Shown: positions 1 through 64,000 of the stretch, one piece after another | Layout: each line of letters begins with the position of its first letter | Position numbering within the stretch: the first letter of the stretch is position 1 | DNA from: an uncultured Acidobacteriota bacterium | Lineage (GTDB): Bacteria; Acidobacteriota; Thermoanaerobaculia; Gp7-AA8 | DNA: 64,000 bases | Direction of reading: 5' to 3' | Assembly (NCBI GenBank): GCA_963822445.1 | Contig: CAWGHO010000002.1 | Span: 2,144,001 to 2,208,000, forward strand | The notes under the pieces: generated by a model | What the model saw: only the letters and a program-made list of their open reading frames with translations | Databases searched by the model: none | What the model was told of the DNA's origin: nothing | Program-made: the position numbers and the translations under genes

Positions 1-357
1 GGTAACCGATTTCGCGTTCGTACTGAAGATCATCAGGAACGCACCGTTCGTCTCCGGCGCCAACGGAACAATCTTCTCGGTCGTGCCGGGCGCAGTCTGG
101 TCGCCTAGGAAGATCTTCCTCACATCTCCGTCGCTTGTCGGTTTCAGTTCGTTAAAGAAAAGATCGACGGCGCGCTCATCGTAGTAGCCGGAGACGTAAC
201 GCGAGCGTGTGAACGTGCTCGACCCGGTGATCGAGACCCGAAAGTAGTTGACAGGCTTCCCGCTGAGAGTGTCGAGGGATCGAAAGTAGTGCGTTTCTTT
301 GAAGGTTGAGCACCCCGCGAAGAGAAGGGCGACTATACCGGCGACGGTTATTCGCAT
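1..357 (-). CDS. Putative lipoprotein, 3' end outside the window (inverted cassette ORF)
   Basis: Not in the ORF track. AAGGAGG RBS, then MRITVAGIVALLFAGC (lipobox); frame open to position 1. Confidence 0.75.
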   Translation of the reverse strand, partial: MRITVAGIVALLFAGCSTFKETHYFRSLDTLSGKPVNYFRVSITGSSTFTRSRYVSGYYDERAVDLFFNELKPTSDGDVRKIFLGDQTAPGTTEKIVPLAPETNGAFLMIFSTNAKSVT

Positions 358-504
358 GACGGCCTCCTTGTCGGACCATCTATGGAGAGCCGCGAGGGCG
401 GGTTTTCCCTACCCACTCTCGAGAAAATCGCCGTTCTCGATCACGCGATAACGTCCCTATGGCACGGTCACCTACCGATGCGGTCCTCATGTTCCACCCG
501 GGCT

Positions 505-701
505 GGCTAACTACTGCCAGGAGCTGCCGCGGCCCGGCTTCGGTCCGCCGGCCGAGCCGGCTGCTGTTTCGCCAGCGTGACGGCGTCACGGCGGTTGCAG
601 GTCGGCAGGCGTTGCATGCAACTTCTCGCCGGCAACCGCCGCGCCGCTCCAGCTTCGGCACGTGGGCCCTGGCCGCGCAGCTCAGGCGATAGACGTTCGG
701 C
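505..701 (+). repeat. attC site 1
   Basis: GGCTAAC...GTTCGGC, L boxes GAGCTG/CAGCTC. Confidence 0.9.
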
Positions 702-842
702 GGACTGGCTTTTCAGTTTATCCCCAGCGCGAAGCGATGGGGATCTACGGTCACACTCGGGAGACCGTAAGCCAAAGTCGCTGAACGAGAGCCGAGCGAT
801 TAGCGAGCAAACCATCAAGCCGTTCTACTCATCGTGCAGAAA

Positions 843-870
843 TTGAGGGTGACCTTACTACCGCTATAAA
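843..870 (+). promoter_or_regulatory. Possible sigma70 promoter in a gene-less cassette
   Basis: TTGAGG-16 nt-TATAAA just upstream of a long hairpin. Confidence 0.4.
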
Positions 871-884
871 CATCCTCTCCTGGT

Positions 885-991
885 TGTAGCGTTTGTTCCG
901 GTTTGGGCTGGCGTTAGAGCAGGCTTACGAGAAGCACGAGTGCTTCTCGTAAGCCTGCCTAACGCCAGCCGCGATCGAACGAATCGCAACA
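885..991 (+). other. Long hairpin in a gene-less cassette (candidate ncRNA)
   Basis: 906-970 forms a 31-bp stem with one bulged A and a 2-nt loop; it extends to 885-991 with G-U pairs on the + strand. Confidence 0.65.
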
Positions 992-1191
992 TCCCGCCCG
1001 GCTGGCTTCTCTCAGCTGCGACGCAAACGACTGTTAAACGCCCTCAGCCAGACCGGCCGGCGTCGCCAGGTGCATGCGGATGTGGACCTCAGCACCAATC
1101 GCGCCGCTGCAACGGTGTCCAGCCGTCACGTGACGTGGAGGCGAAACGTTGAACCGACACTCCATAGGAATGGTCAACGCAAGAAATCGCC

Positions 1192-1391
1192 GCCGAACTA
1201 CTGCCAGGAGCTGTCGGCGGGCCGTTCGCCGCGCCCGGCGCTGAAGCGCCTCGTGAAGCGCGAGATGGGCCGGCGGCACGCCGGCCGACATGCTCTCGCG
1301 CCGCTGATCGCGGCGCGAACACTGCAGCCGTCGCGCCGCGCACCCGCTCGCACGTGGGGCCTCGCCGCAGCTCAGGCGATAGACGTTAGGC
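1192..1391 (+). repeat. attC site 2
   Basis: GCCGAAC...GTTAGGC. Confidence 0.9.
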
Positions 1392-1405
1392 GGACAGGGA
1401 TTACG

Positions 1406-2176
1406 TCACTTATATCCGGCGAGGTGCAGCAAATCATCAACCGTTACGCGCAATCCAGAACGAAGCTGGTCGATGTCCTGTTTCGTCGCTTCGTAACGAC
1501 GGTTGTGAGCGGCTCGATCGCCAAGTTTCTTAATTTCGGGAAGCTCTCGCTTGGTCTCGCGCTGTAATTGCCAATGGGTCTGCTTGAGAACTGCTGTGAT
1601 CAATCCTGACAGCATCAAGTAGTCACCGTCTTTCTTGATCTCAGCTTCCTTGCCATGTTTCTCGTACACATCAATGATAAGGTTCTCGATCAACTTCCGA
1701 ATCATCACCGATGACGCGTCAAACCACCTACGTTCGTAGCAGCCGTTTGCTTGCATCAGCGACCGTTGAAGATACGTGGGTGCCTTTGCAAGCACGGCAG
1801 CCAGCAATACCATTTCGGACGAAGGCTGCTGCGGAGCCGTTAGGTTCTGAATATTAGGCAGGATCTCAGTCTCGCAAATCAGACGTACCTGCTTGTTAGC
1901 ATCAATGCGTGCCCGCTCGGAGGTGGTCGTAGATTTCAGTGTCGTTAGGTGCTGCCGTAGCGGTGTAACATCGAATCCGTCGATCGTGGTGATTAGCGGT
2001 ATGACGAGCTTCTCGACCGTCGTGAGCTTAACAACCGCATCGTGAAACTTCTCTCCGTAAGCACCAGTGCCCGTCAGCGATTTTCGGTTCCGCAGCGCCG
2101 TCTGCGCAATCTGCGCCAGGGCATTGCTGCCAGTCACGATCGCGGTAACCAGCTGTGTCGCGCGCGCTTCGTCCAT
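1406..2176 (-). CDS. DUF4145/HEPN-like domain protein
   Basis: 256 aa; C-terminal 'ANGCYE..WFDASSVMIRKLIENL...LGDRAAH' resembles DUF4145. Confidence 0.65.
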   Translation of the reverse strand: MDEARATQLVTAIVTGSNALAQIAQTALRNRKSLTGTGAYGEKFHDAVVKLTTVEKLVIPLITTIDGFDVTPLRQHLTTLKSTTTSERARIDANKQVRLICETEILPNIQNLTAPQQPSSEMVLLAAVLAKAPTYLQRSLMQANGCYERRWFDASSVMIRKLIENLIIDVYEKHGKEAEIKKDGDYLMLSGLITAVLKQTHWQLQRETKRELPEIKKLGDRAAHNRRYEATKQDIDQLRSGLRVTVDDLLHLAGYK

Positions 2177-2179
2177 GGG

Positions 2180-2734
2180 TCAAGCTGAGAAATACAGCCA
2201 CTGATCGTCGCCGCCACGCTCACGCCGAAGGATCTCTTGTTTGGTCAACGCAATCAGAATCGGGCTAAGCTCATTGCTTTTGAACGTGTGACCCTTCCGG
2301 CTCAGCGCCTCCCGGATGTCGCCAATCGTGCGTCGCTCGGAAAAGAAACCTTCGCTTTTCAAACGGGTGAGTAGCTCCGTCTGGGCACCCCCAGAACGTC
2401 GCGGTCGTCGCGATAGCGGTGAACTGTCCGCGTTGCCGGCGGCGCTTTCGCCCTCCGTACCATTGCCCGATACGACATCGGCTTCCAGAATCGATGGATC
2501 GATGCCCTCCACCTTCCTGGTGCGGCGACGCCGACGTCGGCCTGGTGCGACCTCTATCGATGGCGATACGGTCGCTTGCGGGCTCGACGAAATTAATCTG
2601 TTCTGTGCCGACGCCAGCGAGTTTATCGCACCCGTAATTTGGCTGTGCATCCGCTCTGCGGTCTGAATGTCACCTTCGAACTTGACAGTCAGTTCCTTCA
2701 ATGAGATTTCAAACTTGACGCTACGACTGGCCAT
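2180..2734 (-). CDS. Hypothetical protein with predicted C-terminal winged helix
   Basis: Likely start MASRSVKFEIS (GATAAT 7 nt upstream); C-terminal 'EGFFSERRTIGDIREAL...LIALTKQEILRR'; 3 nt from the next gene. Confidence 0.7.
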   Translation of the reverse strand: MASRSVKFEISLKELTVKFEGDIQTAERMHSQITGAINSLASAQNRLISSSPQATVSPSIEVAPGRRRRRRTRKVEGIDPSILEADVVSGNGTEGESAAGNADSSPLSRRPRRSGGAQTELLTRLKSEGFFSERRTIGDIREALSRKGHTFKSNELSPILIALTKQEILRRERGGDDQWLYFSA

Positions 2735-2897
2735 ATCAACAATTATCGCGCACCGCCGATGTGGGCGATGGCGCTCCTCCTTCGATTGCCTAACAACCGA
2801 ACGCCACCGGATATTCGCGAGAGCTGCGAATCTACCGTTTGTAGATTTGCCATCACAGACGCGAGTCATGGTTTCGCGTTTTTGCGTAGAACAAGCC

Positions 2898-3094
2898 GCC
2901 TAACTCCTGCCAGCACCTGTCAGCGGCCCGTTTGCCGCTCCCGGGGCTGAAGCCCCTCTTGCATGCCGAGATGCGCGACGTCATCCCGCTTGCAGATCCC
3001 ATCGCGTTCTTTGAACTTAATCGCGGCAAGCGGGCTGCCGTCTGCGCCGCCCGCGCGTGGGGGCTCGCTGCAGGTGAGGCGACCAACGTTAGCC
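2898..3094 (+). repeat. attC site 3
   Basis: GCCTAAC...GTTAGCC, L boxes CACCTG/CAGGTG. Confidence 0.9.
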
Positions 3095-3283
3095 GGATGT
3101 GGCTCACGTTCACCGGATGCAAGCTTCCTATGAATCTATGACGCTCCCTAGTGTCACCGGACGCCGTGTGTCACGCCGGTCGTCCCGGGTGCTCGTGGTC
3201 CGGCGCTCGTGGGAGCAGAGTCTCATTGGTGTCTTCCGCGTCCGAAGTGCGTGGCGCGACCGGAACGAGTTATGCTAGCCATG

Positions 3284-3499
3284 ATGGACCCGAAGCAGAT
3301 CGTGCATTCTGACCCAGAGATCGTGAGCGGCACGCCGGTCTTCGTCGGAACGCGGGTTCCGGCGCAAGCGTTGCTGGACTATCTCGAGGGGGGCGAGACG
3401 ATCGATGAGTTTCTCGACGACTTTCCCAGCGTCTCTCGCGAGCAGGCTGTGGCATTTCTGGAGGAGGCAGGGCGAGCGTTGTTGGCCCACATCGCGTGA
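3284..3499 (+). CDS. DUF433 family antitoxin
   Basis: 'DPEIVSGTPVFVGTRVP..LLDYL..GETIDEFLDDFPSV'; overlaps the downstream toxin. Confidence 0.9.
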   Translation: MDPKQIVHSDPEIVSGTPVFVGTRVPAQALLDYLEGGETIDEFLDDFPSVSREQAVAFLEEAGRALLAHIA

Positions 3500-3822
3500 G
3501 GCGTGTTCTGCTCGATGAGAACCTGCCGCGAAAGCTACGCCGCGACCTGAATGAGTTCTCAGTTCGCACTGTCCAGGAAGAGAATTGGACGAGTTTCACG
3601 AACGGCGAACTGCTCGTTCGTGCACAAGATCGGTTCGACGTCCTGTTGACTGCGGATCGCCGCCTTCAGTTTCAGCAGAATCTTGCGCGCTTCAATATCG
3701 GTGTTGTCGTCATTCTCACGGTGAGTCTCCAATATCGACACATTCAGCAATCAATTGAAGCGATTCGTGCGGCGCTCGCGGCTGCCAAGCCGGGCGAACT
3801 GCTCCACGTGCAAGTTCCATAG
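3496..3822 (+). CDS. DUF5615 PIN-like toxin
   Basis: 'VLLDENLP...FDVLLTAD'; GTGA overlap with DUF433. Confidence 0.88.
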   Translation: MRRVLLDENLPRKLRRDLNEFSVRTVQEENWTSFTNGELLVRAQDRFDVLLTADRRLQFQQNLARFNIGVVVILTVSLQYRHIQQSIEAIRAALAAAKPGELLHVQVP

Positions 3823-3877
3823 GCCGCCAACGATAACCAGCACGTGGAACTCGACGAAGAGGGTAGTGGCCTGCACC

Positions 3878-4076
3878 GGCTAACTACTGCCAGGAGCTGT
3901 CGGCGGGCCGTTTGCCGCGCCCGGCGCTGAAGCGCCTCGTTCGGCGTTGAATGGCCGGCGGCACGCCGGCCGACATGCTCTCGCGCCGCTGACCGCGGCG
4001 CGAACACTGCAGCCGTCGCGCCGCGCACCCGCTCGCACGCGGGGCCTCGCCGCAGCTCAGGCGATAGACGTTAGGC
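3878..4076 (+). repeat. attC site 4
   Basis: GGCTAAC...GTTAGGC. Confidence 0.9.
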
Positions 4077-4142
4077 GGACGAAGGAATCGTACGTCGCGC
4101 CGCAACAGATCCGGTTCAACTCGAACCAGACGCCGCGATGCG

Positions 4143-4760
4143 ATGCCTATCTGCCGGCAACGTATGATCTTGCCAGTGGACAACGAACATTCGACAACTG
4201 CAGAATTGAACCAGGACCGGGTTAGTCGGCAAGTGCTAAGATTGATTGTGTTCAAACGAACGGATTTCGTCTGCGGATTCGTCACGGTGATAACCTTGGC
4301 CGGAGCCACGCTGTCGTCATGCCAACCGGCGCGACGAGACATTGGCACAAGTCGTAAGTCGTTCAACGTTTACGATGATGGTGCGACCGTAGTAGCTGAG
4401 GGTTCATGGCATCGGTTGACCGGCCAGCGATCGGTGCTAATTCCAAAAGTGAATACCGTACGGGTTGAGTGTTGGCGTCAGATTGGTTACTGCGAAGAGT
4501 ACATTGCAAAGCTGATCACGCCTGAGGACTCACCAGATGTTGAGATCGAGGGTACAGTACTGTTCCTGATGAAAGAGCAGTACCCGATAGTTGAATGGAC
4601 AGACACTACGATCGTGGCTCGTGCTGGGCCGCGTGCGGCAGACATCGAACTCCGGCTCTCGCTCGTCGACAAGAGCCTTGAGAGAACCTCGCGAGAGACT
4701 GGAGCACGCGGTGCCGAAGGCGCAAACCCTACGGCGGTGGAGCACTGGATCCTTAAGTGA
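4143..4760 (+). CDS. Hypothetical exported/lipoprotein (true start probably downstream)
   Basis: Longest ORF in the cassette; hydrophobic stretch ending 'ATLSSC'. Confidence 0.6.
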   Translation: MPICRQRMILPVDNEHSTTAELNQDRVSRQVLRLIVFKRTDFVCGFVTVITLAGATLSSCQPARRDIGTSRKSFNVYDDGATVVAEGSWHRLTGQRSVLIPKVNTVRVECWRQIGYCEEYIAKLITPEDSPDVEIEGTVLFLMKEQYPIVEWTDTTIVARAGPRAADIELRLSLVDKSLERTSRETGARGAEGANPTAVEHWILK

Positions 4761-4888
4761 GCGACGCCTAGACCCACGCCTCGTTTTTCGCGTTGGAGAT
4801 CTTGCGGCAGCTAGCGCTTGGGCAACGACGCAAGTCGGCGACGGCGTCTGGTGCCGGCCCCGAACATGAGTCTTTAGCTATTGCCGCC

Positions 4889-5076
4889 GCCTAACTACTG
4901 CCAGAAGCTGGCGGCGGGCCGTTTTCCGCGCTCGGCGGCCGAGCCGCCTACCGGGTCCCGAGATGCGCGGCGTCACGCCGCTTGCAACCGCGTAAACGTC
5001 AAATGCGGCAAGCGGCGTGCCGCTCCTCCCGCTCGCACGTGGGGCCTCGCCGCAGCTTAGGCGATAGACGTTAGCC
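4889..5076 (+). repeat. attC site 5
   Basis: GCCTAAC...GTTAGCC. Confidence 0.9.
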
Positions 5077-5260
5077 GGACCGAAGCGATGCGTGGTTGAA
5101 GCGAACAATAGACCGGCGTATTCGTGCGATGCTGCAGTGCACGCTGGCCTGCTCCGGTTCGACCGCAGTGTTATCTTCGTTACGACCGACCGTGAGCAAA
5201 CATCCAGTCGCGAACGAGCAGGAGATTTCTTTGCCGACATGGCACCTCAGGAAGTGGCAT

Positions 5261-5923
5261 GTGCCGTCGTGGTGGATCACCGGTTTGGTGCTTCTCCTGT
5301 GTGTCGCGCAGCCGTTGCAAGCGTGCTCTTGCGGTGACCGCCCAAAGGCCGCGAAGGTCTTGTCATCTCACGCTGTATTTGACGGGACGGTCGTGTCCTC
5401 TCGACCCTTCATCGATCGATCAGACGACTACTGGTACGTGCTCGAGGAATGGACGTTTCAGGTGCATAGGAGTTGGACACAAGGAGTCCAAGGCGATGTC
5501 GCTATTCGTGCCTATCCGCATAACTGTGGCGTCTGGTTTGAGAACGGTGAGCGCGCAATTGTTGTCGCTGTCAATCGCGAAAGGCGCACACTCGGTGCGT
5601 TCAAGTGTGCCTATCCTCGCGAGAATGTTGACGTGTTGAACGCGGACCGTCTGTAGGGGCCGGCTTCGTTCCGCACCGACGGCCCGGTACGGAAAAGGAG
5701 AATCGCGCGTATCGTTAATGTGGCTCGGCGCTTGGTTCTTCACCTCATCGCGGATATCCACAACTGGATCGTTCGCTCCGGTCTTCGTGGCCGCGGCTAC
5801 GGCACTGTCATTGCTTGGGCGATAGCGACATGCGTGCTCTTCGCTATCTTGGTCGTCATTCTATCGTTTCGGCGACTGCGAGGTCGCGACAAGAATGAGC
5901 CGCCTTCCATGGCAGCCGGCTAA
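5261..5923 (+). pseudogene. TIMP/NTR-like secreted membrane-anchored protein interrupted by an in-frame TAG (5654-5656)
   Basis: Signal peptide, then 'ACSC...AVFDGTVV...CGVWF'; the same frame continues after the TAG to a C-terminal TM helix and stops in R''. Confidence 0.6.
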
Positions 5924-6117
5924 CTACTGCCAGGAGCTGTCGGCGGGCCGTTCGCCGCGCCCGGCGCTGAAGCGCCTCGTTCAGCGTGGACTGGCCGGCG
6001 GCACGCCGGCCGACATGCTCTCGCGCCGCTCGTCGCGGCGCGAACACTGCAGCCGTCGCGCCGCGTGACCCGCTCGCATGCGGGGCCTCGCCGCAGCTCA
6101 GGCGATAGACGTTAGGC
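5918..6117 (+). repeat. attC site 6
   Basis: GGCTAAC...GTTAGGC. Confidence 0.9.
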
Positions 6118-6189
6118 CGTCCTGTCCACAACGCTACGCGTCCTTCGGGCTTTCGGATGATCTCTATCATTGACGCGATCTGCGCGTAT

Positions 6190-6520
6190 CCCCCTCGCAG
6201 TTGACGACATCGCAAGCTTGCGGGCCGCGAGCAGCAAGACGCGCCTCCCGCATGCCCAGGTGTGCAGGCGGTCCTTCACACCCGCCCGCCACGCGCGGTA
6301 GACCGCCTGCACACCTGGGCATCACAACCGCCCGGCGCACGCTCGTCGCGGCCCTGATTTCACGCGCCGCCCACCCTCGCGCGTCGAACTCACGAATGCG
6401 TCCGTGTCACGGCGGTTGCACGTCGCTCCCGCCGATCGGTCGTTAGTCGCGGCAACCGCCGCGCCACGGTGGGGAGCGTGAATTCGACGCACTTCCACCC
6501 CGGTTGCGCTGCTCCCACCC
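6190..6520. repeat. Structured cassette-leader element, copy 1
   Basis: Conserved in 7 cassettes; perfect 22-bp stem 6252-6273/6301-6322 around a conserved loop. Confidence 0.85.
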
Positions 6521-6611
6521 CGCTCAATCGTTAGCCCGACCAAGAAGAATATGCGAGACGTGTCCCTCCAACCCATAGCACGGGCACCGAAGAGATGCGG
6601 AGGAAAAAGCA

Positions 6612-6896
6612 ATGCCATACACAGCAAAGCAACTTGCGAAGGAAGTGGCAAGCGATCCAGCGCTTGCTGCGAGGATCCAGCAGAACCCGGCGCAGGAAAT
6701 CGCAAATGCGGCAACGCCGCCGCCGCTGAGCGAAGCGACATACAAGATCGTCGTCATCATCCTTGGGCTGGCACTGCTCATCGCGCTTGGCGCTGCCATC
6801 TACCTGAAAGGCGATGTGTCCGATTTCATCGTCGCGGTAGGCTCCGGCGCACTGGGAGCACTCGCCGGCCTTCTGGCTCCGTCGCCAACACAGTAG
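6612..6896 (+). CDS. Small two-TM membrane protein
   Basis: GGAGG RBS; two hydrophobic helices. Confidence 0.75.
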   Translation: MPYTAKQLAKEVASDPALAARIQQNPAQEIANAATPPPLSEATYKIVVIILGLALLIALGAAIYLKGDVSDFIVAVGSGALGALAGLLAPSPTQ

Positions 6897-6968
6897 GGCG
6901 GTACCAGCGCTCCAGACGCGTCGTCGGGGTCGTTGATCTACTCCGGTGGCGTGCTACCGTGCGTAAGT

Positions 6969-7277
6969 GTGAGTCGCAAGAGCCTCAGTCTGCTCGCTCT
7001 CCTTCTTCTTACCACCTGCGCTACAACGCCCGATTTGAAGAGTCGCATGGACGCGCTGATCGGGAGAAACATTTCAGACGTCATAGCGGAACGCAAGGTG
7101 TACCCCGACTCGTCAGACGTGCTGCCGAATGGCAACACCGTTTACCGGTTCGCGTCCGGCTCCGGGGGAACGGTTGATCGGTACGGCAACGTCACATCAA
7201 ACGTTTGTAGGGTCTGGTTAGAGTCGAGGCCCGACGGAATTATCGTGAGGTACCGGTACGAGAATTGCCGAGATTAA
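6969..7277 (+). CDS. Putative lipoprotein
   Basis: 'SRKSLSLLALLLLTTC' signal with Cys; TGcTACCGT upstream. Confidence 0.65.
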   Translation: MSRKSLSLLALLLLTTCATTPDLKSRMDALIGRNISDVIAERKVYPDSSDVLPNGNTVYRFASGSGGTVDRYGNVTSNVCRVWLESRPDGIIVRYRYENCRD

Positions 7278-7315
7278 ACCGCAAACCGTCGTTTCATAGC
7301 TGTTTTTGCATCGCG

Positions 7316-7514
7316 GCCTAACTACTGCCAGAAGCTGGCACGGCCCGGCTTCGGTCCGGCGGCCGAGCCGCCTCGGCCGAACAGTACCGTCGCGGGCGTC
7401 ACGCTAGCTGCAGGTCGCTCCCGCCGAGTGAATCGTTAGTCGCGGCAGCTAGCGTGCCGCGACGGCTTCGGTACGTGGGCCTTGGCCGTGCAGCTTAGGC
7501 GATAGACGTTAGCC
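7316..7514 (+). repeat. attC site 7
   Basis: GCCTAAC...GTTAGCC. Confidence 0.9.
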
Positions 7515-7534
7515 GGACCGAATATCATCATCGA

Positions 7535-8665
7535 ATGGAACGTCACATTCTCCACCGCCTTCTGTTAGCCAAGTTCTTCATTCAAGACGCCCAGCGCGCG
7601 GCGAAAACGAGCAGCAACGACTTGGCTCTTTCTCGCGTTGTAGTGCATCTTCACGACGCAATCGATAACCTGCTCGGTGCCGTGGCGACGCAACGGCAAG
7701 TTCGTGTCGGCGCGCGCGACGCGATGATGGATGTATTCGCGAAGCTCACGACGGCAGGTCATCTCTCCGTTGGCCGCACAGAACTGGAACAGCTAAATGC
7801 CATGCGAAATGCGATCAAGCACCATGGCGTGCCTCAGAATGCCGCAGCGGTGATCGCCCTACTGCCTGCTCTTAACGACTTCAGCAGTAAGCTGTCAGTA
7901 GAAACGTTTGGTGTTTCCCTCGAAGCCGTCAGTTTGGCCGACCTGATCGAAGACGAGACCACACGAGATGAACTTGGGGCCATTCAAGGCCTGATCAGCA
8001 CTGGCGATTTCAAAACAGCTCTCGATAAGCTTGGCCTCTTACGCTTTCAGCGTCTTCAGGCCCACAGCCTACGGATGATCGCCGTCCTAAAGAAGCACAT
8101 GCAAAAGCTCGAGCTTCGTGATCAGGTGCTGGTCTTTCCCAAAGAAGATCGCGCTGAGACCAAGCTCGAATGCCTGGAATTGGGTATAAACCCAGACGAA
8201 CTTACTCGCTTTGAATGGCTCACGCCCAAGTACGGCTATCGGGATATGGAGACCGAGACGCTCATAGCAAAGCGTGAGGGTCTCTTCTGGCATCACCGTA
8301 ACTGGACCTTTGAGAACGCTATGTTTTGCTTCAACTTTCTTGTGAGCTATTTTGCCGCGAAGCAGAGAACACCGTACACGTCTTCGGTGTATCGGCGCGA
8401 CTTCAAACTGAACGAGATCGCATTCATCCGGCCATCGAATCTCGTGAGCCATGACGGAACGGTCCGCCGCGCGTATCTGGCAGGTGAGTGTGTCAATTGC
8501 TGGTCGATGGACCTTGTGGATGGGGAGTGGCAAAACCACGACGAGGCAACCGCGCGCGTGCGCATCTACGAAGTTGACGGCTCGACGATTGACGGACATG
8601 TTGTGAAAGCCGACGTTACCGTCGGGCCTGACTTCGAGGAGATGTTCGATCAACCCGCCGGCTAA
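7535..8665 (+). CDS. HEPN-like domain protein
   Basis: 376 aa; N-terminal 'HLHDAIDNLL' and 'RNAIKH' (RX4H); stop codon in R''. Confidence 0.7.
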   Translation: MERHILHRLLLAKFFIQDAQRAAKTSSNDLALSRVVVHLHDAIDNLLGAVATQRQVRVGARDAMMDVFAKLTTAGHLSVGRTELEQLNAMRNAIKHHGVPQNAAAVIALLPALNDFSSKLSVETFGVSLEAVSLADLIEDETTRDELGAIQGLISTGDFKTALDKLGLLRFQRLQAHSLRMIAVLKKHMQKLELRDQVLVFPKEDRAETKLECLELGINPDELTRFEWLTPKYGYRDMETETLIAKREGLFWHHRNWTFENAMFCFNFLVSYFAAKQRTPYTSSVYRRDFKLNEIAFIRPSNLVSHDGTVRRAYLAGECVNCWSMDLVDGEWQNHDEATARVRIYEVDGSTIDGHVVKADVTVGPDFEEMFDQPAG

Positions 8666-8858
8666 CTACTGCCAGCACCTGTCGGCGGGCCGTTCGTCGC
8701 GCCCGGCGGCCGAGCCGCCTACACCGCTCCGAGACGCACGGCGTCACGCCGCTTGCAGATCGCGCCCGCCGATTGAATCGTTAGTTGCGGCAAGCGGCGC
8801 GCCGCTTTCGCCGCTCGCACGCGGGGCCTCGCCGCAGGTGAGGCGATAGACGTTAGCC
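8660..8858 (+). repeat. attC site 8
   Basis: GGCTAAC...GTTAGCC. Confidence 0.9.
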
Positions 8859-9014
8859 CGACCTGAAGGGAGGACCTCGGTTTGGCTTGTCTCAATCATC
8901 GACCGGCATACTCGAGTCGCGTCGATGACTCTTGCGGCGCGGACACGCGAAGTGCATGCTACATACCTTTCACGCTCTGTCTGCCCGTCCGAACGAAGTG
9001 AAGGAGGAGGACCG

Positions 9015-9347
9015 ATGCCGTTCTACCTAACGCAATTCAGCTACACGCCAGCGACATGGGCGAGACTGATCAAGAGTCCGGAAGATCGTCGAGTGGCAGC
9101 CACACAGTACATCGAAGCAGTCGGGGGAAAGTTGCACGGATTTTGGTATGCCTTCGGCGGACACGACGCATACATCCTGTGGGAGGCCCCCGATAACGTG
9201 TCGATGGCAGCTACTGCGCTCGCGATCAGCGCTGGTGGGGCGCTTAGTTCCTTTGAGACGACCGTCTTGCTTACGGTTGAGGAAACACTTGCAGCCATGC
9301 AAAAGGCCTCATCGATCGCGTATTGGCCACCGGGCGAAAAAGGATAG
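9015..9347 (+). CDS. GYD domain protein
   Basis: AGGAGGAGG RBS; 'MPFYLTQFSYT...GGKLHGFWYAFGGHD...ETTVLLT'. Confidence 0.85.
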   Translation: MPFYLTQFSYTPATWARLIKSPEDRRVAATQYIEAVGGKLHGFWYAFGGHDAYILWEAPDNVSMAATALAISAGGALSSFETTVLLTVEETLAAMQKASSIAYWPPGEKG

Positions 9348-9473
9348 AAGCGAATAGACAGCAACTGAAATCCGGCAGAGTGATCACGATATGACCTGCC
9401 ATTCAAACCGGATTCTTACGCGTGGTAATCTCTGCGTCGGCTACATTCCGCCACTCCATAGTACAATTGGTGG

Positions 9474-9659
9474 GTGAGTGACGATCGAGGACGCAATTTC
9501 GGTGGTGGCGCCATTGCCGCGGCACTCGTCGTAGGAACAGCCGCGGTAATTCTTGCTGTCGTTAGTAGCATCTCGCTGCGTTTTGAGGCTGCAGCGGTAG
9601 CATTGTTGGCGGCTGCCGTCGCGTTCGTCGGTGTTTCTCACGCTATCTTTCGAGACTGA
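9474..9659 (+). CDS. Small two-TM membrane protein
   Basis: TACAAT 6 nt upstream of GTG; hydrophobic, 61 aa. Confidence 0.6.
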   Translation: MSDDRGRNFGGGAIAAALVVGTAAVILAVVSSISLRFEAAAVALLAAAVAFVGVSHAIFRD

Positions 9660-9704
9660 GGTAGTAGGCGACGATTGCGCCGACGATTGCGCCGCGAGCC
9701 CGCG

Positions 9705-9902
9705 GGCTAACTACTGCCAGGAGCTGTCGGCGGGCCGTTTGCCGCGCCCGGCGCTGAAGCGCCTCGTGAAGCGTTGATTGGCCGGCGGCACGCCGGCCGA
9801 CATGCTCTCGCGCCGCTGATCGCGGCGCGAACACGGCAGCCGTCGCGCCGTGAACCGCACGCACGCGGGGCCTCGCCGCAGCTCAGGCGATAGACGTTAG
9901 GC
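9705..9902 (+). repeat. attC site 9
   Basis: GGCTAAC...GTTAGGC. Confidence 0.9.
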
Positions 9903-10065
9903 CGACTCGACACTACGCAGACACACACATGGAAAGGCACCCTTAGGTGGGAATTCAGCGCGCTGCTCGCCATTTTACGACGAACGACTAGCCTCGCCAG
10001 AAGCCGCGCGGCCTAGGATTCCTTGGGTAGGGAAGTCGCCGTCCCGAGCACTCCTAAGATACGGA

Positions 10066-10599
10066 ATGGGGGTAACCATGTCAGACAGCGGCGGCCCAGG
10101 CGACGACACTCACGTCGAAGGAGAGATAACACTGCGCTGGAGGGCTGACCGTATCTTGGAGCACCTAAAAACACTCGTGGAGCAGTCGAACGAGTCGTCA
10201 CGCGACTCCGCTCGCGCCTTCTATCAGGCTATGATCTCACTCTCGGCGGGAGCTATCGTCGTCTCGGTGACTTTCGCCGAGAAGATCGCACCCCCACCGC
10301 GGGAGGCTACGGAACTTCTCGTTATCTCATGGGCACTGTTCACTTTCAGCCTTCTTTCGATTCTGGTCGCGTTCCGCCAACTCGGCAACGAACGAGCCGC
10401 GGCAGATGTCCGAATGAACGTCTGGGTATACAAGATCTGTTTTGGCGACTTGGAGGGCGACACGATTGAGAAGTCACTCGGGCCTCCGTTCGAGCCACCG
10501 CGGCCGATTCTGTCCAAGATCCTTGTCGCTGCGTCAATCGCGTCTTTCGGTCTGGGTGTTAGCGTACTCACGTGGTTTGCCGGGGCGAATCTCAAATAG
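10066..10599 (+). CDS. Hypothetical 3-TM membrane protein
   Basis: 177 aa with three hydrophobic helices; TAAGAT 5 nt upstream. Confidence 0.7.
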   Translation: MGVTMSDSGGPGDDTHVEGEITLRWRADRILEHLKTLVEQSNESSRDSARAFYQAMISLSAGAIVVSVTFAEKIAPPPREATELLVISWALFTFSLLSILVAFRQLGNERAAADVRMNVWVYKICFGDLEGDTIEKSLGPPFEPPRPILSKILVAASIASFGLGVSVLTWFAGANLK

Positions 10600-10623
10600 G
10601 AGAGTCGGCGGAGGCGAGAGCTG

Positions 10624-10914
10624 ATGGCAACAAAGGGAGTGCCAGTCAGTAAGCTTCTGTGTTCGACAGGCGAACCTGGCGAGTCGTTCGACTTTTCAGC
10701 TCTCGCGCTCTTTCGGAACTCTACAGTGTTCGTCAGTGTCGGCACGCTAAGTGTCGTCATTCAGCTGTCGCCGCTGTGGACATCGCACGTGCCACGTTGG
10801 TTCCGAGATGGCGCTACGATAAACTTGGAGTTGGCTTATGAACGAAGCGTCGGAAGTCACGATGCCTCCTCTCACTATGGCCTTACACTCGTATTGAATT
10901 GGCTTGGATTCTGA
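10624..10914 (+). CDS. Hypothetical protein
   Basis: 96-aa ORF filling the rest of the cassette; GGAGG upstream. Confidence 0.4.
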   Translation: MATKGVPVSKLLCSTGEPGESFDFSALALFRNSTVFVSVGTLSVVIQLSPLWTSHVPRWFRDGATINLELAYERSVGSHDASSHYGLTLVLNWLGF

Positions 10915-10933
10915 CGTTGTGGTGGGTGGCGCG

Positions 10934-11130
10934 GCCTAACTACTGCCAGAAGCTGGCACGGCCCGGCTTCGGTCCGGCGGCCGAGCCGCCTATATCGTCG
11001 TAGTTTGGGCGGCGTCACGCTGGTTGCAATTCGCCAGTCGCGGCTGCGCAACTCCTCGGCGGCAACCGGCGCGCCGCTCTCCGTCTCCACGTGGGCCCTG
11101 GCCGTGCAGCTTAGGCGATAGACGTTGGGC
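10934..11130 (+). repeat. attC site 10
   Basis: GCCTAAC...GTTGGGC. Confidence 0.9.
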
Positions 11131-11421
11131 GGACTCGGCACGAAGAGGTAGGCCCGACTTCCATTTACGCGTTGGCAGTCGCACCGACCGAAGCGGCGGA
11201 GCCGCGCGCCAAGGCGTCCGCCACAATTGTTCGTCGTGGTACCCGCCCATCCGCCGGCTCGTCCCACGTGCAGCGCGCGCGAAACACATTCTTTCGTAGG
11301 CCGGTCGCAATCGCCGCGATTGCCGCGATCCCCGCCGGCCTGTCGGCCGAGCACGCATTCCGCGTCCGTCACCATTCGGCGCGCGCGCTGCTCCCAAGTG
11401 CGCAAAGTTATGCGTGTGGCC
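11131..11421. repeat. Gene-less cassette family, copy 1 (candidate ncRNA or structured DNA)
   Basis: ~290 bp, 10 related copies, no reading frame conserved across copies; appears identical to 38145-38435. Confidence 0.85.
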
Positions 11422-11611
11422 GCCCAACAACTCACAGCAGCTGTCGCGGCCCGGCTTCGGCTCGGCGGCCGAGCCGCCTAGGCCGAACAGTACCGGCGCG
11501 GCGTCACGCCGGCTGCAGTTCGGTTCATTCGTTAATCGCCGGCAGCCGGCGCGCCGCGCTGCCGTAGCCACGCGGGCCCTGGCCGCGCAGCTGAGTGAGA
11601 TGACGTTGGGC
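11422..11611 (+). repeat. attC site 11 (subtype of gene-less cassettes)
   Basis: GCCCAACAACTCACAGCAGCTG...CAGCTGAGTGAGATGACGTTGGGC. Confidence 0.9.
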
Positions 11612-11943
11612 GGACGAAACTCCATCGTTGCCAGCGTCGGAATACCTATGAACGTAGATGGACCGTTGTCGGATCATGCTCGCTCAACGCATGGCTGTTC
11701 TAGCCGTGAGGCGGTCGATCATGGATCCGCCTCGCGCGGCCGTTTTCGAGCGGCGACGGCGCGGTGTGGTTGAGCGGTTCTGTCGTCGATCCTCGGCGCT
11801 ATTCGCAAAGGATTCGATGTGCGTGTCGAACCTTGCCTGCCAGTCGGGGTCAGTCCTGAAGGTGACCAAGTAGACGCTCATCCGTTCCGACTTGCTCGCC
11901 CAGGAAGCGCCGTGCGCCGGTTGGCGTTAGAATGTCGAGCGAC

Positions 11944-12162
11944 ATGCGAATAGCATCAGGAAAAGTAATCCACGGTCAGATCGTTTACGAAGGTGAATTG
12001 CCTGAGGGCGCAGAGGTTACGCTCCTTGCGCACGACCTTGAGGACACTTTCGAGGTCAGTCCCGAACTCAAGGCGGTCCTTCTCGAATCGATTGCCCAGT
12101 GCGAGCGTGGGGAAACTATTTCAGCTGACGAGCTCATTCGGGAGATGCTCAGTCGCGAATGA
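11944..12162 (+). CDS. Putative antitoxin
   Basis: 'GKVIHGQIV...LPEGAEVTL...ESIAQCERGETIS'; overlaps the RelE/ParE gene. Confidence 0.8.
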   Translation: MRIASGKVIHGQIVYEGELPEGAEVTLLAHDLEDTFEVSPELKAVLLESIAQCERGETISADELIREMLSRE

Positions 12163-12470
12163 GGGCTCCGCTTCAAGTTGAAATCAGCGAGCTCGCAGCT
12201 CAGCACATTCGGGAACTGGAATCATGGTGGCGGCTAAACCGCACGGCTGCGCCCAACGCAGTTCGAGAGGAGCTTCAGCGTGTTTTGCGGCTCATCACGT
12301 TGACGCCGCTCATTGGTCGCCGAGCGACAGACGTCGATCTTGAGAACGTTCGCCGCATCCACATTTCGAGAATTTGGCACTTCCTCTACTACCGCGTCGT
12401 TGACGATCCTGAGCGTATTGAACTTGTTGCGCTCTGGTCCGACAGTCGCGGCGAAGGGCCACCGATTTGA
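12159..12470 (+). CDS. RelE/ParE family toxin
   Basis: 'VEISELAAQHI...P.IGR...VRR...FLYYRV...IELVALW'. Confidence 0.85.
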   Translation: MRAPLQVEISELAAQHIRELESWWRLNRTAAPNAVREELQRVLRLITLTPLIGRRATDVDLENVRRIHISRIWHFLYYRVVDDPERIELVALWSDSRGEGPPI

Positions 12471-12484
12471 GATCTCTCGTCGCC

Positions 12485-12681
12485 GCCCAACTACTGCCAG
12501 GAGCTGTCGGCGGGCTGGCTTCGTGGCCCGTCGGCCGAGCCGACTCGGCAGACTCCAAGTCGCGCGGCGTCACGGCCGTTGCAGTTCGCTCCTGCCGGTA
12601 AGCGTTGGTCGCGGCAACGGCCGCGCCGCTCTGCTGCTTGCGCCGGTGAACCCGCCGCAGCTCAGGCGATAGACGTTAGCC
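12485..12681 (+). repeat. attC site 12
   Basis: GCCCAAC...GTTAGCC. Confidence 0.9.
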
Positions 12682-12870
12682 GGACGAAGGCAAGAAACAC
12701 TGATGCCACTCGACATGCCATACTCGGGCCTCGTCCACAGCCGACAAAACGTGCGGGGGAGGGGGCGAGGGACGTCGTCCGCGTCCAGGCGCTACGGCTG
12801 AGGGTAGGGGTTGTCCTCGCCGCGACACTCCTTCGTTGAAGGACACCAACAGAGCGATCATGGAGGTGCT

Positions 12871-13584
12871 ATGACGGACATTCCGACACCGACTCCTGCT
12901 GGTTCGACGAGCCCCGCTAACTCCCAACTCTCGGCGCCAGGCAAGTCGCTAGACGAGCGTGTTCGCGATCTCGAGGAAAACGCGAAGAAGGTCGCGCAGC
13001 GCGCCACAATAATCGCCGTACTGGCGGCTCTTTTTGGCGGAGGAGGGCTTGCCGGTACGATACAGTGGCTCGCTGGTAGTAGGCTGCGCGAAGCCGAGGT
13101 AACCTTAAGCGACCAGCAGAAAAAGATTAACGAGCAAGACATGCGTCTAAAAAGCCAGGACATGCGGCTGAAGGAACAGGACGCGCGGCTCAAGCAGCAA
13201 CTTGGCGAGCATGACGTTGCTCTAAAGGCTCAGGCGCGACAAATCGGAGAGTACGAAGTAAAGCTGAAGGGCTTAGCCTTACACCGCGACGAGTTCAACG
13301 ATCGGCTTTCGTCGTTTAACGCAGCCACGGCGTCGCTAGAACGGGGCATCGCTGCCGCGCGCCAATCTGGTTCTACGCAGGGCATTAACGCTTTGGTGCA
13401 AGAACTCATTCAGCAAAACCGCGAATTCTCGCAGTTTGCCGCACAGACTAGACGATATGTCGAAGAGTTGCCTGGCGCGCCAGGGTGGTATCGCCAAGCG
13501 GTTGCACAGGCAGAGGCGGCTTCACGTCAGCATGACCAGCACCTACAAAGAATCAAGAATGAATTATCCGGGCCGGGCTCCTAA
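12871..13584 (+). CDS. Single-TM coiled-coil protein
   Basis: GGAGG RBS; TM helix followed by heptad repeats (EQDMRLK/SQDMRLK/EQDARLK). Confidence 0.75.
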   Translation: MTDIPTPTPAGSTSPANSQLSAPGKSLDERVRDLEENAKKVAQRATIIAVLAALFGGGGLAGTIQWLAGSRLREAEVTLSDQQKKINEQDMRLKSQDMRLKEQDARLKQQLGEHDVALKAQARQIGEYEVKLKGLALHRDEFNDRLSSFNAATASLERGIAAARQSGSTQGINALVQELIQQNREFSQFAAQTRRYVEELPGAPGWYRQAVAQAEAASRQHDQHLQRIKNELSGPGS

Positions 13585-13590
13585 AACGCC

Positions 13591-13787
13591 GGCTAACTAC
13601 TGCCAGAAGCTGGCACGGCCCGGCTTCGGTCCGGCGGCCGAGCCGCCTACATTCTCTCCAGCTTGGTGGCGTCACGGCGGTCGCAGTTCGGCAGGCGTTG
13701 CACGCAACTTCTCGCCGGCAACCGCCGCGCCGCTCAGGCTTCGGCACGCGGGCCCTGGCCGTGCAGCTTAGGCGATAGACGTTAGGC
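13591..13787 (+). repeat. attC site 13
   Basis: GGCTAAC...GTTAGGC. Confidence 0.9.
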
Positions 13788-13902
13788 CGACGTACTCACA
13801 TTAGGGTGGCGGCGAGCTCTCTATGAAGCTCCGCAGTTGTGCGTCGCGCGTCGAAATTGTCGGCAATCCGTCCGTGGCATCGTCGTGCTTCGCGGCACGA
13901 TT

Positions 13903-14240
13903 CCCCCTCGCAGCTGACATCGCCTCAAGAGTGCGGGCCGCGAACAGCAAAACGCGCCACCCGCATGCGCAAGCGTTCAGTCGGTCCCTTCACGCCCTCC
14001 CACCACCCGCGGTAGACCGACTGAACGCTTGCGCATCACGCCCACCCGGCGCACGCTCATCGCGGCCCTGGCATCGACGCCCCTCCCGCCGACGCGCGTC
14101 GAACTCACGGATGCGCGCCGTGACACGGCGGTCGCAGATCGCTCCAGCCGACGGGTCGTTCGTCGCGGCAACCGCCGCGCCCCGGGCAGGGGAGCGTGAA
14201 TTCGACGCGCTCACACCCGTACCGACGCCGCTCCCGCCCC
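13903..14240. repeat. Structured cassette-leader element, copy 2
   Basis: Perfect 22-bp stem 13965-13986/14015-14036. Confidence 0.85.
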
Positions 14241-14390
14241 TTGCAGGCCGCGAGATACAGGTTGGCCCGACGAACAGAAGTCGAAGTGAAATACGCCGGT
14301 GAACGCGCAGCGAGACGGGAATCAGTCAAGCGCGGCATTCGACGGGTTGACAGTCGTAACATTGGGCGACCCACTAGCCAAGAGGCTGTC

Positions 14391-15266
14391 ATGCGCTACG
14401 CCACGCTACTCTTAACCGGTCTGTTTGCTCTTCAAGGGTCGATTGCCGATGGCAAGACGCGCGCAGTGTCTCATCCAAGTGACCCGTTGGATGTTGTCTT
14501 GATGATCAAGACGTTCGGCGATCCTGGTCCCGACCAGATTTACGAAGTAGTGGCGGGGGTATATGACCATATTCCGAATCCTATGATAACGGATTTTCGT
14601 CTTAAAGATCCAGACGGGCGCGTACAGTGGGAACGGCACCATGAGTCCTATTGTTTTGACTGCAAGCCGAGTGATTGGCAGGACCCGAAATGGCGCTGGT
14701 TTTGGCTAGTCTGGCACGGCCCGCTACCCGCTGGTTGGCCGTCTGGCGTGAGCAGTTTTGAAATCAGCACAAAACGGAACGCCCAGCAAGTCACCGCCAC
14801 CGCGAAGTTTGCAGTCAATGTAGCGTCACCACCTCAACTCGGTCCTTTGGAAAGAACTGTTGTCGACGCCAACGGCGGCGTTATGCTCTTTGGAGCTTTT
14901 CCTACGCCACCTGTTGTTGCAGATATTCAGCTGTACCGGATGAAGTTAAGCGACGGATACTACATTCCGCCCGGCGCTATGTACGACCAGACTGGCGATA
15001 CCACCATTGTTGTTTGCTCTGGCGTTCGTGGCGACATCGCCAATTTGGAATGCACGACGGAGCAAGTGCGCTTGCCAGGTGCTACGAGTCATTCGAATGT
15101 CAGTTTCCATGGAGGCCGCTTCTTGGGAGATTTATGTAACGAGAACCACCGGACCGCTCTCGACAGAAGCTTGGCTTCGACCGCTAACTGCAACACCGAT
15201 GCGCCACTCGCTATGGGCAATATGCGCGACCGCTGCCATCTATTGCATCCGATTGCGCCACTATGA
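14391..15266 (+). CDS. Secreted hypothetical protein
   Basis: GAGG RBS, signal peptide MRYATLLLTGLFALQG and 'KTRAVSHP' motif. Confidence 0.7.
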   Translation: MRYATLLLTGLFALQGSIADGKTRAVSHPSDPLDVVLMIKTFGDPGPDQIYEVVAGVYDHIPNPMITDFRLKDPDGRVQWERHHESYCFDCKPSDWQDPKWRWFWLVWHGPLPAGWPSGVSSFEISTKRNAQQVTATAKFAVNVASPPQLGPLERTVVDANGGVMLFGAFPTPPVVADIQLYRMKLSDGYYIPPGAMYDQTGDTTIVVCSGVRGDIANLECTTEQVRLPGATSHSNVSFHGGRFLGDLCNENHRTALDRSLASTANCNTDAPLAMGNMRDRCHLLHPIAPL

Positions 15267-15298
15267 TGCCGGGTGCGTGTAAGCGTCTACCCACCGCG

Positions 15299-15496
15299 GC
15301 CTAACTACTGCCAGAAGCTGGCACGGCCCGGCTTCGGTCCGGCGGCCGAGCCGCCTACGCCGTCGCAAGCGCGGCGGCGTCACGCCGGCTGCAGATCGCG
15401 ACTCGGTTCTTCGAACGTCATTCGCGGCAACCGGCGCGCCGCTCCGGCTTCGGCACGCGGGCCTTGGCCGTGCAGCTTAGGCGATAGACGTTAGGC
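15299..15496 (+). repeat. attC site 14
   Basis: GCCTAAC...GTTAGGC. Confidence 0.9.
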
Positions 15497-15592
15497 CGAC
15501 GAAAGACACCGTCCCGTGGTGCCTACCCGCCAAAACGCAAAGCCGGCTCCCTCCTGGCGCATGCAAAACGCGCGGGTGGCTCGATGCGCGCC

Positions 15593-16513
15593 TCATTCTT
15601 GCTTAAACCAGGTCCACATCGACCGAGGCCGCGTGAAAATCTCAAGCGAGGCGCGGCCGTATACCGTGCCAGAGGTCGAACCGTCTGCATTCATCGCATT
15701 CCTTGCACGTATCTTGAGCAGAACGTGCGACTCCTCTGTAAACAAGCTTATTGGAAGTCTTACAGTGCCGCTGTCGGTACCGAGATTGGGCGCTATCCCG
15801 AAAACTTGATGTCCGTTCACATAGATTTCGCCACCATCGTCCAACGTATAGTGAAGCAGAACCCTCGTGATGGTCACCCCGTCAGGAACACTGCAAGCGC
15901 TCGAGCTGTCGACTATTGTGCCGCCTACACCCGGCTGCGTGGCGGCGGTGCATGTCACGGGTGGGCGGTACGGCACCAATGGAAATTCATCCACGGACGT
16001 CTTGCGCCCGATCACAAAGCCGGAAACTGTCAAGCCAGTCAACAGTGCTGCCAACACCCAGAGGCGCGGCACATTAAGCTTGGAACTCAGCTGCTGAGGC
16101 TCCGTCCCTCGTGGGAGAATCGATGCCCCAAGCACGTCACCGACGGAGTCGAGGCACTCCTCTAGACTCGGAGAGGATTTCGGGGGCTTCCAGCCGGTGA
16201 GGTCTGCCGCGTGCTTTCGTCGAAACTCCAGCGGCGGGAGTGCCTCCTCAAGCATTACCGGAACAAGAATGCTTCGTCGCGCCCCCTCGGCGGCCTCGTT
16301 CTGAACCCACTCCGCGGAGACCGAATGCTGTGACCACAGTACGACAACACAGCGTGCCGCGTTCAGTTCTTTTTCAATCGCATCGGAAAACGACTGTCCG
16401 ATTTTGATCTTACGATCCCACCAAACGGTCCAACCACGCGATGCGATCGCGTCGGCAAGAGCGGCGGCTCGATGGCGATCCTCGCGCGCGTAGCTTATGA
16501 ATACGTCGGCCAT
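15593..16513 (-). CDS. TIR domain + TM + extracytoplasmic beta-sandwich protein
   Basis: 'MADVFISYAREDR...VWWD...SAEWVQNE'; central TM; C-terminal 'LDDGGEIYVNG'. Confidence 0.85.
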   Translation of the reverse strand: MADVFISYAREDRHRAAALADAIASRGWTVWWDRKIKIGQSFSDAIEKELNAARCVVVLWSQHSVSAEWVQNEAAEGARRSILVPVMLEEALPPLEFRRKHAADLTGWKPPKSSPSLEECLDSVGDVLGASILPRGTEPQQLSSKLNVPRLWVLAALLTGLTVSGFVIGRKTSVDEFPLVPYRPPVTCTAATQPGVGGTIVDSSSACSVPDGVTITRVLLHYTLDDGGEIYVNGHQVFGIAPNLGTDSGTVRLPISLFTEESHVLLKIRARNAMNADGSTSGTVYGRASLEIFTRPRSMWTWFKQE

Positions 16514-16590
16514 GAACGCCCGGGCTATTGACCGCAAGTATAAGGCGCATCACACGATATCGCGACGCCGTTTGTGAAAAGCCACGCGCG

Positions 16591-16789
16591 GCCTAACTTC
16601 TGCCAGAAGCTGTCGGCGGGCTGTCTAGCGTGGCCCGTCGGCCGAGCCGACTTGGCCGGCTCCAACCGGCGCGGCGTCACGTCCGTTGCAGTTCGCTCCT
16701 GCCGACAAAGCGTTAGTCGCGGCAACGGCCGCGCCGCTCTACTGGTTGCTCCTGCGCACCCGCCGCAGCTTAGGCGACAGACGTTGGGC
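16591..16789 (+). repeat. attC site 15
   Basis: GCCTAAC...GTTGGGC. Confidence 0.9.
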
Positions 16790-16816
16790 GGACGCAAGGT
16801 CGGGTAAGATCGAAAT

Positions 16817-18088
16817 ATGTCCGTCCCTGTCATTTACGGGAAGATTCTTGCACTTTCGCGTGAGTACTCCTGGCGTCCAATTCCAGATGGTCTCGATCGG
16901 CAGTTCTTCACCGGTGGAGATCCACGCCTTCCGTTCTCCGGAATCGGCCTGACGTGGTGGCTTACCCGTCGAGGCTACAAGACTCTTCGCGACTTGGCTC
17001 GTCTTGCCGTCGAACACCTATCGCATCTAGGCTTAGATCGTGACTCCGTCGAGGACATCATCGAGGATGTGTTTCAGAAAAACGCCACAAACAGAGCGTT
17101 ATTCGTCGCCGACTCGTTCATGCACCACCCTAACCTCTTCGAATCACGCGCCATAGGGGAGTCAGCCTTTGCGTCAGCGATATGGTCGCATATCGACCGC
17201 GCGCTCGCAGACGGGGTGGCCGACTGGCTCGTAGTGGTGCCAGTTCCGCGTATCAAGTCCGTCTCGCACGAGCTCGGTCATGATGGCCTCGCGCTTGTGG
17301 CCGCCGGAGACGACGAAACATGGCGCCGCGTAAGTGCCGATTTCCGGAGCGCGCAATTCTGGAACTCACGCACTGGTCATGCCGATCCGAGAGATGCAGA
17401 GATTATGCGGCCAGTCACCACGGATACGTGGCTCACATGTCGGGCCAAGGGCACGAAAGCAGGTGCGAACCTCGTTGCCCGTGAACGTATGCGCACCTTC
17501 GTCGCTCTTCTCCTTGCGAGCTATTACGCCGGCAACGTGCACTTTCTAACGAAGAGCATGGCAGACGTACCAACGTACGGCACGCACTTTCCTGAGACAG
17601 GGACGCGTACCGGTGTGGGCTACGTGCAGATGCACGTCGGCGAGATCATCCCTCCCTTGTTGGACGATGTTGTCATAACACCTGATCACGTCGACGCCTG
17701 CCGAGCGTGGTATGCACGGCAGCTAATCGCTGCGCCAGATCTCCAGAAGCGTGCCTTTGTTGCCACTCAATTTGTGCATTACGCTATAGTCGCCGGCGAT
17801 CTCGAGAGATTCATTCACTTCTTTATCGCCCTGGATGCCTTGTTCGGCGTGCGTGGCAATGTCGAGAACACAATCGCCGACGGCGTCGAACGCACTTTTG
17901 CCGGCGACCCAGCGTGGAAGCAGCGTGCGCACCGGTTATTCAACCTACGCAATGAGTTACTTCACGGTGGCTCGAGCCGAATTCAAGCATGGGACGGCTA
18001 CGACGATTACGAGAGGCACTTTGCCTCGGAACCTGACGATGACGTCGCGATCGCGGCGTTAGTTGCCGTTCGTAACTATCCGGTTTAG
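16817..18088 (+). CDS. HEPN domain protein (ApeA-like C-terminus)
   Basis: 423 aa; 'FIHFFIALDALFG...LFNLRNELLHGG' (RX4H). Confidence 0.8.
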   Translation: MSVPVIYGKILALSREYSWRPIPDGLDRQFFTGGDPRLPFSGIGLTWWLTRRGYKTLRDLARLAVEHLSHLGLDRDSVEDIIEDVFQKNATNRALFVADSFMHHPNLFESRAIGESAFASAIWSHIDRALADGVADWLVVVPVPRIKSVSHELGHDGLALVAAGDDETWRRVSADFRSAQFWNSRTGHADPRDAEIMRPVTTDTWLTCRAKGTKAGANLVARERMRTFVALLLASYYAGNVHFLTKSMADVPTYGTHFPETGTRTGVGYVQMHVGEIIPPLLDDVVITPDHVDACRAWYARQLIAAPDLQKRAFVATQFVHYAIVAGDLERFIHFFIALDALFGVRGNVENTIADGVERTFAGDPAWKQRAHRLFNLRNELLHGGSSRIQAWDGYDDYERHFASEPDDDVAIAALVAVRNYPV

Positions 18089-18098
18089 GTGCGGCGCC

Positions 18099-18297
18099 GC
18101 CCAACTACTGCCAGGAGCTGTCGGCGGGCCGTTTGCCGCGCCCGGCGCTGAAGCGCCTCGGCCGGTGTCGATTGGCCGGCGGCACGCCGGCCGACATGCT
18201 CTCGCGCCGCTGATCGCGGCGCGAACACTGCAGCCGTCGCGCCGCGCAACCGCACGCGCGTGGGGCCTCGCCGCAGCTCAGGCGATAGACGTTGGGC
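18099..18297 (+). repeat. attC site 16
   Basis: GCCCAAC...GTTGGGC. Confidence 0.9.
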
Positions 18298-18589
18298 GGA
18301 CTCGGCACTGCATCAGCGTAGGACGGACATCCATTTACGCGTTGGCAGTCGCACCGGCCGAAGCGGCAGAGCCGCGCGCCAAGGCGTCCGGCACAATTTT
18401 AGTCGTGGTACCCACCCTTCCCGCCGGCTTGTCGCACGTGCAGCGCGCGCGGACGCACGATTCGCGTAGCGAGTGACTACAGTAACTCAAGACGCAGCGG
18501 CAAAGCGGGCCTTCGGCCACGCGCGCTCCGCGCCATGCACCATTCGGCGCGCGCGCTGCTTCCAAGCGCGCAAAGTCATGCGTGTGGCC
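18298..18589. repeat. Gene-less cassette family, copy 2
   Basis: Homologous to 11131-11421; subtype B interior. Confidence 0.85.
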
Positions 18590-18778
18590 GCCCAACAACT
18601 CACAGCAGCTGTCGCGGCCCGGCTTCGGCCCGGCGCTGAAGCGCCTGGGCCGAACAGTACCGGCGCGGCGGCACGCCGGCCGCAATTCGGTTCATTCGTT
18701 AATCGCCGGCAGCCGGCGCGCCGCGCTGCCGTAACCACGTGGGCCCTGCCCGCGCAGCTGAGTGAGATGACGTTAGCC
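18590..18778 (+). repeat. attC site 17 (gene-less subtype)
   Basis: GCCCAAC...GTTAGCC. Confidence 0.9.
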
Positions 18779-18904
18779 CGACGAACGACTGCGCTCAGAC
18801 AGAGCCGCCACCCGACACGTACTGCATCGGGTTCGCTTGCGCCCTGAACCTTGGAAGAGATCGCAACTTCGCTTGGCGCTAGACTTCCCGTACTATTCGA
18901 TGTC

Positions 18905-19654
18905 ATGGACATTCGAGGGAAGAAGAACCCGTGGGCATCGGGTCCCGGTGAGATTCTTCGTCACGGAATTGAGCTGTTACGCCACGACACGGACACAAAC
19001 CGCCGCCTGGCGATGATCAGTATCGACAACGCGGTCGAACTGATGATGAAGACGTTTCTTGGCCTGCCACGGCGTATCTCTGGATTGAACATTCCGCGCA
19101 AACAGTTCCAAGAAATTGCAGAGAGTTTTCCCGCGCTTCTCGACGCGTTGGAACAGCATGCAAGCGATCGACTTGAAGGCGTTGATCTCGGAACCATCGA
19201 GTGGTATCACCGACTCCGAAATGAGCTGTACCACCAGGGAAATGGTCTCACGGTCGAGCGAGACAAGGTCGAAATTTACGCTGAACTCGCGAATATTCTT
19301 TTTAATAATCTGTTCGGCAGCCAACTTGTCGAACCTCCAACGTTAAAAGCTGGCTTGCTCGGTCAGTTCATGACCCTGTGGCCGATTTTCGAGCGTGCTA
19401 TTCGCATTCGGTCGCTACAGTTTGAGCCAGTCAGGACAGAGCGGCGGCCCAGACTTGGGATTGAAGCAGTCGAGATCCTTCACCGCGCCGGCGAACTCAC
19501 TGACTCGGAAGTATCGGAGATCCGTGAACTTCGATATGTGCGTAACAGAGCTGCGCACGCTGAACCGGGGTGGGAATCAGAGCTTACGCCAGAAAAGGTG
19601 AAGCGCCTTGAACAACTGGCGAGCAAGTTTCCCTCGCCACCAATCGCGGGCTAA
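18905..19654 (+). CDS. Tandem HEPN-like protein
   Basis: 'LAMISIDNAVEL', 'RNELYH' and 'RNRAAH' RX4H motifs; stop in R''. Confidence 0.75.
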   Translation: MDIRGKKNPWASGPGEILRHGIELLRHDTDTNRRLAMISIDNAVELMMKTFLGLPRRISGLNIPRKQFQEIAESFPALLDALEQHASDRLEGVDLGTIEWYHRLRNELYHQGNGLTVERDKVEIYAELANILFNNLFGSQLVEPPTLKAGLLGQFMTLWPIFERAIRIRSLQFEPVRTERRPRLGIEAVEILHRAGELTDSEVSEIRELRYVRNRAAHAEPGWESELTPEKVKRLEQLASKFPSPPIAG

Positions 19655-19847
19655 CTACTGCCAGGAGCTGTCGGCGGGCCGTTTGCCGCGCCCGGCGCTG
19701 AAGCGCCTCGTTCAGCGCCGATTGGCCGGCGGCACGCCGGCCGACATGCTCTCGCGCCGCTGGCCGCGGCGCGGACACTGCAGCCGTCGCGCCGCGCCCC
19801 CGCTCGCACGTGGGGCCTCGCCGCAGCTCAGGCGATAGACGTTAGGC
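19649..19847 (+). repeat. attC site 18
   Basis: GGCTAAC...GTTAGGC. Confidence 0.9.
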
Positions 19848-19919
19848 GGTCGTCTGCACGAACGCTCCGCGTCCATGTAGATTTTTACTACGAGGACTCG
19901 TCCTTCAATCGGCACGCTT

Positions 19920-20260
19920 CCTCCGCGCAGCTGAATCCATCGCCAGGTTGCGGGGCCGCGACCAGCAAAGCGCGCCTGCCCGCACGCGCAGTTGTGCTCC
20001 ATTCGGCCCCTTCACACCCGCCCGCCACCCGCGGTAGGCCGAATGGAGCACAACTGCGCTTCACACCCACCCGGCGCATGCTCGTCGCGGCCCTGACGGA
20101 GCGCACCACCCGCCCGCGCGCGACGAACTCCTGAGTGCATCGGTGTCACCGCGGTTGCAGGTCCGCTCCCGCCGACCTGTCGGTGGTCGCGGCAACCGCG
20201 GCGCCACCGATGCGCTCAGGAATTCGCCGCGCTTACAGCCGGCGACCGCTGCTCCCGCCC
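19920..20260. repeat. Structured cassette-leader element, copy 3
   Basis: Perfect 23-bp stem 19986-20008/20037-20059. Confidence 0.85.
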
Positions 20261-20442
20261 GTGTCTTTTGGGGCGGCGCTTACATGCGAATCCCATTTTC
20301 GGCCGCTGTCGCTAGGCGGACGAAGGAACATCCGGTCACAGCGCTTCTACCAGATATCGAACATGCAGCTCAGCGCGGTGTAGACTTACCGACGTGCGTA
20401 CCGTCAAGATCGAGACATTACGCGCAAGGCGGAGAACATAGC

Positions 20443-21390
20443 GTGTCTCCAAAACTATCATTCTTCATCAGTTACGCACACGCCGACCGATCACTTGCGG
20501 TAGCTATTGCCGATGAACTTGAGCGTGCTGGTATGCGCGTGTGGGTCGATGAAGGCGAGTTGCGCGCTGGGGATTCGATCGTAGAGCGCATCGCCGATGC
20601 TGTCGACCAGGTAGACTTTGTCGTAGCGCTCGTCACGCGACGCGCTGTAGCCTCGAATTGGTGCAAGAAGGAATTGGCGCTCGCGATACAGGGAGGCTTG
20701 CGCGAGGGCAGCGTCCGATTGTTGCCATTGCGGGTTGACGACGTTGAGATGCCTCCGTCGTTACGTGATCTTTTCCACCTTCATGTCGATTCTCGGAACC
20801 CTATGCCCGTCGTACGTAAGCTCGTCGCCGACGCGTGGTCGCATTTTCGTGAACAGCAGTTGGATTCATGCTTTCTCGGCAGAGTTGTGTCAGTTTTACA
20901 ACCGACAACAACTCTCAGCGCCGAGCGACAGCAAGCACTAAAGCTTGCTCTGCGTAGCAATGACGACGACTACAACTCGGCCGCGCGCGCTGAAAAATTG
21001 CTAGCGAAGGATCTAAGTGTGCCAGCCGCTGAAATTCTTTACGAAGATGCATTGGATGACGCATTAACCGATCGTAACGCTGGCTTCGGCGTATCGGGGC
21101 TCGCAAGGCTTGGTCCGCTGGCCGCGCCGTGGCTGTATCAAATGCTGAGCCATGACGATGATCGTGTCGTCCGTGACGCTTTTGACGCTCTCGCGCATAC
21201 ACGTTCGATAATTTTCTCCGATATGCGGGAATACCTGCTGGATACCATCGATGCTATTGTTAAACACGCGGATTGGTCCGCCTGCGCAAAGAGATTGAAA
21301 GAGTCGTGCAGTGACGAAGATAGAACGGACAGGCTAGCGTTCATGCTGGGCTACGCAAGCGACTACCGCAGGAACTTTGCCAAAGGCTAA
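20443..21390 (+). CDS. TIR domain protein with helical (HEAT-like) C-terminus
   Basis: GGAG RBS, GTG start; 'FFISYAHAD...VWVDE...GDSI...SNWCKKEL'. Confidence 0.85.
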   Translation: MSPKLSFFISYAHADRSLAVAIADELERAGMRVWVDEGELRAGDSIVERIADAVDQVDFVVALVTRRAVASNWCKKELALAIQGGLREGSVRLLPLRVDDVEMPPSLRDLFHLHVDSRNPMPVVRKLVADAWSHFREQQLDSCFLGRVVSVLQPTTTLSAERQQALKLALRSNDDDYNSAARAEKLLAKDLSVPAAEILYEDALDDALTDRNAGFGVSGLARLGPLAAPWLYQMLSHDDDRVVRDAFDALAHTRSIIFSDMREYLLDTIDAIVKHADWSACAKRLKESCSDEDRTDRLAFMLGYASDYRRNFAKG

Positions 21391-21459
21391 TGGTTGTCGT
21401 GTCGCTGCGTCACAGCCAGAGACCAAGGGTGCAGGGTTACGCAACCGCCGGGACTCGCC

Positions 21460-21655
21460 GCCTAACTACTGCCCGAAGCTGTCACGGCCCGGCTTCGGTC
21501 CGGCGGCCGAGCCGCCTACTTCAGCGCCAGCTTCACGGCGTCACGCCGGTTGCAGATCGGCAGGCGTTGCATCAACTTCTCGCCGGCAACCGCCGTGCCG
21601 CTGGGGCTTCGGCACGTGGGCCCTGGCCGTGCAGCTTAGGCGATGGACGTTAGCC
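21460..21655 (+). repeat. attC site 19
   Basis: GCCTAAC...GTTAGCC. Confidence 0.9.
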
Positions 21656-21905
21656 GGATGTCCATCGAGCTTGCCGAGTAGCGTGTTTTCTATGAACCGT
21701 GAGTTCACGTTCCCATTGGCGTTAGATTCTTTCCGGACCGAACCGCGTCGAACGCCTCTCCACGCTTCTCCGACGGTGCCGTTTGACCTCAACTCGGGTC
21801 GTTTGGCGGTCAGGGCACGCGCATCGCGACACGCCCGATGCTCCAGACAGCCCGCGACGGCCGCGAAGGCTTCCTCGCCGCTCGGACCTGCGATACCGTA
21901 AGACC

Positions 21906-22393
21906 GTGGCGCCATCAACGTATCTAGACAGCAACGTGATCAGCTACCTCACAGCTCGGCCAAGCCGCGACGTGGTAAACCTTGCGCATCAGCAAGTTAC
22001 GCGTGAGTGGTGGGACCGGCCTGGGACCGGCACCGGCATGGTTTCGAGCTGCACGTCTCGGAACTCGTGCTGTTCGAGATCGGTCGAGGCGACGCCGGGG
22101 CGGCGCAAGCACGTCTCCAACTGGTTCAGGGGCTACCGGTGCTGCAAGTTACCAACCCGGCACGTGCTCTGGCTGATCGTATCTTCCGAGCGACGACGCT
22201 TCCGGACAAGGCGGCGTCAGACGCACTCCACGTAGCGATCGCGGCGGTGAACGGTATGGATTTTCTGTTGACGTGGAACTGTACTCATATCGCGAACGGC
22301 GTGGTTCTGAAGATCGTTAACGCAGTCTGCCGCGAGAACGGCTATGAACCACCAATTGTCTGTACTCCAGAGGAGCTGCTGACGTCATCATGA
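21906..22393 (+). pseudogene. VapC/PIN toxin frameshifted by an 11-nt local duplication
   Basis: '[11 protein letters not shown]...TREWW' continues in another frame as '[16 protein letters not shown]...DALHVA...LLTWNCTHIAN'; TGGGACCGGC is duplicated at 22011-22031. Confidence 0.8.
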
Positions 22394-22587
22394 ATGCCAT
22401 AGATGAAGATCCTGTCGTTGCAGAAATCCGGGCAGTCCGTCGCGAGCTATCGGAGCGTTTCGGCGACGATATTGACGCTCTTTGTGATTTCCTTGTCGAA
22501 CAAGAGCAGAAGCACACAGACCGTTTGGTAAATCATCCACCGAAGGCTCTGCAGCGGGCAACCGAAAGTAGAATCTGCACCGGCTAA
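22390..22587 (+). CDS. Small putative antitoxin downstream of the PIN toxin
   Basis: 'DPVVAEIRAVRREL..RFGDDIDAL'; ATGA overlap; stop in R''. Confidence 0.7.
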   Translation: MNAIDEDPVVAEIRAVRRELSERFGDDIDALCDFLVEQEQKHTDRLVNHPPKALQRATESRICTG

Positions 22588-22777
22588 CTACTGCCAGCAG
22601 CGGACGGCGGGCCGTTCGTTGGCCCGGCGGCCGAGCCGCCTCCAGCACTCAAAGCCGCACGGCGTCACGCCGCCTGCAGCTCGCGCCCGCCGAGAGCTCG
22701 TTAGTTGCGGCAAGCGGCGCGCCGCTTCCTGCTAGGCACTCGGGGCCTCGCCGCCGCTGAGGCGATAGACGTTGGGC
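22582..22777 (+). repeat. attC site 20
   Basis: GGCTAAC...GTTGGGC, L boxes CAGCGG/CCGCTG. Confidence 0.9.
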
Positions 22778-23067
22778 GGACTCCGCACGAAGACGTAGGC
22801 CCGACTTCTATTTTCGCGCTGGCAGTCGCACCGACTGAAGCGGCAGAGCCGCGCGCCAAGGCGTCCGCCACAATTGTCCGTCGTGGCTCCCGCCCGTCCA
22901 CCGGCTTGTCGCGCCTGCAGCGCGCGCGAAGCTGATTTTTCGTGGGTTTGTCGCAATCTCCGCGAAAGTCACCATCCAAGCCGGCCTGTCGGCCGAGCAC
23001 GCATTCCGCGTCCATCACCATTCGGCGCGCGCGCTGCTCCCAAGCGCAGAAGCTTATGCGTGTGGCC
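22778..23067. repeat. Gene-less cassette family, copy 3
   Basis: Homologous to copy 1. Confidence 0.85.
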
Positions 23068-23257
23068 GCCCAACAACTCACAGCAGCTGTCGCGGCCCGG
23101 CTTCGGCCCGGCGGCCTAGCCGCCTAGGCCGAACAGTACCGGCGCGGCGTCACGCCGGCTGCAGTTCGGTTCGTTCGCTAATCGCCGGCAGCCGGCGCGC
23201 CGCCCTGCCGTAGCCACGCGGGCCCTGGCCGCGCAGCTGAGTGAGATGACGTTGGGC
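23068..23257 (+). repeat. attC site 21 (gene-less subtype)
   Basis: GCCCAAC...GTTGGGC. Confidence 0.9.
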
Positions 23258-23306
23258 GGACGCAGGCACGCTCGTCTATACTCTGTCCGGCGAAAGGAAC
23301 CATCGG

Positions 23307-23849
23307 ATGAGCGGTGAGGCGCGGATCAAGCTATCGATCCGGGATGGGGTACTCGAGATCGAAGGGTCGGAGGCCTTTGTCTCCGCTCAGGCCGAAGCAT
23401 TCCGGGACGTCGTAGCTTCGCTGCTTCACCGCCCGCACGACGGCGGCGCCGACAATCAAAGTCGCGTGGCGTCCCAGCAGGAATCCGCCGGAGGACAAAC
23501 CCACGCCGGCGCGCTATCCGATTACGACAGCGTATTTGTGATGGCGGACGGCAAGGTGCAGATTCTGCAAGGCATACCCGGCAATGGTAAGGCGGGGAAA
23601 ACCATGAATGCCGCGTTGCTGTGTTTGTACGCCAACGAACTCCAAGGCAACACCGAGGTTGGTTTTGACACTATTCGTGACCTGTGTCAGGCGCACGGCT
23701 TTCTCGACGGCTCCAACTTCGCCGCAACGCTGAAAGATGCGAAAGAGTATCTCATCGTGACGGGAAGCAGTAGACGCCTCATGGCGAAACTGACGGTCCC
23801 TGGACGCAAGGAGGCCCAGCGCTTGGCTGATGGTCTGAAAACGGCGTGA
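23307..23849 (+). CDS. Hypothetical protein, predicted C-terminal winged helix
   Basis: AAGGA RBS; N-terminal 'IKLSIRDGVLEIEGSE'; overlaps the next gene. Confidence 0.75.
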   Translation: MSGEARIKLSIRDGVLEIEGSEAFVSAQAEAFRDVVASLLHRPHDGGADNQSRVASQQESAGGQTHAGALSDYDSVFVMADGKVQILQGIPGNGKAGKTMNAALLCLYANELQGNTEVGFDTIRDLCQAHGFLDGSNFAATLKDAKEYLIVTGSSRRLMAKLTVPGRKEAQRLADGLKTA

Positions 23850-24592
23850 AAGCGGAAGGCCTTCTCAAAGCAAAATATCCGGCCGCGCTCGTGGACGCGC
23901 TTCTCGCTGCCTACCTCGAGATCGAACGCAACTATGTGCTCAAGAAGTGGAAGGCGAGCGAGCTGGATTCCGGACATTTTGTTGAGGCGTCGCGACGCAT
24001 CCTTGAGCACGAGCTCACCGGTTCTCATACTCCACTAAACCGCGCGCTCTCCTCATTTACTGACGCTGTTTTGAAGCAGTTCGAGAGCGCGACCGGTGAC
24101 GAGTCGCTCCGTCTTCTAATTCCACGAGCGCTTAAGGCTATCTACAACATCCGTAACAAACGCGGCGTCGGTCATATCGGAGCCGTGTCTCCGAACGAAA
24201 TGGATTCAACGTACATCCTATACACGTGCAAGTGGGTTCTGGCCGAGCTCGTGCGGCTCGCGTCGGGTCTTCAGCCGCACGAGACCCAGCATGTTATGGA
24301 TACGATTGTCGAGCGGCGCATCAGCGTTCTCTGGAAGGAAGCCGACGTCACGGCGGTGCTCGACCCTGGCATGTCAGCCAAAGAGCAGGCCTTGGTTCTG
24401 CTGTACGACCAAAGTCCTCAAGCGGAAGACGAACTCCGCGCGATAACGGAGTACAAGAATCCCTCGAAGTTTCGCGCGCTGCTGAAGGAGCTGCACCGGA
24501 AGAAGTTAATCTTCCGTGCTGACACTGGTAAGTGCATTATCCTGCCGCCGGGAATCACGGAGGCGGAGCGCATTCTCGCGTCCAGAAGGTAG
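23846..24592 (+). CDS. HEPN/Abi-like protein with C-terminal HTH
   Basis: 'GHFVEASRRIL...IYNIRNKRGVGH' (RX6H). Confidence 0.7.
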   Translation: MKAEGLLKAKYPAALVDALLAAYLEIERNYVLKKWKASELDSGHFVEASRRILEHELTGSHTPLNRALSSFTDAVLKQFESATGDESLRLLIPRALKAIYNIRNKRGVGHIGAVSPNEMDSTYILYTCKWVLAELVRLASGLQPHETQHVMDTIVERRISVLWKEADVTAVLDPGMSAKEQALVLLYDQSPQAEDELRAITEYKNPSKFRALLKELHRKKLIFRADTGKCIILPPGITEAERILASRR

Positions 24593-24596
24593 CGCC

Positions 24597-24786
24597 GCCC
24601 AACTACTGCCAGAAGCTGGCAGCGGGCCGTTTGCCGCGCCCGGCGGCCGAGCCGCCTACCGCGTCGCGAGACGCATGGCGTCACGCCGCTTGCAGATCTC
24701 GTCTTTCGTGAATCGCGGCAAGCGGCGCGCCGCTCTACCCGCACGCGCGCGGGGCCTCGCTGCAGCTTAGGCGATAGACGTTAGGC
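24597..24786 (+). repeat. attC site 22
   Basis: GCCCAAC...GTTAGGC. Confidence 0.9.
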
Positions 24787-24884
24787 CGACAAACATGCCT
24801 TAGCGTTGATGCGCGCAATCTATGAAGCTCTGCGCACTTGCACGTCGAGTCCTTCTTCGCATGGTCGTTCCTTCGCGGCACGTT

Positions 24885-25219
24885 CCCCCTCGCAGCTGAC
24901 CGTGTCGCGAGAAGGCGGGCCGCGACCAGCAAAACGCGCCTCCCGCATGCGCAAGCGTTCAGCTGGTCCCTTCACACCCGCCCACCACCCGCGGTAGACC
25001 GGCTGAACGCTTGCGCATCACAACCACCCGGCGCACGCTCGTCGCGGCCCTGACTTCGCGCAACACCCTCCCTCGCGCGTGGAACTCACGAATGCGTGCG
25101 TGACACGGCGGTTGCACATCGCTCATGCCGGAGGTCACCTTCGTCGCGGCAACCGCCGCGCCACGGCAGAGGAGCGTGAATTCGACGCGCTCCCACCCGT
25201 GCCGACGCTGCTCCCGCCC
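24885..25219. repeat. Structured cassette-leader element, copy 4
   Basis: 22-bp stem with one T-G pair. Confidence 0.85.
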
Positions 25220-25247
25220 TGGAAGCCAGGAGATACCGCAAGCGACT

Positions 25248-26216
25248 TTACTCGTGCGTCTCACGAGGCGGAGGTCGAAGCAACACAGACATCATCTTCT
25301 CGAAGGTGTATGGAAGCGCAAGGCCCGCCGCGCCTACCACTAGGACGGCGAGTAACGAATAAACGACCGTCGACGCCACGTCGCCCTTTTCCGAGAATGC
25401 GATGACCTGGCTCGTTAGCCATTGAACGATTGCAGCCACAGCACTACCTACTGCCACCAACATTCCTACGGATCGCACACTTCTCGTCACCCGGATGGAC
25501 TTGGCCGATTCGGCGCGCGCGAGAAGAAACTCCTGGAACCTCTGCCGCATCACCAATGCTAGCCAACCGCTCAACAAGAAGTGGTAGTACACGAGATCGT
25601 GCTTGGTCCTCGGCGACGGCCAGTCGAACTCTGAGCGATTGTAAAACTCAAACTTTGTATCGATAAAACTCACATCAAATTGTTGAAAGACGGCCGCTGT
25701 GCGATTCGCGCGTTCTTCGACAGAGCCGTAGATATGAAAAAGTTCCTCGGATGTGTATGAGTACAGGATCATCCGCGTTTCCGAAGCGAGGAATGTTCCC
25801 ATTGACCGGCGACGGGAGGAGTCGACACGTCCATCGCCCACGTACGCGTGCAACGCGCGAGAGAGATCCGCCGTGGTGAGGATTCGGTCGCGCACGTCAT
25901 CTTCGTAGGGCTTATCGCGGCCCTGTGAGTGCGCGGCTGCGTTGGCCTCCTTGAGAGCCTCATCGAGCACATATCCGTAGTCAGCGACGACCAGGTCGAT
26001 ACCGCCGCGCACGGCTACGGCAATCTCGTCTAAGGTCTGTTGCGAGATGAGGAAACCCTTGTCGCTCTTTTCAACGCAAATTTGTACGGGTAGCAGGTCC
26101 AGTCGCCATTCGTCGCCGGCGAATTGATGCTCAATCAGCTTCATTCGGCCATGAATACGGTCCAGTAACTTTTGGTCATCCTCCAGAAGGAGAACGCGAT
26201 AACTCTGCAACGCCAT
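25248..26216 (-). CDS. Receiver-like domain + 2-TM protein
   Basis: 'RVLLLEDD...IDLVVADY'; two C-terminal TM helices. Confidence 0.7.
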   Translation of the reverse strand: MALQSYRVLLLEDDQKLLDRIHGRMKLIEHQFAGDEWRLDLLPVQICVEKSDKGFLISQQTLDEIAVAVRGGIDLVVADYGYVLDEALKEANAAAHSQGRDKPYEDDVRDRILTTADLSRALHAYVGDGRVDSSRRRSMGTFLASETRMILYSYTSEELFHIYGSVEERANRTAAVFQQFDVSFIDTKFEFYNRSEFDWPSPRTKHDLVYYHFLLSGWLALVMRQRFQEFLLARAESAKSIRVTRSVRSVGMLVAVGSAVAAIVQWLTSQVIAFSEKGDVASTVVYSLLAVLVVGAAGLALPYTFEKMMSVLLRPPPRETHE

Positions 26217-26291
26217 AATCACGGAACGATAGCATACGGTGTGTCGCGCGGTGGGAACCGATGTCGTCCGGAGGACCAGAAGCGGTCAGCG

Positions 26292-26489
26292 GCCTAACTA
26301 CTGCCAGCAGCGGACGGCGGGCCGTTCGCCGCGCCCGGGGCTGAAGCCCCTCGTTCGTCCCGAGATGCACGGCGTCACGCCGCTTGCAGATCGCGCCCGC
26401 CGACAATCGCGTTGGTTGCGGCAAGCGGCGCGCCGCTTATCCCGCATGCGTCGGGGGCCTCGCCGCCGCTGAGGCGATAGACGTTCGGC
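26292..26489 (+). repeat. attC site 23
   Basis: GCCTAAC...GTTCGGC. Confidence 0.9.
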
Positions 26490-26892
26490 GGACTTGAACA
26501 CGAGGTGTCGGGCCTTCAGGAGATAGAAATTCGCGAAAGAAGACCCGTGTGAAGAGCCGTGGCAATCGGTGTTCTACAACACGTGGAGTTTGTCGATCCT
26601 CTCGCTGCTTCTCCCTCGGAGACGCTGAGCGATGTTGCATCGGCGCGCAGATCTCATAGGATCTGCCAGCGTCGCGCGCGCGATCTTGGTGTACGGCTGT
26701 ACACCCGCGTTCATGGGAACCCGGGTTCCACTCTCTTTGAGAATCTTACTACCCGTCGTCCGTCGAGCTCGTAGAAACAATGGGGACGCGTGGACGTAGT
26801 CGCTTCTTGAACGCGCCGACAAGCCCGGGTCTCTTTCCGCGGTCTACACTGCGTAGATCGTCGCAGGGGCCGCGGTTCCTCGAGAGGCAATC

Positions 26893-27219
26893 ATGAAGAA
26901 AGCGTACGCATTCCTCGCACTTCTCGGCGCATTACTACCACTTTCCGTACTTTTGCCCTGGGTCCTCGCACACGGCTTTGCGCCGCGCCGGTTCATCGGG
27001 GATCTCTTCGTAAACCGCGTGAGTGGGTTCTTCGCCATGGACGTTGCTGTCTCGGCGGTTGTCGTCGCAGTCTTTGCGTACGCGGAGGCAAGAAGCGGCC
27101 GGTTGAGAAGGCCGTGGGTCCCTATCTTGGCCACGCTCCTCATCGGTGTCTCTTGCGGGCTACCGTTACTGTTCTGGGCGCGCGAGACTTCGGGCGAGCT
27201 TCCTCGCCGCACAAGCTGA
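26893..27219 (+). CDS. DUF2834-like membrane protein
   Basis: 'LFVNRVSGFFAMDV.VSA...IGVSCGLPLLFWARE'. Confidence 0.8.
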   Translation: MKKAYAFLALLGALLPLSVLLPWVLAHGFAPRRFIGDLFVNRVSGFFAMDVAVSAVVVAVFAYAEARSGRLRRPWVPILATLLIGVSCGLPLLFWARETSGELPRRTS

Positions 27220-27300
27220 TCGGTATTGCATCGGCCGACACTGCAAAGAAGGTGGTGGGCGCGTCTCTTTATCGGGCGCACGAGTACAGTCGATCGAGCC

Positions 27301-27500
27301 GCCGAACTACTGCCAGGAGCTGTCGGCGGGCCGTTTGCCGCGCCCGGCGCTGAAGCGCCTCGTTTGTCCTTGAATGGCCGGCGTCACGCCGGCCGACATG
27401 CTCTCGCGCCGCTGATCGCGGCGCGACTCTCTGCAGCCGTCGCGCCGCGCACCCGCTCGCACGCGGGGCCTCGCCGCAGCTCAGGCGATAGACGTTAGCC
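27301..27500 (+). repeat. attC site 24
   Basis: GCCGAAC...GTTAGCC. Confidence 0.9.
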
Positions 27501-27677
27501 GGTCGTGACTTCGAGTGCCCGTGACTTGCTCGTGCGAAGGAGCGAGGCGAGTGTGTGGATCCGCGTCGGAGGCATGGCGTGTCGTTGGCTCACTTTCGAA
27601 CGTGCGACGCTTCCGGCACGACGCATCTGCCGTCCCCCTTTGGGATTGATTGGTTGGCCCGACGTATACTTCGCGCC

Positions 27678-28569
27678 GTGAAAAGACCAAAGATCTTCAT
27701 CAGCCATGCATCCGAAGATCGATCTTTCGTGGAGCAGTTGGTTGCTCGCTTGAAGTTAGACGGCGTCGACACGTGGCTGGACACCGTAGAGATTCGTGTG
27801 GGTGATTCGATCTATGAAAGGATCAACGCCGGTCTCGAGCAATCTGACTTCTTTGCTGTAGTGCTCAGCAATGCCAGTGCTGCTTCGGAATGGGTCCTGA
27901 ATGAGTTGGCCTCCGCTACGTCGCTTGAGAAGCTGCGTAAGCGCAAGGTGTTTGTGTTGCCAATCCTTTTGAACGAATGTGACGTGCCCCCTCTGCTACG
28001 CGACCGCCGGGTTGCGAACTTCAAAGAAGATTTCGACTCTGCGTATCAGGAGTTAATCGATGCCATTCGGCACCACTACGCCGAGCATCATCCGGACGTT
28101 GACATCTCCAAGCTAAAGATGGGTGAGTTGAGCGAGGCAGTAGTCGAAGACGCTGCGCGAGATCCGCGGCACCTGCAACGGCTCGCCCCGCGGCATTTTG
28201 AGGAGCTCGTGTCTAAGTTGCTGTCTCGGGCCGGGTATCAGACCGAACTAAACTCCGTCCTTCTCCGGAGCGTGGCGGGACATCATTGCCACACGCGAAG
28301 CCCTGCTGCCGGGACTGGCCTCCGACCGCTTTCACGTGACATGCAATTCCTATATACGACCGATTCGCCCGGCCGAAATCGCATTGCTCGCTCTGCGTGA
28401 TCGTGACAACGAAACTAAGCTGGTCCTCGTTACCCGATCTAAGCTCACGCGAGAAGCTCAGGAAGCAGCTGCGAAACTCGGAATCGACTTGATTGACGCG
28501 CAGACACTGGGCGAATGGATTCGAAAGCTCCTCGATGTGCGACGTGGGGCGCGCGGCGACGCCGGCTAA
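27678..28569 (+). pseudogene. TIR + Mrr-like restriction endonuclease fusion, frameshifted near 28250-28280
   Basis: 'IFISHASED...SEWVLNEL', then 'PRHFEELVSKLL..AGY'; continues in another frame 'DIIA...LVLVTRSKLTREAQEAAAKLGIDLIDA'. Confidence 0.75.
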
Positions 28570-28762
28570 CTACTGCCAGGAGCTGTCGGCGGGCCGTTCG
28601 CCGCGCCCGGCGCTGAAGCGCCTCGTTCAGCGCTGATTGGCCGGCGGCACGCCGGCCGACACGCTCTCGCGCCGCTGGTCGCGGCGCGAACACGGCAGCC
28701 GTCGCGCCGCGCAACCGCACGCACGCGGGGCCTCGCCGCAGCTCAGGCGATAGACGTTGGGC
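28564..28762 (+). repeat. attC site 25
   Basis: GGCTAAC...GTTGGGC. Confidence 0.9.
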
Positions 28763-29051
28763 GGACCCGGCACGAAGAGGTAGGCCCGACTTCCATTTAC
28801 GCGTTGGCAATCGCACCGACTGAAGCGGCGGAGCCGCGCGCCAAGGCGTCCGCCACCATTTTTCGTCGTGGTACCCGCCCGCCCGCCGGCTTGTCGCACT
28901 TGCAGCGCGCGCGGAGCAGCGATTTGCGTAGGCCGGTGCCCACAAAACTCGAGACGCAACGACGTAGCGGGCCTTCGGCCACGCGCGCTCCGCGTCGTGC
29001 ACTATTCGGCGCGCGCGCTGCTCCCAAGCGCGCAAAGTTGTGCGTCTGGCC
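28763..29051. repeat. Gene-less cassette family, copy 4
   Basis: Subtype B interior. Confidence 0.85.
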
Positions 29052-29240
29052 GCCCAACAACTCACAGCAGCTGACGCGGCCCGGCTTCGGCCCGGCGCTG
29101 AAGCGCCTTGGCCGAACAGTACCGGCGCGGCGGCACGCCGGCCGCAAATCGGTTCATTCGTTAATCGCCGGCAGCCGGCGCGCCGCGCTGCCATAGCCGC
29201 GCGGGCCCTGGCCGCGCAGCTGAGTGAGATGACGTTAGGC
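29052..29240 (+). repeat. attC site 26 (gene-less subtype)
   Basis: GCCCAAC...GTTAGGC. Confidence 0.9.
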
Positions 29241-29501
29241 CGACCCATCAAAATTCGCGTGGCGGCACGCTACAATGAAACTCCGCTTACTTGCACGACC
29301 ATCGCAAGCAATCCGCGCTGGCACACACAGCGCTCTCTCGGCGCGAGGCTGGTCCAGTCACTTGCATTGCATGTCTCCGTCTAGCCTAGCATGGCGCAAG
29401 GTGAGGTGCGGCGGCTACCGTCTTTCGCTCTGGCGCGCTGGAGGACAGCCTCTCTCTTCCCTCTTCCGCTTCGACCTCCATTATGCTGTCATAGCTGCGC
29501 G

Positions 29502-30299
29502 ATGAGTTGGCTCCACACAGACTTTGTCGATGATCGGCTAGGCGGAATCGGCACTCGGTTTGAGCGCATGGGCCGCTGCATATATTGCAACGGCTTGATG
29601 ACGCATTTCGACCAGATCGATGGCTATCAAGTTGATAAGTACCGCATGCGGCGCGCCGGCAAACGTTTTCTTGACGATGACAGGTATGTGGATCGATGCT
29701 ACCGATGTGGCTGGTGGCATTCGTACAGCGAAAGACAAAAGTACAGTGATCATATTGATTGCTTCTATGCGTATGGATCACTGAAACAACTGGACTTGGC
29801 TGACGTGGAGACTCCAATCGATGAAATTAAGAGCTACTTGGCGGCAAAGTTTGAGGCTTGGCGAGGCTTAGATCCTATTCGCTTCGAATCCGTAGTGGCA
29901 TCCGTCTTCAGAGATCTGCGATACGTCGCAAGAGTCACCGCACGCACAGGGGACCGCGGCATAGATGTCTATCTTGACGGCCCGAATGACACTCTCGTAG
30001 GTGTACAGGTGAAGGCCACAATGCGTGCCATTAGAGTGGAGCAAATCAATGCGTTAACTGGGGCGTTGATCATTAATGATTGTACGGCGGGAGTCTTTGT
30101 TACAACCTCTCGGTTCCAACCTGGCGCGGTTGCTGCAGCGAAGAGCGCGACGAAACGAGGATTCCCAATTACTTTAGTCGACGCTGAGGCCCTGTTGGAT
30201 GCGCTCCAAGTGATACATTCAGCGAAGGAGCTCGATCCTTTGGACCCACGCATGCCGTGGAATCGGGTAGATCCAGTGCTGAGGTATTCGCTTCTCTGA
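29502..30299 (+). CDS. Mrr-like restriction endonuclease with N-terminal Zn ribbon
   Basis: CxxC...CxxCGWW; 'FESVVA...GDRGID...VQVK...VFVTTSRF'. Confidence 0.85.
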   Translation: MSWLHTDFVDDRLGGIGTRFERMGRCIYCNGLMTHFDQIDGYQVDKYRMRRAGKRFLDDDRYVDRCYRCGWWHSYSERQKYSDHIDCFYAYGSLKQLDLADVETPIDEIKSYLAAKFEAWRGLDPIRFESVVASVFRDLRYVARVTARTGDRGIDVYLDGPNDTLVGVQVKATMRAIRVEQINALTGALIINDCTAGVFVTTSRFQPGAVAAAKSATKRGFPITLVDAEALLDALQVIHSAKELDPLDPRMPWNRVDPVLRYSLL

Positions 30300-30348
30300 T
30301 CATCTCATCGGAGCAGTGTCCCGAATGGCACGGCACAGATGACCCGCG

Positions 30349-30545
30349 GCCTAACTTTGGTGTGAAGCTGGCACGGCCCGGCTTCGGCCCGGCAGCCGAG
30401 CTGCCTCGTTCAGCGCCAGCGTGGCGGCGTCACGGCGGTTGCAGTTCGCCAGTCGTGGCTGCGCAACTCCTTGGCGGCAACCGGGGCGCCGCTGCGGCTT
30501 CGGCACGCGGGACCGGCCGTGCAGCTTACACCAAGGACGTTAGGC
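30349..30545 (+). repeat. attC site 27
   Basis: GCCTAAC-TTTGGTGTGAAGCTG...CAGCTTACACCAA..GTTAGGC. Confidence 0.9.
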
Positions 30546-30722
30546 CGACGAATCGCGGTTTCCGTGAGAGCACACTCCCCATGAGGCTCCGCCGACCGGC
30601 ACGCTAAGCGCTTGCTGCGGTCGCCGTGGCAGATCGCAGACCGCTGGGAGATCGCCAAGCTACCGCAGCGATACCGACTGGCAACTGCAAACCACATGAT
30701 GCGTCAACATCGTGTCCGCTCC

Positions 30723-31106
30723 TTAAGCCGCCGAATCCTGTGAATCGCTGACAGTCGTCGGTTTCGTAGCGATCCTAGCAAGCCTAAAGAGTCCGCTCAC
30801 GGAGAGACACACCCACGCCAGGATGGTCGCCAGATATCCCCAGTAGTAAGCGGTGACCCATCCTGGTACGCCTTCCTCCCAGCTGAACTTAGAAATTACG
30901 CGCAGATCTCCCTGTATAAACCAAGGCATTGCTTGGCCGGGGTGATGTCGGGCCCAGGTGCCTTCCTCACCACCGCCGAACGACACGACATGCGTCGGGC
31001 GAGGCTTAATGACGAAGACACCATTGAAGCCACCCTGTTCGTACACAAGACCAGTGGATAGATAGAAGATCGAGGCAACGATCGTGAGCACGAATACAAA
31101 GCGCAT
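30723..31106 (-). CDS. Hypothetical membrane protein
   Basis: 127 aa with N- and C-terminal hydrophobic helices. Confidence 0.6.
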   Translation of the reverse strand: MRFVFVLTIVASIFYLSTGLVYEQGGFNGVFVIKPRPTHVVSFGGGEEGTWARHHPGQAMPWFIQGDLRVISKFSWEEGVPGWVTAYYWGYLATILAWVCLSVSGLFRLARIATKPTTVSDSQDSAA

Positions 31107-31440
31107 AATTGTGGGCGGAAACCCTGCCGCGACAGAACATTACGGTATCACTGCCGCGTCCGCGCAGCAATAACGCGAACGGTATTATCGCTGCTGCAAC
31201 TTCACGCCTCGTGTTGCCGGCGTGCCGCGCTGGTGCCCGACGATCAGCAGAAGCTGGTGATGCCGAGAACGACCACCGCAGGTCATTTCCAATGGTGCAC
31301 ACGCGGTCGCAGTCCGCGACTATGTTGCCAATACTGTGAAATCGGCAGTTCAAGCATGTCGCTTCAGCTTCGCGATCTGCGTCGTCGTCAGTAACTACGA
31401 AGTCTGAGCAGATCGGACGACATAGCGTTGCAGCATCGCG

Positions 31441-31629
31441 GCCTAACTACGCGTTCAAGCTGATGCGGCCCGGCTTCGGCCCGGCGCTGAAGCGCCTCGG
31501 CCGAACAGTACCAGCGCGGCGTCACGCCGGCCGCATTTTACTCCCGCCGCAGTTAGTCGCAGCGGCCGGCGCGCCGCGCTGCCGTAGCCGCGCGGGACCG
31601 GCCGCACAGCTTAACGTCGGACGTTAGCC
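31441..31629 (+). repeat. attC site 28
   Basis: GCCTAAC..CGTTCAAGCTG...CAGCTTAACG..GTTAGCC. Confidence 0.88.
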
Positions 31630-31681
31630 CGACGACGCCGAGAGCATCGGAAATCCCTTAGTTCAGTGCGAGAATAAGAAC

Positions 31682-32467
31682 GTGACGAACGTGAGTCAGG
31701 CGCTCCCGCAGGTCGCCGCGAGCGACAACTTGTTTTGGTTGTTCAGTTCTGCTGCACAGACGATCGCAGCATTCGTCGCCTTCCTCTTGGCGGGTTACGC
31801 CCTCGTCCACACGATGATGGAGGCAGCCGCAGCCGCAGACGAAACGCTCGTAGAAATCCATGAGGAGTTGAAGCGTCGATACTATCGGCGTCTCGCCGGA
31901 CTGGTGGTCCTGACCGCAGTCGCTATCGTCGCATGTTTCGCGGTAATACTTTTTAATGGCGCAAGCACGCAGTGGTTCATTGTTCTGACGTGGGCGGCCG
32001 GCTTGTTCGTGCTCGCATCGATCGCCGGAGGCGTCGGCTTCGTGATCACTGTGGTAGATCCCGGCAAGTATCGAAAAGCGGCTGTGCAAATGGCACGCGA
32101 AGAGGAGGCACGACCAGCCCCCAAGGTGCCTTGGGAGGGCCTCCCTGAACTCCAAACCGTCAAACGCGGCGACTTTGCCGATGCGTTCATTAATCTCGAA
32201 GAACTCGTGCGACAACTGTGGGAACACCGTACGCATGGAGAACGGCTGCGTAAGACCACAAGTTCAAGCCCTCCTGCCTTTCGTGAAATGCTGCAGGCAC
32301 TCAACCTTTCTGAAGCCTTACCGCCTGCTCTCGCGAAGGAACTCGAGGCGCTGAACAGATATCGGAACCTTGTGTTTCACGGACACCTCAAGACTATTGA
32401 CCCCGACATGGTGCATCGAGTGCGCGACGCCGTTACGGCAGTCGCCCAGTTGCTAAACGCGGGCTAA
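31682..32467 (+). CDS. 3-TM + C-terminal HEPN-like protein
   Basis: Three TM helices, then 'RYRNLVFHG' (RX4H); stop in R''. Confidence 0.75.
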   Translation: MTNVSQALPQVAASDNLFWLFSSAAQTIAAFVAFLLAGYALVHTMMEAAAAADETLVEIHEELKRRYYRRLAGLVVLTAVAIVACFAVILFNGASTQWFIVLTWAAGLFVLASIAGGVGFVITVVDPGKYRKAAVQMAREEEARPAPKVPWEGLPELQTVKRGDFADAFINLEELVRQLWEHRTHGERLRKTTSSSPPAFREMLQALNLSEALPPALAKELEALNRYRNLVFHGHLKTIDPDMVHRVRDAVTAVAQLLNAG

Positions 32468-32659
32468 CTTTGGTGTGAAGCTGGCACGGCCCGGCTTCGG
32501 CCCGGCAGCCGAGCTGCCTACGTCATCGCTAGCGTCACGGCGTCACGGCGGTTGCAGTTCGCCACTCGCAGCACGGCAATTCCTTGGCGGCAACCGCCGC
32601 GCCGCTCCGGCTTCGGCACGCGGGCCCTGGCCGTGCAGCTTACACCAAGGACGTTCGGC
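32462..32659 (+). repeat. attC site 29
   Basis: GGCTAAC...GTTCGGC. Confidence 0.9.
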
Positions 32660-32760
32660 GGACCGGCGTACGGGAACGGGGGAGGCCTGGCAACGGAAGA
32701 CTGATAATCAGTCTGGTACACGAGGCATAACCATCGACGCGGCGCGATGCACTGGCGATG

Positions 32761-33372
32761 CTACGTTTTCGAGTTTTTCGTACGACCACGTTTTGGACGC
32801 TCGCCGACCTTCACCGATAACACGGCCGCAAGCTCGATGAGCTGACTGCACGATTCCTCGAAAGCCGCCTGAATGGACTTGAGTTGCTGGAATGTCGCCG
32901 CAGCCGAGTCTGACGCCTCGGGGGACGGCGGCCGCAGCAGCGCGTAGGTGGTTTGAGTCAAATAGCACTGCATCGCGGCCGTCAAAACTACGGTCGCCGC
33001 TGCATGAATCAGCTTTGACTGAAGTACTGTCGGGCAATCCAGCGGCCATGCGGTGTCGAGTCGCGCGAACGCTTTGCGAAACGCGTCGCTCTCGGTTCCG
33101 GCAAACTCGTGTGCTAGAGCATTCCGCATGTCGTTCCAAGCGAAGAGAACCTTGCGCGTTGCGTTCTCGCTCACCAATTCAACCAATGTTGCGAACCCGA
33201 AGCGCGGCACATCTTCGTGCGACGCCAGTAACCGAGACGCGGCAGCTGAAACCAATAAACGCTCGACCAGCATGTGCGTTTTCAATACAACCAGCTCAGG
33301 ATCTTCAATTTTATCTAGAACGCGCACCATCTGGGGCAAGTCGTTGAACCTGATTGAGCGCGTGATTGTCAT
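32761..33372 (-). CDS. HEPN-like (MtlR-related) protein
   Basis: 'VLKTHMLVERLL...MRNALAHE'; TAAGCT 7 nt upstream. Confidence 0.65.
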   Translation of the reverse strand: MTITRSIRFNDLPQMVRVLDKIEDPELVVLKTHMLVERLLVSAAASRLLASHEDVPRFGFATLVELVSENATRKVLFAWNDMRNALAHEFAGTESDAFRKAFARLDTAWPLDCPTVLQSKLIHAAATVVLTAAMQCYLTQTTYALLRPPSPEASDSAAATFQQLKSIQAAFEESCSQLIELAAVLSVKVGERPKRGRTKNSKT

Positions 33373-33490
33373 GTCGCTTAGCTTACGCGAAACAGCGCAC
33401 AAACCGCGGTCGTGTCGCCGAGACCTTAGATGGCCAAAAACCTGCGGCCGGAATACGACGCTTCACGGAGCGCACGTCCGACCTCGAGCC

Positions 33491-33679
33491 GCCGAACTAC
33501 TGCCAGAAGCTGGCAGCGGGCCGTTTGCCGCGCCCGCCGGCCGAGCCGGCTCGGTCGATCGAAGACGCACGGCGTCACGCCGCGTGCATCCGCGTCAAAC
33601 GGCAGTCGGCAGCACGCGGCGTGCCGCATCGCCGCACGCACGTGGGGCCTCGCTGCAGCTTAGGCGATAGACGTTGGGC
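33491..33679 (+). repeat. attC site 30
   Basis: GCCGAAC...GTTGGGC. Confidence 0.9.
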
Positions 33680-33970
33680 GGACCCGGCACGAAGACGTAG
33701 GCCCGACTTCCATTTTCGCGCTGGCAGTCGCACCGACTGAAGCGGCAGAGCCGCGCGCCAAGGCGTCCGCCACAATCGTTCGTCGTGGTACCCGCCCGGC
33801 CGCCGGCTTGTCGCAAGTGCAGCGCGCGAAACATGGTTCTCGTCGGCAGCCGGCCACAATCGCCTCAAGAGCCAAAATCCACGCCGGCCTGTCGGCCGAG
33901 CACGCGTTCCGCGTCCCTCACCATTGGGCGCGCGCGCTGCTCCCAAGCGCGCAAAGTTTTGCGTGTGGCC
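33680..33970. repeat. Gene-less cassette family, copy 5
   Basis: Homologous to copy 1. Confidence 0.85.
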
Positions 33971-34160
33971 GCCCAACAACTCACAGCAGCTGTCGCGGCC
34001 CGGCTTCGGCCCGGCGGCCGAGCCGCCTGGGCCGAACAGTACCGGCGCGGCGTCACGCCGGCTGCAGATCGGTTCGTTCGTTAATCGCCGGCAGCCGGCG
34101 TGCCGCGCTGCAGTAGCCACGCGGGCCCTGGCCGCGCAACTGAGTGAGATGACGTTGGGC
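33971..34160 (+). repeat. attC site 31 (gene-less subtype)
   Basis: GCCCAAC...GTTGGGC. Confidence 0.9.
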
Positions 34161-34452
34161 GGACTCGGCACGAATAGGTAGGCCGGACTTCTATTACGCG
34201 TTGGCAGACGCACCGACTGAAGCGGCGGAGCCGCGCGCCAAGGCGTCCGCCACAATCGTTCGTCGTGGCTCCCGCCCGTCCGCCGGCTCGTCGCACGTGC
34301 AGCGCGCGCGAAGCATGATTCTCGTAGGCAGCCGGCCATAATCTCCGCGAGATCCAAGATCCGAGCCGGCCTTGCGGCCGAGCACGCGTTCCGCGTCCGC
34401 CATCATTCGGCGCGCGCGCTGCTCCCAAGCCCGGAAGGTCATGCGTGTGGCC
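34161..34452. repeat. Gene-less cassette family, copy 6
   Basis: Tandem with copy 5 but not identical. Confidence 0.85.
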
Positions 34453-34642
34453 GCCCAACAACTCACAGCAGCTGTCGCGGCCCGGCTTCGGCCCGGCGCT
34501 GAAGCGCCTAGGCCGAACAGTACCGGCGCGGCGGCACGCCGGGCCGCAAATCGGTTCATTCGTTAATCGCCGGCAGCCGGCGCGCCGCGCTGCCGTAGCC
34601 GCGTGGGCCCTGGCCGCGCAGCTGAGTGAGATGACGTTAGGC
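34453..34642 (+). repeat. attC site 32 (gene-less subtype)
   Basis: GCCCAAC...GTTAGGC. Confidence 0.9.
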
Positions 34643-34670
34643 TGATATCCCGAGATTCACGGTCGAGCTA

Positions 34671-35231
34671 TCAACGTTCATCGCCCAGTGATCGCAGCGC
34701 GAGGGGTCGTAGCGCCTGGAGTAAGTCGTCAGCTGAGTAGGCGCGTCCGGCCGTGACGCCTCTGGGGGCCGGAGCCATCGGGATGATTAGGTCATCCGTC
34801 TCGGAGTGAAGCCACAACGCCACCACGTACACAGCCGGAATCTTCAGAAGGCGAAGCTCAAAGTCTCCTCGTTGGACCTCATCCAACGCTTCTGCTGTAG
34901 TCAGCGCCTCTATAGTTGCTTGTACAAAGGGTCCATCGTTGACTTCAGAAAACGCAAGCCCACCATCTCCCTTGTCGCTAAGCTCGGCTGCCGAAACCGC
35001 GGCCTCCTGCGTGACGAGCAGGTATCGCCACGCAACCGGAACGGCAGTCGACAGCAGAACGTCCCGGAGAATTGCTTCGCGCCCGATCGTGTAAACTCGA
35101 TGAGGTTGTGTAACGTATTGAGGAGTCGAATCTGCCGCAGCCGAAAAGCGACCTCGTGAAGTGGTTCCGAAGCCGTGCTGGCTGAGTAGCTCCCGGCCCG
35201 GCGTCGGCGGTGGTGGTAAGTGTATCGGCAT
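34671..35231 (-). CDS. Hypothetical partner protein of the cysteine protease
   Basis: AGGAG RBS; 'FELRLLKIPAVYVVALWL'; 11 nt downstream of the protease gene. Confidence 0.75.
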   Translation of the reverse strand: MPIHLPPPPTPGRELLSQHGFGTTSRGRFSAAADSTPQYVTQPHRVYTIGREAILRDVLLSTAVPVAWRYLLVTQEAAVSAAELSDKGDGGLAFSEVNDGPFVQATIEALTTAEALDEVQRGDFELRLLKIPAVYVVALWLHSETDDLIIPMAPAPRGVTAGRAYSADDLLQALRPLALRSLGDER

Positions 35232-35242
35232 GCTGGCTCCTT

Positions 35243-35860
35243 CTACTTTCGCACGGACCGTCGTTTAGTCGAGGCGTCGGGAGGTGCCGGTTGCGTTTCA
35301 TAGGCATGAGTCCACGTTCCGGTGCCTTGATACGCGTTCCGAAAAACGTCCGCGCTGACGATCGAATCGCCATACCAAGGGTCTTTCAATATGAAAGACG
35401 CTTTACCGTAATCGTAGCCCGTGATCACGACAAAGTGGCCCCCGCCTCCGCTCCAACCCACACGTGCACCTATCGGCCGGTTGTCGTCAATCTCCCGCAC
35501 AACTTCCTCAAACGCCTTCGCCTCATGAACAAACCGTTTGAGGTTCCCCGTCAAAGCTAGAACGGAATCCAGATACCACCAGCGGTTGCATTCAGGGCGC
35601 TCCGGATCGGAACAGCAGTCGGTCCGCTGGAGGGCAGCGTTCGCGATGACGCACTGGCTGGTCCACTTGGTAGCCGAATCGTAAAATTGGGCAACGCTTC
35701 GCGCGACAGCTGCCCAGCACCACTGGTCATACTGCTGACGTTCGCCTACGTACCGCACTATTTCGCGCGACCTCTCTGCCTCCGCAGACATCGTAGAGAT
35801 GCGGCGAGGAGTGGGCACCAGCGGTTCGAGGCCGACCTGAAGAACGGAAGGAAGAGGCAT
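35243..35860 (-). CDS. Papain-like (C39/AvrRpt2-like) cysteine protease
   Basis: 'QQYDQWCWAA' (Q/C), 'GHFVVITGY' (H), 'DPW' (D). Confidence 0.85.
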   Translation of the reverse strand: MPLPSVLQVGLEPLVPTPRRISTMSAEAERSREIVRYVGERQQYDQWCWAAVARSVAQFYDSATKWTSQCVIANAALQRTDCCSDPERPECNRWWYLDSVLALTGNLKRFVHEAKAFEEVVREIDDNRPIGARVGWSGGGGHFVVITGYDYGKASFILKDPWYGDSIVSADVFRNAYQGTGTWTHAYETQPAPPDASTKRRSVRK

Positions 35861-35902
35861 ACGTAAGTTCCTGCACCATTTTACGAGACTCTGGAGCGGA
35901 CA

Positions 35903-36089
35903 GCCTAACTACTGCCCGCAGCTGTCAGCGGCCCGTTTGCCGCGCCCGGGGCTGAAGCCCCTCGATCCTACCAAGGCGCACGGCGGCACGCCGCTCGCAG
36001 ATCGGTCGACGTCAATCGCGGCGAGCGGCGCGCCGCTCTGCCCGCGCGCGCATGGGGGCTCGCTGCAGCTGAGGCGACAGACGTTAGGC
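35903..36089 (+). repeat. attC site 33
   Basis: GCCTAAC...GTTAGGC. Confidence 0.9.
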
Positions 36090-36371
36090 GCACGAATCAC
36101 ATTTTCCGTATCCGCGCGCTTTCCATGAACCGCGTACCGGGACGGTCAGCGCCTGGCCGAATCGTCGCCCCAGGAGCGTCCGTTCGATGTATGCGAGCAT
36201 TCAGCTTTCCGCGGCGTTACGGTTGCAGCGGTCGCATTTTGAACGGTCACGATATCATCGGTGCATCGACTCGCGACACGTTGTACTACGCTGTGGGAGT
36301 TGCAGGTCGGGCGAGATGCCCCTTCGCGTTGCCGGTGGTTCGCCGGCAGAAGACCGGGGCGTGGAGGTCGG

Positions 36372-36989
36372 ATGGCCGTAGACCCGAAGGTTAAGGCTTT
36401 AGGCGAACGATTGCTCGCCTTCATGGCGGAGTTTCGTGCTGAAACGGATCGGGCGGCAGCAATTGTCGGTGCGGCCAAGCTTGACTACCTTCTTTATCAG
36501 CTACTCAGTAAATTTCTGCTTCCGCCCACATCAAACAACGACGATTTTCTCGAGGGCGATGCACCTCTCTCGACATTCAGCGCGCGCATTCATGCATGCT
36601 TTCGACTCGGTCTGATTGACGCGCAGTTTGCCAGAGCACTGCACATGATTCGACGCTTACGGAACACATTTGCGCATGAGCCATCCAGCTGCTCATTTCA
36701 ATCGGGTCCACATCACGATCGAGTTCGCGAACTTGTCAATCCGTTCGCGAATAACCCAGGATTTCTGGATATGCGCACCGTGTTCGCTCACGACAAGCCC
36801 GGCGCGGCAGGCTACTTCTACACCATTCTTGGCATATTGATCGTTGGACTAGAAGCGAAGATCGACGAAGTCGTAATGTTGAAGCCGGGTGAGCCCCGTC
36901 AGGTGATTCCTTCATCCTACACGGAGCGTTCACTGGATCGCGACGCCGACGGCAAGCTGGTCAATCTCAAGAAATCCGACGGCGCCTAA
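36372..36989 (+). CDS. MtlR/DUF4145-like (HEPN fold) protein
   Basis: GGAGG RBS; 'ETDRAAAIVGAA.LD...PLSTFSARI...LRNTFAH'. Confidence 0.8.
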   Translation: MAVDPKVKALGERLLAFMAEFRAETDRAAAIVGAAKLDYLLYQLLSKFLLPPTSNNDDFLEGDAPLSTFSARIHACFRLGLIDAQFARALHMIRRLRNTFAHEPSSCSFQSGPHHDRVRELVNPFANNPGFLDMRTVFAHDKPGAAGYFYTILGILIVGLEAKIDEVVMLKPGEPRQVIPSSYTERSLDRDADGKLVNLKKSDGA

Positions 36990-37183
36990 CTACTGCCAGG
37001 AGCTGTCGGCGGGCCGTTTGCCGCGCCCGGCGCTGAAGCGCCTCGTTCAGCGTCGAATGGCCGGCGGCACGCCGGCCGACATGCTCTCGCGCCGCTGATC
37101 GCGGCGCGACTCACTGCAGCCGTCGCGCCGCGCCGCCGCACGCACGTGGGGCCTCGCCGCAGCTCAGGCGATAGACGTTGGGC
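36984..37183 (+). repeat. attC site 34
   Basis: GCCTAAC...GTTGGGC. Confidence 0.9.
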
Positions 37184-37477
37184 GGACTCGGCACGAAGAA
37201 GGTAGGCCCGACTTCCATTTACGCGTTGACAGTCGCACCGACCGAAGCGGCGGAGCCGCACGCCAAGGCGTCGGCCACAATTTTTCGTCGTGGCACCCGC
37301 CCGCCCGCCGGCTTGTCGCACGTGCAGCGCGCGCGAAGCATGATTTTCGTCGCCAGCCGGCCACAACATCCTCGAGACGCATCAGCGAGGCCGGCCTGTC
37401 GGCCGAGCACGCATTCCGCGTCCGGCACCATTTGGCGCGCGCGCTGCTCCCAAGCGCGCAAGGTTATGGGTGTGGCC
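37184..37477. repeat. Gene-less cassette family, copy 7
   Basis: First of three tandem copies. Confidence 0.85.
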
Positions 37478-37666
37478 GCCCAACAACTCACAGCAGCTGT
37501 CGCGGCCCGGCTTCGTCCCGGCGCTGAAGCGCCTGGGCCGAACAGTACCGGCGCGGCGGCACGCCGGCCGCAATTCGGTTCATTCGTTAATCGCCGGCGG
37601 CCGGCGCGCCGCGCTGCCGCAGCCACGCGGGCCCCGGCCGCGCAGCTGAGTGAGATGACGTTGGGC
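37478..37666 (+). repeat. attC site 35 (gene-less subtype)
   Basis: GCCCAAC...GTTGGGC. Confidence 0.9.
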
Positions 37667-37954
37667 GGACCCGGCACGAAGACGTAGGCCCGACTTCTAT
37701 TTTCGCGTTGGCAATCGCACCGACTGAAGCGGCGGAGCCGCGCGCCAAGGCGTCCGCCCCAATTCTGGTCGTGGCACCCGCCCGTCCGCCGGCTTGTCGC
37801 ACGTGCAGCGCGCGCGAGGCGTGGTTTTGCGTAGGCCGGTGACCACAAACCTCGAGACGCAGCGACGAAGCGGGCCTTCGGCCACGCGCGCTCCGCGTCA
37901 TGCACGATCGGGCGCGCGCGCTGCTCCCAAGCGCGGAAAGTTATGCGTGTGGCC
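37667..37954. repeat. Gene-less cassette family, copy 8
   Basis: Subtype B interior. Confidence 0.85.
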
Positions 37955-38144
37955 GCCCAACAACTCACAGCAGCTGACGCGGCCCGGCTTCGGCCCGGCG
38001 GCCGAGCCGCCTAGGCCGAACAGTACCGGCGCGGCGGCACGCCGGCCGCAAATCGGTTCATTCGTTAATCGCCGGCAGCCGGCGCGCCGCGCTGCCGCAG
38101 TCGCGTGGGCCTTGGCCGCGCAGCTGAGTGAGATGACGTTGGGC
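37955..38144 (+). repeat. attC site 36 (gene-less subtype)
   Basis: GCCCAAC...GTTGGGC. Confidence 0.9.
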
Positions 38145-38435
38145 GGACTCGGCACGAAGAGGTAGGCCCGACTTCCATTTACGCGTTGGCAGTCGCACCG
38201 ACCGAAGCGGCGGAGCCGCGCGCCAAGGCGTCCGCCACAATTGTTCGTCGTGGTACCCGCCCATCCGCCGGCTCGTCCCACGTGCAGCGCGCGCGAAACA
38301 CATTCTTTCGTAGGCCGGTCGCAATCGCCGCGATTGCCGCGATCCCCGCCGGCCTGTCGGCCGAGCACGCATTCCGCGTCCGTCACCATTCGGCGCGCGC
38401 GCTGCTCCCAAGTGCGCAAAGTTATGCGTGTGGCC
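38145..38435. repeat. Gene-less cassette family, copy 9
   Basis: Appears identical to 11131-11421. Confidence 0.85.
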
Positions 38436-38625
38436 GCCCAACAACTCACAGCAGCTGTCGCGGCCCGGCTTCGGCTCGGCGGCCGAGCCGCCTAGGCCGA
38501 ACAGTACCGGCGCGGCGTCACGCCGGCTGCAGTTCGGTTCATTCGTTAATCGCCGGCAGCCGGCGCGCCGCGCTGCCGTAGCCACGCGGGCCCTGGCCGC
38601 GCAGCTGAGTGAGATGACGTTAGGC
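38436..38625 (+). repeat. attC site 37 (gene-less subtype)
   Basis: GCCCAAC...GTTAGGC. Confidence 0.9.
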
Positions 38626-38681
38626 TGAACGCTCCAAGAGCGCACACCTCTCTCGACCTCACGATCTATTAAGCTGAGCCA

Positions 38682-39539
38682 ATGGATGAACGAAGCCTGC
38701 GCGACGCACTCTTTCAAAGTACGGTTCGTATCGTAGTGACCAGTCGCCGCGAGGGCTCAACCATTCGACTCGTCGATCCACCCGAGGTGGCCACGGGCTT
38801 TCTGCTGCAACCCCCGACGCGAGTGGTCGCGAAGCCTCAGATATTCGTCGTCACCGCCGCGCATGTTGTTGAAGATGCGGAGGATGCGAGCATTTACTTC
38901 TTTCGGAGGGTACCTGGGCCTGACGGATCTAGACTGTTCGAATTCAGACGGAAGGCTTTCTTCGGAGAACTCTGGCATTACTCGACCGACAGAGAACTAG
39001 ACATCGCCGTTACGCCAGTCGCACCCAGTAGTGAAATCGCCAGCGCCGTTCAAGACGTGCAGGCGCAGCTTACGGCTTTCATGTTGTACGACGGCCGATT
39101 AGACTCGCACGGACATCCATTCAAAACGCACGACTTTGAAGAGGTGTTATTTGCAGGCTACCCCCGAGGATATTGGGATCCTTTGTCCGGCTCACCGATC
39201 GTCAGGCGTGGCGTGACAGCGACGCCGCTTAGCGTGGACTACCATGGCGCCCCAGCATTCCTGGTCGACGGGGCGGTGTACCCCGGCTGCAGCGGCGGAC
39301 CGGTGGTGGTCATTGAGCAAGAAGTCATTGTGCCATTCGGCCTACCTGTCGAATGGATCGAATATCAGACAATCCGGCTTGAGGAGCGGTTCAGGTTTCT
39401 GGGCATGATCACGCACGTTCAGCATGAGCAAGGCAATCCCCACGCGCTCCTTAATCTGGGTCGTGCGATCAAGGCGGACGCAATCTTCAGCACGATCCGC
39501 CACTATACGCAGCTCACAGATAGCCGAGGGTCAGCCTAA
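38682..39539 (+). CDS. Trypsin-like serine protease (no signal peptide)
   Basis: 'VTAAHVV' (H), 'LDIAV' (D), 'PGCSGGP' (S). Confidence 0.85.
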   Translation: MDERSLRDALFQSTVRIVVTSRREGSTIRLVDPPEVATGFLLQPPTRVVAKPQIFVVTAAHVVEDAEDASIYFFRRVPGPDGSRLFEFRRKAFFGELWHYSTDRELDIAVTPVAPSSEIASAVQDVQAQLTAFMLYDGRLDSHGHPFKTHDFEEVLFAGYPRGYWDPLSGSPIVRRGVTATPLSVDYHGAPAFLVDGAVYPGCSGGPVVVIEQEVIVPFGLPVEWIEYQTIRLEERFRFLGMITHVQHEQGNPHALLNLGRAIKADAIFSTIRHYTQLTDSRGSA

Positions 39540-39721
39540 CTACTGCCAGAAGCTGCCGGCGGGCCGTTCGCCGCGCCCGGCGGCCGAGCCGCCTACTACC
39601 TCTCGAGATGCGCGGCGTCACGCCGCTTGCATCCGCGTCAACGTCAAATGCGGCAAGCGGCGCGCCGCTCTGCCCGCAGGCACCGGGGGCCTCGCCGCAG
39701 CTTAGGCGATAGACGTTAGGC
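39534..39721 (+). repeat. attC site 38
   Basis: GCCTAAC...GTTAGGC. Confidence 0.9.
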
Positions 39722-39729
39722 CGACGAAG

Positions 39730-41154
39730 TCAAAGCGGATTCCAAAGGGACGCCTCGTAGTGGTTATTAGGAATAAAGTTGAGCGTCCAGTCTTGAATAT
39801 CTGTGGGCGCTATCACATGGCCGTCCGCGGATTTACATTCATTCTTGAAGCGCATATCACATTCGACCAAAAAGCCGTTCTTGTGAACCCCGCGCAAGAC
39901 AGGAACACGAGGGAGTTCACGGGCAACGGTAGGATCGGCGACGAGCGCTCCCGCGAATGCGTAGAACTTTCTTTCGTCAGTGGCCGCGTGACGTAAGGCG
40001 GCGGCCGCGAAGTCATTGTAGAGAGATTGGTCATAGCGTGATAATCGAACCCATAGATGCCGTGACACCGTAGGCAAGCCTTGTGTGTAGTCGGCGTACC
40101 AAGCGTCCATCAGCATGACAAGCTCATTGTGGTCGAGAGCGGACGCGTTGTGGGTTGAAAGTGCGTACAGATAGCGTGAGCACCGCTCTAGAACGGTGAG
40201 TAGAACCTGCCGGCTCTCGGAGTCACGCGCCAGACCAAGCACTCGCAGCGGCTCCAATGACTGCGTACGCTTTCGCTCGAGTATGAGCGCGCCGAGACGT
40301 CCCGCGGTTTGGTAGTGCGCGTCATTGCTAATCGTGGCTAGCGATACCAATTCTGTCGCGTCGAGCTGCTCCGAGCGTGTCCACGCCATTACGGCCGCCC
40401 GAACTACGTAAATGTCAGCTTCATCACGAAACTCACGTTCCTTCGATCGGCCAGCGAGTGCATCCCGTACAGCCTGCAAGACGGAGGTGCGATCTGACCC
40501 GTTCCGCGAGTTCATCAAGATCTTGCGACCAATATTCTTAGTAGCGGAATCTGTGGTGTGTTGCACTGTCGCTCGTGCCGCGTCGAGCAGTTCAGCCTCC
40601 GTCTTCGCGGCATCGACGTCGTAATAGGCGCCTGCCCCGAGGTGTGGTGCGTATAGTCCTGAATCGTACAGTAGTAAGGCAACACGCATAGCAGGTGCGG
40701 CGCTCGCTCGGTCGCGAATCGCTTCAGTTAAGGCGGCGATTTCGGCATTCGTCGGTCGCGGGACTACCTTTTCCCTCCAGCCCACACCGCGCTGTCTCTG
40801 AACCAACTGCGTCTGATACTCCCATTTAGAAAGTACGAGCTGGCGACGCGTCCGACCGAGTTCGTCCATGTATACCTTCATGATAGGATCTGATCGCAGG
40901 CGTTCCTGAAGCAGAACGTCGATCCGGCTAGACATTTCACTCGTGGTGCGAATGCCGAAAAGGAGAAGCCCAACGGAGATGGCGGTGATTACGAGTCCCA
41001 GTAGCCAGCACACGAACTTGATGGACGTCCTCTCAAACTCGTAGGTCTTTTGTACAGTTTCCGAAAAAACACTCCAACGGCGTGTGAGTTCCTCATCGAG
41101 ATGCTTGCGAAGCTCCAACTCGAGTCCGGTAGCAGTATCTTTCGTCTCATCCAT
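39730..41154 (-). CDS. Single-TM helical hypothetical protein
   Basis: ~474-aa ORF filling the cassette; AGGAG RBS; N-terminal TM. Confidence 0.75.
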   Translation of the reverse strand: MDETKDTATGLELELRKHLDEELTRRWSVFSETVQKTYEFERTSIKFVCWLLGLVITAISVGLLLFGIRTTSEMSSRIDVLLQERLRSDPIMKVYMDELGRTRRQLVLSKWEYQTQLVQRQRGVGWREKVVPRPTNAEIAALTEAIRDRASAAPAMRVALLLYDSGLYAPHLGAGAYYDVDAAKTEAELLDAARATVQHTTDSATKNIGRKILMNSRNGSDRTSVLQAVRDALAGRSKEREFRDEADIYVVRAAVMAWTRSEQLDATELVSLATISNDAHYQTAGRLGALILERKRTQSLEPLRVLGLARDSESRQVLLTVLERCSRYLYALSTHNASALDHNELVMLMDAWYADYTQGLPTVSRHLWVRLSRYDQSLYNDFAAAALRHAATDERKFYAFAGALVADPTVARELPRVPVLRGVHKNGFLVECDMRFKNECKSADGHVIAPTDIQDWTLNFIPNNHYEASLWNPL

Positions 41155-41223
41155 GGTCACGGCTCCTATCGTAGGAGTGTCCCGCGCGTACGACTTCCCT
41201 ACCTCCCGAATGAACGCGCCGCG

Positions 41224-41411
41224 GCCTAACTACTGCCAGGAGCTGTCGGCGGGCCGTTTGCCGCGCCCGGCGGCCGAGCCGCCTAGCGCGTCCCGAGAGG
41301 CATGGCGTCACGCCGCTTGCAACCGCGTCAACGTCAAATGCGGCAAGCGGCGTGCCGCTGTCGCCGCATGCATGCGGGGCCTCGCCGCAGCTCAGGCGAT
41401 AGACGTTAGGC
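41224..41411 (+). repeat. attC site 39
   Basis: GCCTAAC...GTTAGGC. Confidence 0.9.
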
Positions 41412-41730
41412 CGACGAGCCAGAGTCGCTCCTCAGCGGCTTCCGTGAATCTCCGCGACGTGGGCGCGTATGCACGTTTCTCAGCAGCGTATGCCTCGCAG
41501 GACGGCGGCCGACGACCGCGTTCCTCCGAAGCGCGCGGAACCCATTCAAGGTTCAGGCATCAGTCCTGCACCACCGCAAGGTTACGCCTAGGCGCCGCCG
41601 GTAAGGGTGTCTAACTGGCCTTGCTCTTTCCCGCTTTACTCCGTTGGCAGACGGGGAAATTTACGAGCGTCCGCAGCCGCCCATTCGACTCTCATCTTTA
41701 AAGCGGCTCGGCCTCTGAAAGGAGGTCCAT

Positions 41731-41895
41731 ATGCCTCGGCAACGCGGTCAGCGTCCGTCGTATCGCCGCTGGAAAGTTGAGTTCTTCAGCTCGGACAACA
41801 GCGATCGTCGTTTGACGTGGATCGAGTGGTTAGGTCTCATCCTAACCATCTTCGGATTACTGCTGACGCTCGGTTTCGGCTTAGGCCTGCTCTGA
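41731..41895 (+). CDS. 54-aa peptide with basic N-terminus and C-terminal TM helix
   Basis: Below the ORF-track cutoff; AAAGGAGG RBS; MPRQRGQRPSYRRW...WLGLILTIFGLLLTLGFGLGLL. Confidence 0.65.
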   Translation: MPRQRGQRPSYRRWKVEFFSSDNSDRRLTWIEWLGLILTIFGLLLTLGFGLGLL

Positions 41896-41901
41896 GGAAA
41901 C

Positions 41902-41931
41902 GGGGTCCGCCGCTAGCAGGCGGCGGACCCC
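41902..41931 (+). terminator. GC-rich hairpin after the small ORF (terminator- or attenuator-like)
   Basis: GGGGTCCGCCGC-tagcag-GCGGCGGACCCC 12-bp stem; no strong U-tract. Confidence 0.5.
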
Positions 41932-41998
41932 AAGTCGGTGAACGGTTTAGCGCCGCCCATTCGACTCTCAACTTGGTAGACACGCAATTCACGGAAGG

Positions 41999-42742
41999 TT
42001 GGTGGCTGTGGAAAACAATACAAGATCTCAGGCACGCAAGCTATCTAAGCAGCTCGACGACGATCGATCTCAGCTATTTGACCAGTTATACCGGACTCAT
42101 TACTCCCGACTCTGTATGTTTCTGACACGCCTAGGGTTAGCCAGCGAGGACGCTAACGAACTTGCTCAGGAAGCGTTCGTCAGGGTCTACGAGCGCTTAG
42201 ACCATTATCGCGGCGAGGCCGAATGGTCGTATCTCGAGGTGACTGCTCGACACGTCCTTTTTAACTGGCTGCGCAGCAAGCAAGCAGCGAAGCGGCAAGC
42301 CAAGTTTGTATCGTTCACCGAGGGCCTTGATGACGCTGTTGCCTCCGACGACACACCGGAGGCAGCGTTACTTGAGCAGGAGGCGGAGAAGGCCGCTTGC
42401 GACGAACGAAGAACTCAGATGGAGCACTTGAAGAGCGCTATCCAAAGGCTGCCCCCGGCGACTGGAAGTTGCCTCCTGCTGGCGTTAGCCGGGTACAACC
42501 ACTCAGATATCGCAAAACAACTGCGAATTACTCCGGCCGCGGTCAAATCTAGGCTACATGACGCACGACAGAAACTCAGGTCGCTAACCAACCCGCAAGG
42601 ACGGGCAGAAGCTCGGGCTGTGTCGACAGCAGCTAGCTGTCAGCGAGCGAGCGCTGAAAGGTACGTCAAGATCGCTGAATTACAACGCAACGGGTCCACG
42701 CGGGCGGAGACCGCTAATGGGAGGCGTCGAAACGCGGCCTAA
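41999..42742 (+). CDS. ECF-type RNA polymerase sigma factor
   Basis: 'LYRTHYSRL...DANELAQEAFVRVY' (region 2); 'AIQRLP...DIAKQL.I...AVKSRLHDARQKLR' (region 4); start uncertain. Confidence 0.88.
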   Translation: MVAVENNTRSQARKLSKQLDDDRSQLFDQLYRTHYSRLCMFLTRLGLASEDANELAQEAFVRVYERLDHYRGEAEWSYLEVTARHVLFNWLRSKQAAKRQAKFVSFTEGLDDAVASDDTPEAALLEQEAEKAACDERRTQMEHLKSAIQRLPPATGSCLLLALAGYNHSDIAKQLRITPAAVKSRLHDARQKLRSLTNPQGRAEARAVSTAASCQRASAERYVKIAELQRNGSTRAETANGRRRNAA

Positions 42743-42934
42743 CTACTGCCAGGAGCTGTCGCGGCCCGGCTTCGGTCCGCCGGCCGAGCCGGCTGCTTTT
42801 TCGCCAGCGTGACGGCGTCACGGCGTTGCAGTTCGCCACTCGCTGCATGGGCAGTTCATTGGCGGCAACTGCCGCGCCGCTCCGGCTTCGGCACGTGGGC
42901 CCTGGCCGCGCAGCTCAGGCGATAGACGTTGGGC
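42737..42934 (+). repeat. attC site 40
   Basis: GCCTAAC...GTTGGGC. Confidence 0.9.
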
Positions 42935-43226
42935 GGACTCGGCACGAAGAGTAGGCCGGACTTCCATTGACGCGTTGGCAGTCGCACCGACTGAAGCGGC
43001 AGAGCCGCGCGCCAAGGCGTCCGCCACAATTGTTCGTCGTGGTTCCCGCCCATCCGCCGGCTTGTTGCACGTGCAGCGCACGCGAAACATGATTTTCGTC
43101 GGCAGCCGGCCACAATCTCCGCGAGAGCCACCCTCCACGCCGGCCTGGCGGCCGAGCACGCATTCCGCGTCCGCCACGATTCGGCGCGTGCGCTGCTCCC
43201 AAGCGCGGAAAGCTATGCGTGTGGCC
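42935..43226. repeat. Gene-less cassette family, copy 10
   Basis: Compensatory change GCAGCGCACGC/GCGTGCGCTGC in the clamp stem. Confidence 0.85.
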
Positions 43227-43415
43227 GCCCAACAACTCACAGCAGCTGACGCGGCCCGGCTTCGTCCCGGCGCTGAAGCGCCTGGGCCGAACAGTACCGG
43301 CGCGGCGGCACGCCGGCCGCAGATCGGTTCATTCGTTAATCGCCGGCGGCCGGCGCGCCGCGCTGCCGCAGCCACGCGGGCCCTGGCCGCGCAGCTGAGT
43401 GAGATGACGTTAGCC
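43227..43415 (+). repeat. attC site 41 (gene-less subtype)
   Basis: GCCCAAC...GTTAGCC. Confidence 0.9.
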
Positions 43416-43761
43416 GGTCGGAATTACTCTTATCGCACATTGCAACGGCGAGGGGACGAGTTCAAGCCATGTGAGTGCGCGAGAGTCGTCTTCTTACGCA
43501 TGCACCTAGGATCGTGTTGCGTAGCTATGCTCGGTGCGTGGCATTCCATACGCACCACGTCATTAGCTACAAGCGCCAGTCCGTCAGAGCTTTAGCTCGC
43601 TCGTGCGCCGATGGACGACACTCCGGCCCGCCTCGCTAAGTGGCATCTTAGCTGCGACGCCCAGCATGCATCAGCGACGCCTCTGGGTATCTGGTATCCT
43701 GCCGTCTCTACCCGATAGGCAGCTGGAGCGGCGCGATCCGGCATCCGGACGGAGCGATCGC

Positions 43762-44268
43762 ATGTTCGATTTTCTGACGTCCACGAAACGACCGACCGCT
43801 GGTACGCCGGTATTAACAGCGAACGAGGTGTTGGCTCGGCTCAAAGCACTTAATCGCGACAGCGCCCCTTGGCGGATAATCGATGGCACGGCAGACGGTG
43901 TTAATCTAATCGCCGAGTGGAAAATCGTAGACGCGAAGTGGTATGAGATCTTCGCTAAGGCAGGTCTCACCAAGGTATTCCGCATCCTGCTAAAGCTGGA
44001 TGAGGAGCGGAAGCACGTTCGCGCCCAAGATAGGGAGTACGAGGTTTCGTGGCGCGCTGGTGTGCCTTCGTTGTCCATCGCCGCGAAAGGTTTCAAAGGG
44101 CAAAGCACCAGCGTTGAGTTCGGCGCTTCGTATGGATTTACTGAAGACTTCTCACTCGGTCAGCAATACAAATATTTCTTCAAGACTTCAGAGATTAAAA
44201 CGCCTGTTCAAGAGGCGGTGGTCAGCTGCGGTTGGGTTTATAAAGGTGTAGTCTTTGGCAATCCATAG
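43762..44268 (+). CDS. Conserved-looking hypothetical protein
   Basis: GGAG RBS; 'LIAEWKIVDAKWYEIFAKAGL'; 168 aa. Confidence 0.75.
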   Translation: MFDFLTSTKRPTAGTPVLTANEVLARLKALNRDSAPWRIIDGTADGVNLIAEWKIVDAKWYEIFAKAGLTKVFRILLKLDEERKHVRAQDREYEVSWRAGVPSLSIAAKGFKGQSTSVEFGASYGFTEDFSLGQQYKYFFKTSEIKTPVQEAVVSCGWVYKGVVFGNP

Positions 44269-44314
44269 CGGGCCCGAATACATGACACGCGTGAAACTAC
44301 GAGATAAGGCCGCC

Positions 44315-44509
44315 GGCTAACTACTGCCAGAAGCTGGCACGGCCCGGCTTCGGCCCGGCGGCCGAGCCGCCTACAGCATCGCAGCGTGACGGCGTCACGG
44401 CGGTTGCAGTTCGGCAGTCGTTGCTGCAACTTCTCGCCGGCAACCGCCGTGCCGCTCGGGCTTCGGCACGCGGGCCCTGGCCGTGCAGCTTAGGCGATAG
44501 ACGTTAGCC
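44315..44509 (+). repeat. attC site 42
   Basis: GGCTAAC...GTTAGCC. Confidence 0.9.
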
Positions 44510-44682
44510 AGACCGGCGGACGCGGAGCGCAACCGACGCACAAGTTCGCGGAACGCAACCACAGCGCGCGTGGCATGATCGATCGCAACTGCTCACTATC
44601 GTTGCGCTCCACCAGTCCACCGGCATGGCTAACTTTCATCATTCCGTCGTCGCGACGTCCGGTCGATCCCATAATAGACATT

Positions 44683-45007
44683 CCCCCTGCAGCTGACAGC
44701 ATCGCAAGATTGCGGGCCGCGACCAGCCAAAGTGCGCCCGCCCCCCGCGCCGTTGTGCAGTAGACCCCTTCACACCCGCTCCACCACCCGCGGTAGGCCT
44801 ACTGCACAACGGCGCACCCTCCCGGGCGCCAGCTCGTCGCGGCCCTGAATGTGCGCATCCACCCGACCTCGCGCGTCGAACTCACGAATTGATCCGTGTC
44901 ACGCGGTTGCAGATGGCTTCCTCCGGCGAATCATCAGTCGCCGCAACCGCGTGCCACGGGAAGACCGTGAATTCGACGCGCTCACACCCGGGAGATCGCT
45001 GCCCCCC
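44683..45007. repeat. Structured cassette-leader element, copy 5
   Basis: 20-bp stem with one mismatch around the conserved loop. Confidence 0.8.
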
Positions 45008-45097
45008 GACCCGCGAGAGCGACACGTCGTGATCAGGCCCGATGTGTCGGCGTGATCTAGATGCTCCAGGTTGTAAACCACCAGTTTCGGTATGAAC

Positions 45098-45421
45098 TTA
45101 GACATTCGCGGGGCGCAAAACCACCAGTTCGGTCACTCCGGAAGTGACCTTTGCCAATTCGGAAGTGACCTTTGCCACTTCGGAAGTGACCTTTGCCACT
45201 TCGGAAGTGACCCTTGCCACTTCGGAAGTGACTTGGGCCACTTCGGAAGTGACCTTTGCCAATTCGGAAGTGACTTGGGCCACTTCGGAAGTGACCTTTG
45301 CCACTTCGGAAGTGACCTTGGCCACTTCGGAAGTGACCACGGCCACTTCGCTAGTGACCTTGGCCACTTCGGAAGTGACCTTGCATTCAACTCTGAGACC
45401 GACGACGGACATGCCGCGCAT
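45098..45421 (-). CDS. Heptad-repeat (VTSEVAK)n coiled-coil peptide
   Basis: Repeat variation is mostly synonymous or conservative in this frame (TCC>AGC Ser, GCA/GCC Ala). Confidence 0.55.
   Translation of the reverse strand: MRGMSVVGLRVECKVTSEVAKVTSEVAVVTSEVAKVTSEVAKVTSEVAQVTSELAKVTSEVAQVTSEVARVTSEVAKVTSEVAKVTSELAKVTSGVTELVVLRPANV
45137..45385. repeat. Tandem repeat, 12 x 21 bp (TTCGGAAGTGACCTTTGCCAC)
   Basis: Units start every 21 nt from 45137 to 45368. Confidence 0.95.
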
Positions 45422-45430
45422 TGAATGGCT

Positions 45431-45627
45431 GGCTAACTGCTGCCAGCAGCTGACAGCGGCCCGTTTGCCGCTCCCGGGGCTGAAGCCCCTTTTTCCTCCC
45501 GAGACGAACGGCGACATGCCGCTTGCAGATCGCTCCCGCCGACTGGTCGTTAGTCGCGGCAACCGGCCTGCCGCGCGAACCGCACGCGCGCGGGGGCTCG
45601 CTGCAGCTGAGGCGACGTACGTTAGGC
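45431..45627 (+). repeat. attC site 43
   Basis: GGCTAAC...GTTAGGC. Confidence 0.9.
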
Positions 45628-45899
45628 GCACGCAAACACCAGCGCCGTGGCCACACGCGAGAGACGAGCCGCGAAGGTCGCAAGCGGCGTTCGCTGGTCG
45701 CTCGTCGAGAATGAGTGATGCCGCCTTACCCGAGGTCGTTCCGTACGGCGGACGAGTAATCGCTAACGCGCAAATCTAGCCGGGCAGAGGCACATAATTC
45801 CAGATCTGGTTGTTAGCTGCGGCCAGTTTTACTGGTTTCGGCTATGTCGAGGTAGGGAATTGCCCGGCCCAGCCCCTCCTATCTTGGAGGAAGCCAAGA

Positions 45900-46406
45900 A
45901 TGGGCGTCGCCATCAGTGCAGAAGTGGCCATTCAGTTGTTAAACACGATCGGACTCGGCCTTGTTGGCACCGGTCTGTACGTCGTTTACAAAGCCCTTCT
46001 AAAACGCAGCGAACTCCTGTCGGAAAGTGTCGATCAGCTCCAGAAAGCACACGAAGCCGTCGTGAAAACGATGGATAAGCGTTCGACGGAGATTGACTCG
46101 CGATTCGAGGATGAAAAGAAATTTCGAAGCCTGTACCTGTCCCTTCTTGAAGACGCCGAGGTTCATCGCAGCAAGATCAAAGAATGGAAAGAGGACGAGC
46201 TTCACGCGTTACAGAGCCGAATGGATCTCGTGTCTGCTCGCTTGCAACAGCTCGAGGAAGACCACAAAGCTTTGCTCGCGAAGTACTACGAAATCGAAGA
46301 TGGATATCAGAACTCTGTTGCACGAAACCGGTTCCTGGAAAAACAGAACAAAGAACTTCAAGTCGAGCTCGGGAAATCTGGGCCGACAGTCCGCGGGCTA
46401 GCATAA
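45900..46406 (+). CDS. N-terminal TM coiled-coil protein
   Basis: GGAGG RBS; TM followed by charged heptads. Confidence 0.75.
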   Translation: MGVAISAEVAIQLLNTIGLGLVGTGLYVVYKALLKRSELLSESVDQLQKAHEAVVKTMDKRSTEIDSRFEDEKKFRSLYLSLLEDAEVHRSKIKEWKEDELHALQSRMDLVSARLQQLEEDHKALLAKYYEIEDGYQNSVARNRFLEKQNKELQVELGKSGPTVRGLA

Positions 46407-46460
46407 GCTCGTGGTGTCAATCCGATCGTCTCGGACCTGCCTCTTGCGCTACTGGCCGGC

Positions 46461-46657
46461 GCCTAACTTTGGTGTGAAGCTGGCACGGCCCGGCTTCGGC
46501 CCGGCAGCCGAGCTGCCTGCCCTGTCGCCAGCGTGACGGCGTCACGGCCGTTGCAGTTCGCCAGTCGTTGCGTGCGACTTCTCGGCGGCAACGGCCGCGC
46601 CGCTGCGGCTTCGGCACGTGGGCCTTGGCCGTGCAGCTTACACCAAGGACGTTAGGC
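46461..46657 (+). repeat. attC site 44
   Basis: GCCTAAC...GTTAGGC. Confidence 0.9.
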
Positions 46658-46787
46658 GGACGCATCTTAGCCTGCGTTGCCCGCACGCTTTCCATGAGGC
46701 TCCGCGTACTTGCACGGTCGTCGCGCTCGACCGCCGGTAGGGGGCTAGTTTCGATCTGGGGCCTACTTTCCGCGCATCGCTATCCGT

Positions 46788-47660
46788 CTAATCCCACGGG
46801 CCCCGCTGGCTTGGTAGTGACCAATTACTTGGAAGGCTCCAGGCATCGTCATGCCTTGTGAAGAGTACGCTGGCGTCGTAACGCCGGCCCGAATCGTAAT
46901 CAAGGCTACTACGTAGGAGGGGCGCGACCTCTCCGAAGGGCGTAATGTTTACGTATTGCCACTGGAAATCAACCAGAGCTCGCTCGCCATCGTCGCTTCG
47001 TCGAATGTTTGTGACATCGACCAATGAACGATCCGCCATTTTCATGATACTGCATGTATTGTTCTGATTGTAGGCGCCAGCCTGGGCCGCATAACGGACA
47101 ACCTTGTCACCCACCTTGTACTTCCGGCCTTCGGGTGTCAGCTCGATGTCTATTGCGTAATAGGTATAGTAAGCCCACCGTGATTCTCCGATGGGAGTCA
47201 AGGTGGCCAAGTTGGCTCGCACTAGTGGTTTAAGCCATTCCGGAGTGTCGTTACTGAACATGCTGCTCTGCTTACCGGTGCGGAACGCGTTCGCCGGGAC
47301 TGGTAGCGATTTCAAGCGTTCCCGAAGTACCTCTTGCGCTTTGTCACGAGTGAGTTCTCGGGGCAGCTTGATAACGGGCGCGTCATAAGGAGCGGCGGTC
47401 GCGAGGTTTAGTTGGAGAGATCGACCGATGTAACCGGCCTTCTCAAACTTAACGGTGAAGGCGCCCGGGGCGTAGCCCAGCACATACTTGCCCTCAGAAT
47501 CGGTCTCGGTTGCAAAGGTGCTGTTTTCGATGAATGCCTTGACTCCCGGTATGGGCTTGGCTCCCGATTCCTGCACGGATCCACGTATTTCGGCCTTCTT
47601 GCATCCTCCGAGCGTAAAGCAGACCAGGACGGCAACCCAGGCGAGCGCGGACTTGGGCAT
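46788..47660 (-). CDS. Lipoprotein with carboxypeptidase-regulatory-like domain
   Basis: GAGGAGG RBS, TATAAT upstream; 'LGGC'; 'IRGSV...PIPGV...TDSEGKY...FEKAGY'. Confidence 0.8.
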   Translation of the reverse strand: MPKSALAWVAVLVCFTLGGCKKAEIRGSVQESGAKPIPGVKAFIENSTFATETDSEGKYVLGYAPGAFTVKFEKAGYIGRSLQLNLATAAPYDAPVIKLPRELTRDKAQEVLRERLKSLPVPANAFRTGKQSSMFSNDTPEWLKPLVRANLATLTPIGESRWAYYTYYAIDIELTPEGRKYKVGDKVVRYAAQAGAYNQNNTCSIMKMADRSLVDVTNIRRSDDGERALVDFQWQYVNITPFGEVAPLLRSSLDYDSGRRYDASVLFTRHDDAWSLPSNWSLPSQRGPWD

Positions 47661-47739
47661 GTGAACCTCCTCAGGCGTCTCGCATTATATAACGATAAAT
47701 TGACCGTACGTTAGTAACTTGCCGCAGAGAAATCCCGCC

Positions 47740-47936
47740 GCCTAACTACTGCCAGCAGCGGACGGCGGGCCGTTCGTTGGCCCGGCGGCCGAGCCGCCTA
47801 CGTCGCTCCAACTTGCACGGCGTCACGCCGCTTGCAGATCGCGCCCGCCGACAATCTCGTTAGTTGCGGCAAGCGGCGCGCCGCTTTCCGCTCACGGCTG
47901 TGGGCCTCGCCGCCGCTGAGGCGACAGACGTTAGGC
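47740..47936 (+). repeat. attC site 45
   Basis: GCCTAAC...GTTAGGC. Confidence 0.9.
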
Positions 47937-48126
47937 GCACGAAAACCAGCGACACGTTTGGTAGCATGGACGCGTCGCATTTGGCGCGGGCGAAGGAACG
48001 AAGGCGAAACGCGACGGCCGCAATCGTGACCGGAGCCGACCATGCTGCCCAGTTTATCGCCTGCGTCGCCACTCGACTATGACGAACCGGTCCGCCTGCT
48101 TGCAGCCGTCTGACGGAGGTGAACGA

Positions 48127-48510
48127 TCACAGCTTGGCCTTCTTGGGAAAAATTGTCACGTCGGGTAGGCCACTGAATCCGGAGTCGGTGGTTACGAGCG
48201 TAGCGTCGCTTTCGCGGGCGAATGCCAGCATCATCGAGTCAGCCATCGCCAAGCCGTGCTCAAGGCTCAGATCTGCCGCCGTCAGCGCAACTTCCTCGGT
48301 CAAATTGACGACGACGGTCTTCTTCATGGTGGCCACGGCGTCGAGTGCCTCGTCCTCTGACCGTTCGCGCTTGATCCACTTGTAAACTTCGTAGATTGCG
48401 ACGGTCGGAGTGATGACGTCCGCTGGGCGGCGCAACCTCGTCGCGAACTCCTCGGCGTGCGGACCATCCGCGAAAAACTCGATCCAACCCGAAGAGTCAA
48501 TGACTATCAA
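48127..48510 (-). CDS. vapC: VapC/PIN toxin
   Basis: 'VIDSSGWIEFF...IYEVYK...LAMADS...LVTTDSGF'. Confidence 0.9.
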   Translation of the reverse strand: MIVIDSSGWIEFFADGPHAEEFATRLRRPADVITPTVAIYEVYKWIKRERSEDEALDAVATMKKTVVVNLTEEVALTAADLSLEHGLAMADSMMLAFARESDATLVTTDSGFSGLPDVTIFPKKAKL

Positions 48511-48716
48511 AACCGATCCTTCTTTTCGCGGAAGCCGGTTGTGCGAATACCGCGAACGAACCCGCGCATTGACGAGATCGGTCTGTCGGGAACAAGCGTG
48601 ACGCTGCCACCCTTAGCGATTACTTGAAACTCTTGCCCGACGCGAATCTTGGCGCGCTCCCGTACATCCTTCGGTATAACGACCTGATACTTTGACGATA
48701 CTCTCGTTCGGGTCAT
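48507..48716 (-). CDS. AbrB/MazE/SpoVT family antitoxin
   Basis: 'VSSKYQVVIPKDVRE..KIRVG'; AAGGAG RBS. Confidence 0.9.
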   Translation of the reverse strand: MTRTRVSSKYQVVIPKDVRERAKIRVGQEFQVIAKGGSVTLVPDRPISSMRGFVRGIRTTGFREKKDRF

Positions 48717-48808
48717 TGCGGAACTCCTTCGCTGGATCGATCATCAGTATCGTAAGACGCGGCGACAGCACTGTCAACGCCCGATTCACGTGTCTCATTT
48801 CGGCCGCC

Positions 48809-49007
48809 GGCTAACTACTGCCAGGAGCTGTCGGCGGGCCGTTTGCCGCGCCCGGCGCTGAAGCGCCTCGGTAAGCGTCGATTGGCCGGCGGCACGCCGG
48901 CCGACATGCTCTCGCGCCGCTAGCCGCGGCGCGAACACTGCAGCCGTCGCGCCGCGCAACCGCTCGCACGCGGGGCCTCGCCGCAGCTCAGGCGATAGAC
49001 GTTAGCC
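48809..49007 (+). repeat. attC site 46
   Basis: GGCTAAC...GTTAGCC. Confidence 0.9.
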
Positions 49008-49022
49008 GGACGATAATGAGAC

Positions 49023-50173
49023 GTGACTAAATCTATATACTTCGTTGGAGCTGGGTTCACCAAGGGTCTTCAGCAGCGGATGCCGATCCCGATGATGATG
49101 GATTTCGTACAGGTGATGGCTCACTACGCGAGCCGCGATGACGTGGTGCTGATGGCATTGATCGGGCTCGAGGGGGAAGGTTGCTTTAAGAACAAGAACC
49201 CTGTTCTGAAGGCTTTAGCAAACGATATCAGACCCAAGCGACATCGCCGAAAGCTGCTGGCAGGAGTGCTCCAGCGCGAACCTGAATCCATCGAGGCCCT
49301 GCTCTCCAGAGCTGAGCGAATCGACCGTCGATTCACGAAGCTTACCCGCCGAGTGTTGCTTGCGGCAATCAATGATCCGGTGTTGCGCGCTCAGTACGCA
49401 ATCAGCCGAATGTTCTTCAGGATCGGCTGGCGCCTTCGGCTGGACACTCTCAAGCAGTACCTAGCGCTAAGAGCTCGCCAGCCACGTAGTCGGCATACGT
49501 TCGTTAGCTTCAACTACGACCTCGTGCTTGAACACGCACTGGAAGAAGCCGGCACGTCGTGGTCCGCAAAGGCGGGTTACGGCGTGAGGTTCGCGTGGGC
49601 AATTCTGGAGGATCCCTCCGAAGGCGCCGGGGCACCAGTTGTGCCACTCAACGGCACGGCGGCGTCCAACGTCAGCGTCTTGAAACCTCACGGCTCACTC
49701 AACTGGCTGCTGCCATCCGACGGCAGGCCGCGCCTTCCTGTCGTTGCTACCACGGTCGAGGGCCACGTCCGTTACATTGGATCCACAGAAACCCATGCCG
49801 GCATTCGTTTCCCGGACGAGTTGCCCGTGCGTGTCGCACCGTTCATTCTGCCACCGACTAGTTCCAAGAACACAGATCTCGCGATTCTACGAACCTGCGC
49901 AGAAAGGAAGCAACCGCCATTCTGTCCGCGGATGAGTTGTACGTGATTGGTTGGAGCATTCCCAAGACAGATGTAGATCAGGTCAAGCTGATCCAACAGG
50001 CGATGGCTCGGCGGCGAAAGCCCTTCTCGCGTGTCGTAGTTGTTAACTATCGCCAACCGGAACGGTACTACCGCCGGGTGGCGCGCCTGTTCGGTGTCCC
50101 TTTAAGAAGCGTGGAACGCTTTGATGACGGCGTGCTAGATTTTACAGCGTCACAGTTGGCCCTCGCCGGCTAA
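49023..50173 (+). pseudogene. SIR2-like protein, frameshifted near 49890
   Basis: 'FVGAGF', 'SFNYD', 'LKPHGSLNW'; C-terminal 'ADELYVIGWSIPKTD' lies in a shifted frame that stops in R''. Confidence 0.8.
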
Positions 50174-50363
50174 CTACTGCCAGAAGCTGGCACGGCCCGG
50201 CGTCGGTCCGGCGCTGAAGCGCCTACATCATCGCCAGCGGGACGGCGTCACGCCGGTTGCAGATCGTCAGGCGTTGCAGGCAACTTCTCGCCGGCAACCG
50301 CCGTGCCGCTCCGGCTTCGGCACGTGGGCCCTGGCCGTGCAGCTTAGGCGATAGACGTTAGCC
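50168..50363 (+). repeat. attC site 47
   Basis: GGCTAAC...GTTAGCC. Confidence 0.9.
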
Positions 50364-50677
50364 CGACGACGACCAGAGATCCTCGCACGACTTGGAGAGC
50401 GTCCCGCTCGACAGCGGGCTCGAGGCGGCACCCCTCGATGGCCGCGAAGCCAGAGGAACATGGCTTATCGTCGCAGTTCCTTGCATTTCCAAGAGCATCC
50501 ACGCCCGCAGACTCACGTTTTGGAGCGTTGCGCTCACTTCCGTCTCGCGATCGAGCCGGATCCACATCGGCAAGCCACATCGACCAAGACGCGAGCGGCG
50601 TCATGAAGTGATCGGCTGACACGGAAAGCCGGCAACAGTTTGGGTGCCGGCCGGTCGCTCAGCTAGAATACGGCGCC

Positions 50678-50902
50678 ATGTCGTACGAAGGAATCATCAC
50701 GATCGAGCCGGGAAAGAGGGGCGGCCAACCCTGTATTCGCGGTATGCGCATGACTGTCTACGATGTCCTGTCGTATCTGGCCGCCGGGATGACGGAAGAG
50801 GAAGTCCTCCATGATTTCCCGTATCTGACGCACGAGGACGTTCTCGCTTGTCTCAGCTACGCGGCTGAGCGTGAGCATCGCATGCTGGTCGTAAACGAGT
50901 GA
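50678..50902 (+). CDS. DUF433 family antitoxin
   Basis: 'ITIEPGKRGGQPCIRGMRMTVYDVLSYLAAGM'. Confidence 0.92.
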   Translation: MSYEGIITIEPGKRGGQPCIRGMRMTVYDVLSYLAAGMTEEEVLHDFPYLTHEDVLACLSYAAEREHRMLVVNE

Positions 50903-51246
50903 AGCTCCTCTTCGACCACAACATCTCACCCGACCTCGTTCGCAGACTGCGAGATTTGTTTCCCGAATCGGACCACGTTTACAACCTGAATTTGCACGAA
51001 GTGGACGATCACATCGTCTGGGCATTCGCTCGGGAGAATACCTTCATCGTTGTAACAAAAGATGTTGATTTCTCCGAACTCTCCATGGTGCAGGGATTTC
51101 CCCCGAAGGTCTTGTGGCTTCGTCTTGGCAACTGCCGGACACGCGACATCGAAGACCTGATCCGCTCCAATTACGAATACATACTGCAACTGGTGGCGGA
51201 CGATGAGAGAGCCATCTTGTCTCTGTTCGCGAAGGCCGCGGGCTAA
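50899..51246 (+). CDS. DUF5615 PIN-like toxin
   Basis: 'MKLLFDHNISP...VTKDVDF...PPKVLWLRLGNC'. Confidence 0.92.
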   Translation: MKLLFDHNISPDLVRRLRDLFPESDHVYNLNLHEVDDHIVWAFARENTFIVVTKDVDFSELSMVQGFPPKVLWLRLGNCRTRDIEDLIRSNYEYILQLVADDERAILSLFAKAAG

Positions 51247-51436
51247 CTACTGCCAGAAGCTGGCACGGCCCGGCCTCGGTCCGGCGGCCGAGCCGCCTAC
51301 TTCGTCGCCAGCGTGGCGGCGTCACGCCGGTTGCAGATCGCGTCGCGCTGCTTCAGCTTAATCGCGGCAACCGGCGCGCCGCTCTGGCTTCGGCACGTGG
51401 GCCTTGGCCGTGCAGCTTAGGCGATAGACGTTAGCC
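51241..51436 (+). repeat. attC site 48
   Basis: GGCTAAC...GTTAGCC. Confidence 0.9.
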
Positions 51437-51696
51437 CGACCTGGGCAGCGACGCTTCGCGTTCCGCAGACTCTCCGTGCCCCGCACGTTCATGGTGGTGC
51501 CAGCCCGCCGTCCTCCCTGCGCGCATTCGACCACCGTGCTCGTGCGCGTCACCACGCCTGCCACCGGAGTCATTGCGGCAGTTGTCGTCGTCCGTGCGCA
51601 AGCCCCTCGCCACATGTCTCACCCTGACCCTGTGCGCTCCCGCGGCGCCATCGCTGCTCCCGCACGGACTGCGTCGGTTTGGGCGATAATCGCTGC

Positions 51697-52644
51697 ATGG
51701 CCGACGAAGTTGAGAATCGTGCGCGGCTGCTTTTCGAGGCGGCAGAACGTGCCGGTTGGCAAAATGCTTCTGAAATTGTCGCGCGAATTCGAGGACTGCA
51801 GCGTGGCCTGCCAGCGGAAGATGAACTGGCCGTAATCCTTCATTGGCTAGGTCGATGCCGTATGATTCATAAGCTAGATCAAGCATCGCAGTACCCGCCC
51901 TCATCGAGGGCCGACTTCGTCGTACCCGACCTTCTCGCGGTGTTTGAGCACGAAGGTCGCACAGTTCCCGTGCTTATCGAGGTGAAACGAACCCAAAAGG
52001 ATCGCCTCAAGTGGCGGCAATCCTATCTTCAAGGTTTAAAGTCGTACTCGGATGCCGTCGGAATCCCACTGTTAGTCGCTTGGAAATTCGCAACTTTCTG
52101 GTGTTTATTCGATCCGGCACATTTTCGGCTGGCACAAACTAACCTTCACGCCAAGTTCCTCGAAGTAATGCCGCACTCCGTGATGAGCTCCCTAGCCGGT
52201 GACTTCTCATTCTCGCTACGGTCGGGCGTGGGATTCCACTTGCACATGCGCAAAGAGCAGAAAACTGACACTGGTTGGCATGTTCGGATCAAACGAGCGT
52301 ACGTGACAGACGGAGATGCACAGCAGTACGGCAAAGCGCCCGGCGTTCTTCAGTTGCTAGCTTGTTTTCCAACGGAGGCCGACCATAACGAGACACGACG
52401 TTATCTCAAACAAAGCTACATTGTTCCCGACCATAGTCTGGCTGAATTCGCCCATCGCTGCCTCGTCAAGTTGATCGCGGCGTTCGGCGGTCGCGAGAAA
52501 CCGAAAAGCTGGCGCGGCTATCTGCAAGGCGCGCATATCCCCGAAACAGCTTCGAACTTCTATGACACTGTCAATAACCTTGCACCCGCGTTCGTGCAAC
52601 GCATCTACCGAATAAGACCGAAAGTGAAACCTGCCTTCCTCTAA
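51697..52644 (+). CDS. PD-(D/E)xK nuclease family protein
   Basis: 'AEDE...VPDLLAVF...LIEVK'. Confidence 0.8.
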   Translation: MADEVENRARLLFEAAERAGWQNASEIVARIRGLQRGLPAEDELAVILHWLGRCRMIHKLDQASQYPPSSRADFVVPDLLAVFEHEGRTVPVLIEVKRTQKDRLKWRQSYLQGLKSYSDAVGIPLLVAWKFATFWCLFDPAHFRLAQTNLHAKFLEVMPHSVMSSLAGDFSFSLRSGVGFHLHMRKEQKTDTGWHVRIKRAYVTDGDAQQYGKAPGVLQLLACFPTEADHNETRRYLKQSYIVPDHSLAEFAHRCLVKLIAAFGGREKPKSWRGYLQGAHIPETASNFYDTVNNLAPAFVQRIYRIRPKVKPAFL

Positions 52645-52650
52645 CCGGCG

Positions 52651-52850
52651 GGCTAACTACTGCCAGGAGCTGTCGGCGGGCCGTTTGCCGCGCCCGGCGC
52701 TGAAGCGCCTCGTGAAGCGTTGATTGGCCGGCGGCACGCCGGCCGACATGCTCTCGCGCCGCTGATCGCGGCGCGGCTTGCTGCAGCCGTCGCGCCGCGC
52801 ACCCGCTCGCACGTGGGGCCTCGCCGCAGCTCAGGCGATAGACGTTAGCC
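52651..52850 (+). repeat. attC site 49
   Basis: GGCTAAC...GTTAGCC. Confidence 0.9.
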
Positions 52851-53059
52851 GGATTGGCGAAGCAGCTCGCCGAGTCGCCGCTTTCTATGATTACCCACTA
52901 GCAACATCCGCACTAGCCGACGGAGCACTCCTCGCTCTTACCGCAGGAACGTCCGGGCTGGCTCGAGCCTAGGCTGAAGCGGAAGTGCCTCATCGGCAGT
53001 CACTTATCGGCTCTCGTGGCATCCGTAACGCATCCGACGTAGAATCCAGAGCGAACTGT

Positions 53060-53287
53060 ATGAACTGGCAGCCCCACATCACCGTCGATCCCAACGTATG
53101 CCATGGTCAGGCCTGCGTCGCCGGAACGCGGGTCCTCGTATCCGTTGTACTCGACAACCTCGCTGCCGGAGTTCCGGAGCCGGAGATCGTTGCAAGCTAC
53201 CCGCGGTTGACCCCCGAGGCTATTCAAGCATGCCTCGCATACGCCGCGGACTTGGCGCGTGAAGAAGTCGTTGGCTTGCCCGCGTGA
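53060..53287 (+). CDS. DUF433 family antitoxin
   Basis: 'ITVDPNVCHGQACVAGTRVLVSVVLDNLAAG'. Confidence 0.92.
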   Translation: MNWQPHITVDPNVCHGQACVAGTRVLVSVVLDNLAAGVPEPEIVASYPRLTPEAIQACLAYAADLAREEVVGLPA

Positions 53288-53640
53288 AGTTCAAGGTAGA
53301 CGAGAATCTGCCCGATGAACTGAGTCAGCTTCTTCTCGACGCAGGGTGGGATTCACTCACCGTTGTCGAGCAACAACTTGGCGGCGCGCAGGATCCTCAA
53401 CTTGCTCAGGTGTGTCGTGACGAAGTGCGGGTCTTCGTCACCTTTGATCGCGGCTTCGCGAATATCCGTGCCTATCCGCCCTCTCAAAGCCCAGGCATGA
53501 TTGTCTTTCGCCTCAAGAGTCAAGACAAGCCTCACGTCCTCGAAACCGCAGAGCGTCTTGTCGTGGCTCTTTTACAGCGCGAAGTTCGCAACGAGTTGTG
53601 GATAGTTAGTGAGAACCGCATCCGCATACGGTCGCTATGA
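53284..53640 (+). CDS. DUF5615 PIN-like toxin
   Basis: 'MKFKVDENLP...VTFDRGFANIRAYPP'. Confidence 0.92.
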   Translation: MKFKVDENLPDELSQLLLDAGWDSLTVVEQQLGGAQDPQLAQVCRDEVRVFVTFDRGFANIRAYPPSQSPGMIVFRLKSQDKPHVLETAERLVVALLQREVRNELWIVSENRIRIRSL

Positions 53641-53661
53641 GCCAGGCTTTTTCGGCGAACC

Positions 53662-53850
53662 GGCTAACTACTGCCAGAAGCTGGCGGCGGGCCGTTCGCC
53701 GCGCCCGGCGGCCGAGCCGCCTATCGGGTCCCGAGATGCGCGGCGTCACGCCGCTTGCAGCCGCGTCAACGTGAAATGCGGCAAGCGGCGTGCCGCGACT
53801 GCCCGCTCGCACGTGGGGCCTCGCCGCAGCTTAGGCGATAGACGTTAGGC
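53662..53850 (+). repeat. attC site 50
   Basis: GGCTAAC...GTTAGGC. Confidence 0.9.
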
Positions 53851-53924
53851 CGATGAGATGAGACTCGCTACTTCACGGTACCTTCGCCGCGGTCCGCTGT
53901 CGATCGTGTAAACTCTCCACAACG

Positions 53925-54635
53925 ATGAAAGTGTTCATTAGCCATGCAGCTGCCGATCGTGAAATTGCAGAGCGGATTGCCGCGGTGCTCGGCAGAGATG
54001 GTATGGAGGTGTTCACCTACTGGCATGACGTTGCCGCCGGCGAGGCGATTCGCGCACGCGTCTTCGAAGCCATCAATTCAAGTGACGCCGTTATTGTTCT
54101 TGTGTCAAGTTCCAGCGAACGAAGCATTGCGGTGTCAGAAGAGACGTCGGTTGCTCTGTATTCAGACCGCCACCTGCCAGTAAAAGTGATCCCCGTTATC
54201 GTGGAGGCAGGCATTCAGGTGCCGGTCATGCTTCGCGACATTCGAGGAGTAGATTTGAGCTCGCCTGATCGCTGGCAACGGGGTATCGATGACCTCCTAG
54301 CTGCGCTTCACATACCTTCGCGTGAGTCGTATCGCGATGAGTGGGACTATATCCGTGCGTCAAGGGATGCCCTTGAGGTTGAGAAGTTGGAATATGAATT
54401 CGCTCGGCGGAAGCACGGGCTGGAAGCGATCGTTGGGGTAATGTCGCGGGCAACAACGGCAGGTGGCCTGCTTGTAGCTGGCGTCGCCATCTGGTTGTCT
54501 AGCGAACTATCGCTTGTTGCATTCTCTCGGGCAGCGCCCGATATTGTTAAGATTTTCTTGACTCTCTTGGGTCCCGTCGCGGCGTTCGCATTCGGTTACT
54601 ACTTTGGCACGCGCTCTAAGGCGGATAGGCCATGA
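53925..54635 (+). CDS. TIR domain + 2-TM protein
   Basis: 'MKVFISHAAAD...VSEE'; C-terminal TMs ending 'GYYFG'. Confidence 0.85.
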   Translation: MKVFISHAAADREIAERIAAVLGRDGMEVFTYWHDVAAGEAIRARVFEAINSSDAVIVLVSSSSERSIAVSEETSVALYSDRHLPVKVIPVIVEAGIQVPVMLRDIRGVDLSSPDRWQRGIDDLLAALHIPSRESYRDEWDYIRASRDALEVEKLEYEFARRKHGLEAIVGVMSRATTAGGLLVAGVAIWLSSELSLVAFSRAAPDIVKIFLTLLGPVAAFAFGYYFGTRSKADRP

Positions 54636-55018
54636 AAGAGGAGGACGTTACACCGCTGGTCGTCGCGCGTGCTGGCGAGATGCTGCGGCAAGAGCGCGAG
54701 ACCTTCGATCAGAGGAAGCAGCATGAAGACCGGTGGTTCCGTTTACGGCTTACGATGGGATATTCGTCTATCGCGTTGCTTGCCGGTATCATGTGCCTTT
54801 GTATGTATATTATTTTCAACGCGGCGAAGTTTCCGGCCACGGTAATTACATCGGCCGGCGCGGCGCTATTCGTAGACGTTCTAGGCTTGTTGCTCGGAGT
54901 GTGGAAAATTGCCCTTAATCCGAACTTCATGGCCACGTTGACACCGGTCACACGAGTGAGCGTTCCAGCTCCCGAAAACGAGTCAGAGAGCAAGCCTCCT
55001 CCAGAGATCACGGCCTAA
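54632..55018 (+). CDS. 2-TM membrane protein coupled to the TIR gene
   Basis: ATGA overlap; two TM helices; stop in R''. Confidence 0.75.
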   Translation: MKEEDVTPLVVARAGEMLRQERETFDQRKQHEDRWFRLRLTMGYSSIALLAGIMCLCMYIIFNAAKFPATVITSAGAALFVDVLGLLLGVWKIALNPNFMATLTPVTRVSVPAPENESESKPPPEITA

Positions 55019-55202
55019 CTCTTGTGTGAAGCCGGCGCCGGGCCGTTTGCCGGGCCCGGCGGCCGAGCCGCCTACCGCGTCCCGAGACGCATGGCGTCAC
55101 GCCGCCCGCAACCGCGTCAAGCGACAATCGGCGGCAGGCGGCGTGCCGCTCTGCCCGCACGCGCGCGGGGCCTCGGCGCGGCTTACACAAAGAACGTTAG
55201 GC
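55013..55202 (+). repeat. attC site 51
   Basis: GCCTAAC-TCTTGTGTGAAGCCG...CGGCTTACACAA..GTTAGGC. Confidence 0.9.
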
Positions 55203-55274
55203 CGTCCTGGCCACAGCGCTTCGCGTCCTTGTCACCTTCTCGTCGAATTTCGCGTCTATCAATCTGTTCGCCTT

Positions 55275-55602
55275 CCCCCTCGCAGCTGACAGCATCCCGA
55301 GGTTGCGGGCCGCGACCAGCAAAACGCGCTTCCCGCATGCCCAAATGTGCCGTCGGTCCCTTCTCGCACACCGCCCGCGGTAGACCGACGGCACACTTGG
55401 CCATCACACCCGCCCGGCGCACGCTCATCGCGGCCCTGACAGCACGCACCGCCGCCCTCGCGCGCCGAACTCACGAATGCATCCGTGTCACGGCGGTTGC
55501 GGTCTCTCCAATGACTTACTCCTCGGTCGCGGGCAACCGCCGCGCCACGGGCCAGAGCGTAAATTCGGCGCGCTCACACCCCGCTTGCGCTGCTCCCATC
55601 CC
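55275..55602. repeat. Structured cassette-leader element, copy 6
   Basis: 22-bp stem with two mismatches. Confidence 0.8.
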
Positions 55603-55823
55603 GACGGATAGTTGCGTCAACCAACTTTAGCGAGCGGCGGCGACACACTTTCGCAAGAAAGGTGTCAAATCGATATCGACCATACCTACCGACGCCGGTA
55701 GCCGACCCATGCTGGCGGCCGTCTACGTCGCTATGTCCGAGCGTTTGGGCGGATGGTTCGTTGTACGCTGTCGTTTGGCCGTTGGCCGGGCTTGTAACAT
55801 TTGATTTCAGGAGGCAGACGTAT

Positions 55824-56342
55824 ATGGCACTCAGGACCTGCGCCGACTGCGGCGCTCAGGTTTCGACTGCAGCCAGCGCGTGCCCATCGTGCGGTCGTCC
55901 AGTCACCAAGCCACTTCTGCAGCGAAACGTCGGTTGCGGCGGCTGCCTCGTTCTGCTTGTTCTACTCTTCATCATCGGATCACTTGTCTCACCCGACAAA
56001 GGCGAGCCACGGCCGCCCAAGCCGTCATCAACACCCGCTGAAACAAGGCAACTCGGAAGCGGCAATCGGCAAGTACATCTTCGTCGACTCGTGAACGATC
56101 TGTCGCCGCTGTTGTTGAGGTATGAAGAGACTGGTCCCGCCTCCGTAAACCTGTATATCGATCATGAAGGTTGGAATGGGATGAGCCGCGATCAGCAACA
56201 ACAACTAATGGATACGCTGGCATCAAAGCAGATTGTTCGGGACATCGGCGCCACGCTACATCTATACGTTCTTCAAACCGAAGTCGGAACGATTGGTCCC
56301 GGCTGGAGTGGTGAGTGGAAGTTCCGTCGCACGAACGGGTGA
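55824..56342 (+). CDS. Zinc-ribbon + TM protein
   Basis: AGGAGG RBS; 'MALRTCADCG.QVS..A.ACPSCG.P'. Confidence 0.85.
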   Translation: MALRTCADCGAQVSTAASACPSCGRPVTKPLLQRNVGCGGCLVLLVLLFIIGSLVSPDKGEPRPPKPSSTPAETRQLGSGNRQVHLRRLVNDLSPLLLRYEETGPASVNLYIDHEGWNGMSRDQQQQLMDTLASKQIVRDIGATLHLYVLQTEVGTIGPGWSGEWKFRRTNG

Positions 56343-56398
56343 CGAGTTCAGCCAACGCAGCTCGTTTCGGCGGCGACACAACGGTTCCGCGACGAGCG

Positions 56399-56597
56399 GC
56401 CTAACTACTGCCAGGAGCTGTCGGCGGGCTGGCTCCGTGGCTCGTCGGCCGAGCCGACTCGGCCGACTCCAACCTGCGCGGCGTCACGCCCGTTGCAGTT
56501 CGCTCCTGCCGTCAAAGGCGTTGGTCGCGGCAACGGCCGCGCCGCTCTGCTGATTGCGCCGGTGAACCCGCCGCAGCTCAGGCGACAGACGTTAGGC
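56399..56597 (+). repeat. attC site 52
   Basis: GCCTAAC...GTTAGGC. Confidence 0.9.
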
Positions 56598-56762
56598 CGA
56601 CGAACGGAAGACGAAAGTTTGAAACGTTTCGTCGTGATTCTTCACTACCTCTATGCAGGTCGCCAGACGACATGCTGAACGCCCGCGCTGCGGGGTCTTT
56701 ACGTTCGTTCCGCGAGCCGAGCACGAGCGCGGCCACCGTCGACTTACAATGAGGAGGACGCC

Positions 56763-57539
56763 ATGCTGAGAATCGCCGTCGTGTTTAGTTCAACTTTGTG
56801 CATCGTTTCAATCGCACTGCAAGCACAAGAACGACCGTCGCCACCGCGAACACCCAATCAGGTAGTGCCAATCGTAGGCCACGTATCCGGCAGTGGAGGC
56901 AGTGAGTTCAGGAGCGACTTGAAGATCTATAACCCGTCGTCGACGCCGCTGACTCTGACATTAATCTACACACCACGGAACCAATCCGCATCCACTGCCG
57001 ACGCGTCGGAGGTGCTTTCAATTGCTCCGTTCGAAGTGGTCTTTCTCGAGGACGTATACGATTTCGCATTCCCAGGACAAAGCGGTGCTGCGAGGCTTGC
57101 CCTTGTTCTAGCCGATCCGTACGGGCCGGCGCTTGTGACGGACACCTCAACCTATACTCTCGTTGGCCAGAAGGGCGAGCTTGGGCAGAGCCCGACGATA
57201 TTCACAGAGGCCCAGTACTTCGGCACAGGTGTTAAGCTGATCGGACTCCTTGGTAAGGCCACTGAACGCACGAATCTGTTCGTGATGACCGGTCAATCGG
57301 GTGTCACCATACGGTGGCGGTATAGGACTAGCTATGGCGACCCGATACAGCTGGTTGTTCGTACCTATTCACCTAACGCAACGTTTCAGTTCGGTGCTAC
57401 CGATCTTCTTGGGTTTCCGCCCGAGGCAAACGCCTCTCTTGAGGCGACGATCGAATCGGGAAGTGCACGGATTGCACTGAGTCCCGTCAACAACATGACG
57501 AATCAAGGCCGCTGGGCCGACTTTAAGGTCGTGCCGTAG
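56763..57539 (+). CDS. Secreted beta-rich hypothetical protein
   Basis: GAGGAGG RBS; signal peptide; 'VPIVGHVSGSGGSEFRSDLKIYNP'. Confidence 0.8.
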   Translation: MLRIAVVFSSTLCIVSIALQAQERPSPPRTPNQVVPIVGHVSGSGGSEFRSDLKIYNPSSTPLTLTLIYTPRNQSASTADASEVLSIAPFEVVFLEDVYDFAFPGQSGAARLALVLADPYGPALVTDTSTYTLVGQKGELGQSPTIFTEAQYFGTGVKLIGLLGKATERTNLFVMTGQSGVTIRWRYRTSYGDPIQLVVRTYSPNATFQFGATDLLGFPPEANASLEATIESGSARIALSPVNNMTNQGRWADFKVVP

Positions 57540-57558
57540 GTAAACAGCGGTGGCCGCG

Positions 57559-57748
57559 GCCTAACTACTGCCAGAAGCTGGCAGCGGGCCGTTTGCCGCG
57601 CCCGGCGGCCGAGCCGCCTACCGGGTCCCAAGGTGCACAGCGTCACGCCGCTTGCAGATCTCGTCGTTCGTGAATCGCGGCAAGCGGCGTGCCGCTCTGC
57701 CCGCACGCGCGGGGCGCCTCGCTGCAGCTTAGGCGATAGACGTTAGGC
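57559..57748 (+). repeat. attC site 53
   Basis: GCCTAAC...GTTAGGC. Confidence 0.9.
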
Positions 57749-57820
57749 GGTCGTCTGCACGAACGCTCCGCGTCCATGTAGATTTTTACTACGAGGACTC
57801 GTCCTTCAATCGGCACGCTT

Positions 57821-58152
57821 CCTCCGCGCAGCTGAATCCATCGCCAGGTTGCGGGGCCGCGACCAGCCTGCCCGCACGCGCAGTTGTGCTCCATTCGGCC
57901 CCTTCACACCCGCCCGCCACCCGCGGTAGGCCGAATGGAGCACAACTGCGCTTCACACCCACCCGGCGCATGCTCGTCGCAGCCCTGACGGAGCGCACCA
58001 CCCGCCCGCACGCGACGAACTCCTGAGTGCATCGGTGTCACCGCGGTTGCAGGTCCGCTCCCGCCGACCTGTCGGTGGTCGCGGCAACCGCGGCGCCACC
58101 GATGCGCTCAGGAATTCGCCGCGCTTACAGCCGGCGACCGCTGCTCCCGCCC
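57821..58152. repeat. Structured cassette-leader element, copy 7 (duplicate of copy 3 with a 9-bp deletion)
   Basis: Near-identical to 19920-20260. Confidence 0.85.
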
Positions 58153-58334
58153 GTGTCTTTTGGGGCGGCGCTTACATGCGAATCCCATTTTCGGCCGCTG
58201 TCGCTAGGCGGACGAAGGAACATCCGGTCACAGCGCTTCTACCAGATATCGAACATGCAGCTCAGCGCGGTGTAGACTTACCGACGTGCGTACCGTCAAG
58301 ATCGAGACATTACGCGCAAGGCGGAGAACATAGC

Positions 58335-59282
58335 GTGTCTCCAAAACTATCATTCTTCATCAGTTACGCACACGCCGACCGATCACTTGCGGTAGCTATT
58401 GCCGATGAACTTGAGCGTGCTGGTATGCGCGTGTGGGTCGATGAAGGCGAGTTGCGCGCTGGGGATTCGATCGTAGAGCGCATCGCCGATGCTGTCGACC
58501 AGGTAGACTTTGTCGTAGCGCTCGTCACGCGACGCGCTGTAGCCTCGAATTGGTGCAAGAAGGAATTGGCGCTCGCGATACAGGGAGGCTTGCGCGAGGG
58601 CAGCGTCCGATTGTTGCCATTGCGGGTTGACGACGTTGAGATGCCTCCGTCGTTACGTGATCTTTTCCACCTTCATGTCGATTCTCGGAACCCTATGCCC
58701 GTCGTACGTAAGCTCGTCGCCGACGCGTGGTCGCATTTTCGTGAACAGCAGTTGGATTCATGCTTTCTCGGCAGAGTTGTGTCAGTTTTACAACCGACAA
58801 CAACTCTCAGCGCCGAGCGACAGCAAGCACTAAAGCTTGCTCTGCGTAGCAATGACGACGACTACAACTCGGCCGCGCGCGCTGAAAAATTGCTAGCGAA
58901 GGATCTAAGTGTGCCAGCCGCTGAAATTCTTTACGAAGATGCATTGGATGACGCATTAACCGATCGTAACGCTGGCTTCGGCGTATCGGGGCTCGCAAGG
59001 CTTGGTCCGCTGGCCGCGCCGTGGCTGTATCAAATGCTGAGCCATGACGATGATCGTGTCGTCCGTGACGCTTTTGACGCTCTCGCGCATACACGTTCGA
59101 TAATTTTCTCCGATATGCGGGAATACCTGCTGGATACCATCGATGCTATTGTTAAACACGCGGATTGGTCCGCCTGCGCAAAGAGATTGAAAGAGTCGTG
59201 CAGTGACGAAGATAGAACGGACAGGCTAGCGTTCATGCTGGGCTACGCAAGCGACTACCGCAGGAACTTTGCCAAAGGCTAA
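58335..59282 (+). CDS. TIR domain protein, duplicate of 20443-21390
   Basis: Identical translation in the ORF track. Confidence 0.88.
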   Translation: MSPKLSFFISYAHADRSLAVAIADELERAGMRVWVDEGELRAGDSIVERIADAVDQVDFVVALVTRRAVASNWCKKELALAIQGGLREGSVRLLPLRVDDVEMPPSLRDLFHLHVDSRNPMPVVRKLVADAWSHFREQQLDSCFLGRVVSVLQPTTTLSAERQQALKLALRSNDDDYNSAARAEKLLAKDLSVPAAEILYEDALDDALTDRNAGFGVSGLARLGPLAAPWLYQMLSHDDDRVVRDAFDALAHTRSIIFSDMREYLLDTIDAIVKHADWSACAKRLKESCSDEDRTDRLAFMLGYASDYRRNFAKG

Positions 59283-59353
59283 TGGTTGTCGTGTCGCTGC
59301 GTCACAGCCAGAGACCAAGGGTGCAGGGTTACGCAACCGCCGGGACTCGCCGC

Positions 59354-60289
59354 CTAACTGTTGCGTCTCAGGACGTTGTTCCGATCCAGGCGACTGATGG
59401 GTGGATTGTAAGAGAGCGCGGTATGCGCTCGGTGGTAGTTGTAGAAGTGAAGGTACGGTGCGAGCCAACGGCGCCGTTCCTCGGAGCTGTGGTACGAGAA
59501 CCGATAGGCCCATTCGCGCAGCAGCGTCTGGATGAACCGCTCCGCTTTACCGTTCGTCCGTGGTGTGTACGGCCGGATGCGGACGTGAGTGAGGTTCAGG
59601 CGGCTGCAGGTATCCCGGAAGTCGCGTGAGATGAAGGCCGATCCGTTGTCGGTCATCACCCGCTCGACGATGACATTCCGCTGAGCGAACCACGCCACCG
59701 CCCGAGTCAAAAACGAGCTGGCAGTCTCGCTACGCTCATCTGCCAGGACGTCGACGTAGGAGAGTCGGGTGAAGTCATCCGTCGCGACGTACACGAACTC
59801 GAAGCCCTGCTTCTTTGAGCCAAACGATCGACGCCTGGTGATGCGGTGTCCCACTCGATTGAACCGTCCCAGGCGCTTGATGTCGATGTGCACCAGTTCC
59901 CCCGGACGCTCCTTCTCGTACCGAATTGGCACTGTTGCCGGCTCAAGCTGACGCAACCGAGCCAGCCCTGCTGACCGGCAGATCCGCGCTGCTGTCGACG
60001 CACTCACGCCCACTGCCTGCGCGATCTGTCGCACAGTCCGCCATTCGCGGCGAAGACTCAGAACACGCTGTCGTTTTATGTCGCTCGTGGCCCGGCCCCT
60101 GTGCGGTCTGGAGCTCCGATCGTTAAGCGGCTCGACCCTCAGACCACGACGGATCCACTCCCGCCCTCGCCGGTCACTCATACCGGCGGCCTCCGACGCC
60201 TCGCGCACCGACCATCCTTGTTCGCAGACTCGTTTGACCAGCAGTGCTCGACTCAACGGGCAGCTTCGCGCATTCTTGTGCACGTCCAT
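59354..60289 (-). CDS. IS481 family transposase
   Basis: 'PGELVHIDIKRLG...DDFTR...TDNG...PRTNGKAERFIQT' DDE motif. Confidence 0.95.
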   Translation of the reverse strand: MDVHKNARSCPLSRALLVKRVCEQGWSVREASEAAGMSDRRGREWIRRGLRVEPLNDRSSRPHRGRATSDIKRQRVLSLRREWRTVRQIAQAVGVSASTAARICRSAGLARLRQLEPATVPIRYEKERPGELVHIDIKRLGRFNRVGHRITRRRSFGSKKQGFEFVYVATDDFTRLSYVDVLADERSETASSFLTRAVAWFAQRNVIVERVMTDNGSAFISRDFRDTCSRLNLTHVRIRPYTPRTNGKAERFIQTLLREWAYRFSYHSSEERRRWLAPYLHFYNYHRAHTALSYNPPISRLDRNNVLRRNS

Positions 60290-60392
60290 CTGGGTTCCTT
60301 CCTGTCAACCTGTTCGTTTGAGAGCTTTCAGATTGACGAAAGTCGCCCGGATGGACAACCCGCTTCAAGGAACAACGTCCTGACACATCACA
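59359..60392 (-). mobile_element. IS481-family insertion sequence inserted in an attC R'' box
   Basis: TGT...ACA ends, imperfect 24-bp terminal IRs (..TCAGGACGTTGTTCC), 6-bp TSD CCTAAC at 59353-59358 and 60393-60398; empty site at 21460. Confidence 0.95.
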
Positions 60393-60587
60393 CCTAACTA
60401 CTGCCCGAAGCTGTCACGGCCCGGCTTCGGTCCGGCGGCCGAGCCGCCTACTTCAGCGCCAGCTTCACGGCGTCACGCCGGTTGCAGATCGGCAGGCGTT
60501 GCATCAACTTCTCGCCGGCAACCGCCGTGCCGCTGGGGCTTCGGCACGTGGGCCCTGGCCGTGCAGCTTAGGCGATGGACGTTAGGC
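60392..60587 (+). repeat. attC site 54 (regenerated after IS481 insertion)
   Basis: ACCTAAC...GTTAGGC; body matches attC 19. Confidence 0.88.
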
Positions 60588-60713
60588 CGACCCAAAGACC
60601 CAGACGGGCGCGCGTAACTCACCGTCCGACAGTCGCGAGCAACCTCGATCAAGTGTCTTGAGGGTAGGGGTTTAACCATCTCCAGACACTCCTAGGCGTA
60701 CTACGAGGGGCCA

Positions 60714-61454
60714 ATGCAAACAGCCATCACGGTAGCGCTCATATCTGCCGCCGTCGCTTTATCCTCGGCGGCGTTCGCGTTTTGGGGCCAGGTGAGGTTG
60801 AAGAGACTTTCGTCCGACATCGACGGTCTTCAGGAGCGCGAACGCGAGCGGCGCGACGCCGCGAAGGTGGCCCGCAAGTACCATGAGCCGCTTGCTCGGT
60901 CCGCCTACGATTTCCAAAGCCGCCTGTACAATCTGCTCGGCAAAGATTTTGCCGGTCGTTACCTTGACCGAGGTAACGAGCGCGAGCGCGACTATGCGGT
61001 CTACAACACGGTGTTCTTGATCGCGCAATACTTCGCGTGGACGGAGATCATTCGCATTGCTATTCAGTACGTTGATCTGGGCAGTGACGATCAGACTAGA
61101 CAGTTCGCGCGTCTTCAAGACAAGATCTTCGCGCTTTTCACGACGGACCGATTTCCCTCAGCGTTTCGCGTCTTTGCCGGCGAGCAGCGCGCCCTCGGAG
61201 AGTGGATGATTCGACAGACCGATTTAGGCCCCGAATGTGTCGGTTACGGCACGTTTGTCGAGCGGATGCGGTCAAACGAGGGCACCGACCCGATAGCGAG
61301 GTATCTTGCCGACGACGTGAAACAGTTCGCAAGTGATACGGCGGGTCGGCGGCTCGCGGAAATTCAGAACGCCCTGATCGATCTGCTGGATTTCTTAGAT
61401 CCTGCTTGCGTGCGCTTCGACAAAATGAATAGAACGAAGATCCCGGCGGCCTAA
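60714..61454 (+). CDS. Hypothetical protein with N-terminal TM
   Basis: GAGG RBS; 246 aa; stop in GCCTAAC. Confidence 0.8.
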   Translation: MQTAITVALISAAVALSSAAFAFWGQVRLKRLSSDIDGLQERERERRDAAKVARKYHEPLARSAYDFQSRLYNLLGKDFAGRYLDRGNERERDYAVYNTVFLIAQYFAWTEIIRIAIQYVDLGSDDQTRQFARLQDKIFALFTTDRFPSAFRVFAGEQRALGEWMIRQTDLGPECVGYGTFVERMRSNEGTDPIARYLADDVKQFASDTAGRRLAEIQNALIDLLDFLDPACVRFDKMNRTKIPAA

Positions 61455-61647
61455 CGTCTGTCGCCTGAGCTGCGGCGGGTTCACCGACGCAAACGGCAGA
61501 GCGGCGCGGCCGTTGCCGCGACCAACGCCTTTTCAGGCAGGAGCGACCTGCAACGGACGTGACGCCGCGCAGGTTGGAGTCGGCCGAGTCGGCTCGGCCG
61601 ACGGGCCACGAAGACAGCCCGCCGACAGCTCCTGGCAGTAGTTAGGG
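61449..61647 (-). repeat. attC site 55, inverted relative to all others
   Basis: Reverse complement reads CTAACTACTGCCAGGAGCTG...CAGCTCAGGCGACAGACGTTAGGC, same subtype as attC 12/15/52. Confidence 0.9.
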
Positions 61648-61706
61648 CATCAATATACTTGCCTCACCTGTCGAGAGACGGTAGGATGCTGTAACAGTCC
61701 TAATCC

Positions 61707-62633
61707 ATGGCCGATAAGCCTTTGGTTCACCCGCTCTCGCGGTCGCAGTTCTATGCCGAATGCCTCCGGCACGCGACCACCGGCGCATGGGGTTGGATAG
61801 GCAACGTGTCCACCGTGATGGCACTCGCTCTACCGCTAGTGAAGTCGTTGTGGCCGAAGGCTTACGCGCAAGCCGCTGCCCTGCTGGCGTCTATGCGTCT
61901 GGGCGAGGAGTTGCTCTGGATCTTTCCGATGTCGGCAGGTGCGCTGATTTTGGTGGCTCGGTTCCTTACGGCTGGCTTTCTCATTTATTCCAACAAGCCA
62001 GCGGGCGTGGCATCGGTGGCCCCGCCAAAACCGAAGGTGAAATTGCAGGCGCATCGCTATCAAGTGAAGGTAGAAACAAGTCACTTGTCTCCGATTCTGC
62101 AGCGCGTTGTTAAGGGCACTTTTTATACCACCGCAATTCGTGGTCATAATTTCGGAGAAGCGGACGCGGTCAACGTGCGAGCCGTTATCGCGATTCCGCA
62201 TACTGACTACACCATGGACGTAGCTATAGACCAAGTAGGGCGAACGGAGCCGGTCAAGGCTGAAGTTGACCTTCTCGTCGCTGGCAAGCCATGGAAGGGT
62301 TCCACGACGGACAACATAACTGCTTTTTTGCGGGAGGCGCGGACGCAGTCTTTCAAGAATGCCGAAGCGCACCAGAATCAAACCGCAAAAGGCGGCGGAG
62401 AAGAAAGCGCTGAAGCGCTACAGATCAGCCGAGATGCAGTCTACGCTGTAGCTGGGCAGGAAGAGATCGGCTCGAATCTGGTCGTTGAGTTCGAGGCTAC
62501 GTATGCTGACTTTGAGGGTGCACCATTCAGTAAGCGGCACGTGTTGACGTTTACGCCGAAAGGGAAGCTGACGATTACTCTCGATCAGAAATCGGCGGCA
62601 GCGCCTGTTCCCGGCCCGGAGCGCGCTTCCTAG
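61707..62633 (+). CDS. Hypothetical 2-TM membrane protein
   Basis: 308-aa ORF; no attC downstream. Confidence 0.7.
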   Translation: MADKPLVHPLSRSQFYAECLRHATTGAWGWIGNVSTVMALALPLVKSLWPKAYAQAAALLASMRLGEELLWIFPMSAGALILVARFLTAGFLIYSNKPAGVASVAPPKPKVKLQAHRYQVKVETSHLSPILQRVVKGTFYTTAIRGHNFGEADAVNVRAVIAIPHTDYTMDVAIDQVGRTEPVKAEVDLLVAGKPWKGSTTDNITAFLREARTQSFKNAEAHQNQTAKGGGEESAEALQISRDAVYAVAGQEEIGSNLVVEFEATYADFEGAPFSKRHVLTFTPKGKLTITLDQKSAAAPVPGPERAS

Positions 62634-62763
62634 GCTCATGCTTAGCCACGTCCCTCTTATCGACTCGGAACAGCGCGCGCGCGAGCCGCTGGAATCGCTC
62701 CCAGCCTTCGCGGGCTTCGGCCTCGGGAATGGGTTTCTCGTCCATGCCGCGATGATACGCCCG

Positions 62764-63048
62764 TCAGTACTCAACCACGAACGTCTCACGCTGCACCGGC
62801 CCGCGACGGGGCTGCATGCGGCTGCGAATGACGGAGCGGTTCTCGTCCACGAAGTCCCGCGCGGCCTGCTCCAGCCGCTCCCGTGCTTCCTCCAGCGTCC
62901 GCCCGTGTACCGAGACTCCGATCAGCTCCTCGACAGTGCCCGTAAAGCCGTCCGCGTCTTCGACGTAGATCGCCGTGAGCATGGCGCGGTATTCGGTGAA
63001 GTCGTGAAGGACCGGCCCGCGCTTGGAACTCTTCCGCTTCGTCGCCAT
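62764..63048 (-). CDS. HicB-like domain protein
   Basis: GGAGG RBS; 'GFTGTVEELIGVSVHGRTLEEARERL'. Confidence 0.75.
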   Translation of the reverse strand: MATKRKSSKRGPVLHDFTEYRAMLTAIYVEDADGFTGTVEELIGVSVHGRTLEEARERLEQAARDFVDENRSVIRSRMQPRRGPVQRETFVVEY

Positions 63049-63121
63049 GAGATTCCTCCCGAAGCGACAGGATACTGTCTGTTGCGGGGCAACACAATCG
63101 TGTCCCATCACACCGTACGTG

Positions 63122-63340
63122 ATGGCGTCCGATGCCGCACAGCTTCGCTCCCTCGGGAAGAGAGTCCGCGAGTTACGGAAAGCGCGCGGGTTGAGTCAGG
63201 AGCGGCTCGCGGAACTCGCCGAGGTTCACGAGAACCACATCCGACGAATCGAGGCAGGAACGGCGAATCCGTCCTACCTGGTTCTGCTCAGGATCGCCCG
63301 CGCGCTGGATGTGCGCGCGGGCAAGCTGATCGAAGAGTAA
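63122..63340 (+). CDS. XRE family HTH transcriptional regulator
   Basis: 'LGKRVRELRKARGLSQERLAE...IRRIEAG.ANPS'. Confidence 0.9.
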   Translation: MASDAAQLRSLGKRVRELRKARGLSQERLAELAEVHENHIRRIEAGTANPSYLVLLRIARALDVRAGKLIEE

Positions 63341-63375
63341 GGCGTGAAGCTATCGCTTACCGCGACGCTGGCGCT

Positions 63376-64000
63376 TCACGCCTGCTCTGCTCGGATCAAA
63401 TCCTTGTAGGTCAGGCGCGCGGTCGGGAACATCGCCATAGCGCGAAGGAAGCGCTGGCTGTCGTCCGTCTTGCGGTTGTTGAACCGGAAGCACTGCTCGT
63501 CCACGTAGGCGGCGAGGTGGTACGGCTCAACGGAAACGTAGGTGCCGGACAACCCGCGCTGAAGCAGCGACCAGAAGTTCTCTACGCCGTTCGTGTGGAC
63601 GTTGCCGTTCACGTATTCGATTTCGTGATTCACGAACTCGTGAAAGAACCGCTCCGCGAAGCGCGGATAGGCATAGCCTTCGTCCGTCATGAGCGTAGAG
63701 CCTTCCTCTACGTGCTCTTCAAGGAACTCGGCACGCGGTTCAACCTGACCGTTAGCGAGGATCTGCGCGCGGACTTCACCGTTACGCTCAAGTACGGCCT
63801 GCACAAGAGTCTTACCGATTGCGCCGCGCATGTTGCGCGCGCCCTTCGCGTCGCTCTCGGCTCGCACCCTCGCCTTCCGCGAGTCGTGCATGTTCTTGAA
63901 CAGGCCGCCGATAAAACACTCGTCAGCTTCCACTATGCCGGACAGCTTTTTGTTAAAGGTCTTCGCTTTGATAGCGGCGCGAATCCTGTGCAGCATAAAC
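63376..64000 (-). CDS. IS1595 family transposase (5' part outside window)
   Basis: 'VEADECFIGG...TDE...VNH..EYV.GNVHTNGVENFWSLL...YVDEQCFRFNNR'. Confidence 0.92.
   Translation of the reverse strand, partial: FMLHRIRAAIKAKTFNKKLSGIVEADECFIGGLFKNMHDSRKARVRAESDAKGARNMRGAIGKTLVQAVLERNGEVRAQILANGQVEPRAEFLEEHVEEGSTLMTDEGYAYPRFAERFFHEFVNHEIEYVNGNVHTNGVENFWSLLQRGLSGTYVSVEPYHLAAYVDEQCFRFNNRKTDDSQRFLRAMAMFPTARLTYKDLIRAEQA

Follow-up and report, generated by a model that had tools for sequence, protein, structure and literature searches.

The 64,000-nt stretch analysed here (the window; C2:2144001-2208000) is part of the chromosomal integron of a soil acidobacterium, whose 6.0-Mb genome is assembled in three contigs (C1, C2 and C3). 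An HMM trained on 39 attC sites from the window and run against the whole genome returned 125 matches, 100 of them near full length, and the main integron array at C2:2120564-2226592 holds 87 near-full-length sites, all on the + strand except one. The intI gene lies just upstream of this array on the same strand (C2:2118113-2119048; TIGR02249, 456 bits against a cut-off of 265). Long attC sites and non-coding cassettes are already known, and the 55 attC sites of the window, which begin with GCCTAACTACTGCCAG and end with AGGCGATAGACGTTAGGC, measure 187-200 nt, typically about 197 nt. They thereby exceed the usual range of 57-141 bp that is quoted in a passage of PMC5371416. Their centre is a single hairpin of 50-62 nt in 44 cases; in the remaining 11, here called type B, the interior has been swapped for two other hairpins while the base of the stem is retained. 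Since these 11 sites carry a different, two-hairpin centre on the same stem base, the apex is dispensable for attC.

Within the window a single attC is inverted (61449-61645). Outside the main array the HMM found 35 matches, 13 of them near full length, on all three contigs, and clusters such as C1:1228039-1231765, C2:479968-493880 and C3:1333654-1357416 have no integrase that we could see beside them. An IS481-family insertion sequence (59349-60391; 311-aa transposase at 59354-60289, minus strand) adjoins the R'' end of the attC at 60392-60587, and three more copies of this element, with 99.7-100% identity, lie at C2:2211841, C2:2220424 and C1:1226992. The window also contains 11 copies (the query and ten matches, 85-99.6% identity) of an ORF-less cassette of about 484 nt, with coordinates 11131-11615, 18298-18785, 22778-23262, 28763-29244, 33680-34164, 34161-34645, 37184-37670, 37667-38148, 38145-38628 and 42935-43423, including tandem runs of two and three; the attC of this cassette has divergent ends (GCCCAACAACTCACAGCAGCTG ... 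GAGATGACGTTGGGC) and a short-apex hairpin.

The element with which we are concerned, termed the leader, is a conserved non-coding core of about 340 nt that contains two long hairpins, H2 and H3 (Table 1). The genome holds eight copies according to a leader HMM, all within the array, and BLAST of 6118-6640 against the window returned six further full copies at 74-83% identity, together with shorter matches, 46-62 nt long and 76-89% identical, that cover just the hairpin and mostly fall within attC sites. The inner stem of H2 varies in sequence between copies, whereas its loop of about 28 nt stays constant. In H3 an outer stem of about 15 bp is followed by a 7x7 internal loop, a 5-bp stem and, at the top, the hairpin that is shared with attC sites. 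Three single-stranded TCACACCC motifs are also conserved in the leaders. No ORF is, and any reading frame is disrupted by the indels of 1-6 nt that distinguish the copies. In copy 8 an additional stretch of about 150 nt separates the start of the cassette from the leader core; two versions of CCCCC(T/A)CGCAG flank it, which suggests a partial duplication or an insertion.

Table 1. Leader copies, their hairpins and the attC features compared with them (window coordinates unless a contig is given).
Feature	Position	Strand	Basis and remarks
attC module	585..645	+	within attC 505-701; stem the same as in leader copy 1 (100% identity)
Upstream attC, type B centre	5918..6117	+	supplies the R' GTTAGGC at which the cassette with the leader begins
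Leader copy 1, conserved core	6186..6520	+	leader HMM, E 1.2e-97; starts 68 nt past the attC that ends at 6117
Hairpin H2, copy 1	6222..6354	+	enclosing stem GGGCCGCGA/TCGCGGCCC; self-complement; covariation helices 1-4
H2 inner stem, copy 1	6252-6322	+	about 22 bp around the conserved loop of about 28 nt
Hairpin H3, copy 1	6380..6491	+	outer stem, 7x7 internal loop, CCGTG/CACGG, module; folds; covariation helices 5-6
Shared hairpin module, leader copy 1	6406..6465	+	apex of H3; exact arm motifs; CM; attC HMM
R'-type heptamer GTTAGCC	6530..6536	+	8-13 nt past the core of copy 1
Closing attC of the copy 1 cassette	7316..7514	+	centre 7398-7458, same apex class as the leader
attC module	13671..13731	+	within attC 13591-13787
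Leader copy 2	13898..14240	+	leader HMM; module 14122-14181
Leader copy 3	19915..20261	+	leader HMM; module 20145-20205, with the CCGCGG/CCGCGG change
Leader copy 4	24883..25220	+	leader HMM; module 25102-25162; cargo ORF 25248-26222 on the opposite strand
Leader copy 5	44678..45008	+	leader HMM; module 44898-44955; with copy 6 the most diverged in the genome
attC module	45513..45572	+	within attC 45431-45627; apex closest to those of leader copies 1-3
Leader copy 6	55272..55601	+	leader HMM; module 55487-55546
Leader copy 7	57816..58153	+	leader HMM; module 58037-58097; arose by recent duplication of the copy 3 cassette
Leader copy 8 (locus L018)	C2:2217885-2218090		outside the window

The fold of the leader is supported by covariation among 14 leader copies from eight genomes. 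The minimum-free-energy fold of the entire copy 1 gave copy-specific long-range pairing and was replaced by hand-defined helices, in which 87.8% of the cells pair. Changes on both sides were seen in 28 of the 69 pairs, as opposed to 11.5 +/- 2.2 after shuffling (none of 500 shuffles reached 28) and to 3-11 when the partner columns were slid. Three mismatches are conserved as well, namely a C.A in the outer stem of H3 (GTCGAAC/ATTCGAC, in 11 of 12 sequences) and a T/A.C and an A.C at the base of the hairpin, and the latter two are the same as those in attC sites. Structural conservation as strong as this implies that the leader element does something; the covariation as such fits RNA and DNA equally.

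The hairpin at the top of H3 is the part of the leader for which a preliminary description of this DNA had claimed identity with the central module of attC sites, and the arm motifs on which that claim was based are indeed where it had placed them. The first arm, GTCACGGCGGTTGCA, has exact matches at 585, 6406, 30429, 32542 and 44394, and with up to three mismatches it occurs 53 times, a number that none of 100 shuffles reached (3.6 +/- 1.8). The second arm, GGCAACCGCCGCGCC, matches exactly at 631, 6451, 13717, 14167, 25148, 32589 and 55532, and yields 82 matches against 10.5 +/- 3.5 in shuffles, none of which attained this value. The attC HMM aligns the module of copy 1 to its positions 70-149 (E 1.8e-9) and matches seven of the eight leaders solely via the hairpin (E 1.8e-9 to 1.5e-4, mainly positions 82-147), copy 5 being the only one that it missed. 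Conversely, the leader HMM matches attC sites only at its model positions of about 197-310, with three attC matches extending to 128-137, and with a covariance model built on the hairpin leader copy 1 obtains 77.6 bits, the best attC 77.9 bits. The attC at 45431-45627 has an apex with 88% identity to the apex of copy 1 (BLAST, 89% over 46 nt), in keeping with the likeness noticed earlier near 45530, and for copies 1-3 the identity to the nearest attC apex is 82-91%; the stem of copy 1 is 100% identical to the stems of two attC sites, one of which is that at 505-701.

When 24 attC and 13 leader hairpins were aligned, they proved to have in common a 14-bp stem with compensatory changes at seven of ten predicted pairs, and to agree in two conserved mismatches, a T.C found in 30 of the 37 sequences and an A.C found in 29. 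The covariation that had been reported for copy 3, where CACCGCGG...CCGCGGCG replaces the CACGGCGG...CCGCCGCG of the other copies, is a real compensatory change (CCGCGG/CCGCGG); copy 7 has it too, and since copy 7 is a recent duplicate of copy 3, the two represent one event. The homology of leader and attC hairpins by descent is thus well supported, and the claim of shared ancestry holds for the hairpin by virtue of the same 14-bp stem, the same T.C and A.C mismatches and a single attC apex subclass.

This homology is solid only in the hairpin. Outside the 60 nt, the comparison of flanks with attC was not significant (local-alignment z of at most 2.6, and for four of the six right flanks no better than chance). 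As in attC sites, the module is preceded at a distance of 61 nt by a colinear GTCGCGGCCC; this is borderline, its match having been reached by 6-16 of 300 shuffles in the four copies that have a 10-nt match. Homology to attC along the whole length was not found in H3 and the 3' half of the leader, where only HMM positions of about 82-147 align reliably. The leader module corresponds to the centre, or variable terminal structure, of the array's own attC sites, with a stem that covaries, an apex that varies and a fold that favours the bottom strand, but it sits on a different and longer outer stem, without R''/L'' boxes and with at most a vestigial R'.

Such a short, G+C-rich hairpin in many copies resembles REP/REPIN elements, and the preliminary description had named a generic, genome-wide REP-like repeat as the alternative to its own reading. 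That alternative does not hold. When the 6.0-Mb genome was searched with the hairpin covariance model and the 150 best first-look candidates out of about 10,500 were scored, 93 matches resulted, of which 81 fall in attC sites, eight in leaders and four at C1:507.6-508.7 kb. An independent stem-based scan gave 113, namely 73 in attC sites, eight in leaders and 32 others; nine of these others are true-looking copies at C1:504437-508655, and 23 are scattered across the genome, as a REP-like or chance palindrome might be, but lack the GTCAC...TTGCA signature. Copies of the module are therefore confined, within those best 150 candidates, to attC sites, leaders and one 4.3-kb locus, and the dispersal through intergenic regions that typifies REP/REPIN elements is absent. 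Together with arm-motif counts above every shuffle, the full identity of the copy 1 stem to two attC stems and the close apex matches, this makes it scarcely credible that the module is a generic REP/REPIN-like palindrome or a chance product of G+C-rich palindromes.

The C1 locus (L030, minus strand) comprises nine attC central hairpins with the attC right flank, partly in tandem at a spacing of about 125 nt, in G+C-rich non-coding DNA at a great distance from the integron, where the neighbouring genes encode a STAND NTPase, a 495-aa protein and a GHKL-type ATPase; it resembles a decayed cassette cluster. Because its copies match attC HMM positions 80-170, that is the hairpin and the right flank, they are tandem attC fragments. 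Flank motifs common to the leader and this locus were dismissed, the same G+C-rich 14-18-mers recurring with 1-3 mismatches 7-23 times elsewhere.

The two strands do not fold alike. In the hairpin alignment A.C pairs on the top strand, which are G.T on the bottom strand, occur 41 times and top-strand G.T pairs four times, while the leader outside its three conserved mismatches shows no strand bias (19 versus 15). With DNA parameters the bottom strand folds better in seven of seven H3 regions (that of copy 2 having been extracted too long, at 366 nt), in seven of seven H2 regions and in 84 of 100 attC sites, an advantage that may reflect the G-richness or composition of the bottom strand. H3 consequently has the character of an attC-like imperfect hairpin, with conserved mismatches and better folding of the bottom strand, subject to the same possible effect of composition. 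A G-quadruplex in the bottom-strand loop of H2 was considered by eye and dropped, since the G-runs are missing in copies 6 and 8.

All eight leaders start 67-205 nt past an attC, on the strand of that attC, and in this genome 422-2239 nt of cargo separate each leader from the attC that comes next. Only eight of the 87 cassettes bear a leader. The cargos are mutually unrelated: they encode a DUF3040-like small membrane protein, a 311-356-aa protein with no family assigned, a TIR-domain protein, a 324-aa protein on the opposite strand (copy 4), a 110-aa protein (copy 5) and a zinc-ribbon protein. The cargo lies on the strand of the leader in seven of the eight cases, and in copies 1, 5 and 6 the first ORF begins 61-92 nt past the core. 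Because the position is fixed and yet the cargos are unrelated and one of them is reversed, the place of the leader must be tied to the edge of the cassette and the orientation of attC, not to the gene. The cargos of copies 3 and 7 are 100% identical over 1198 nt. TIR-domain cassette proteins are encoded at 20143-21390, 58035-59282 and 53925-54635 (PF13676, E 6e-28 and 8e-22); the cassettes of the first two are duplicates 38 kb apart, whose leaders differ by a 10-nt deletion. The 110-aa cargo ORF of copy 5 (45128-45384) has internal tandem repeats, with self-matches of 86-90% at several offsets.

At the 5' side the leader has the boundary of a gene-less cassette, for it begins at the R' of the upstream attC. 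At the 3' side, an R'-type heptamer GTT[AGC]G[GC]C occurs within 100 nt of five of 21 distinct leaders (binomial P=0.0025, given a background chance of 0.047 per 100 nt, or 24 in 49,681 nt) and is absent over that distance from the other 16; in the relative G042 a leader copy has GTTAGGC on both sides. The leader further resembles a gene-less cassette in having no conserved ORF, paralogous copies in the array and close homologues only in related species. A complete 3' attC of its own and solitary occurrence were not found: none of the eight leaders here, and none at the loci from relatives and metagenomes, stands alone between two attC sites. When the cargo proteins of copies 2, 4 and 6 were searched in 35 genus genomes, two of the three had no homologues and the third gave nothing beyond weak zinc-ribbon hits in three genomes (E about 4e-6 to 6e-6), so that no leaderless version of these three cargos was found in the 34 other genus genomes, nor a leaderless paralogue in this one. 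With neither a stand-alone leader nor a leaderless version of the three cargos, independent mobility of the leader has never been seen.

As for H3 itself, the inverted core pair of an attC, R'' (RYYYAAC) with R' (GTTRRRY), was not recovered: no R'' partner was found in H3 or the 3' half of the leader, and no L boxes were found in the leader. The outer stem GTCGAAC/ATTCGAC was considered as an R box and rejected, the AAC being missing in the copies of three relatives (G042, G024b and G006).

The leader is not confined to this genome. It or its parts occur in eight of 35 genus genomes at E<=1e-15 and in none of 16 genomes of other families outside the genus. A leader-specific pattern matched 11 soil metagenome contigs, of which ten have the full leader. 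An R' core lies within about 110 nt of shown sequence upstream of the leader core in all eight metagenome loci that have upstream sequence (two further loci are cut by contig ends upstream), and these leaders usually open with CGTCC..GGCCACAACGCTCCGCG. The domains of the leader are separable, seeing that one relative has it without H2 (L014) and another keeps H2 and the outer stem of H3 with the hairpin degraded (L017).

With respect to the direction of descent, a tree of the module, built from 61 columns of 13 leader and 24 attC hairpins, groups the 13 leader hairpins with 11 attC hairpins of the apex class CGCTCC..CGTTAGTCGCG (support 90/87) and separates them from the remaining 13 attC hairpins. 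A single origin of the leader hairpins is neither shown nor excluded by it (3 changes), and we did not take it as proof of one origin, 61 columns being too few. The stem of copy 1 is fully identical to those of two attC sites and its apex is closest to that of a third, and stems and apices hence assort separately, which could mean gene conversion; such conversion has been proposed for 59-base elements in a section of PMC1382264. The preliminary description had also connected the shared hairpin with the making of attC sites and cassettes, a link that we find unsupported, since the leader hairpins fall inside the diversity of attC hairpins. It is true that de novo formation of cassettes is described as unexplained in parts of PMC5371416 and PMC8352920, and that the first cassette past the attI-side GTTAGGC (C2:2119405) also opens with a truncated leader-like sequence (..AACGCTCGGCGTCCTTG.. 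GCACGTTTCGCCCTCGCAGC ..CCCCTCGCGCGTCG), which is without both hairpins. That leaders are intermediates or by-products of attC and cassette genesis, with attC sites derived from leader-like elements, is nonetheless very improbable: the leader hairpins are nested in one attC subclass instead of being basal, few cassettes carry a leader, and the search of the genus for three of the cargos recovered none of them outside cassettes. We see no sign that attC sites arose from leaders. Given that its hairpins are nested in this way, that it starts at the attC crossover and that an R'-type core closes some of its copies, it is economical to suppose that the leader came from an attC-bearing gene-less cassette, and its copy of the hairpin is probably there because the element descends from an attC site.

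Based on its place at the cassette edge, the R'-type heptamers on its 3' side and the copy in G042 that is bounded by GTTAGGC, the explanation that we tentatively put ahead of the others, though with somewhat less than even confidence, takes the leader for a gene-less cassette that became welded to its neighbour, with H3 as a disabled attC derivative. The 60-nt hairpin would then be common to attC and leader by descent; H3 would be a former working attC that kept its central hairpin and lost its R''/L'' boxes, and would still fold in an attC-like manner, probably on the bottom strand and acting as single-stranded DNA. If H3 no longer served as a crossover site, leader and cargo would be excised and inserted as one cassette between the flanking canonical attC sites, and the leader would have been retained for some benefit to the cargo, for which expression control, of the sort exerted by the gene-less promoter cassettes of Vibrio, seems to us the most plausible candidate. 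Against this reading stand the flanks without significant similarity to attC, the failure to find R'' or L boxes, the 16 leaders that have no R'-type heptamer, the lack of stand-alone leaders and of leaderless cargos, and the disappearance of the strand bias outside the three conserved mismatches. In addition, covariation and the loops kept across species point to a structure that is at work, which is not what one expects of a decaying fossil.

The same structural evidence could perceivably be accommodated at the level of RNA, if the leader were a 5' untranslated leader, a small RNA, or a gene-less cassette whose promoter serves cargo lying a long way from Pc. Descent would still relate the hairpin to attC, with selection keeping the fold of the transcript. 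The covarying stems around conserved loops, with the constant H2 loop and the three single-stranded motifs, speak for this explanation, as do the prevalence of cargos on the leader's strand and the short distance to the first ORF in copies 1, 5 and 6, and gene-less cassettes in Vibrio arrays act as sense promoters according to a portion of PMC11014356. On the other hand, the cargo of copy 4 is reversed, and on the sense strand each of the three conserved mismatches reads A.C or C.A. Rfam gave no match at gathering score in the whole window, with only microRNA-type noise in 5900-6700 at E<=10, and 5900-7600 contained no sigma-70-like promoter and no intrinsic terminator. A putative ECF-type promoter in an arm of H3 was dropped by eye because its spacing does not fit. 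The leader thus matches no Rfam family and has no fixed same-strand relation to an ORF of the sort that would mark a structured cis-regulatory or small RNA, and we regard an RNA-level or promoter element as possible, yet appreciably less probable than a welded cassette. Because of the shared, bottom-strand-friendly mismatches and the reversed cargo, a role at the level of DNA may be ranked somewhat above one at the level of RNA.

One such role would be recognition. Were the hairpin an independent, portable module, a structure-specific site for IntI or for a host protein that binds single strands or hairpins, the same factor would act at attC and leader, and the leader would be an accessory or decoy site that influences how the attC located 67-205 nt upstream folds or enters synapsis. 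It is consistent with this that attC sites and leaders alike keep asymmetric mismatches, T.C and A.C, at fixed places in the stem, and so are the recurrence of the GTCAC / G(C/T)GCC stem base with its mismatches in the C1 locus, the assortment of stem and apex as separate pieces, the persistence of the H3 outer stem in the relative whose module is degraded (L017), and flanks that are not significantly homologous to attC. Against it, the type B sites swap the interior of the hairpin and keep only the base of its stem, the variable terminal structure of attC sites is not a known protein contact (PMC5371416), and leaders occur in only a small minority of the cassettes. We consider an independent recognition module doubtful, and its fuller form, whereby the hairpin would be a portable, structure-specific address for IntI or a host factor and leaders would be non-cleavable accessory sites controlling the folding, synapsis or excision of the upstream attC, decidedly unlikely on the sequences at hand.

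Among known systems, the Vibrio paralogous non-coding cassettes of Boucher et al. 2006 come close: as depicted in excerpts of PMC1382264, they too are ORF-less, present in several copies per array and have close homologues only in related species, with a conservation that suggests purifying selection or gene conversion. They are, by the same excerpts, complete cassettes with their own attC, whereas the leader is never alone and always has cargo before the next attC; the 484-nt ORF-less cassette of our window is, in contrast, a true cassette of this Vibrio kind as characterized there. With the gene-less promoter cassettes of Vibrionaceae (Blanco et al. 2024; PMC11014356, in part) the leader has in common that both are non-coding and lie just upstream of unrelated genes, deep in the array beyond Pc. 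It differs from them in that the sigma-70 scan of the region of leader copy 1 found no promoter, and in that neither a conserved two-hairpin fold nor an attC-derived hairpin is described in the sections of their main text covered here. The delta-attI-type cassettes of mobile integrons, as outlined in part of PMC12901181, share with the leader that both are boundaries of incomplete sites stabilising the order of neighbours; those are attI remnants in clinical class 1 integrons, whereas here we have a remnant of an attC centre in a chromosomal array that is conserved across species. The leader thus differs from attC centres, Vibrio non-coding cassettes and promoter cassettes in never being alone, in its conserved two-hairpin fold and in its copy of an attC centre, and in the full-text literature, supplementary files aside, we found no description of a conserved two-hairpin element fronting unrelated cassettes with such a copy.

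These findings extend integron biology to the Acidobacteriota, where little has been described, and they provide a defined 60-nt oligonucleotide and a 340-nt element for work on integrons. If the hairpin were a recognised module, the attC centre would have a function beyond folding, and if it were in addition a portable address, some cassettes would carry their own recombination regulator and attC centres would be exchangeable modules as opposed to passive spacers. If the leader is instead a gene-less cassette welded to its neighbour, large arrays would have a way to fix useful neighbours together by disabling the site between them.

Follow-up and report, generated by a model that had tools for sequence, protein, structure and literature searches.

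Large chromosomal integrons hold many gene-less cassettes of obscure purpose. Multi-copy non-coding cassettes have been described from the chromosomal integrons of Vibrio, for which Boucher et al. 2006 (PMC1382264) infer purifying selection or gene conversion and consider that the cassettes either are selfish or benefit the integron. Other cassettes without an open reading frame (ORF) are reported to have promoter activity (Tansirichaiya et al. 2019, PMC6557892), and a cassette-encoded RNA of Xanthomonas, sRNA-Xcc1, is cited in a review (PMC8876359). The same review describes fused gene cassettes, in which the internal attC site has been lost or truncated, so that two cassettes are joined and move together. 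The DUF1874 motif (Weinberg et al. 2017, PMC5737381) is a conserved multi-stem structure of consecutive intergenic regions, and its authors suspected an attC site of unusual type that folds in the form of single-stranded DNA. Here, we examine an element of an acidobacterial integron that the initial annotation had put forward as an undescribed system. Given the multi-copy cassettes of Vibrio (PMC1382264), this description is too strong. The broad kind, non-coding integron cassettes, is known. The literature searched holds only general work on such cassettes, with no description of this sequence family or of a two-hairpin, apparently attC-derived core.

The window, which is the whole 64-kb stretch of DNA that we analyzed, is part of a very large chromosomal integron (cassette array). 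An attC profile of 198 positions, built from 47 of the array's own recombination sites, detected 54 full-length attC sites on the + strand of the window, in addition to an inverted one (Table 1). The attC sites of this array are unusually long, at about 195 nt (185 to 201 nt in 47 of the 51 extracted sites). Matches of the attC type span the region from C2:2126251 to beyond 2218403, the location of the eighth copy of the element, and the array therefore extends over at least 92 kb. An integron integrase gene lies upstream of the window.

The array contains a two-hairpin element of about 330 to 340 nt without a protein gene. There are eight copies of it in one genome, all within the array and all on the + strand, which is the array's orientation. 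The seven copies claimed for the window are all present where the initial annotation had placed them: a covariance model of domain 1 detected exactly seven copies in the window, all on the + strand, with scores of 91 to 132 bits (next, unrelated match, 17.6 bits). The eighth copy is located at G000:C2:2218094, about 10 kb beyond the end of the window. In whole-genome DNA and covariance-model searches, full copies were found only at C2:2150185-2218403, within the array, and the remaining matches in the genome correspond to a 60-nt attC-type module only. Confinement to cassettes thus holds for 8 of the 8 genomic copies. A dispersed repeat of the REP or MITE type was rejected because these searches gave no full copy outside the cassette array. 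Among the approximately 54 cassettes of the window, seven carry the element, beside normal attC sites.

We found no conserved protein-coding frame in the element. Its alignments are full of 1- to 2-nt indels and of paired changes in the stems; the ORFs that overlap it are of the kind expected by chance in high-GC sequence, and the one tested has no Pfam match. The whole window gave no Rfam 15 match at the gathering score, in agreement with the earlier statement that no known family was recognizable. In a permissive Rfam scan of two copies, the best matches were hairpins of the microRNA-precursor type, with at most 26 bits against cut-offs of 84 to 100, and the DUF1874 motif was not among the weak matches in the two regions scanned at that threshold. 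A promoter or terminator cassette was also rejected, as two copies showed no sigma-70-type promoter or intrinsic terminator, with the qualification that acidobacterial promoters may differ.

Table 1. Copies of the element and associated features (positions in the 64-kb window unless a contig is given)
Feature	Position	Strand	Remarks
Integron integrase gene intI	G000:C2:2118113-2119048		26 kb upstream of the window; TIGR02249, 456 bits (cut-off, 265)
Inverted attC site	61449-61646	opposite to the other 54	Detected with the attC profile
Leader of copy 1	6112-6189	+	Begins where the preceding canonical attC has its crossover point
Copy 1, conserved core	6190-6516	+	5' C-rich motif and GCAGT, domain 1, linker, domain 2, 3' GCTGC and C-rich motif
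Copy 1, domain 1	6222-6354	+	Outer stem 6222-6230 with 6346-6354; middle helix 6241-6245 with 6334-6338; HP1
Copy 1, HP1	6252-6322	+	Perfect 22-bp stem, 6252-6273 with 6301-6322; C-rich conserved 27-nt loop, 6274-6300
Copy 1, domain 2 (HP2)	6379-6492	+	Long imperfect hairpin; base resembles attC R box, except for ATT in place of GTT and the conserved C.A mismatch
Copy 1, HP2 central module	6398-6470	+	Apparently homologous to positions 76-149 of the 198 of the attC profile, same orientation (E 5e-8, window scan)
Copy 1, GTTAGCC core	6530-6536	+	Followed by the usual cassette-start motif; junction score 12.9, 1 of 200 shuffles as high
Copy 2, core	13901-14235	+	Domain 1 outer stem 13935-14068; HP2 14094-14210; vestigial junction about 30 nt on
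Copy 3, core	19918-20256	+	Domain 1 outer stem 19953-20093; HP2 20118-20232; TIR-domain protein cargo
Copy 3, junction-like motif	about 60 nt past core	+	GCT replaces GTT
Copy 4, core	24883-25215	+	Domain 1 outer stem 24917-25050; HP2 25075-25190; opposite-strand gene next
Copy 5, core	44681-45006	+	Domain 1 outer stem 44714-44845; HP2 44871-44981
Copy 6, core	55273-55597	+	Domain 1 outer stem 55307-55436; HP2 55460-55573
Copy 7, core	57819-58148	+	Recent duplicate of copy 3; end coordinates inferred from the offset to copy 3

The core of the element consists, in this order, of a 5' C-rich motif, domain 1, a C-rich linker, domain 2, and a 3' C-rich motif. Domain 1 is composed of an invariant outer stem of 9 to 10 bp, a 5-bp middle helix, and the long hairpin HP1, and domain 2 is an imperfect hairpin of about 115 nt (HP2). 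In the predicted fold, the 3' C-rich motif could form a short closing helix of 4 to 5 bp, invariant in sequence, with the 5' end, across the whole 330 nt. The fold of the copy 1 core is unusually stable on either strand (z of −5.4 on the + strand and −6.6 on the − strand). Of the leader that precedes the core, the first 35 nt or so are conserved among most copies of the subfamily represented in the window (window-like copies), while the remainder varies in sequence and length. A direct repeat ahead of both hairpins, together with similar tails behind both, was seen by eye and suggests an internal duplication.

Mean pairwise identity is lowest in the upstream leader, 0.66 to 0.67 in the arms of the long stem, 0.83 to 0.85 in its loop, and 0.96 to 0.98 in the outer stem. 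The long stem does vary more than the loop that it encloses (0.66 versus 0.85), although "hypervariable," the term originally applied to it, is an overstatement. Conservation of the HP1 loop, also noted earlier, was evident in the window-like copies, in which the loop measures 27 to 28 nt. Up to four GGG runs had been reported from the bottom strand of this loop, and sets of four C/G runs that would fit a quadruplex are found in only 8 of 24 loops. With the motif also being absent from the second subfamily described below, a G-quadruplex or i-motif was rejected as a conserved feature of the HP1 loop. Similarly, the reported bias toward A-C mismatches applies to a few conserved positions, but not to the rare mismatches of the long stem, which are symmetric. 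At the base of domain 2, a C.A mismatch occurs in 14 of the 18 copies in which both arms were read (two others have A.C, and one has a true pair), and at this place the second subfamily shows a top-strand G-T. The top strand of the element consists of 41% C and 28 to 31% G, an asymmetry not seen in the array's real attC sites (37% and 35%), and its unpaired segments are strongly C-rich and G-poor.

To what extent the predicted helices are retained was evaluated in 24 distinct window-like copies. These copies have 21 different 5' arms of HP1, and each arm pairs with its own 3' arm over 17 to 23 bp, with 4 G-U pairs among about 505 pairs and almost no mismatches. The duplex energy of HP1 averages −42.4 kcal/mol for cognate arms versus −23.0 kcal/mol for non-cognate arms, and a copy's own arm is the best partner in 19 of the 24 cases. 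In the alignment of the 24 sequences, 94.2% of the cells are paired, compared to 28.9 to 38.3% when partners are slid. Two-sided changes affect 11 pairs of HP1 (43 cells), a result that was reached by 1 of 500 and 0 of 500 shuffles. The covariation is therefore significant, and the earlier proposal that the long stem stays complementary despite its variation is upheld. Covariation carries no information on the outer stem, since 10 of its 13 pairs never vary. The proposed pairing of domain 2 also found support: its arm motif has 11 matches in the window against 3.2 expected, and compensatory changes occur in 13 of the 26 predicted pairs of HP2 (33 sequences from both subfamilies). Altogether, sequence comparison supports the view that the element is real, conserved, structured, and non-coding, with significant covariation. 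This part of the original inference stands, as does the alternative between RNA and single-stranded DNA that it posed, but not the notion of a free-standing undescribed system.

The element is restricted among sequenced relatives and recurrent in soil metagenomes. Within the genus (35 genomes), full copies of domain 1 were found in three other species (G023, G045, and G024, the last with two copies), and truncated or deleted forms were found in G042, G013, and G007. Deletion and truncation variants are seen in G042, G013, G045, G024, and locus L269. In a sample of the class (151 genomes), matches occur only in the window's own family, in five genomes including G000, and some of them, in G006 and in G149 of a second genus, are weak and degenerate. 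A pattern scan of soil metagenome contigs followed by a profile search gave true homologues at 31 of 120 loci among the matches listed, and at 12 metagenome loci among these matches neighboring attC modules are present, all oriented as the element is. A loose pattern scan of a genome collection gave 120 listed loci, none of which matched the element profile, a result that is uninformative on distribution. In contigs from four soil or sediment runs (four studies, 85% likeness), the attC sites and the element (6185-6526) are covered, while the part of the cargo at 6584-7267 is almost wholly uncovered. A few low-confidence joints in the same four runs connect the HP2 end with the next attC, with undetermined letters between, and are a hint at most. 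None of the public runs listed for the sequence is an RNA run.

The homologues fall into two subfamilies. Window-like members have the conserved HP1 loop of 27 to 28 nt on a variable stem. In the second subfamily, it is the HP1 stem that is conserved; the loop, about 30 nt long, is highly variable, and the outer stem measures 16 bp. Locus L244 falls between these two types. A small leader ORF on the bottom strand was rejected, given that its frames are inconsistent in the window-like copies and that no minus-strand gene follows in L239. In the second subfamily alone, 5 of 11 leaders share a short hydrophobic peptide.

Origin hairpins of rolling-circle replicons have a conserved loop on a stem of free sequence, and HP1 of the window-like copies resembles them. 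By this analogy, the element might be a folded-DNA site for a machinery other than the integrase, such as an HUH-type hairpin origin or nick site, or a single-strand origin for copying an excised circle; the strand-asymmetric composition would fit such a site. We consider this highly improbable, given that the element is not accompanied by a gene for a Rep, a relaxase, or a Y1 transposase, that its cargoes are unrelated, that the conserved loop is lost in the second subfamily, and that all copies are in integron arrays. None of the roles suggested in the initial annotation (single-strand origin or promoter of excised circles, or signal for cassette assembly) gained support, and the two copies inspected lack a sigma-70-type promoter and an intrinsic terminator. 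A retron, transposon, or rolling-circle element was rejected, as neither a reverse transcriptase nor a Rep nor a dedicated transposase was found among the cargoes.

The start of the element always coincides with a cassette boundary. All eight genomic copies start 78 to 223 nt after a canonical attC core. The distances from the canonical attC crossover in the window (78, 121, 78, 104, 179, 78, and 78 nt) agree with the earlier observation of a start 70 to 180 nt inside the 5' end of the cassette. Among the metagenome matches listed, a canonical core is present at most 110 nt upstream in 23 of 31 copies.

A relationship to recombination sites appears to extend to the element itself. The attC profile matches HP2 in all six distinct copies of the window, on the same strand (E values of 1e-9 to 2e-4). 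The match is limited to profile positions ~76-149 of 198, which represent the central 65 to 70 nt or so, and the arms do not match. The core of HP2 thus appears to be homologous to the center of the array's own attC sites. The base of HP2 resembles an R box, with AAC opposite ATT, where GTT would be expected, in 14 of 18 copies read; a copy from G023 has the fully complementary AAC/GTT, and the R-box-like base is absent from the second subfamily. HP2 is not the end of the cassette, because about 35 nt of conserved sequence follow it.

The 3' boundary was sought with a junction score matrix derived from the 54 canonical junctions (which score at least 16.1), applied to the 150 nt behind the 3' motif of 31 copies. 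Junction-like sites are located 11 to 52 nt into this region in copies 1, 2, 3, and 7 and in metagenome loci L197 and L199; they score 9.5 to 17.0, values that 0 to 2 of 200 shuffles equaled. A convincing 3' junction is thus found in only 6 of the 31 copies, and no junction motif was found with this matrix behind copy 4. The GTTAGCC core that follows copy 1 is probably the true 3' boundary of a gene-less cassette, to judge from its motif and score, in which case the DUF3040-like ORF behind it would be the next cassette. The junction of copies 3 and 7 has GCT where GTT would be expected, a change that would inactivate it. Canonical cores are found at both ends of L295, L187, and L197, 376 to 481 nt apart, and directly behind the 3' motif in the G042 variant. 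Where the 3' junction is kept, the element appears to be a self-contained gene-less cassette of about 380 to 490 nt. No R''-type partner that would complete an attC was found for the 3' core: in the four cassettes evaluated, the 32 nt ahead of it pair with the rest of the cassette no better than shuffled tails do (85, 22, 10, and 63 of 200 shuffles were as good). The possibility that the whole element is one giant attC was rejected, since the 3' core lacks a partner and folds of whole cassettes as DNA have no closing R box.

The cargoes behind the element are unrelated and comprise a TIR-domain protein, a weak DUF3040-like match, a zinc-ribbon protein, proteins without a family, and one gene on the opposite strand, with at least six different downstream partners in one genome. 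An IS481-type transposase is an insertion within the cassette of copy 7. The element had been described as a leader ahead of unrelated cargo of either orientation. While the cargoes are indeed unrelated and one is in opposite orientation, a former cassette junction is recognizable 14 to 80 nt behind the element in at least four of the eight genomic copies, and the cargo there is probably just the next cassette. The opposite-strand gene behind copy 4 likewise argues against a cis-acting 5' leader.

Copies 3 and 7 match over about 1.6 kb, from the start of the cassette through the TIR cargo, and have different attC sites upstream; the element and the TIR cargo have thus travelled, or been copied, as a single cassette. 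The 34 other genomes of the genus gave no independent cassette that carries the TIR cargo. The two copies differ at three places in about 1,626 aligned nt, and all three, a 9-nt deletion and two G-to-A changes, are inside the 330-nt element (probability by chance, about 0.008). At least the two substitutions break stem pairs. This confinement of differences to the element fits structure-prone, mutable DNA.

The same differences, of which at least the substitutions are damaging to pairing, could also be taken as a sign of neutral debris. The element would then be made of decayed attC-like hairpins that arose by tandem duplication and fusion of tiny cassettes, with pairing kept by templated mutation or gene conversion and without a function. 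The apparent internal duplication, with its direct repeats before and similar tails after both hairpins, the existence of deletion and truncation variants, and the nearly perfect Watson-Crick stems would all agree with this history. We nevertheless regard it as very unlikely. Conservation of the core spans at least two of the family's genera as well as many soil metagenomes, and the two subfamilies have kept the same architecture through many compensatory changes. Moreover, the unpaired 27-nt loop is better conserved than the stem, which templated correction cannot explain.

The remaining question is in which form the structure acts. A structured non-coding RNA of about 330 nt, transcribed from the top (cassette) strand as part of what the cassette carries, is possible, though we think it rather unlikely. 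It might be a trans-acting small or large RNA, or a module on array transcripts that, for example, binds a protein or Rho through its C-rich segments. The multi-helix design closed by a terminal helix, the conserved loops and junctions next to variable, compensated stems, and the C-rich, G-poor unpaired segments of the top strand, which are unlike attC sites, are features that an RNA would have. So is the variability of the HP1 terminal loop in the second subfamily, as terminal loops of RNAs often vary. Read-through from upstream would make a promoter of its own unnecessary, and sRNA-Xcc1, cited in PMC8876359, shows that cassette-encoded regulatory RNAs are on record. On the other side, the element has no Rfam match, and the two copies scanned have no promoter or terminator motif. 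A perfect helix of 20 to 23 bp almost without G-U pairs is unusual for a bacterial RNA, and such an RNA helix would be a substrate of RNase III. HP2, furthermore, is visibly related to a DNA recombination site, from which it seems to derive, one copy is ahead of an oppositely oriented gene, and a recent duplicate is already gathering stem-breaking changes.

Folding energies and mismatches give contradictory evidence on the strand. The bottom strand of domain 1 folds better by 9 to 19 kcal/mol and has more G-U pairs (224 versus 35), an advantage that is largely due to its G-rich loops, and the conserved mismatches point to opposite strands in the two subfamilies (bottom in the window-like one, top in the other). 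Sequence analysis does not reliably separate RNA motifs from single-stranded DNA motifs, as stated in PMC5737381.

The explanation that we prefer, and to which we give an even chance of being correct, is that the element belongs to a family of paralogous integron cassettes without an ORF, that it is often fused to the cassette behind it, and that its hairpins act as folded DNA. RNA helices that evolve by compensation usually carry more wobble pairs than are found in HP1. Folded DNA is favored by the apparent kinship of HP2 with attC, by the near-perfect pairing of HP1, by the lack of a promoter or terminator motif in the two copies scanned, by the opposite-strand gene, and by the differences between copies 3 and 7. 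We propose that the conserved core, a folded combination of an attC-derived HP2 with a second long, almost perfectly Watson-Crick hairpin (HP1), works as single-stranded DNA, which is the form that integron sites have when they are processed. Its spread may have occurred through cassette movement and duplication mediated by the integrase. Once its 3' junction had decayed, the element would be welded in front of the next cassette, would move with it, and would look like a shared leader. Compensatory changes in the arms need not mean selection on an RNA; they may reflect the upkeep of a DNA palindrome, through selection for the hairpin or through hairpin-templated correction. The most economical reading, by analogy with what has been proposed for the non-coding cassettes of Vibrio, would be a selfish element or a structural element of the array. 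Several observations run against an attC-related, folded-DNA cassette, namely, the ATT at the base of HP2, the 3' core without a partner, the small number of 3' junctions, and the RNA-like features listed above.

It is also possible, although unlikely, that the element is a functional mobile cassette with a regulatory or structural role, acting as RNA or as a folded strand on neighboring cassettes or on recombination. It could, for instance, use its attC-like hairpin to decoy or load the integrase, or it could silence or insulate the cassettes downstream. Should it indeed act on recombination or expression, integrons would have a new type of cargo, other than genes. Among gene-less cassettes, the element is an unusually well-defined example, with two hairpins supported by covariation, one of them probably attC-derived, a wide occurrence in soils, two subfamilies, and natural deletion variants. 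These properties make it directly suited to integrase binding and recombination assays and to transcript mapping. For the annotation of integrons, it matters that a decayed junction can make a non-coding cassette look like the shared leader of unrelated genes.

How, then, does the element compare to the systems already described? Like attC sites (both the 59-base elements and the approximately 195-nt sites of this array), HP2 is a long imperfect hairpin with an imperfection of the helix a few pairs above its base; it appears to share a center of about 65 to 70 nt with the array's attC in the same orientation, and one relative has the AAC/GTT base. Unlike attC, HP2 has ATT as crossover triplet in 14 of 18 copies read and outer arms unrelated to the canonical R and L arms, and the element has about 35 nt conserved past HP2 and a strand-asymmetric composition. 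The DUF1874 motif is found between every gene and is a candidate recombination site itself, whereas our element is present in 7 of about 54 cassettes, beside a normal attC. With the promoter cassettes and sRNA-Xcc1, the element shares non-coding cassette content that may act on neighbors or in trans. It differs from them in lacking a sigma-70-like promoter (in two copies) and an Rfam match, in being much larger, and in being dominated by two hairpins.

Copies 3 and 7 behave like the fused gene cassettes of PMC8876359. In contrast to the fusions described there, the upstream partner is always the same non-coding element, and it is joined to at least six downstream partners in one genome. The Vibrio cassettes of PMC1382264 resemble the element in being ORF-less, in having multiple copies in one array, and in being conserved in related species only. 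The term "secondary structure" does not occur in that paper, so that the Vibrio cassettes apparently have no described structure. The element is distinguished from them by its host, which belongs to a different phylum (Acidobacteriota), by its 340-nt core with two long hairpins supported by covariation, and by its own 3' site, which is non-canonical or decayed and leaves it mostly fused to the following cassette.

The attC sites of the cassette array that spans the window are unusually long, with 47 of the 51 extracted sites measuring 185-201 nt, and they have in common a conserved central module of ~65 nt. We found that this module is also matched at three places beyond the array, at C3:1336199, C1:1230597 and C2:480990 (contigs of the source genome, G000). 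The integron integrase gene (G000:C2:2118113-2119048) shares its strand with the cassette array. Right behind the last plus-strand attC site of the window there is a full-length attC site in inverted orientation, and downstream of it, past the end of the window, matches to both attC and the two-hairpin element start again.

A second paralogous family in the window consists of 10 cassettes of ~480 bp apiece, three of which are in tandem. Every cassette of this family carries its own attC subtype (189-190 nt), and the cassette content is just ~290 nt. A 131-aa frame in the first of these cassettes (11172-11567) has no match in Pfam, and the family may represent either a small gene or a further non-coding cassette.

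Features of the cassette array (window coordinates)
Feature	Position	Strand	Remark
attC, example with central module	12485-12680		
attC, last on plus strand	60393-60587	+	
attC, inverted, full-length	61449-61646	-	
Fused cassette with element copy 3	19842-21467		element + TIR-domain gene
Fused cassette with element copy 7	57743-59359		element + TIR-domain gene
IS481-family transposase gene	59354-60289	-	inside cassette 57743-60581
Tandem repeat	45092-45424		21-nt period
~480-bp cassette 1	11125-11605		
~480-bp cassette 2	18292-18772		
~480-bp cassette 3	22772-23251		
~480-bp cassette 4	28757-29234		
~480-bp cassette 5	33674-34154		
~480-bp cassette 6	34155-34636		
~480-bp cassette 7	37178-37660		
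~480-bp cassette 8	37661-38138		
~480-bp cassette 9	38139-38619		
~480-bp cassette 10	42929-43409		

Among the cassettes that begin with the element, one in which it is fused to a TIR-domain gene is present in two copies. These copies differ by three changes in total, all of them within the element, are otherwise identical, and stand behind attC sites that differ from each other. The cassette enclosing the IS481-family transposase gene is 2.8 kb long because of that gene. Behind the fifth copy of the element, a tandem repeat of more than 10 units fills a 110-aa frame, for which no match was found in Pfam.

In the second subfamily of the element, represented by soil metagenome loci L197-L302, the ~30-nt apical loops of the long hairpin HP1 are almost wholly different despite near-identical flanks, and they sort into several groups. 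Additionally, five of the 11 leaders of this subfamily (L197, L302, L288, L267 and L223), the leader being the stretch between cassette start and element core, contain a short frame for a hydrophobic peptide of ~14-25 aa with a shared N-terminus. The frame is absent in the window's own copies of the element. It lies on the bottom strand, opposite to the array, and, in the bottom-strand reading, directly behind the structured core. The peptide is reminiscent of type I toxins.

Follow-up and report, generated by a model that had tools for sequence, protein, structure and literature searches.

We found that twelve gene-less cassettes of a single integron form one paralogous family, ten of them lying in the window (the 64,000-nucleotide stretch of an uncultured Acidobacteriota contig analysed here, in whose coordinates features are given unless prefixed C2, for the contig). 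The members are integron cassettes with no coding signal, two of them are a cassette-precise duplication, the copies show mosaicism of their modules, and a clamp and a small hairpin (Ha) in them show constraint. With moderate confidence, we read the family as non-coding cassettes that are copied whole by the integrase and reshuffled module by module, most likely persisting as passengers of the integron rather than as regulators of the host.

An intact intI gene lies at C2:2118113-2119048, with an open frame of 321 aa that scores 456 bits against TIGR02249 (cut-off 265), and an array of about 107 kb (C2:2120747-2226587) extends downstream of it. A crude junction finder placed 77 ...AC|GTTRRRY junctions after intI, giving 77 cassettes in the array, with 52 junctions inside the window. 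The original prediction had counted ten family copies among 54 cassettes there; all ten were recovered, and the total becomes 52 by this crude finder. The crossover G (G|TT) of the ten copies lies at 11124, 18291, 22771, 28756, 33673, 34154, 37177, 37660, 38138 and 42928, 7 nt upstream of each predicted start. Two further copies sit 3' of the window, at C2:2214984 and C2:2222790, bringing the genome total to 12. These 12 are the shortest of the 77 cassettes in the array and occupy slots 20-74. Three pairs of copies are adjacent (P = 0.23 by permutation). The array's other paralogue groups have 4, 2 and 2 members with 99-100% identity over their BLAST-aligned parts, and the gene-less family is the largest and the sole old paralogue group.

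All ten window copies lie on the plus strand. The first, c1, occupies 11125-11605, starting with the TT of the G|TT before it and ending with the G of its R', and carries a core of type A, as do c3 (22772-23251), c5 (33674-34154), c6 (34155-34636, directly after c5), c7 (37178-37660), c9 (38139-38619) and c10 (42929-43409); c2 (18292-18772), c4 (28757-29234) and c8 (37661-38138) carry type B, and c7 is the first in a run of three. From junction to junction a unit measures 478-483 bp, comprising about 300 nt of non-coding content and an attC of about 190 nt, and the predicted length of 288-294 bp fits the R'-to-R'' content of 302-308 nt including both 7-nt boxes. The first 6 nt are TTGGGC in 12/12 copies and pair with each copy's R'' (GCCCAAC), while the 3' junction is formed by the TTGGGC, TTAGGC or TTAGCC of the next cassette. 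The opening 11-mer GTTGGGCGGAC, proposed as a family hallmark, is present in all ten copies but is not exclusive to them: 13 exact plus strand matches occur in the window, ten in the family and three in other cassettes (11605, 16783 and 23251). The 11-mer corresponds to the R' half-site in extended form, the pairing partner of the family R'' (GCCCAAC). Every one of the 12 copies stands at a cassette junction and none is dispersed elsewhere in the genome outside the integron, and from their ends and placement we take the units to be bona fide integron cassettes with their own attC subtype, lying within an array led by an integrase gene.

We then compared the family attC (11422-11611 on the plus strand in c1, from R'' GCCCAAC to R' GTTGGGC) with the others in the array, 73 of the 77 attCs being delimited and the remaining four having no R'' found. 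The predicted exclusive subtype held up: AACTCAC...GAGTGAGATGAC occurs in 12/12 family attCs and in 0/61 other delimited attCs. The same is true of the family-specific spacer stem CTCAC/GTGAG (12/12 versus 0/61), and across attC types this stem covaries, appearing as CTCAC/GTGAG, CTGCC/GGCGA or TTGGTGTG/CACACCAA. When the family attC bottom strand was folded with DNA parameters, the R boxes, spacer stem and L boxes were paired, with single unpaired bases between them and a mean pairing probability of 0.76 for the R box. Predicted bottom-strand DNA stability was -0.377±0.014 kcal/mol per nt for the family (n=12) versus -0.330±0.030 for the others (n=60), a slight edge of about 1.5 SD. In these predicted folds, the family attC is a functional-looking variant.

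The claim that the cassettes are gene-less was borne out, with no shared frame, no codon periodicity and no Pfam match. Variable columns lack 3-periodicity in four gap-free blocks (6/7/4, 7/6/7, 7/5/4 and 4/4/4), no ORF ending at the same stop is found in more than 7 of the 11 distinct copies, and start positions vary. Ten open frames gave no credible Pfam match (best E 0.21), and ORFs in the six frames are inconsistent between copies, with no conserved hydrophobic peptide among them. The predicted frame-shifting indels are also present, as the differences in core length are not multiples of 3 and the leader contains 1-nt indels. ORFs of 59-135 aa nevertheless occur in every copy, because DNA of 68% G+C leaves frames open, and stop-free stretches reach 186 aa when the flanks are included. 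In our reading of the sequence, a Shine-Dalgarno-like GAAGAGG stands where other cassettes have theirs, with no start codon after it. A small protein or type I toxin-like peptide could be overlooked in GC-rich DNA that is open everywhere, and frames with start codons up to 135 aa in single copies, the 186-aa stop-free stretches and a minus-strand frame ending at one TAA common to 7/11 distinct copies would fit one. However, the starts vary, 1-nt indels and core lengths of 93-99 nt interrupt the frames, and codon periodicity, Pfam matches and a conserved hydrophobic peptide are all missing; the coding explanation appears largely refuted and we consider it extremely improbable.

Copies c1 and c9 are identical at 481/481 positions, with identity beginning and ending within the ACGTT of both crossover sites and unrelated sequence on either side. 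Identity that runs exactly from crossover to crossover between unrelated flanks indicates integrase-mediated copying, so that a family cassette evidently moves as a whole unit, and it lends direct support to an integrase-amplified mini-cassette, which the original prediction had offered as an alternative. The other paralogue groups were considered as further cassette-precise duplications and rejected, as ungapped comparison revealed indels or sharing over only part of the unit. The family copies are otherwise 10-20% diverged, and instead of being amplified where they lie they may have been acquired singly from a cassette pool. Each core type (A or B) is found with each attC inner module, so that all four combinations are present, and the first 30 nt already contain four-gamete pairs; these mixed combinations indicate that copies recombine with each other.

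Within the content, sequence conservation is distributed unevenly. In c1, the leader and the proposed 5' scaffold span 11125-11269 on the plus strand, beginning with the TTGGGC that is the cassette's own R' half, and are 80-97% identical between pairs of copies. They are followed, without strand assignment, by a 5' clamp arm GCAGCGCGCGCG (11270-11281), a variable core of subtype A (11282-11379) and a 3' clamp arm CGCGCGCGCTGC (11380-11391), and then by a plus-strand tail between clamp and attC (11392-11421, column identity 0.89). The clamp GCAGCGCGCGCG/CGCGCGCGCTGC, predicted at 11 bp, forms 12 perfect pairs in c1, the 12-nt arms being 100% complementary, and is present in 10/10 window copies. 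In c10 it bears the predicted compensatory double change, from G-C to A-T. The core likewise matches its description of about 100 nt in two subtypes, measuring 93-99 nt and falling into A (8 copies) and B (4 copies), with identity of 46-66% between subtypes, 72-89% within them and 100% for c1/c9. The clamp has been kept, with its one double compensatory change, across copies whose cores are just 46-66% alike. Divergence in the core is 2-3 times that of the flanks (column identity 0.61-0.79 versus 0.93-0.98) and changes sharply at the clamp, and the conservation peaks at columns 81-100 (0.98) and the 3' clamp (0.985) lie beside the most variable columns.

Two small hairpins lie inside the c1 core, also without assigned strand: Ha (11334-11352), with a 7-bp stem, one bulged base and a loop that reads TGTC on the plus strand and GACA on the minus strand, and Hb (11353-11365), which has the form ACGC-loop-GCGT. 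Ha has the same bulged architecture in A and B, with a C-G to G-C swap, and in A-type copies its stem is invariant, the three differences seen being confined to the central two bases of the loop. Read on the minus strand, the Ha loops are GACA, GCAA, GCCA and GUCA, with the G and A conserved. Sequences of the form d(cGNNAg) are a stable DNA tetraloop class. For d(GNA) triloops, a statement is made in PMC3201870. We treat this loop argument as a hint and not as evidence. The segment from clamp through core folded with z of -1.1 to -4.3 in the 10/12 copies folded. The clamp and the small bulged hairpin Ha look constrained, and the rest of the content has no such sign.

These patterns bear on whether the content is a neutral relic of an old and possibly once coding cassette, its flanks homogenised by attC-seeded gene conversion while an unselected core drifted. 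The fine-scale mosaicism, which implies frequent exchange between copies, is consistent with such a relic, as are the Shine-Dalgarno-like motif with no start codon following and the closest within-subtype pairs, whose differences in the core exceed those in the leader by a factor of just about 1.5-2. However, conservation is not graded from the ends, peaking instead at columns 81-100 and the 3' clamp; the clamp has changed in a compensatory manner; the Ha stem is invariant while its loop varies; and the content resembles no protein family in Pfam. We judge a relic very unlikely. Derivation of the core from attC, or masking by the content of its own attC, was rejected on alignment scores near the null: content aligned locally to its attC or the reverse complement at 22-26 versus a null of about 20±3, the partial complementarities present being GC-rich. 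Content aligned to the attI/intI region with an unconvincing best score of 34 (null maximum 33). A MITE/REP-type repeat with the clamp arms as terminal repeats was discarded, as no such family exists outside the array; 11 clamp-like inverted pairs elsewhere in the genome are approximately the number expected by chance on a rough motif-density estimate.

The first of the two alternatives in the original prediction was a structured non-coding RNA in which a 5' multibranch scaffold presents a variable, possibly guide- or decoy-like core. The constraint on the clamp and Ha upholds part of that proposal, but the stable scaffold and the core targets were not found. The 5' part folded no better than dinucleotide shuffles (mean z -0.06 on the plus strand and +0.37 on the minus strand) and had no consistent covariation, so that a meaningful multibranch was not confirmed, and the leader is conserved without detectable structure or coding. 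The whole content likewise gave mean z of -0.57 (plus) and -0.11 (minus) versus shuffles. Among the 11 distinct sequences, all from one genome, double changes affected 4/70 pairs on the plus strand, a number reached by 22/500 shuffles, and 4/79 on the minus strand (53/500), and the RNAalifold covariation term was approximately zero on both strands; the covariation signal is marginal. Asymmetries between G.U and A.C pairs favour different strands in different helices. Rfam gave no match in the window at gathering score, and the two weak matches seen at E up to 1 (E 0.16-0.57) both lie inside attC; a known RNA family was discarded, these loose-threshold matches being at chance level. Searching the cores by similarity, an approach insensitive to short seed pairings, returned genome matches of 15-21 nt (best E 0.002) and none in phage or plasmid sequences, and no complementary guide or decoy target emerged. 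Contigs of one RNA run cover attC parts of the stretch and nothing else of it, which has no bearing on transcription because the organism may be absent from that run.

A structured RNA acting in trans or in cis, whose scaffold presents a fast-evolving, clamp-closed core to different targets, would account for the constrained clamp and Ha, for a core far more diverged than its flanks with sharp edges at the clamp, and for the conserved G and A in the minus-strand Ha loops, and the Xanthomonas integron-cassette sRNA covered in PMC8876359 is a precedent. On the plus strand double-change cells exceed those in 500/500 shuffles, although related sequences can outscore shuffles without any structure. 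It is harder to reconcile with a scaffold and a whole content that fold like shuffles, with RNAalifold covariation near zero and signals that conflict in strand between helices, with the lack of an Rfam match at gathering score and of a core target, or with the lack of a sigma-70-like promoter and a consistent terminator. We consider an RNA of this kind possible but unlikely. A bolder version, a mobile modular non-coding RNA or functional single-stranded DNA element in which an exchangeable insert of about 95 nt, presented by the leader and 12-bp clamp, would give different copies different nucleic acid or protein partners to recognise, we rate as highly improbable; if true, the integron would carry a cassette-borne library of guides or decoys.

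We also weighed a role for the cassettes as regulatory DNA, namely a mobile promoter, insulator or terminator serving a 107-kb array that is too long for the integron promoter alone. The spread of copies over slots 20-74 of 77 is compatible with this, as is a leader conserved without structure in the manner of a protein-binding site. Precedents are the ORF-less Treponema cassettes with promoter activity described in PMC6557892 and the intra-array promoters of Vibrio treated in PMC2945992. The longest ORF is on the plus strand in 8/9 cassettes located next after a family copy or a run of them, but this does not differ from the array-wide share of plus-strand ORFs of about 69% (45/65). Between 33500 and 38800, a region containing five copies, we found no sigma-70-type site, a weak negative because the consensus scanned may not suit the promoters of this phylum, and just three terminator-like sites. 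That number is lower than the average of 4.4 in shuffles, and no position was common to different copies. Furthermore, three consecutive copies (37178-38619) make little sense for a promoter. Taken as a whole, a regulatory role seems distinctly unlikely to us.

The passenger reading, which we prefer, would work as follows. The integron integrase would copy and move each family cassette in its entirety, and modules would be reshuffled by homologous recombination among the copies, with no protein encoded. The content comprises a sequence-conserved leader, about 120 nt closed by the clamp and containing small hairpins, and a short tail. Folding of the hairpin domain would require the cassette to be single-stranded, as the recombining bottom strand or as a transcript. 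The family would most likely persist as a small, well-folding cassette that was abundant in the local cassette pool. That this structure works in single-stranded DNA, and to the benefit of the cassette's spread, is our inference. The conserved leader is not obviously needed by a purely selfish element; gene conversion among copies could account for its conservation. Mini-cassettes consisting of attC alone would be leaner parasites, and the retention of 300 nt hints at a function. 'Selfish' is a default reading. The family lends itself to tests: its identical pair dates a recent integrase event, its attC variant is specific to it, and its few constrained hairpins are accessible to mutation. Should the content turn out to be an RNA or to help recombination, this would show that integrons spread more than genes.

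Relatives of the family are scarce. A covariance-model search found none in 150 relatives, a DNA search found none in 123 other genomes of the same taxonomic family, 29 attC-bearing loci from related genomes held no content-like sequence, and exact-pattern scans of genome, metagenome and viral contigs returned no matches. Related fragments at about 88-95% identity do occur in low-depth soil-metagenome contigs.

Known ORF-less cassettes provide partial parallels. The sRNA-Xcc1 of Xanthomonas campestris (Chen et al., 2011, as cited in PMC8876359) is, like the members of the family here, an ORF-less integron cassette, and its product is an RNA, which for the family is a hypothesis. Unlike sRNA-Xcc1 as it is presented in that source, the family is multi-copy and diversified, and it has no Rfam match, including to any Xanthomonas sRNA family in Rfam. 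The oral Treponema cassettes (Tansirichaiya et al., 2019, PMC6557892; PMC8876359) are likewise ORF-less within arrays and could feed transcription to their neighbours; however, the cassettes described in PMC6557892 bear sigma-70-like promoters that work in E. coli, and none was detected in the family here.

The closest parallel is with Vibrio, for which Boucher et al. (2006, PMC1382264) describe non-coding, highly paralogous and lineage-restricted cassettes and propose that they are selfish or act as helpers, for example as promoters. The criteria set out there are the absence of an ORF longer than 150 bp and of a BLASTX match, with whole-length conservation and the lack of a synonymous-site pattern as confirmation. 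Read literally, the ORF limit is exceeded here by ORFs of 59-135 aa in every copy. On the confirmatory side, there is no 3-periodicity and frames are unshared, and in paralogy the genome holds 12 copies, the relatives found elsewhere being the soil-metagenome fragments. Like the cassettes described in PMC1382264, these are gene-less, have a normal attC, form the most paralogous group in their array and give no pseudogene signal; both are conserved over their whole length in a narrow lineage and absent outside it, and both raise the question of selfish element or helper. Unlike those cassettes, the family resides in a soil Acidobacteriota host, has attCs of about 190-200 nt with a branched centre, and has modular content whose clamp-closed core splits deeply into two subtypes. 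Within what that account covers, the family belongs to the kind of paralogous non-coding cassettes that Boucher et al. described. The abundance of repeated gene-less cassettes in large chromosomal integrons has been a puzzle since the Vibrio description. Its recurrence in a distant phylum from soil, where the attC is of another and much longer type, makes the phenomenon look general to big integrons and not peculiar to Vibrio.

The window lies within a very large chromosomal integron, whose intact integrase gene, intI, is located upstream on the same genome's contig C2 (G000:C2:2118113-2119048; a 321-aa open frame scoring 456 bits against TIGR02249, for which the cut-off is 265). This gene occupies the same strand as the cassettes with its 3' end toward the array; in the classical integron layout, intI and cassettes are divergent. 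A simple junction finder applied to the ...AC/GTTRRRY junctions downstream of intI (C2:2120747 to 2226587) gave 77 cassettes, whose median length is 1151 bp. Their attCs are long, measuring 187-201 nt in 72 of 73 delimited cases, and have a branched centre; both the multi-hairpin centre and the unusual length are seen window-wide, for example at 10935-11130 and 11422-11611. Several attC subtypes occur, with R-L spacer stems that covary (CTGCC/GGCGA, TTGGTGTG/CACACCAA, CTCAC/GTGAG and others), and inner modules (GGCCGAGCC versus GCTGAAGC) are common to unrelated cassettes. One cassette (44503-45621) includes a 21-nt unit, CACTTCGGAAGTGACCTTTGC, repeated 11.9 times in tandem (45134-45382, 87% matches).

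A gene-less family forms the largest paralogue group of this array and supplies its 12 shortest cassettes (474-484 bp). All ten copies claimed for the window by the original prediction are present (c1 to c10 in order), and two further copies downstream (c11 and c12) bring the family to 12 in this genome. Every copy opens with TTGGGC, the cassette-borne R' half, and its R'' is the corresponding GCCCAAC. The 11-mer previously given as the family's opening is the extended R' half-site and is not exclusive, as three unrelated cassettes also have it. The exclusive attC subtype was confirmed, with the spacer stem CTCAC/GTGAG found in 12/12 family attCs versus 0/61 others. Other cassettes have covarying spacer stems of their own, which makes this family-private variant normal cassette biology and no special device. 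The cassette that follows c1 (11932-12470) contains two overlapping small ORFs of 76 and 103 aa, which we take to resemble an antitoxin-toxin pair, the 103-aa ORF being ParE/RelE-like by eye; the array's many ~1000-1100 bp cassettes with only short ORFs may hold similar pairs.

The family content, meaning the non-attC part of the cassette, is non-coding. Reading frames open in one copy are shut or shifted in others, core lengths vary (93, 95, 96, 97 and 99 nt), no codon periodicity was found in the variable columns, and a Pfam search of ten open frames gave no credible match, bearing out the claim that indels shift the frames of a gene-less element. A missed peptide is extremely improbable: a shared-stop ORF is present in at most 7 of 11 distinct copies and starts at differing positions, and at 68% G+C chance alone should produce long open frames.

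Comparison of the copies upheld a ~100-nt variable core with two subtypes, A in 8 copies and B in 4: core identity is 46-66% across the two subtypes and 72-89% inside each (100% for the identical pair c1/c9). Pairwise identity is 80-97% across the first 150 nt and 90-96% across the tail plus attC. Conservation does not follow a simple gradient inward from the cassette ends: its maxima lie in alignment columns 81-100 (0.98) and in the 3' arm (0.985) of the clamp, the helix that closes the core, directly adjoining the most variable columns (0.61-0.67). Copies are mosaic: core subtypes and attC inner modules occur in all four possible pairings, and there are incompatible site pairs within the first 30 nt, indicating that inter-copy exchange is frequent. 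Such exchange may partly account for how alike the flanks are.

The clamp comprises 12 bp, perfect in c1 and kept in all copies; its changes are one single mismatch (c11) and the double change from G-C to A-T in c10 that had been reported as compensatory. The clamp-core segment proved more stable than dinucleotide shuffles in each of the 10 of 12 copies folded, with z of -1.4 to -4.3 on the + strand and -1.1 to -3.6 on the - strand. Hairpin Ha, located inside the core (11334-11352 in c1), has a stem of 7 bp in which a single base bulges close to the foot, shares its design between subtypes A and B apart from one C-G to G-C swap, and forms its apical stem in the minimum-energy fold of 12/12 copies. 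Across the 7 distinct A-type copies the stem never varies, and all three differences affect the middle two bases of the loop (by our own post hoc estimate, a chance of ~0.001 for three differences on 2 of 19 positions). We consider it very doubtful that the family is a neutral relic homogenised by conversion, a reading that would draw on the frequent exchange and would have to accommodate this invariant stem.

A-type Ha loops read TGTC, TTGC, TGGC and TGAC on the + strand, that is, GNNA on the - strand, where the B-type loop is GAA with a C:G closing pair. Within the window, the - strand corresponds to the bottom strand of attC, the one that integrases recombine. GNNA tetraloops may be highly stable in DNA, and great stability in DNA is described for d(GNA) triloops closed by C:G (PMC3201870). 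The loop patterns hint, and no more than hint, that the hairpins may be important on the - strand, whether this acts as DNA or as RNA.

The 5' multibranch of the original prediction can be drawn, yet the leader (the first ~150 nt) is no more stable than shuffled sequence (11 distinct copies, mean z -0.06 on + and +0.37 on -), and whole-content folding gave z of -0.57 on + and -0.11 on -. The RNAalifold covariation term was about zero on both strands. Double-change pairs numbered 4/70 (+) and 4/79 (-) on the predicted structures, reached in 22/500 (+) and 53/500 (-) shuffles, and although cells with double changes on + exceed all shuffles, related sequences can do so without any structure. Single-sided changes in the three-way junction mostly favour the - strand, the adjoining hairpin has G.T on + (A.C on -) in 7 of 11 copies, and no consistent functional strand emerged across helices.

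Searches for function were likewise negative. No Rfam family matched the window, so the known-family match named beforehand as contrary evidence was not found, and comparison of the cores with the rest of the genome and with phage and plasmid records gave no significant match, which goes against their proposed role as guides or decoys. A structured RNA whose variable core serves recognition, a reading that the constrained clamp and hairpin Ha would favour, is unlikely. Content showed neither similarity nor complementarity to attC or to the attI region, and no clamp-bounded element family was found elsewhere in the genome. A scan of 5.3 kb with five copies detected neither a sigma-70-like promoter nor a terminator common to the copies, and we regard a regulatory DNA cassette, a role with precedents among ORF-less cassettes, as quite unlikely.

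Copies c1 (11125-11605) and c9 (38139-38619) are identical at 481/481 positions, with the limits of identity inside ACGTT of both crossover sites and unrelated flanks. Integrase-mediated excision and reinsertion would give this outcome, which is seldom to be expected from homologous exchange among the repeated attC sites. The neighbours c5-c6 and c7-c8-c9 have their closest relatives elsewhere and not among one another, so tandem duplication is ruled out as the source of these runs; the number of adjacent pairs, three, does not exceed the chance expectation (P = 0.23). None of the 19 slots closest to intI has a family copy (P = 0.024, post hoc) and 10 of 12 copies occupy slots 20-50 of slots 1-77 (C2:2120747-2226587, post hoc), which suggests, provided that new cassettes are inserted next to the integrase, that the family was once very common in the incoming pool. 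One cassette occurs twice (5070-6110 and C2:2223274-2224313; ~94% identical ungapped, 99% by BLAST), directly behind c11 in one case and behind an unrelated cassette in the other, indicating that family copies and neighbours move independently.

DNA search of 100 relatives found the content in none, returning only 30-49-nt matches in 5/100 (E 8e-5 to 1e-3); a covariance model of the leader found none in 150 relatives, and a content search none in 123 other genomes of the same taxonomic family. The attC type occurs in 47/100 genomes of the taxonomic family at ~70-80% identity. These negative and attC counts took in the unpublished genomes G057 and G002, which underlie no positive claim. A soil-metagenome contig (run X4, record 27) matches 34151-34402, from which it departs by 27 substitutions and 9 gaps, most of the differences listed being in the core, and further such contigs span the core-to-attC part, indicating that the family occurs at low depth beyond this genome. 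The attC parts (33970-34100 and 34465-34630) are matched at 85-99% by soil metagenome and metatranscriptome contigs with high summed depth, so the attC type is common in soils; these contigs often run into unrelated sequence, or bridge family content with other letters between.

We favour, with about even confidence, a non-coding passenger cassette that would be copied by the integrase and shuffled by recombination between copies, with a small hairpin domain presumably under constraint while the DNA or transcript is single-stranded. A Xanthomonas ORF-less cassette is reported to make an sRNA (PMC8876359 section 2.4.3), and Treponema ORF-less cassettes are reported to carry promoters (PMC6557892; PMC8876359). 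The closest likeness is to the paralogous non-coding cassettes of Vibrio integrons, which are similarly gene-less, the most repeated type, conserved in a narrow lineage and lacking homologues outside it, and which Boucher et al. proposed to be selfish elements or helpers such as promoters (PMC1382264). The present family is a known kind of cassette and no new kind of system; it carries the puzzle of gene-less cassettes over to a distant phylum, and offers testable hairpins and a dated copying event.
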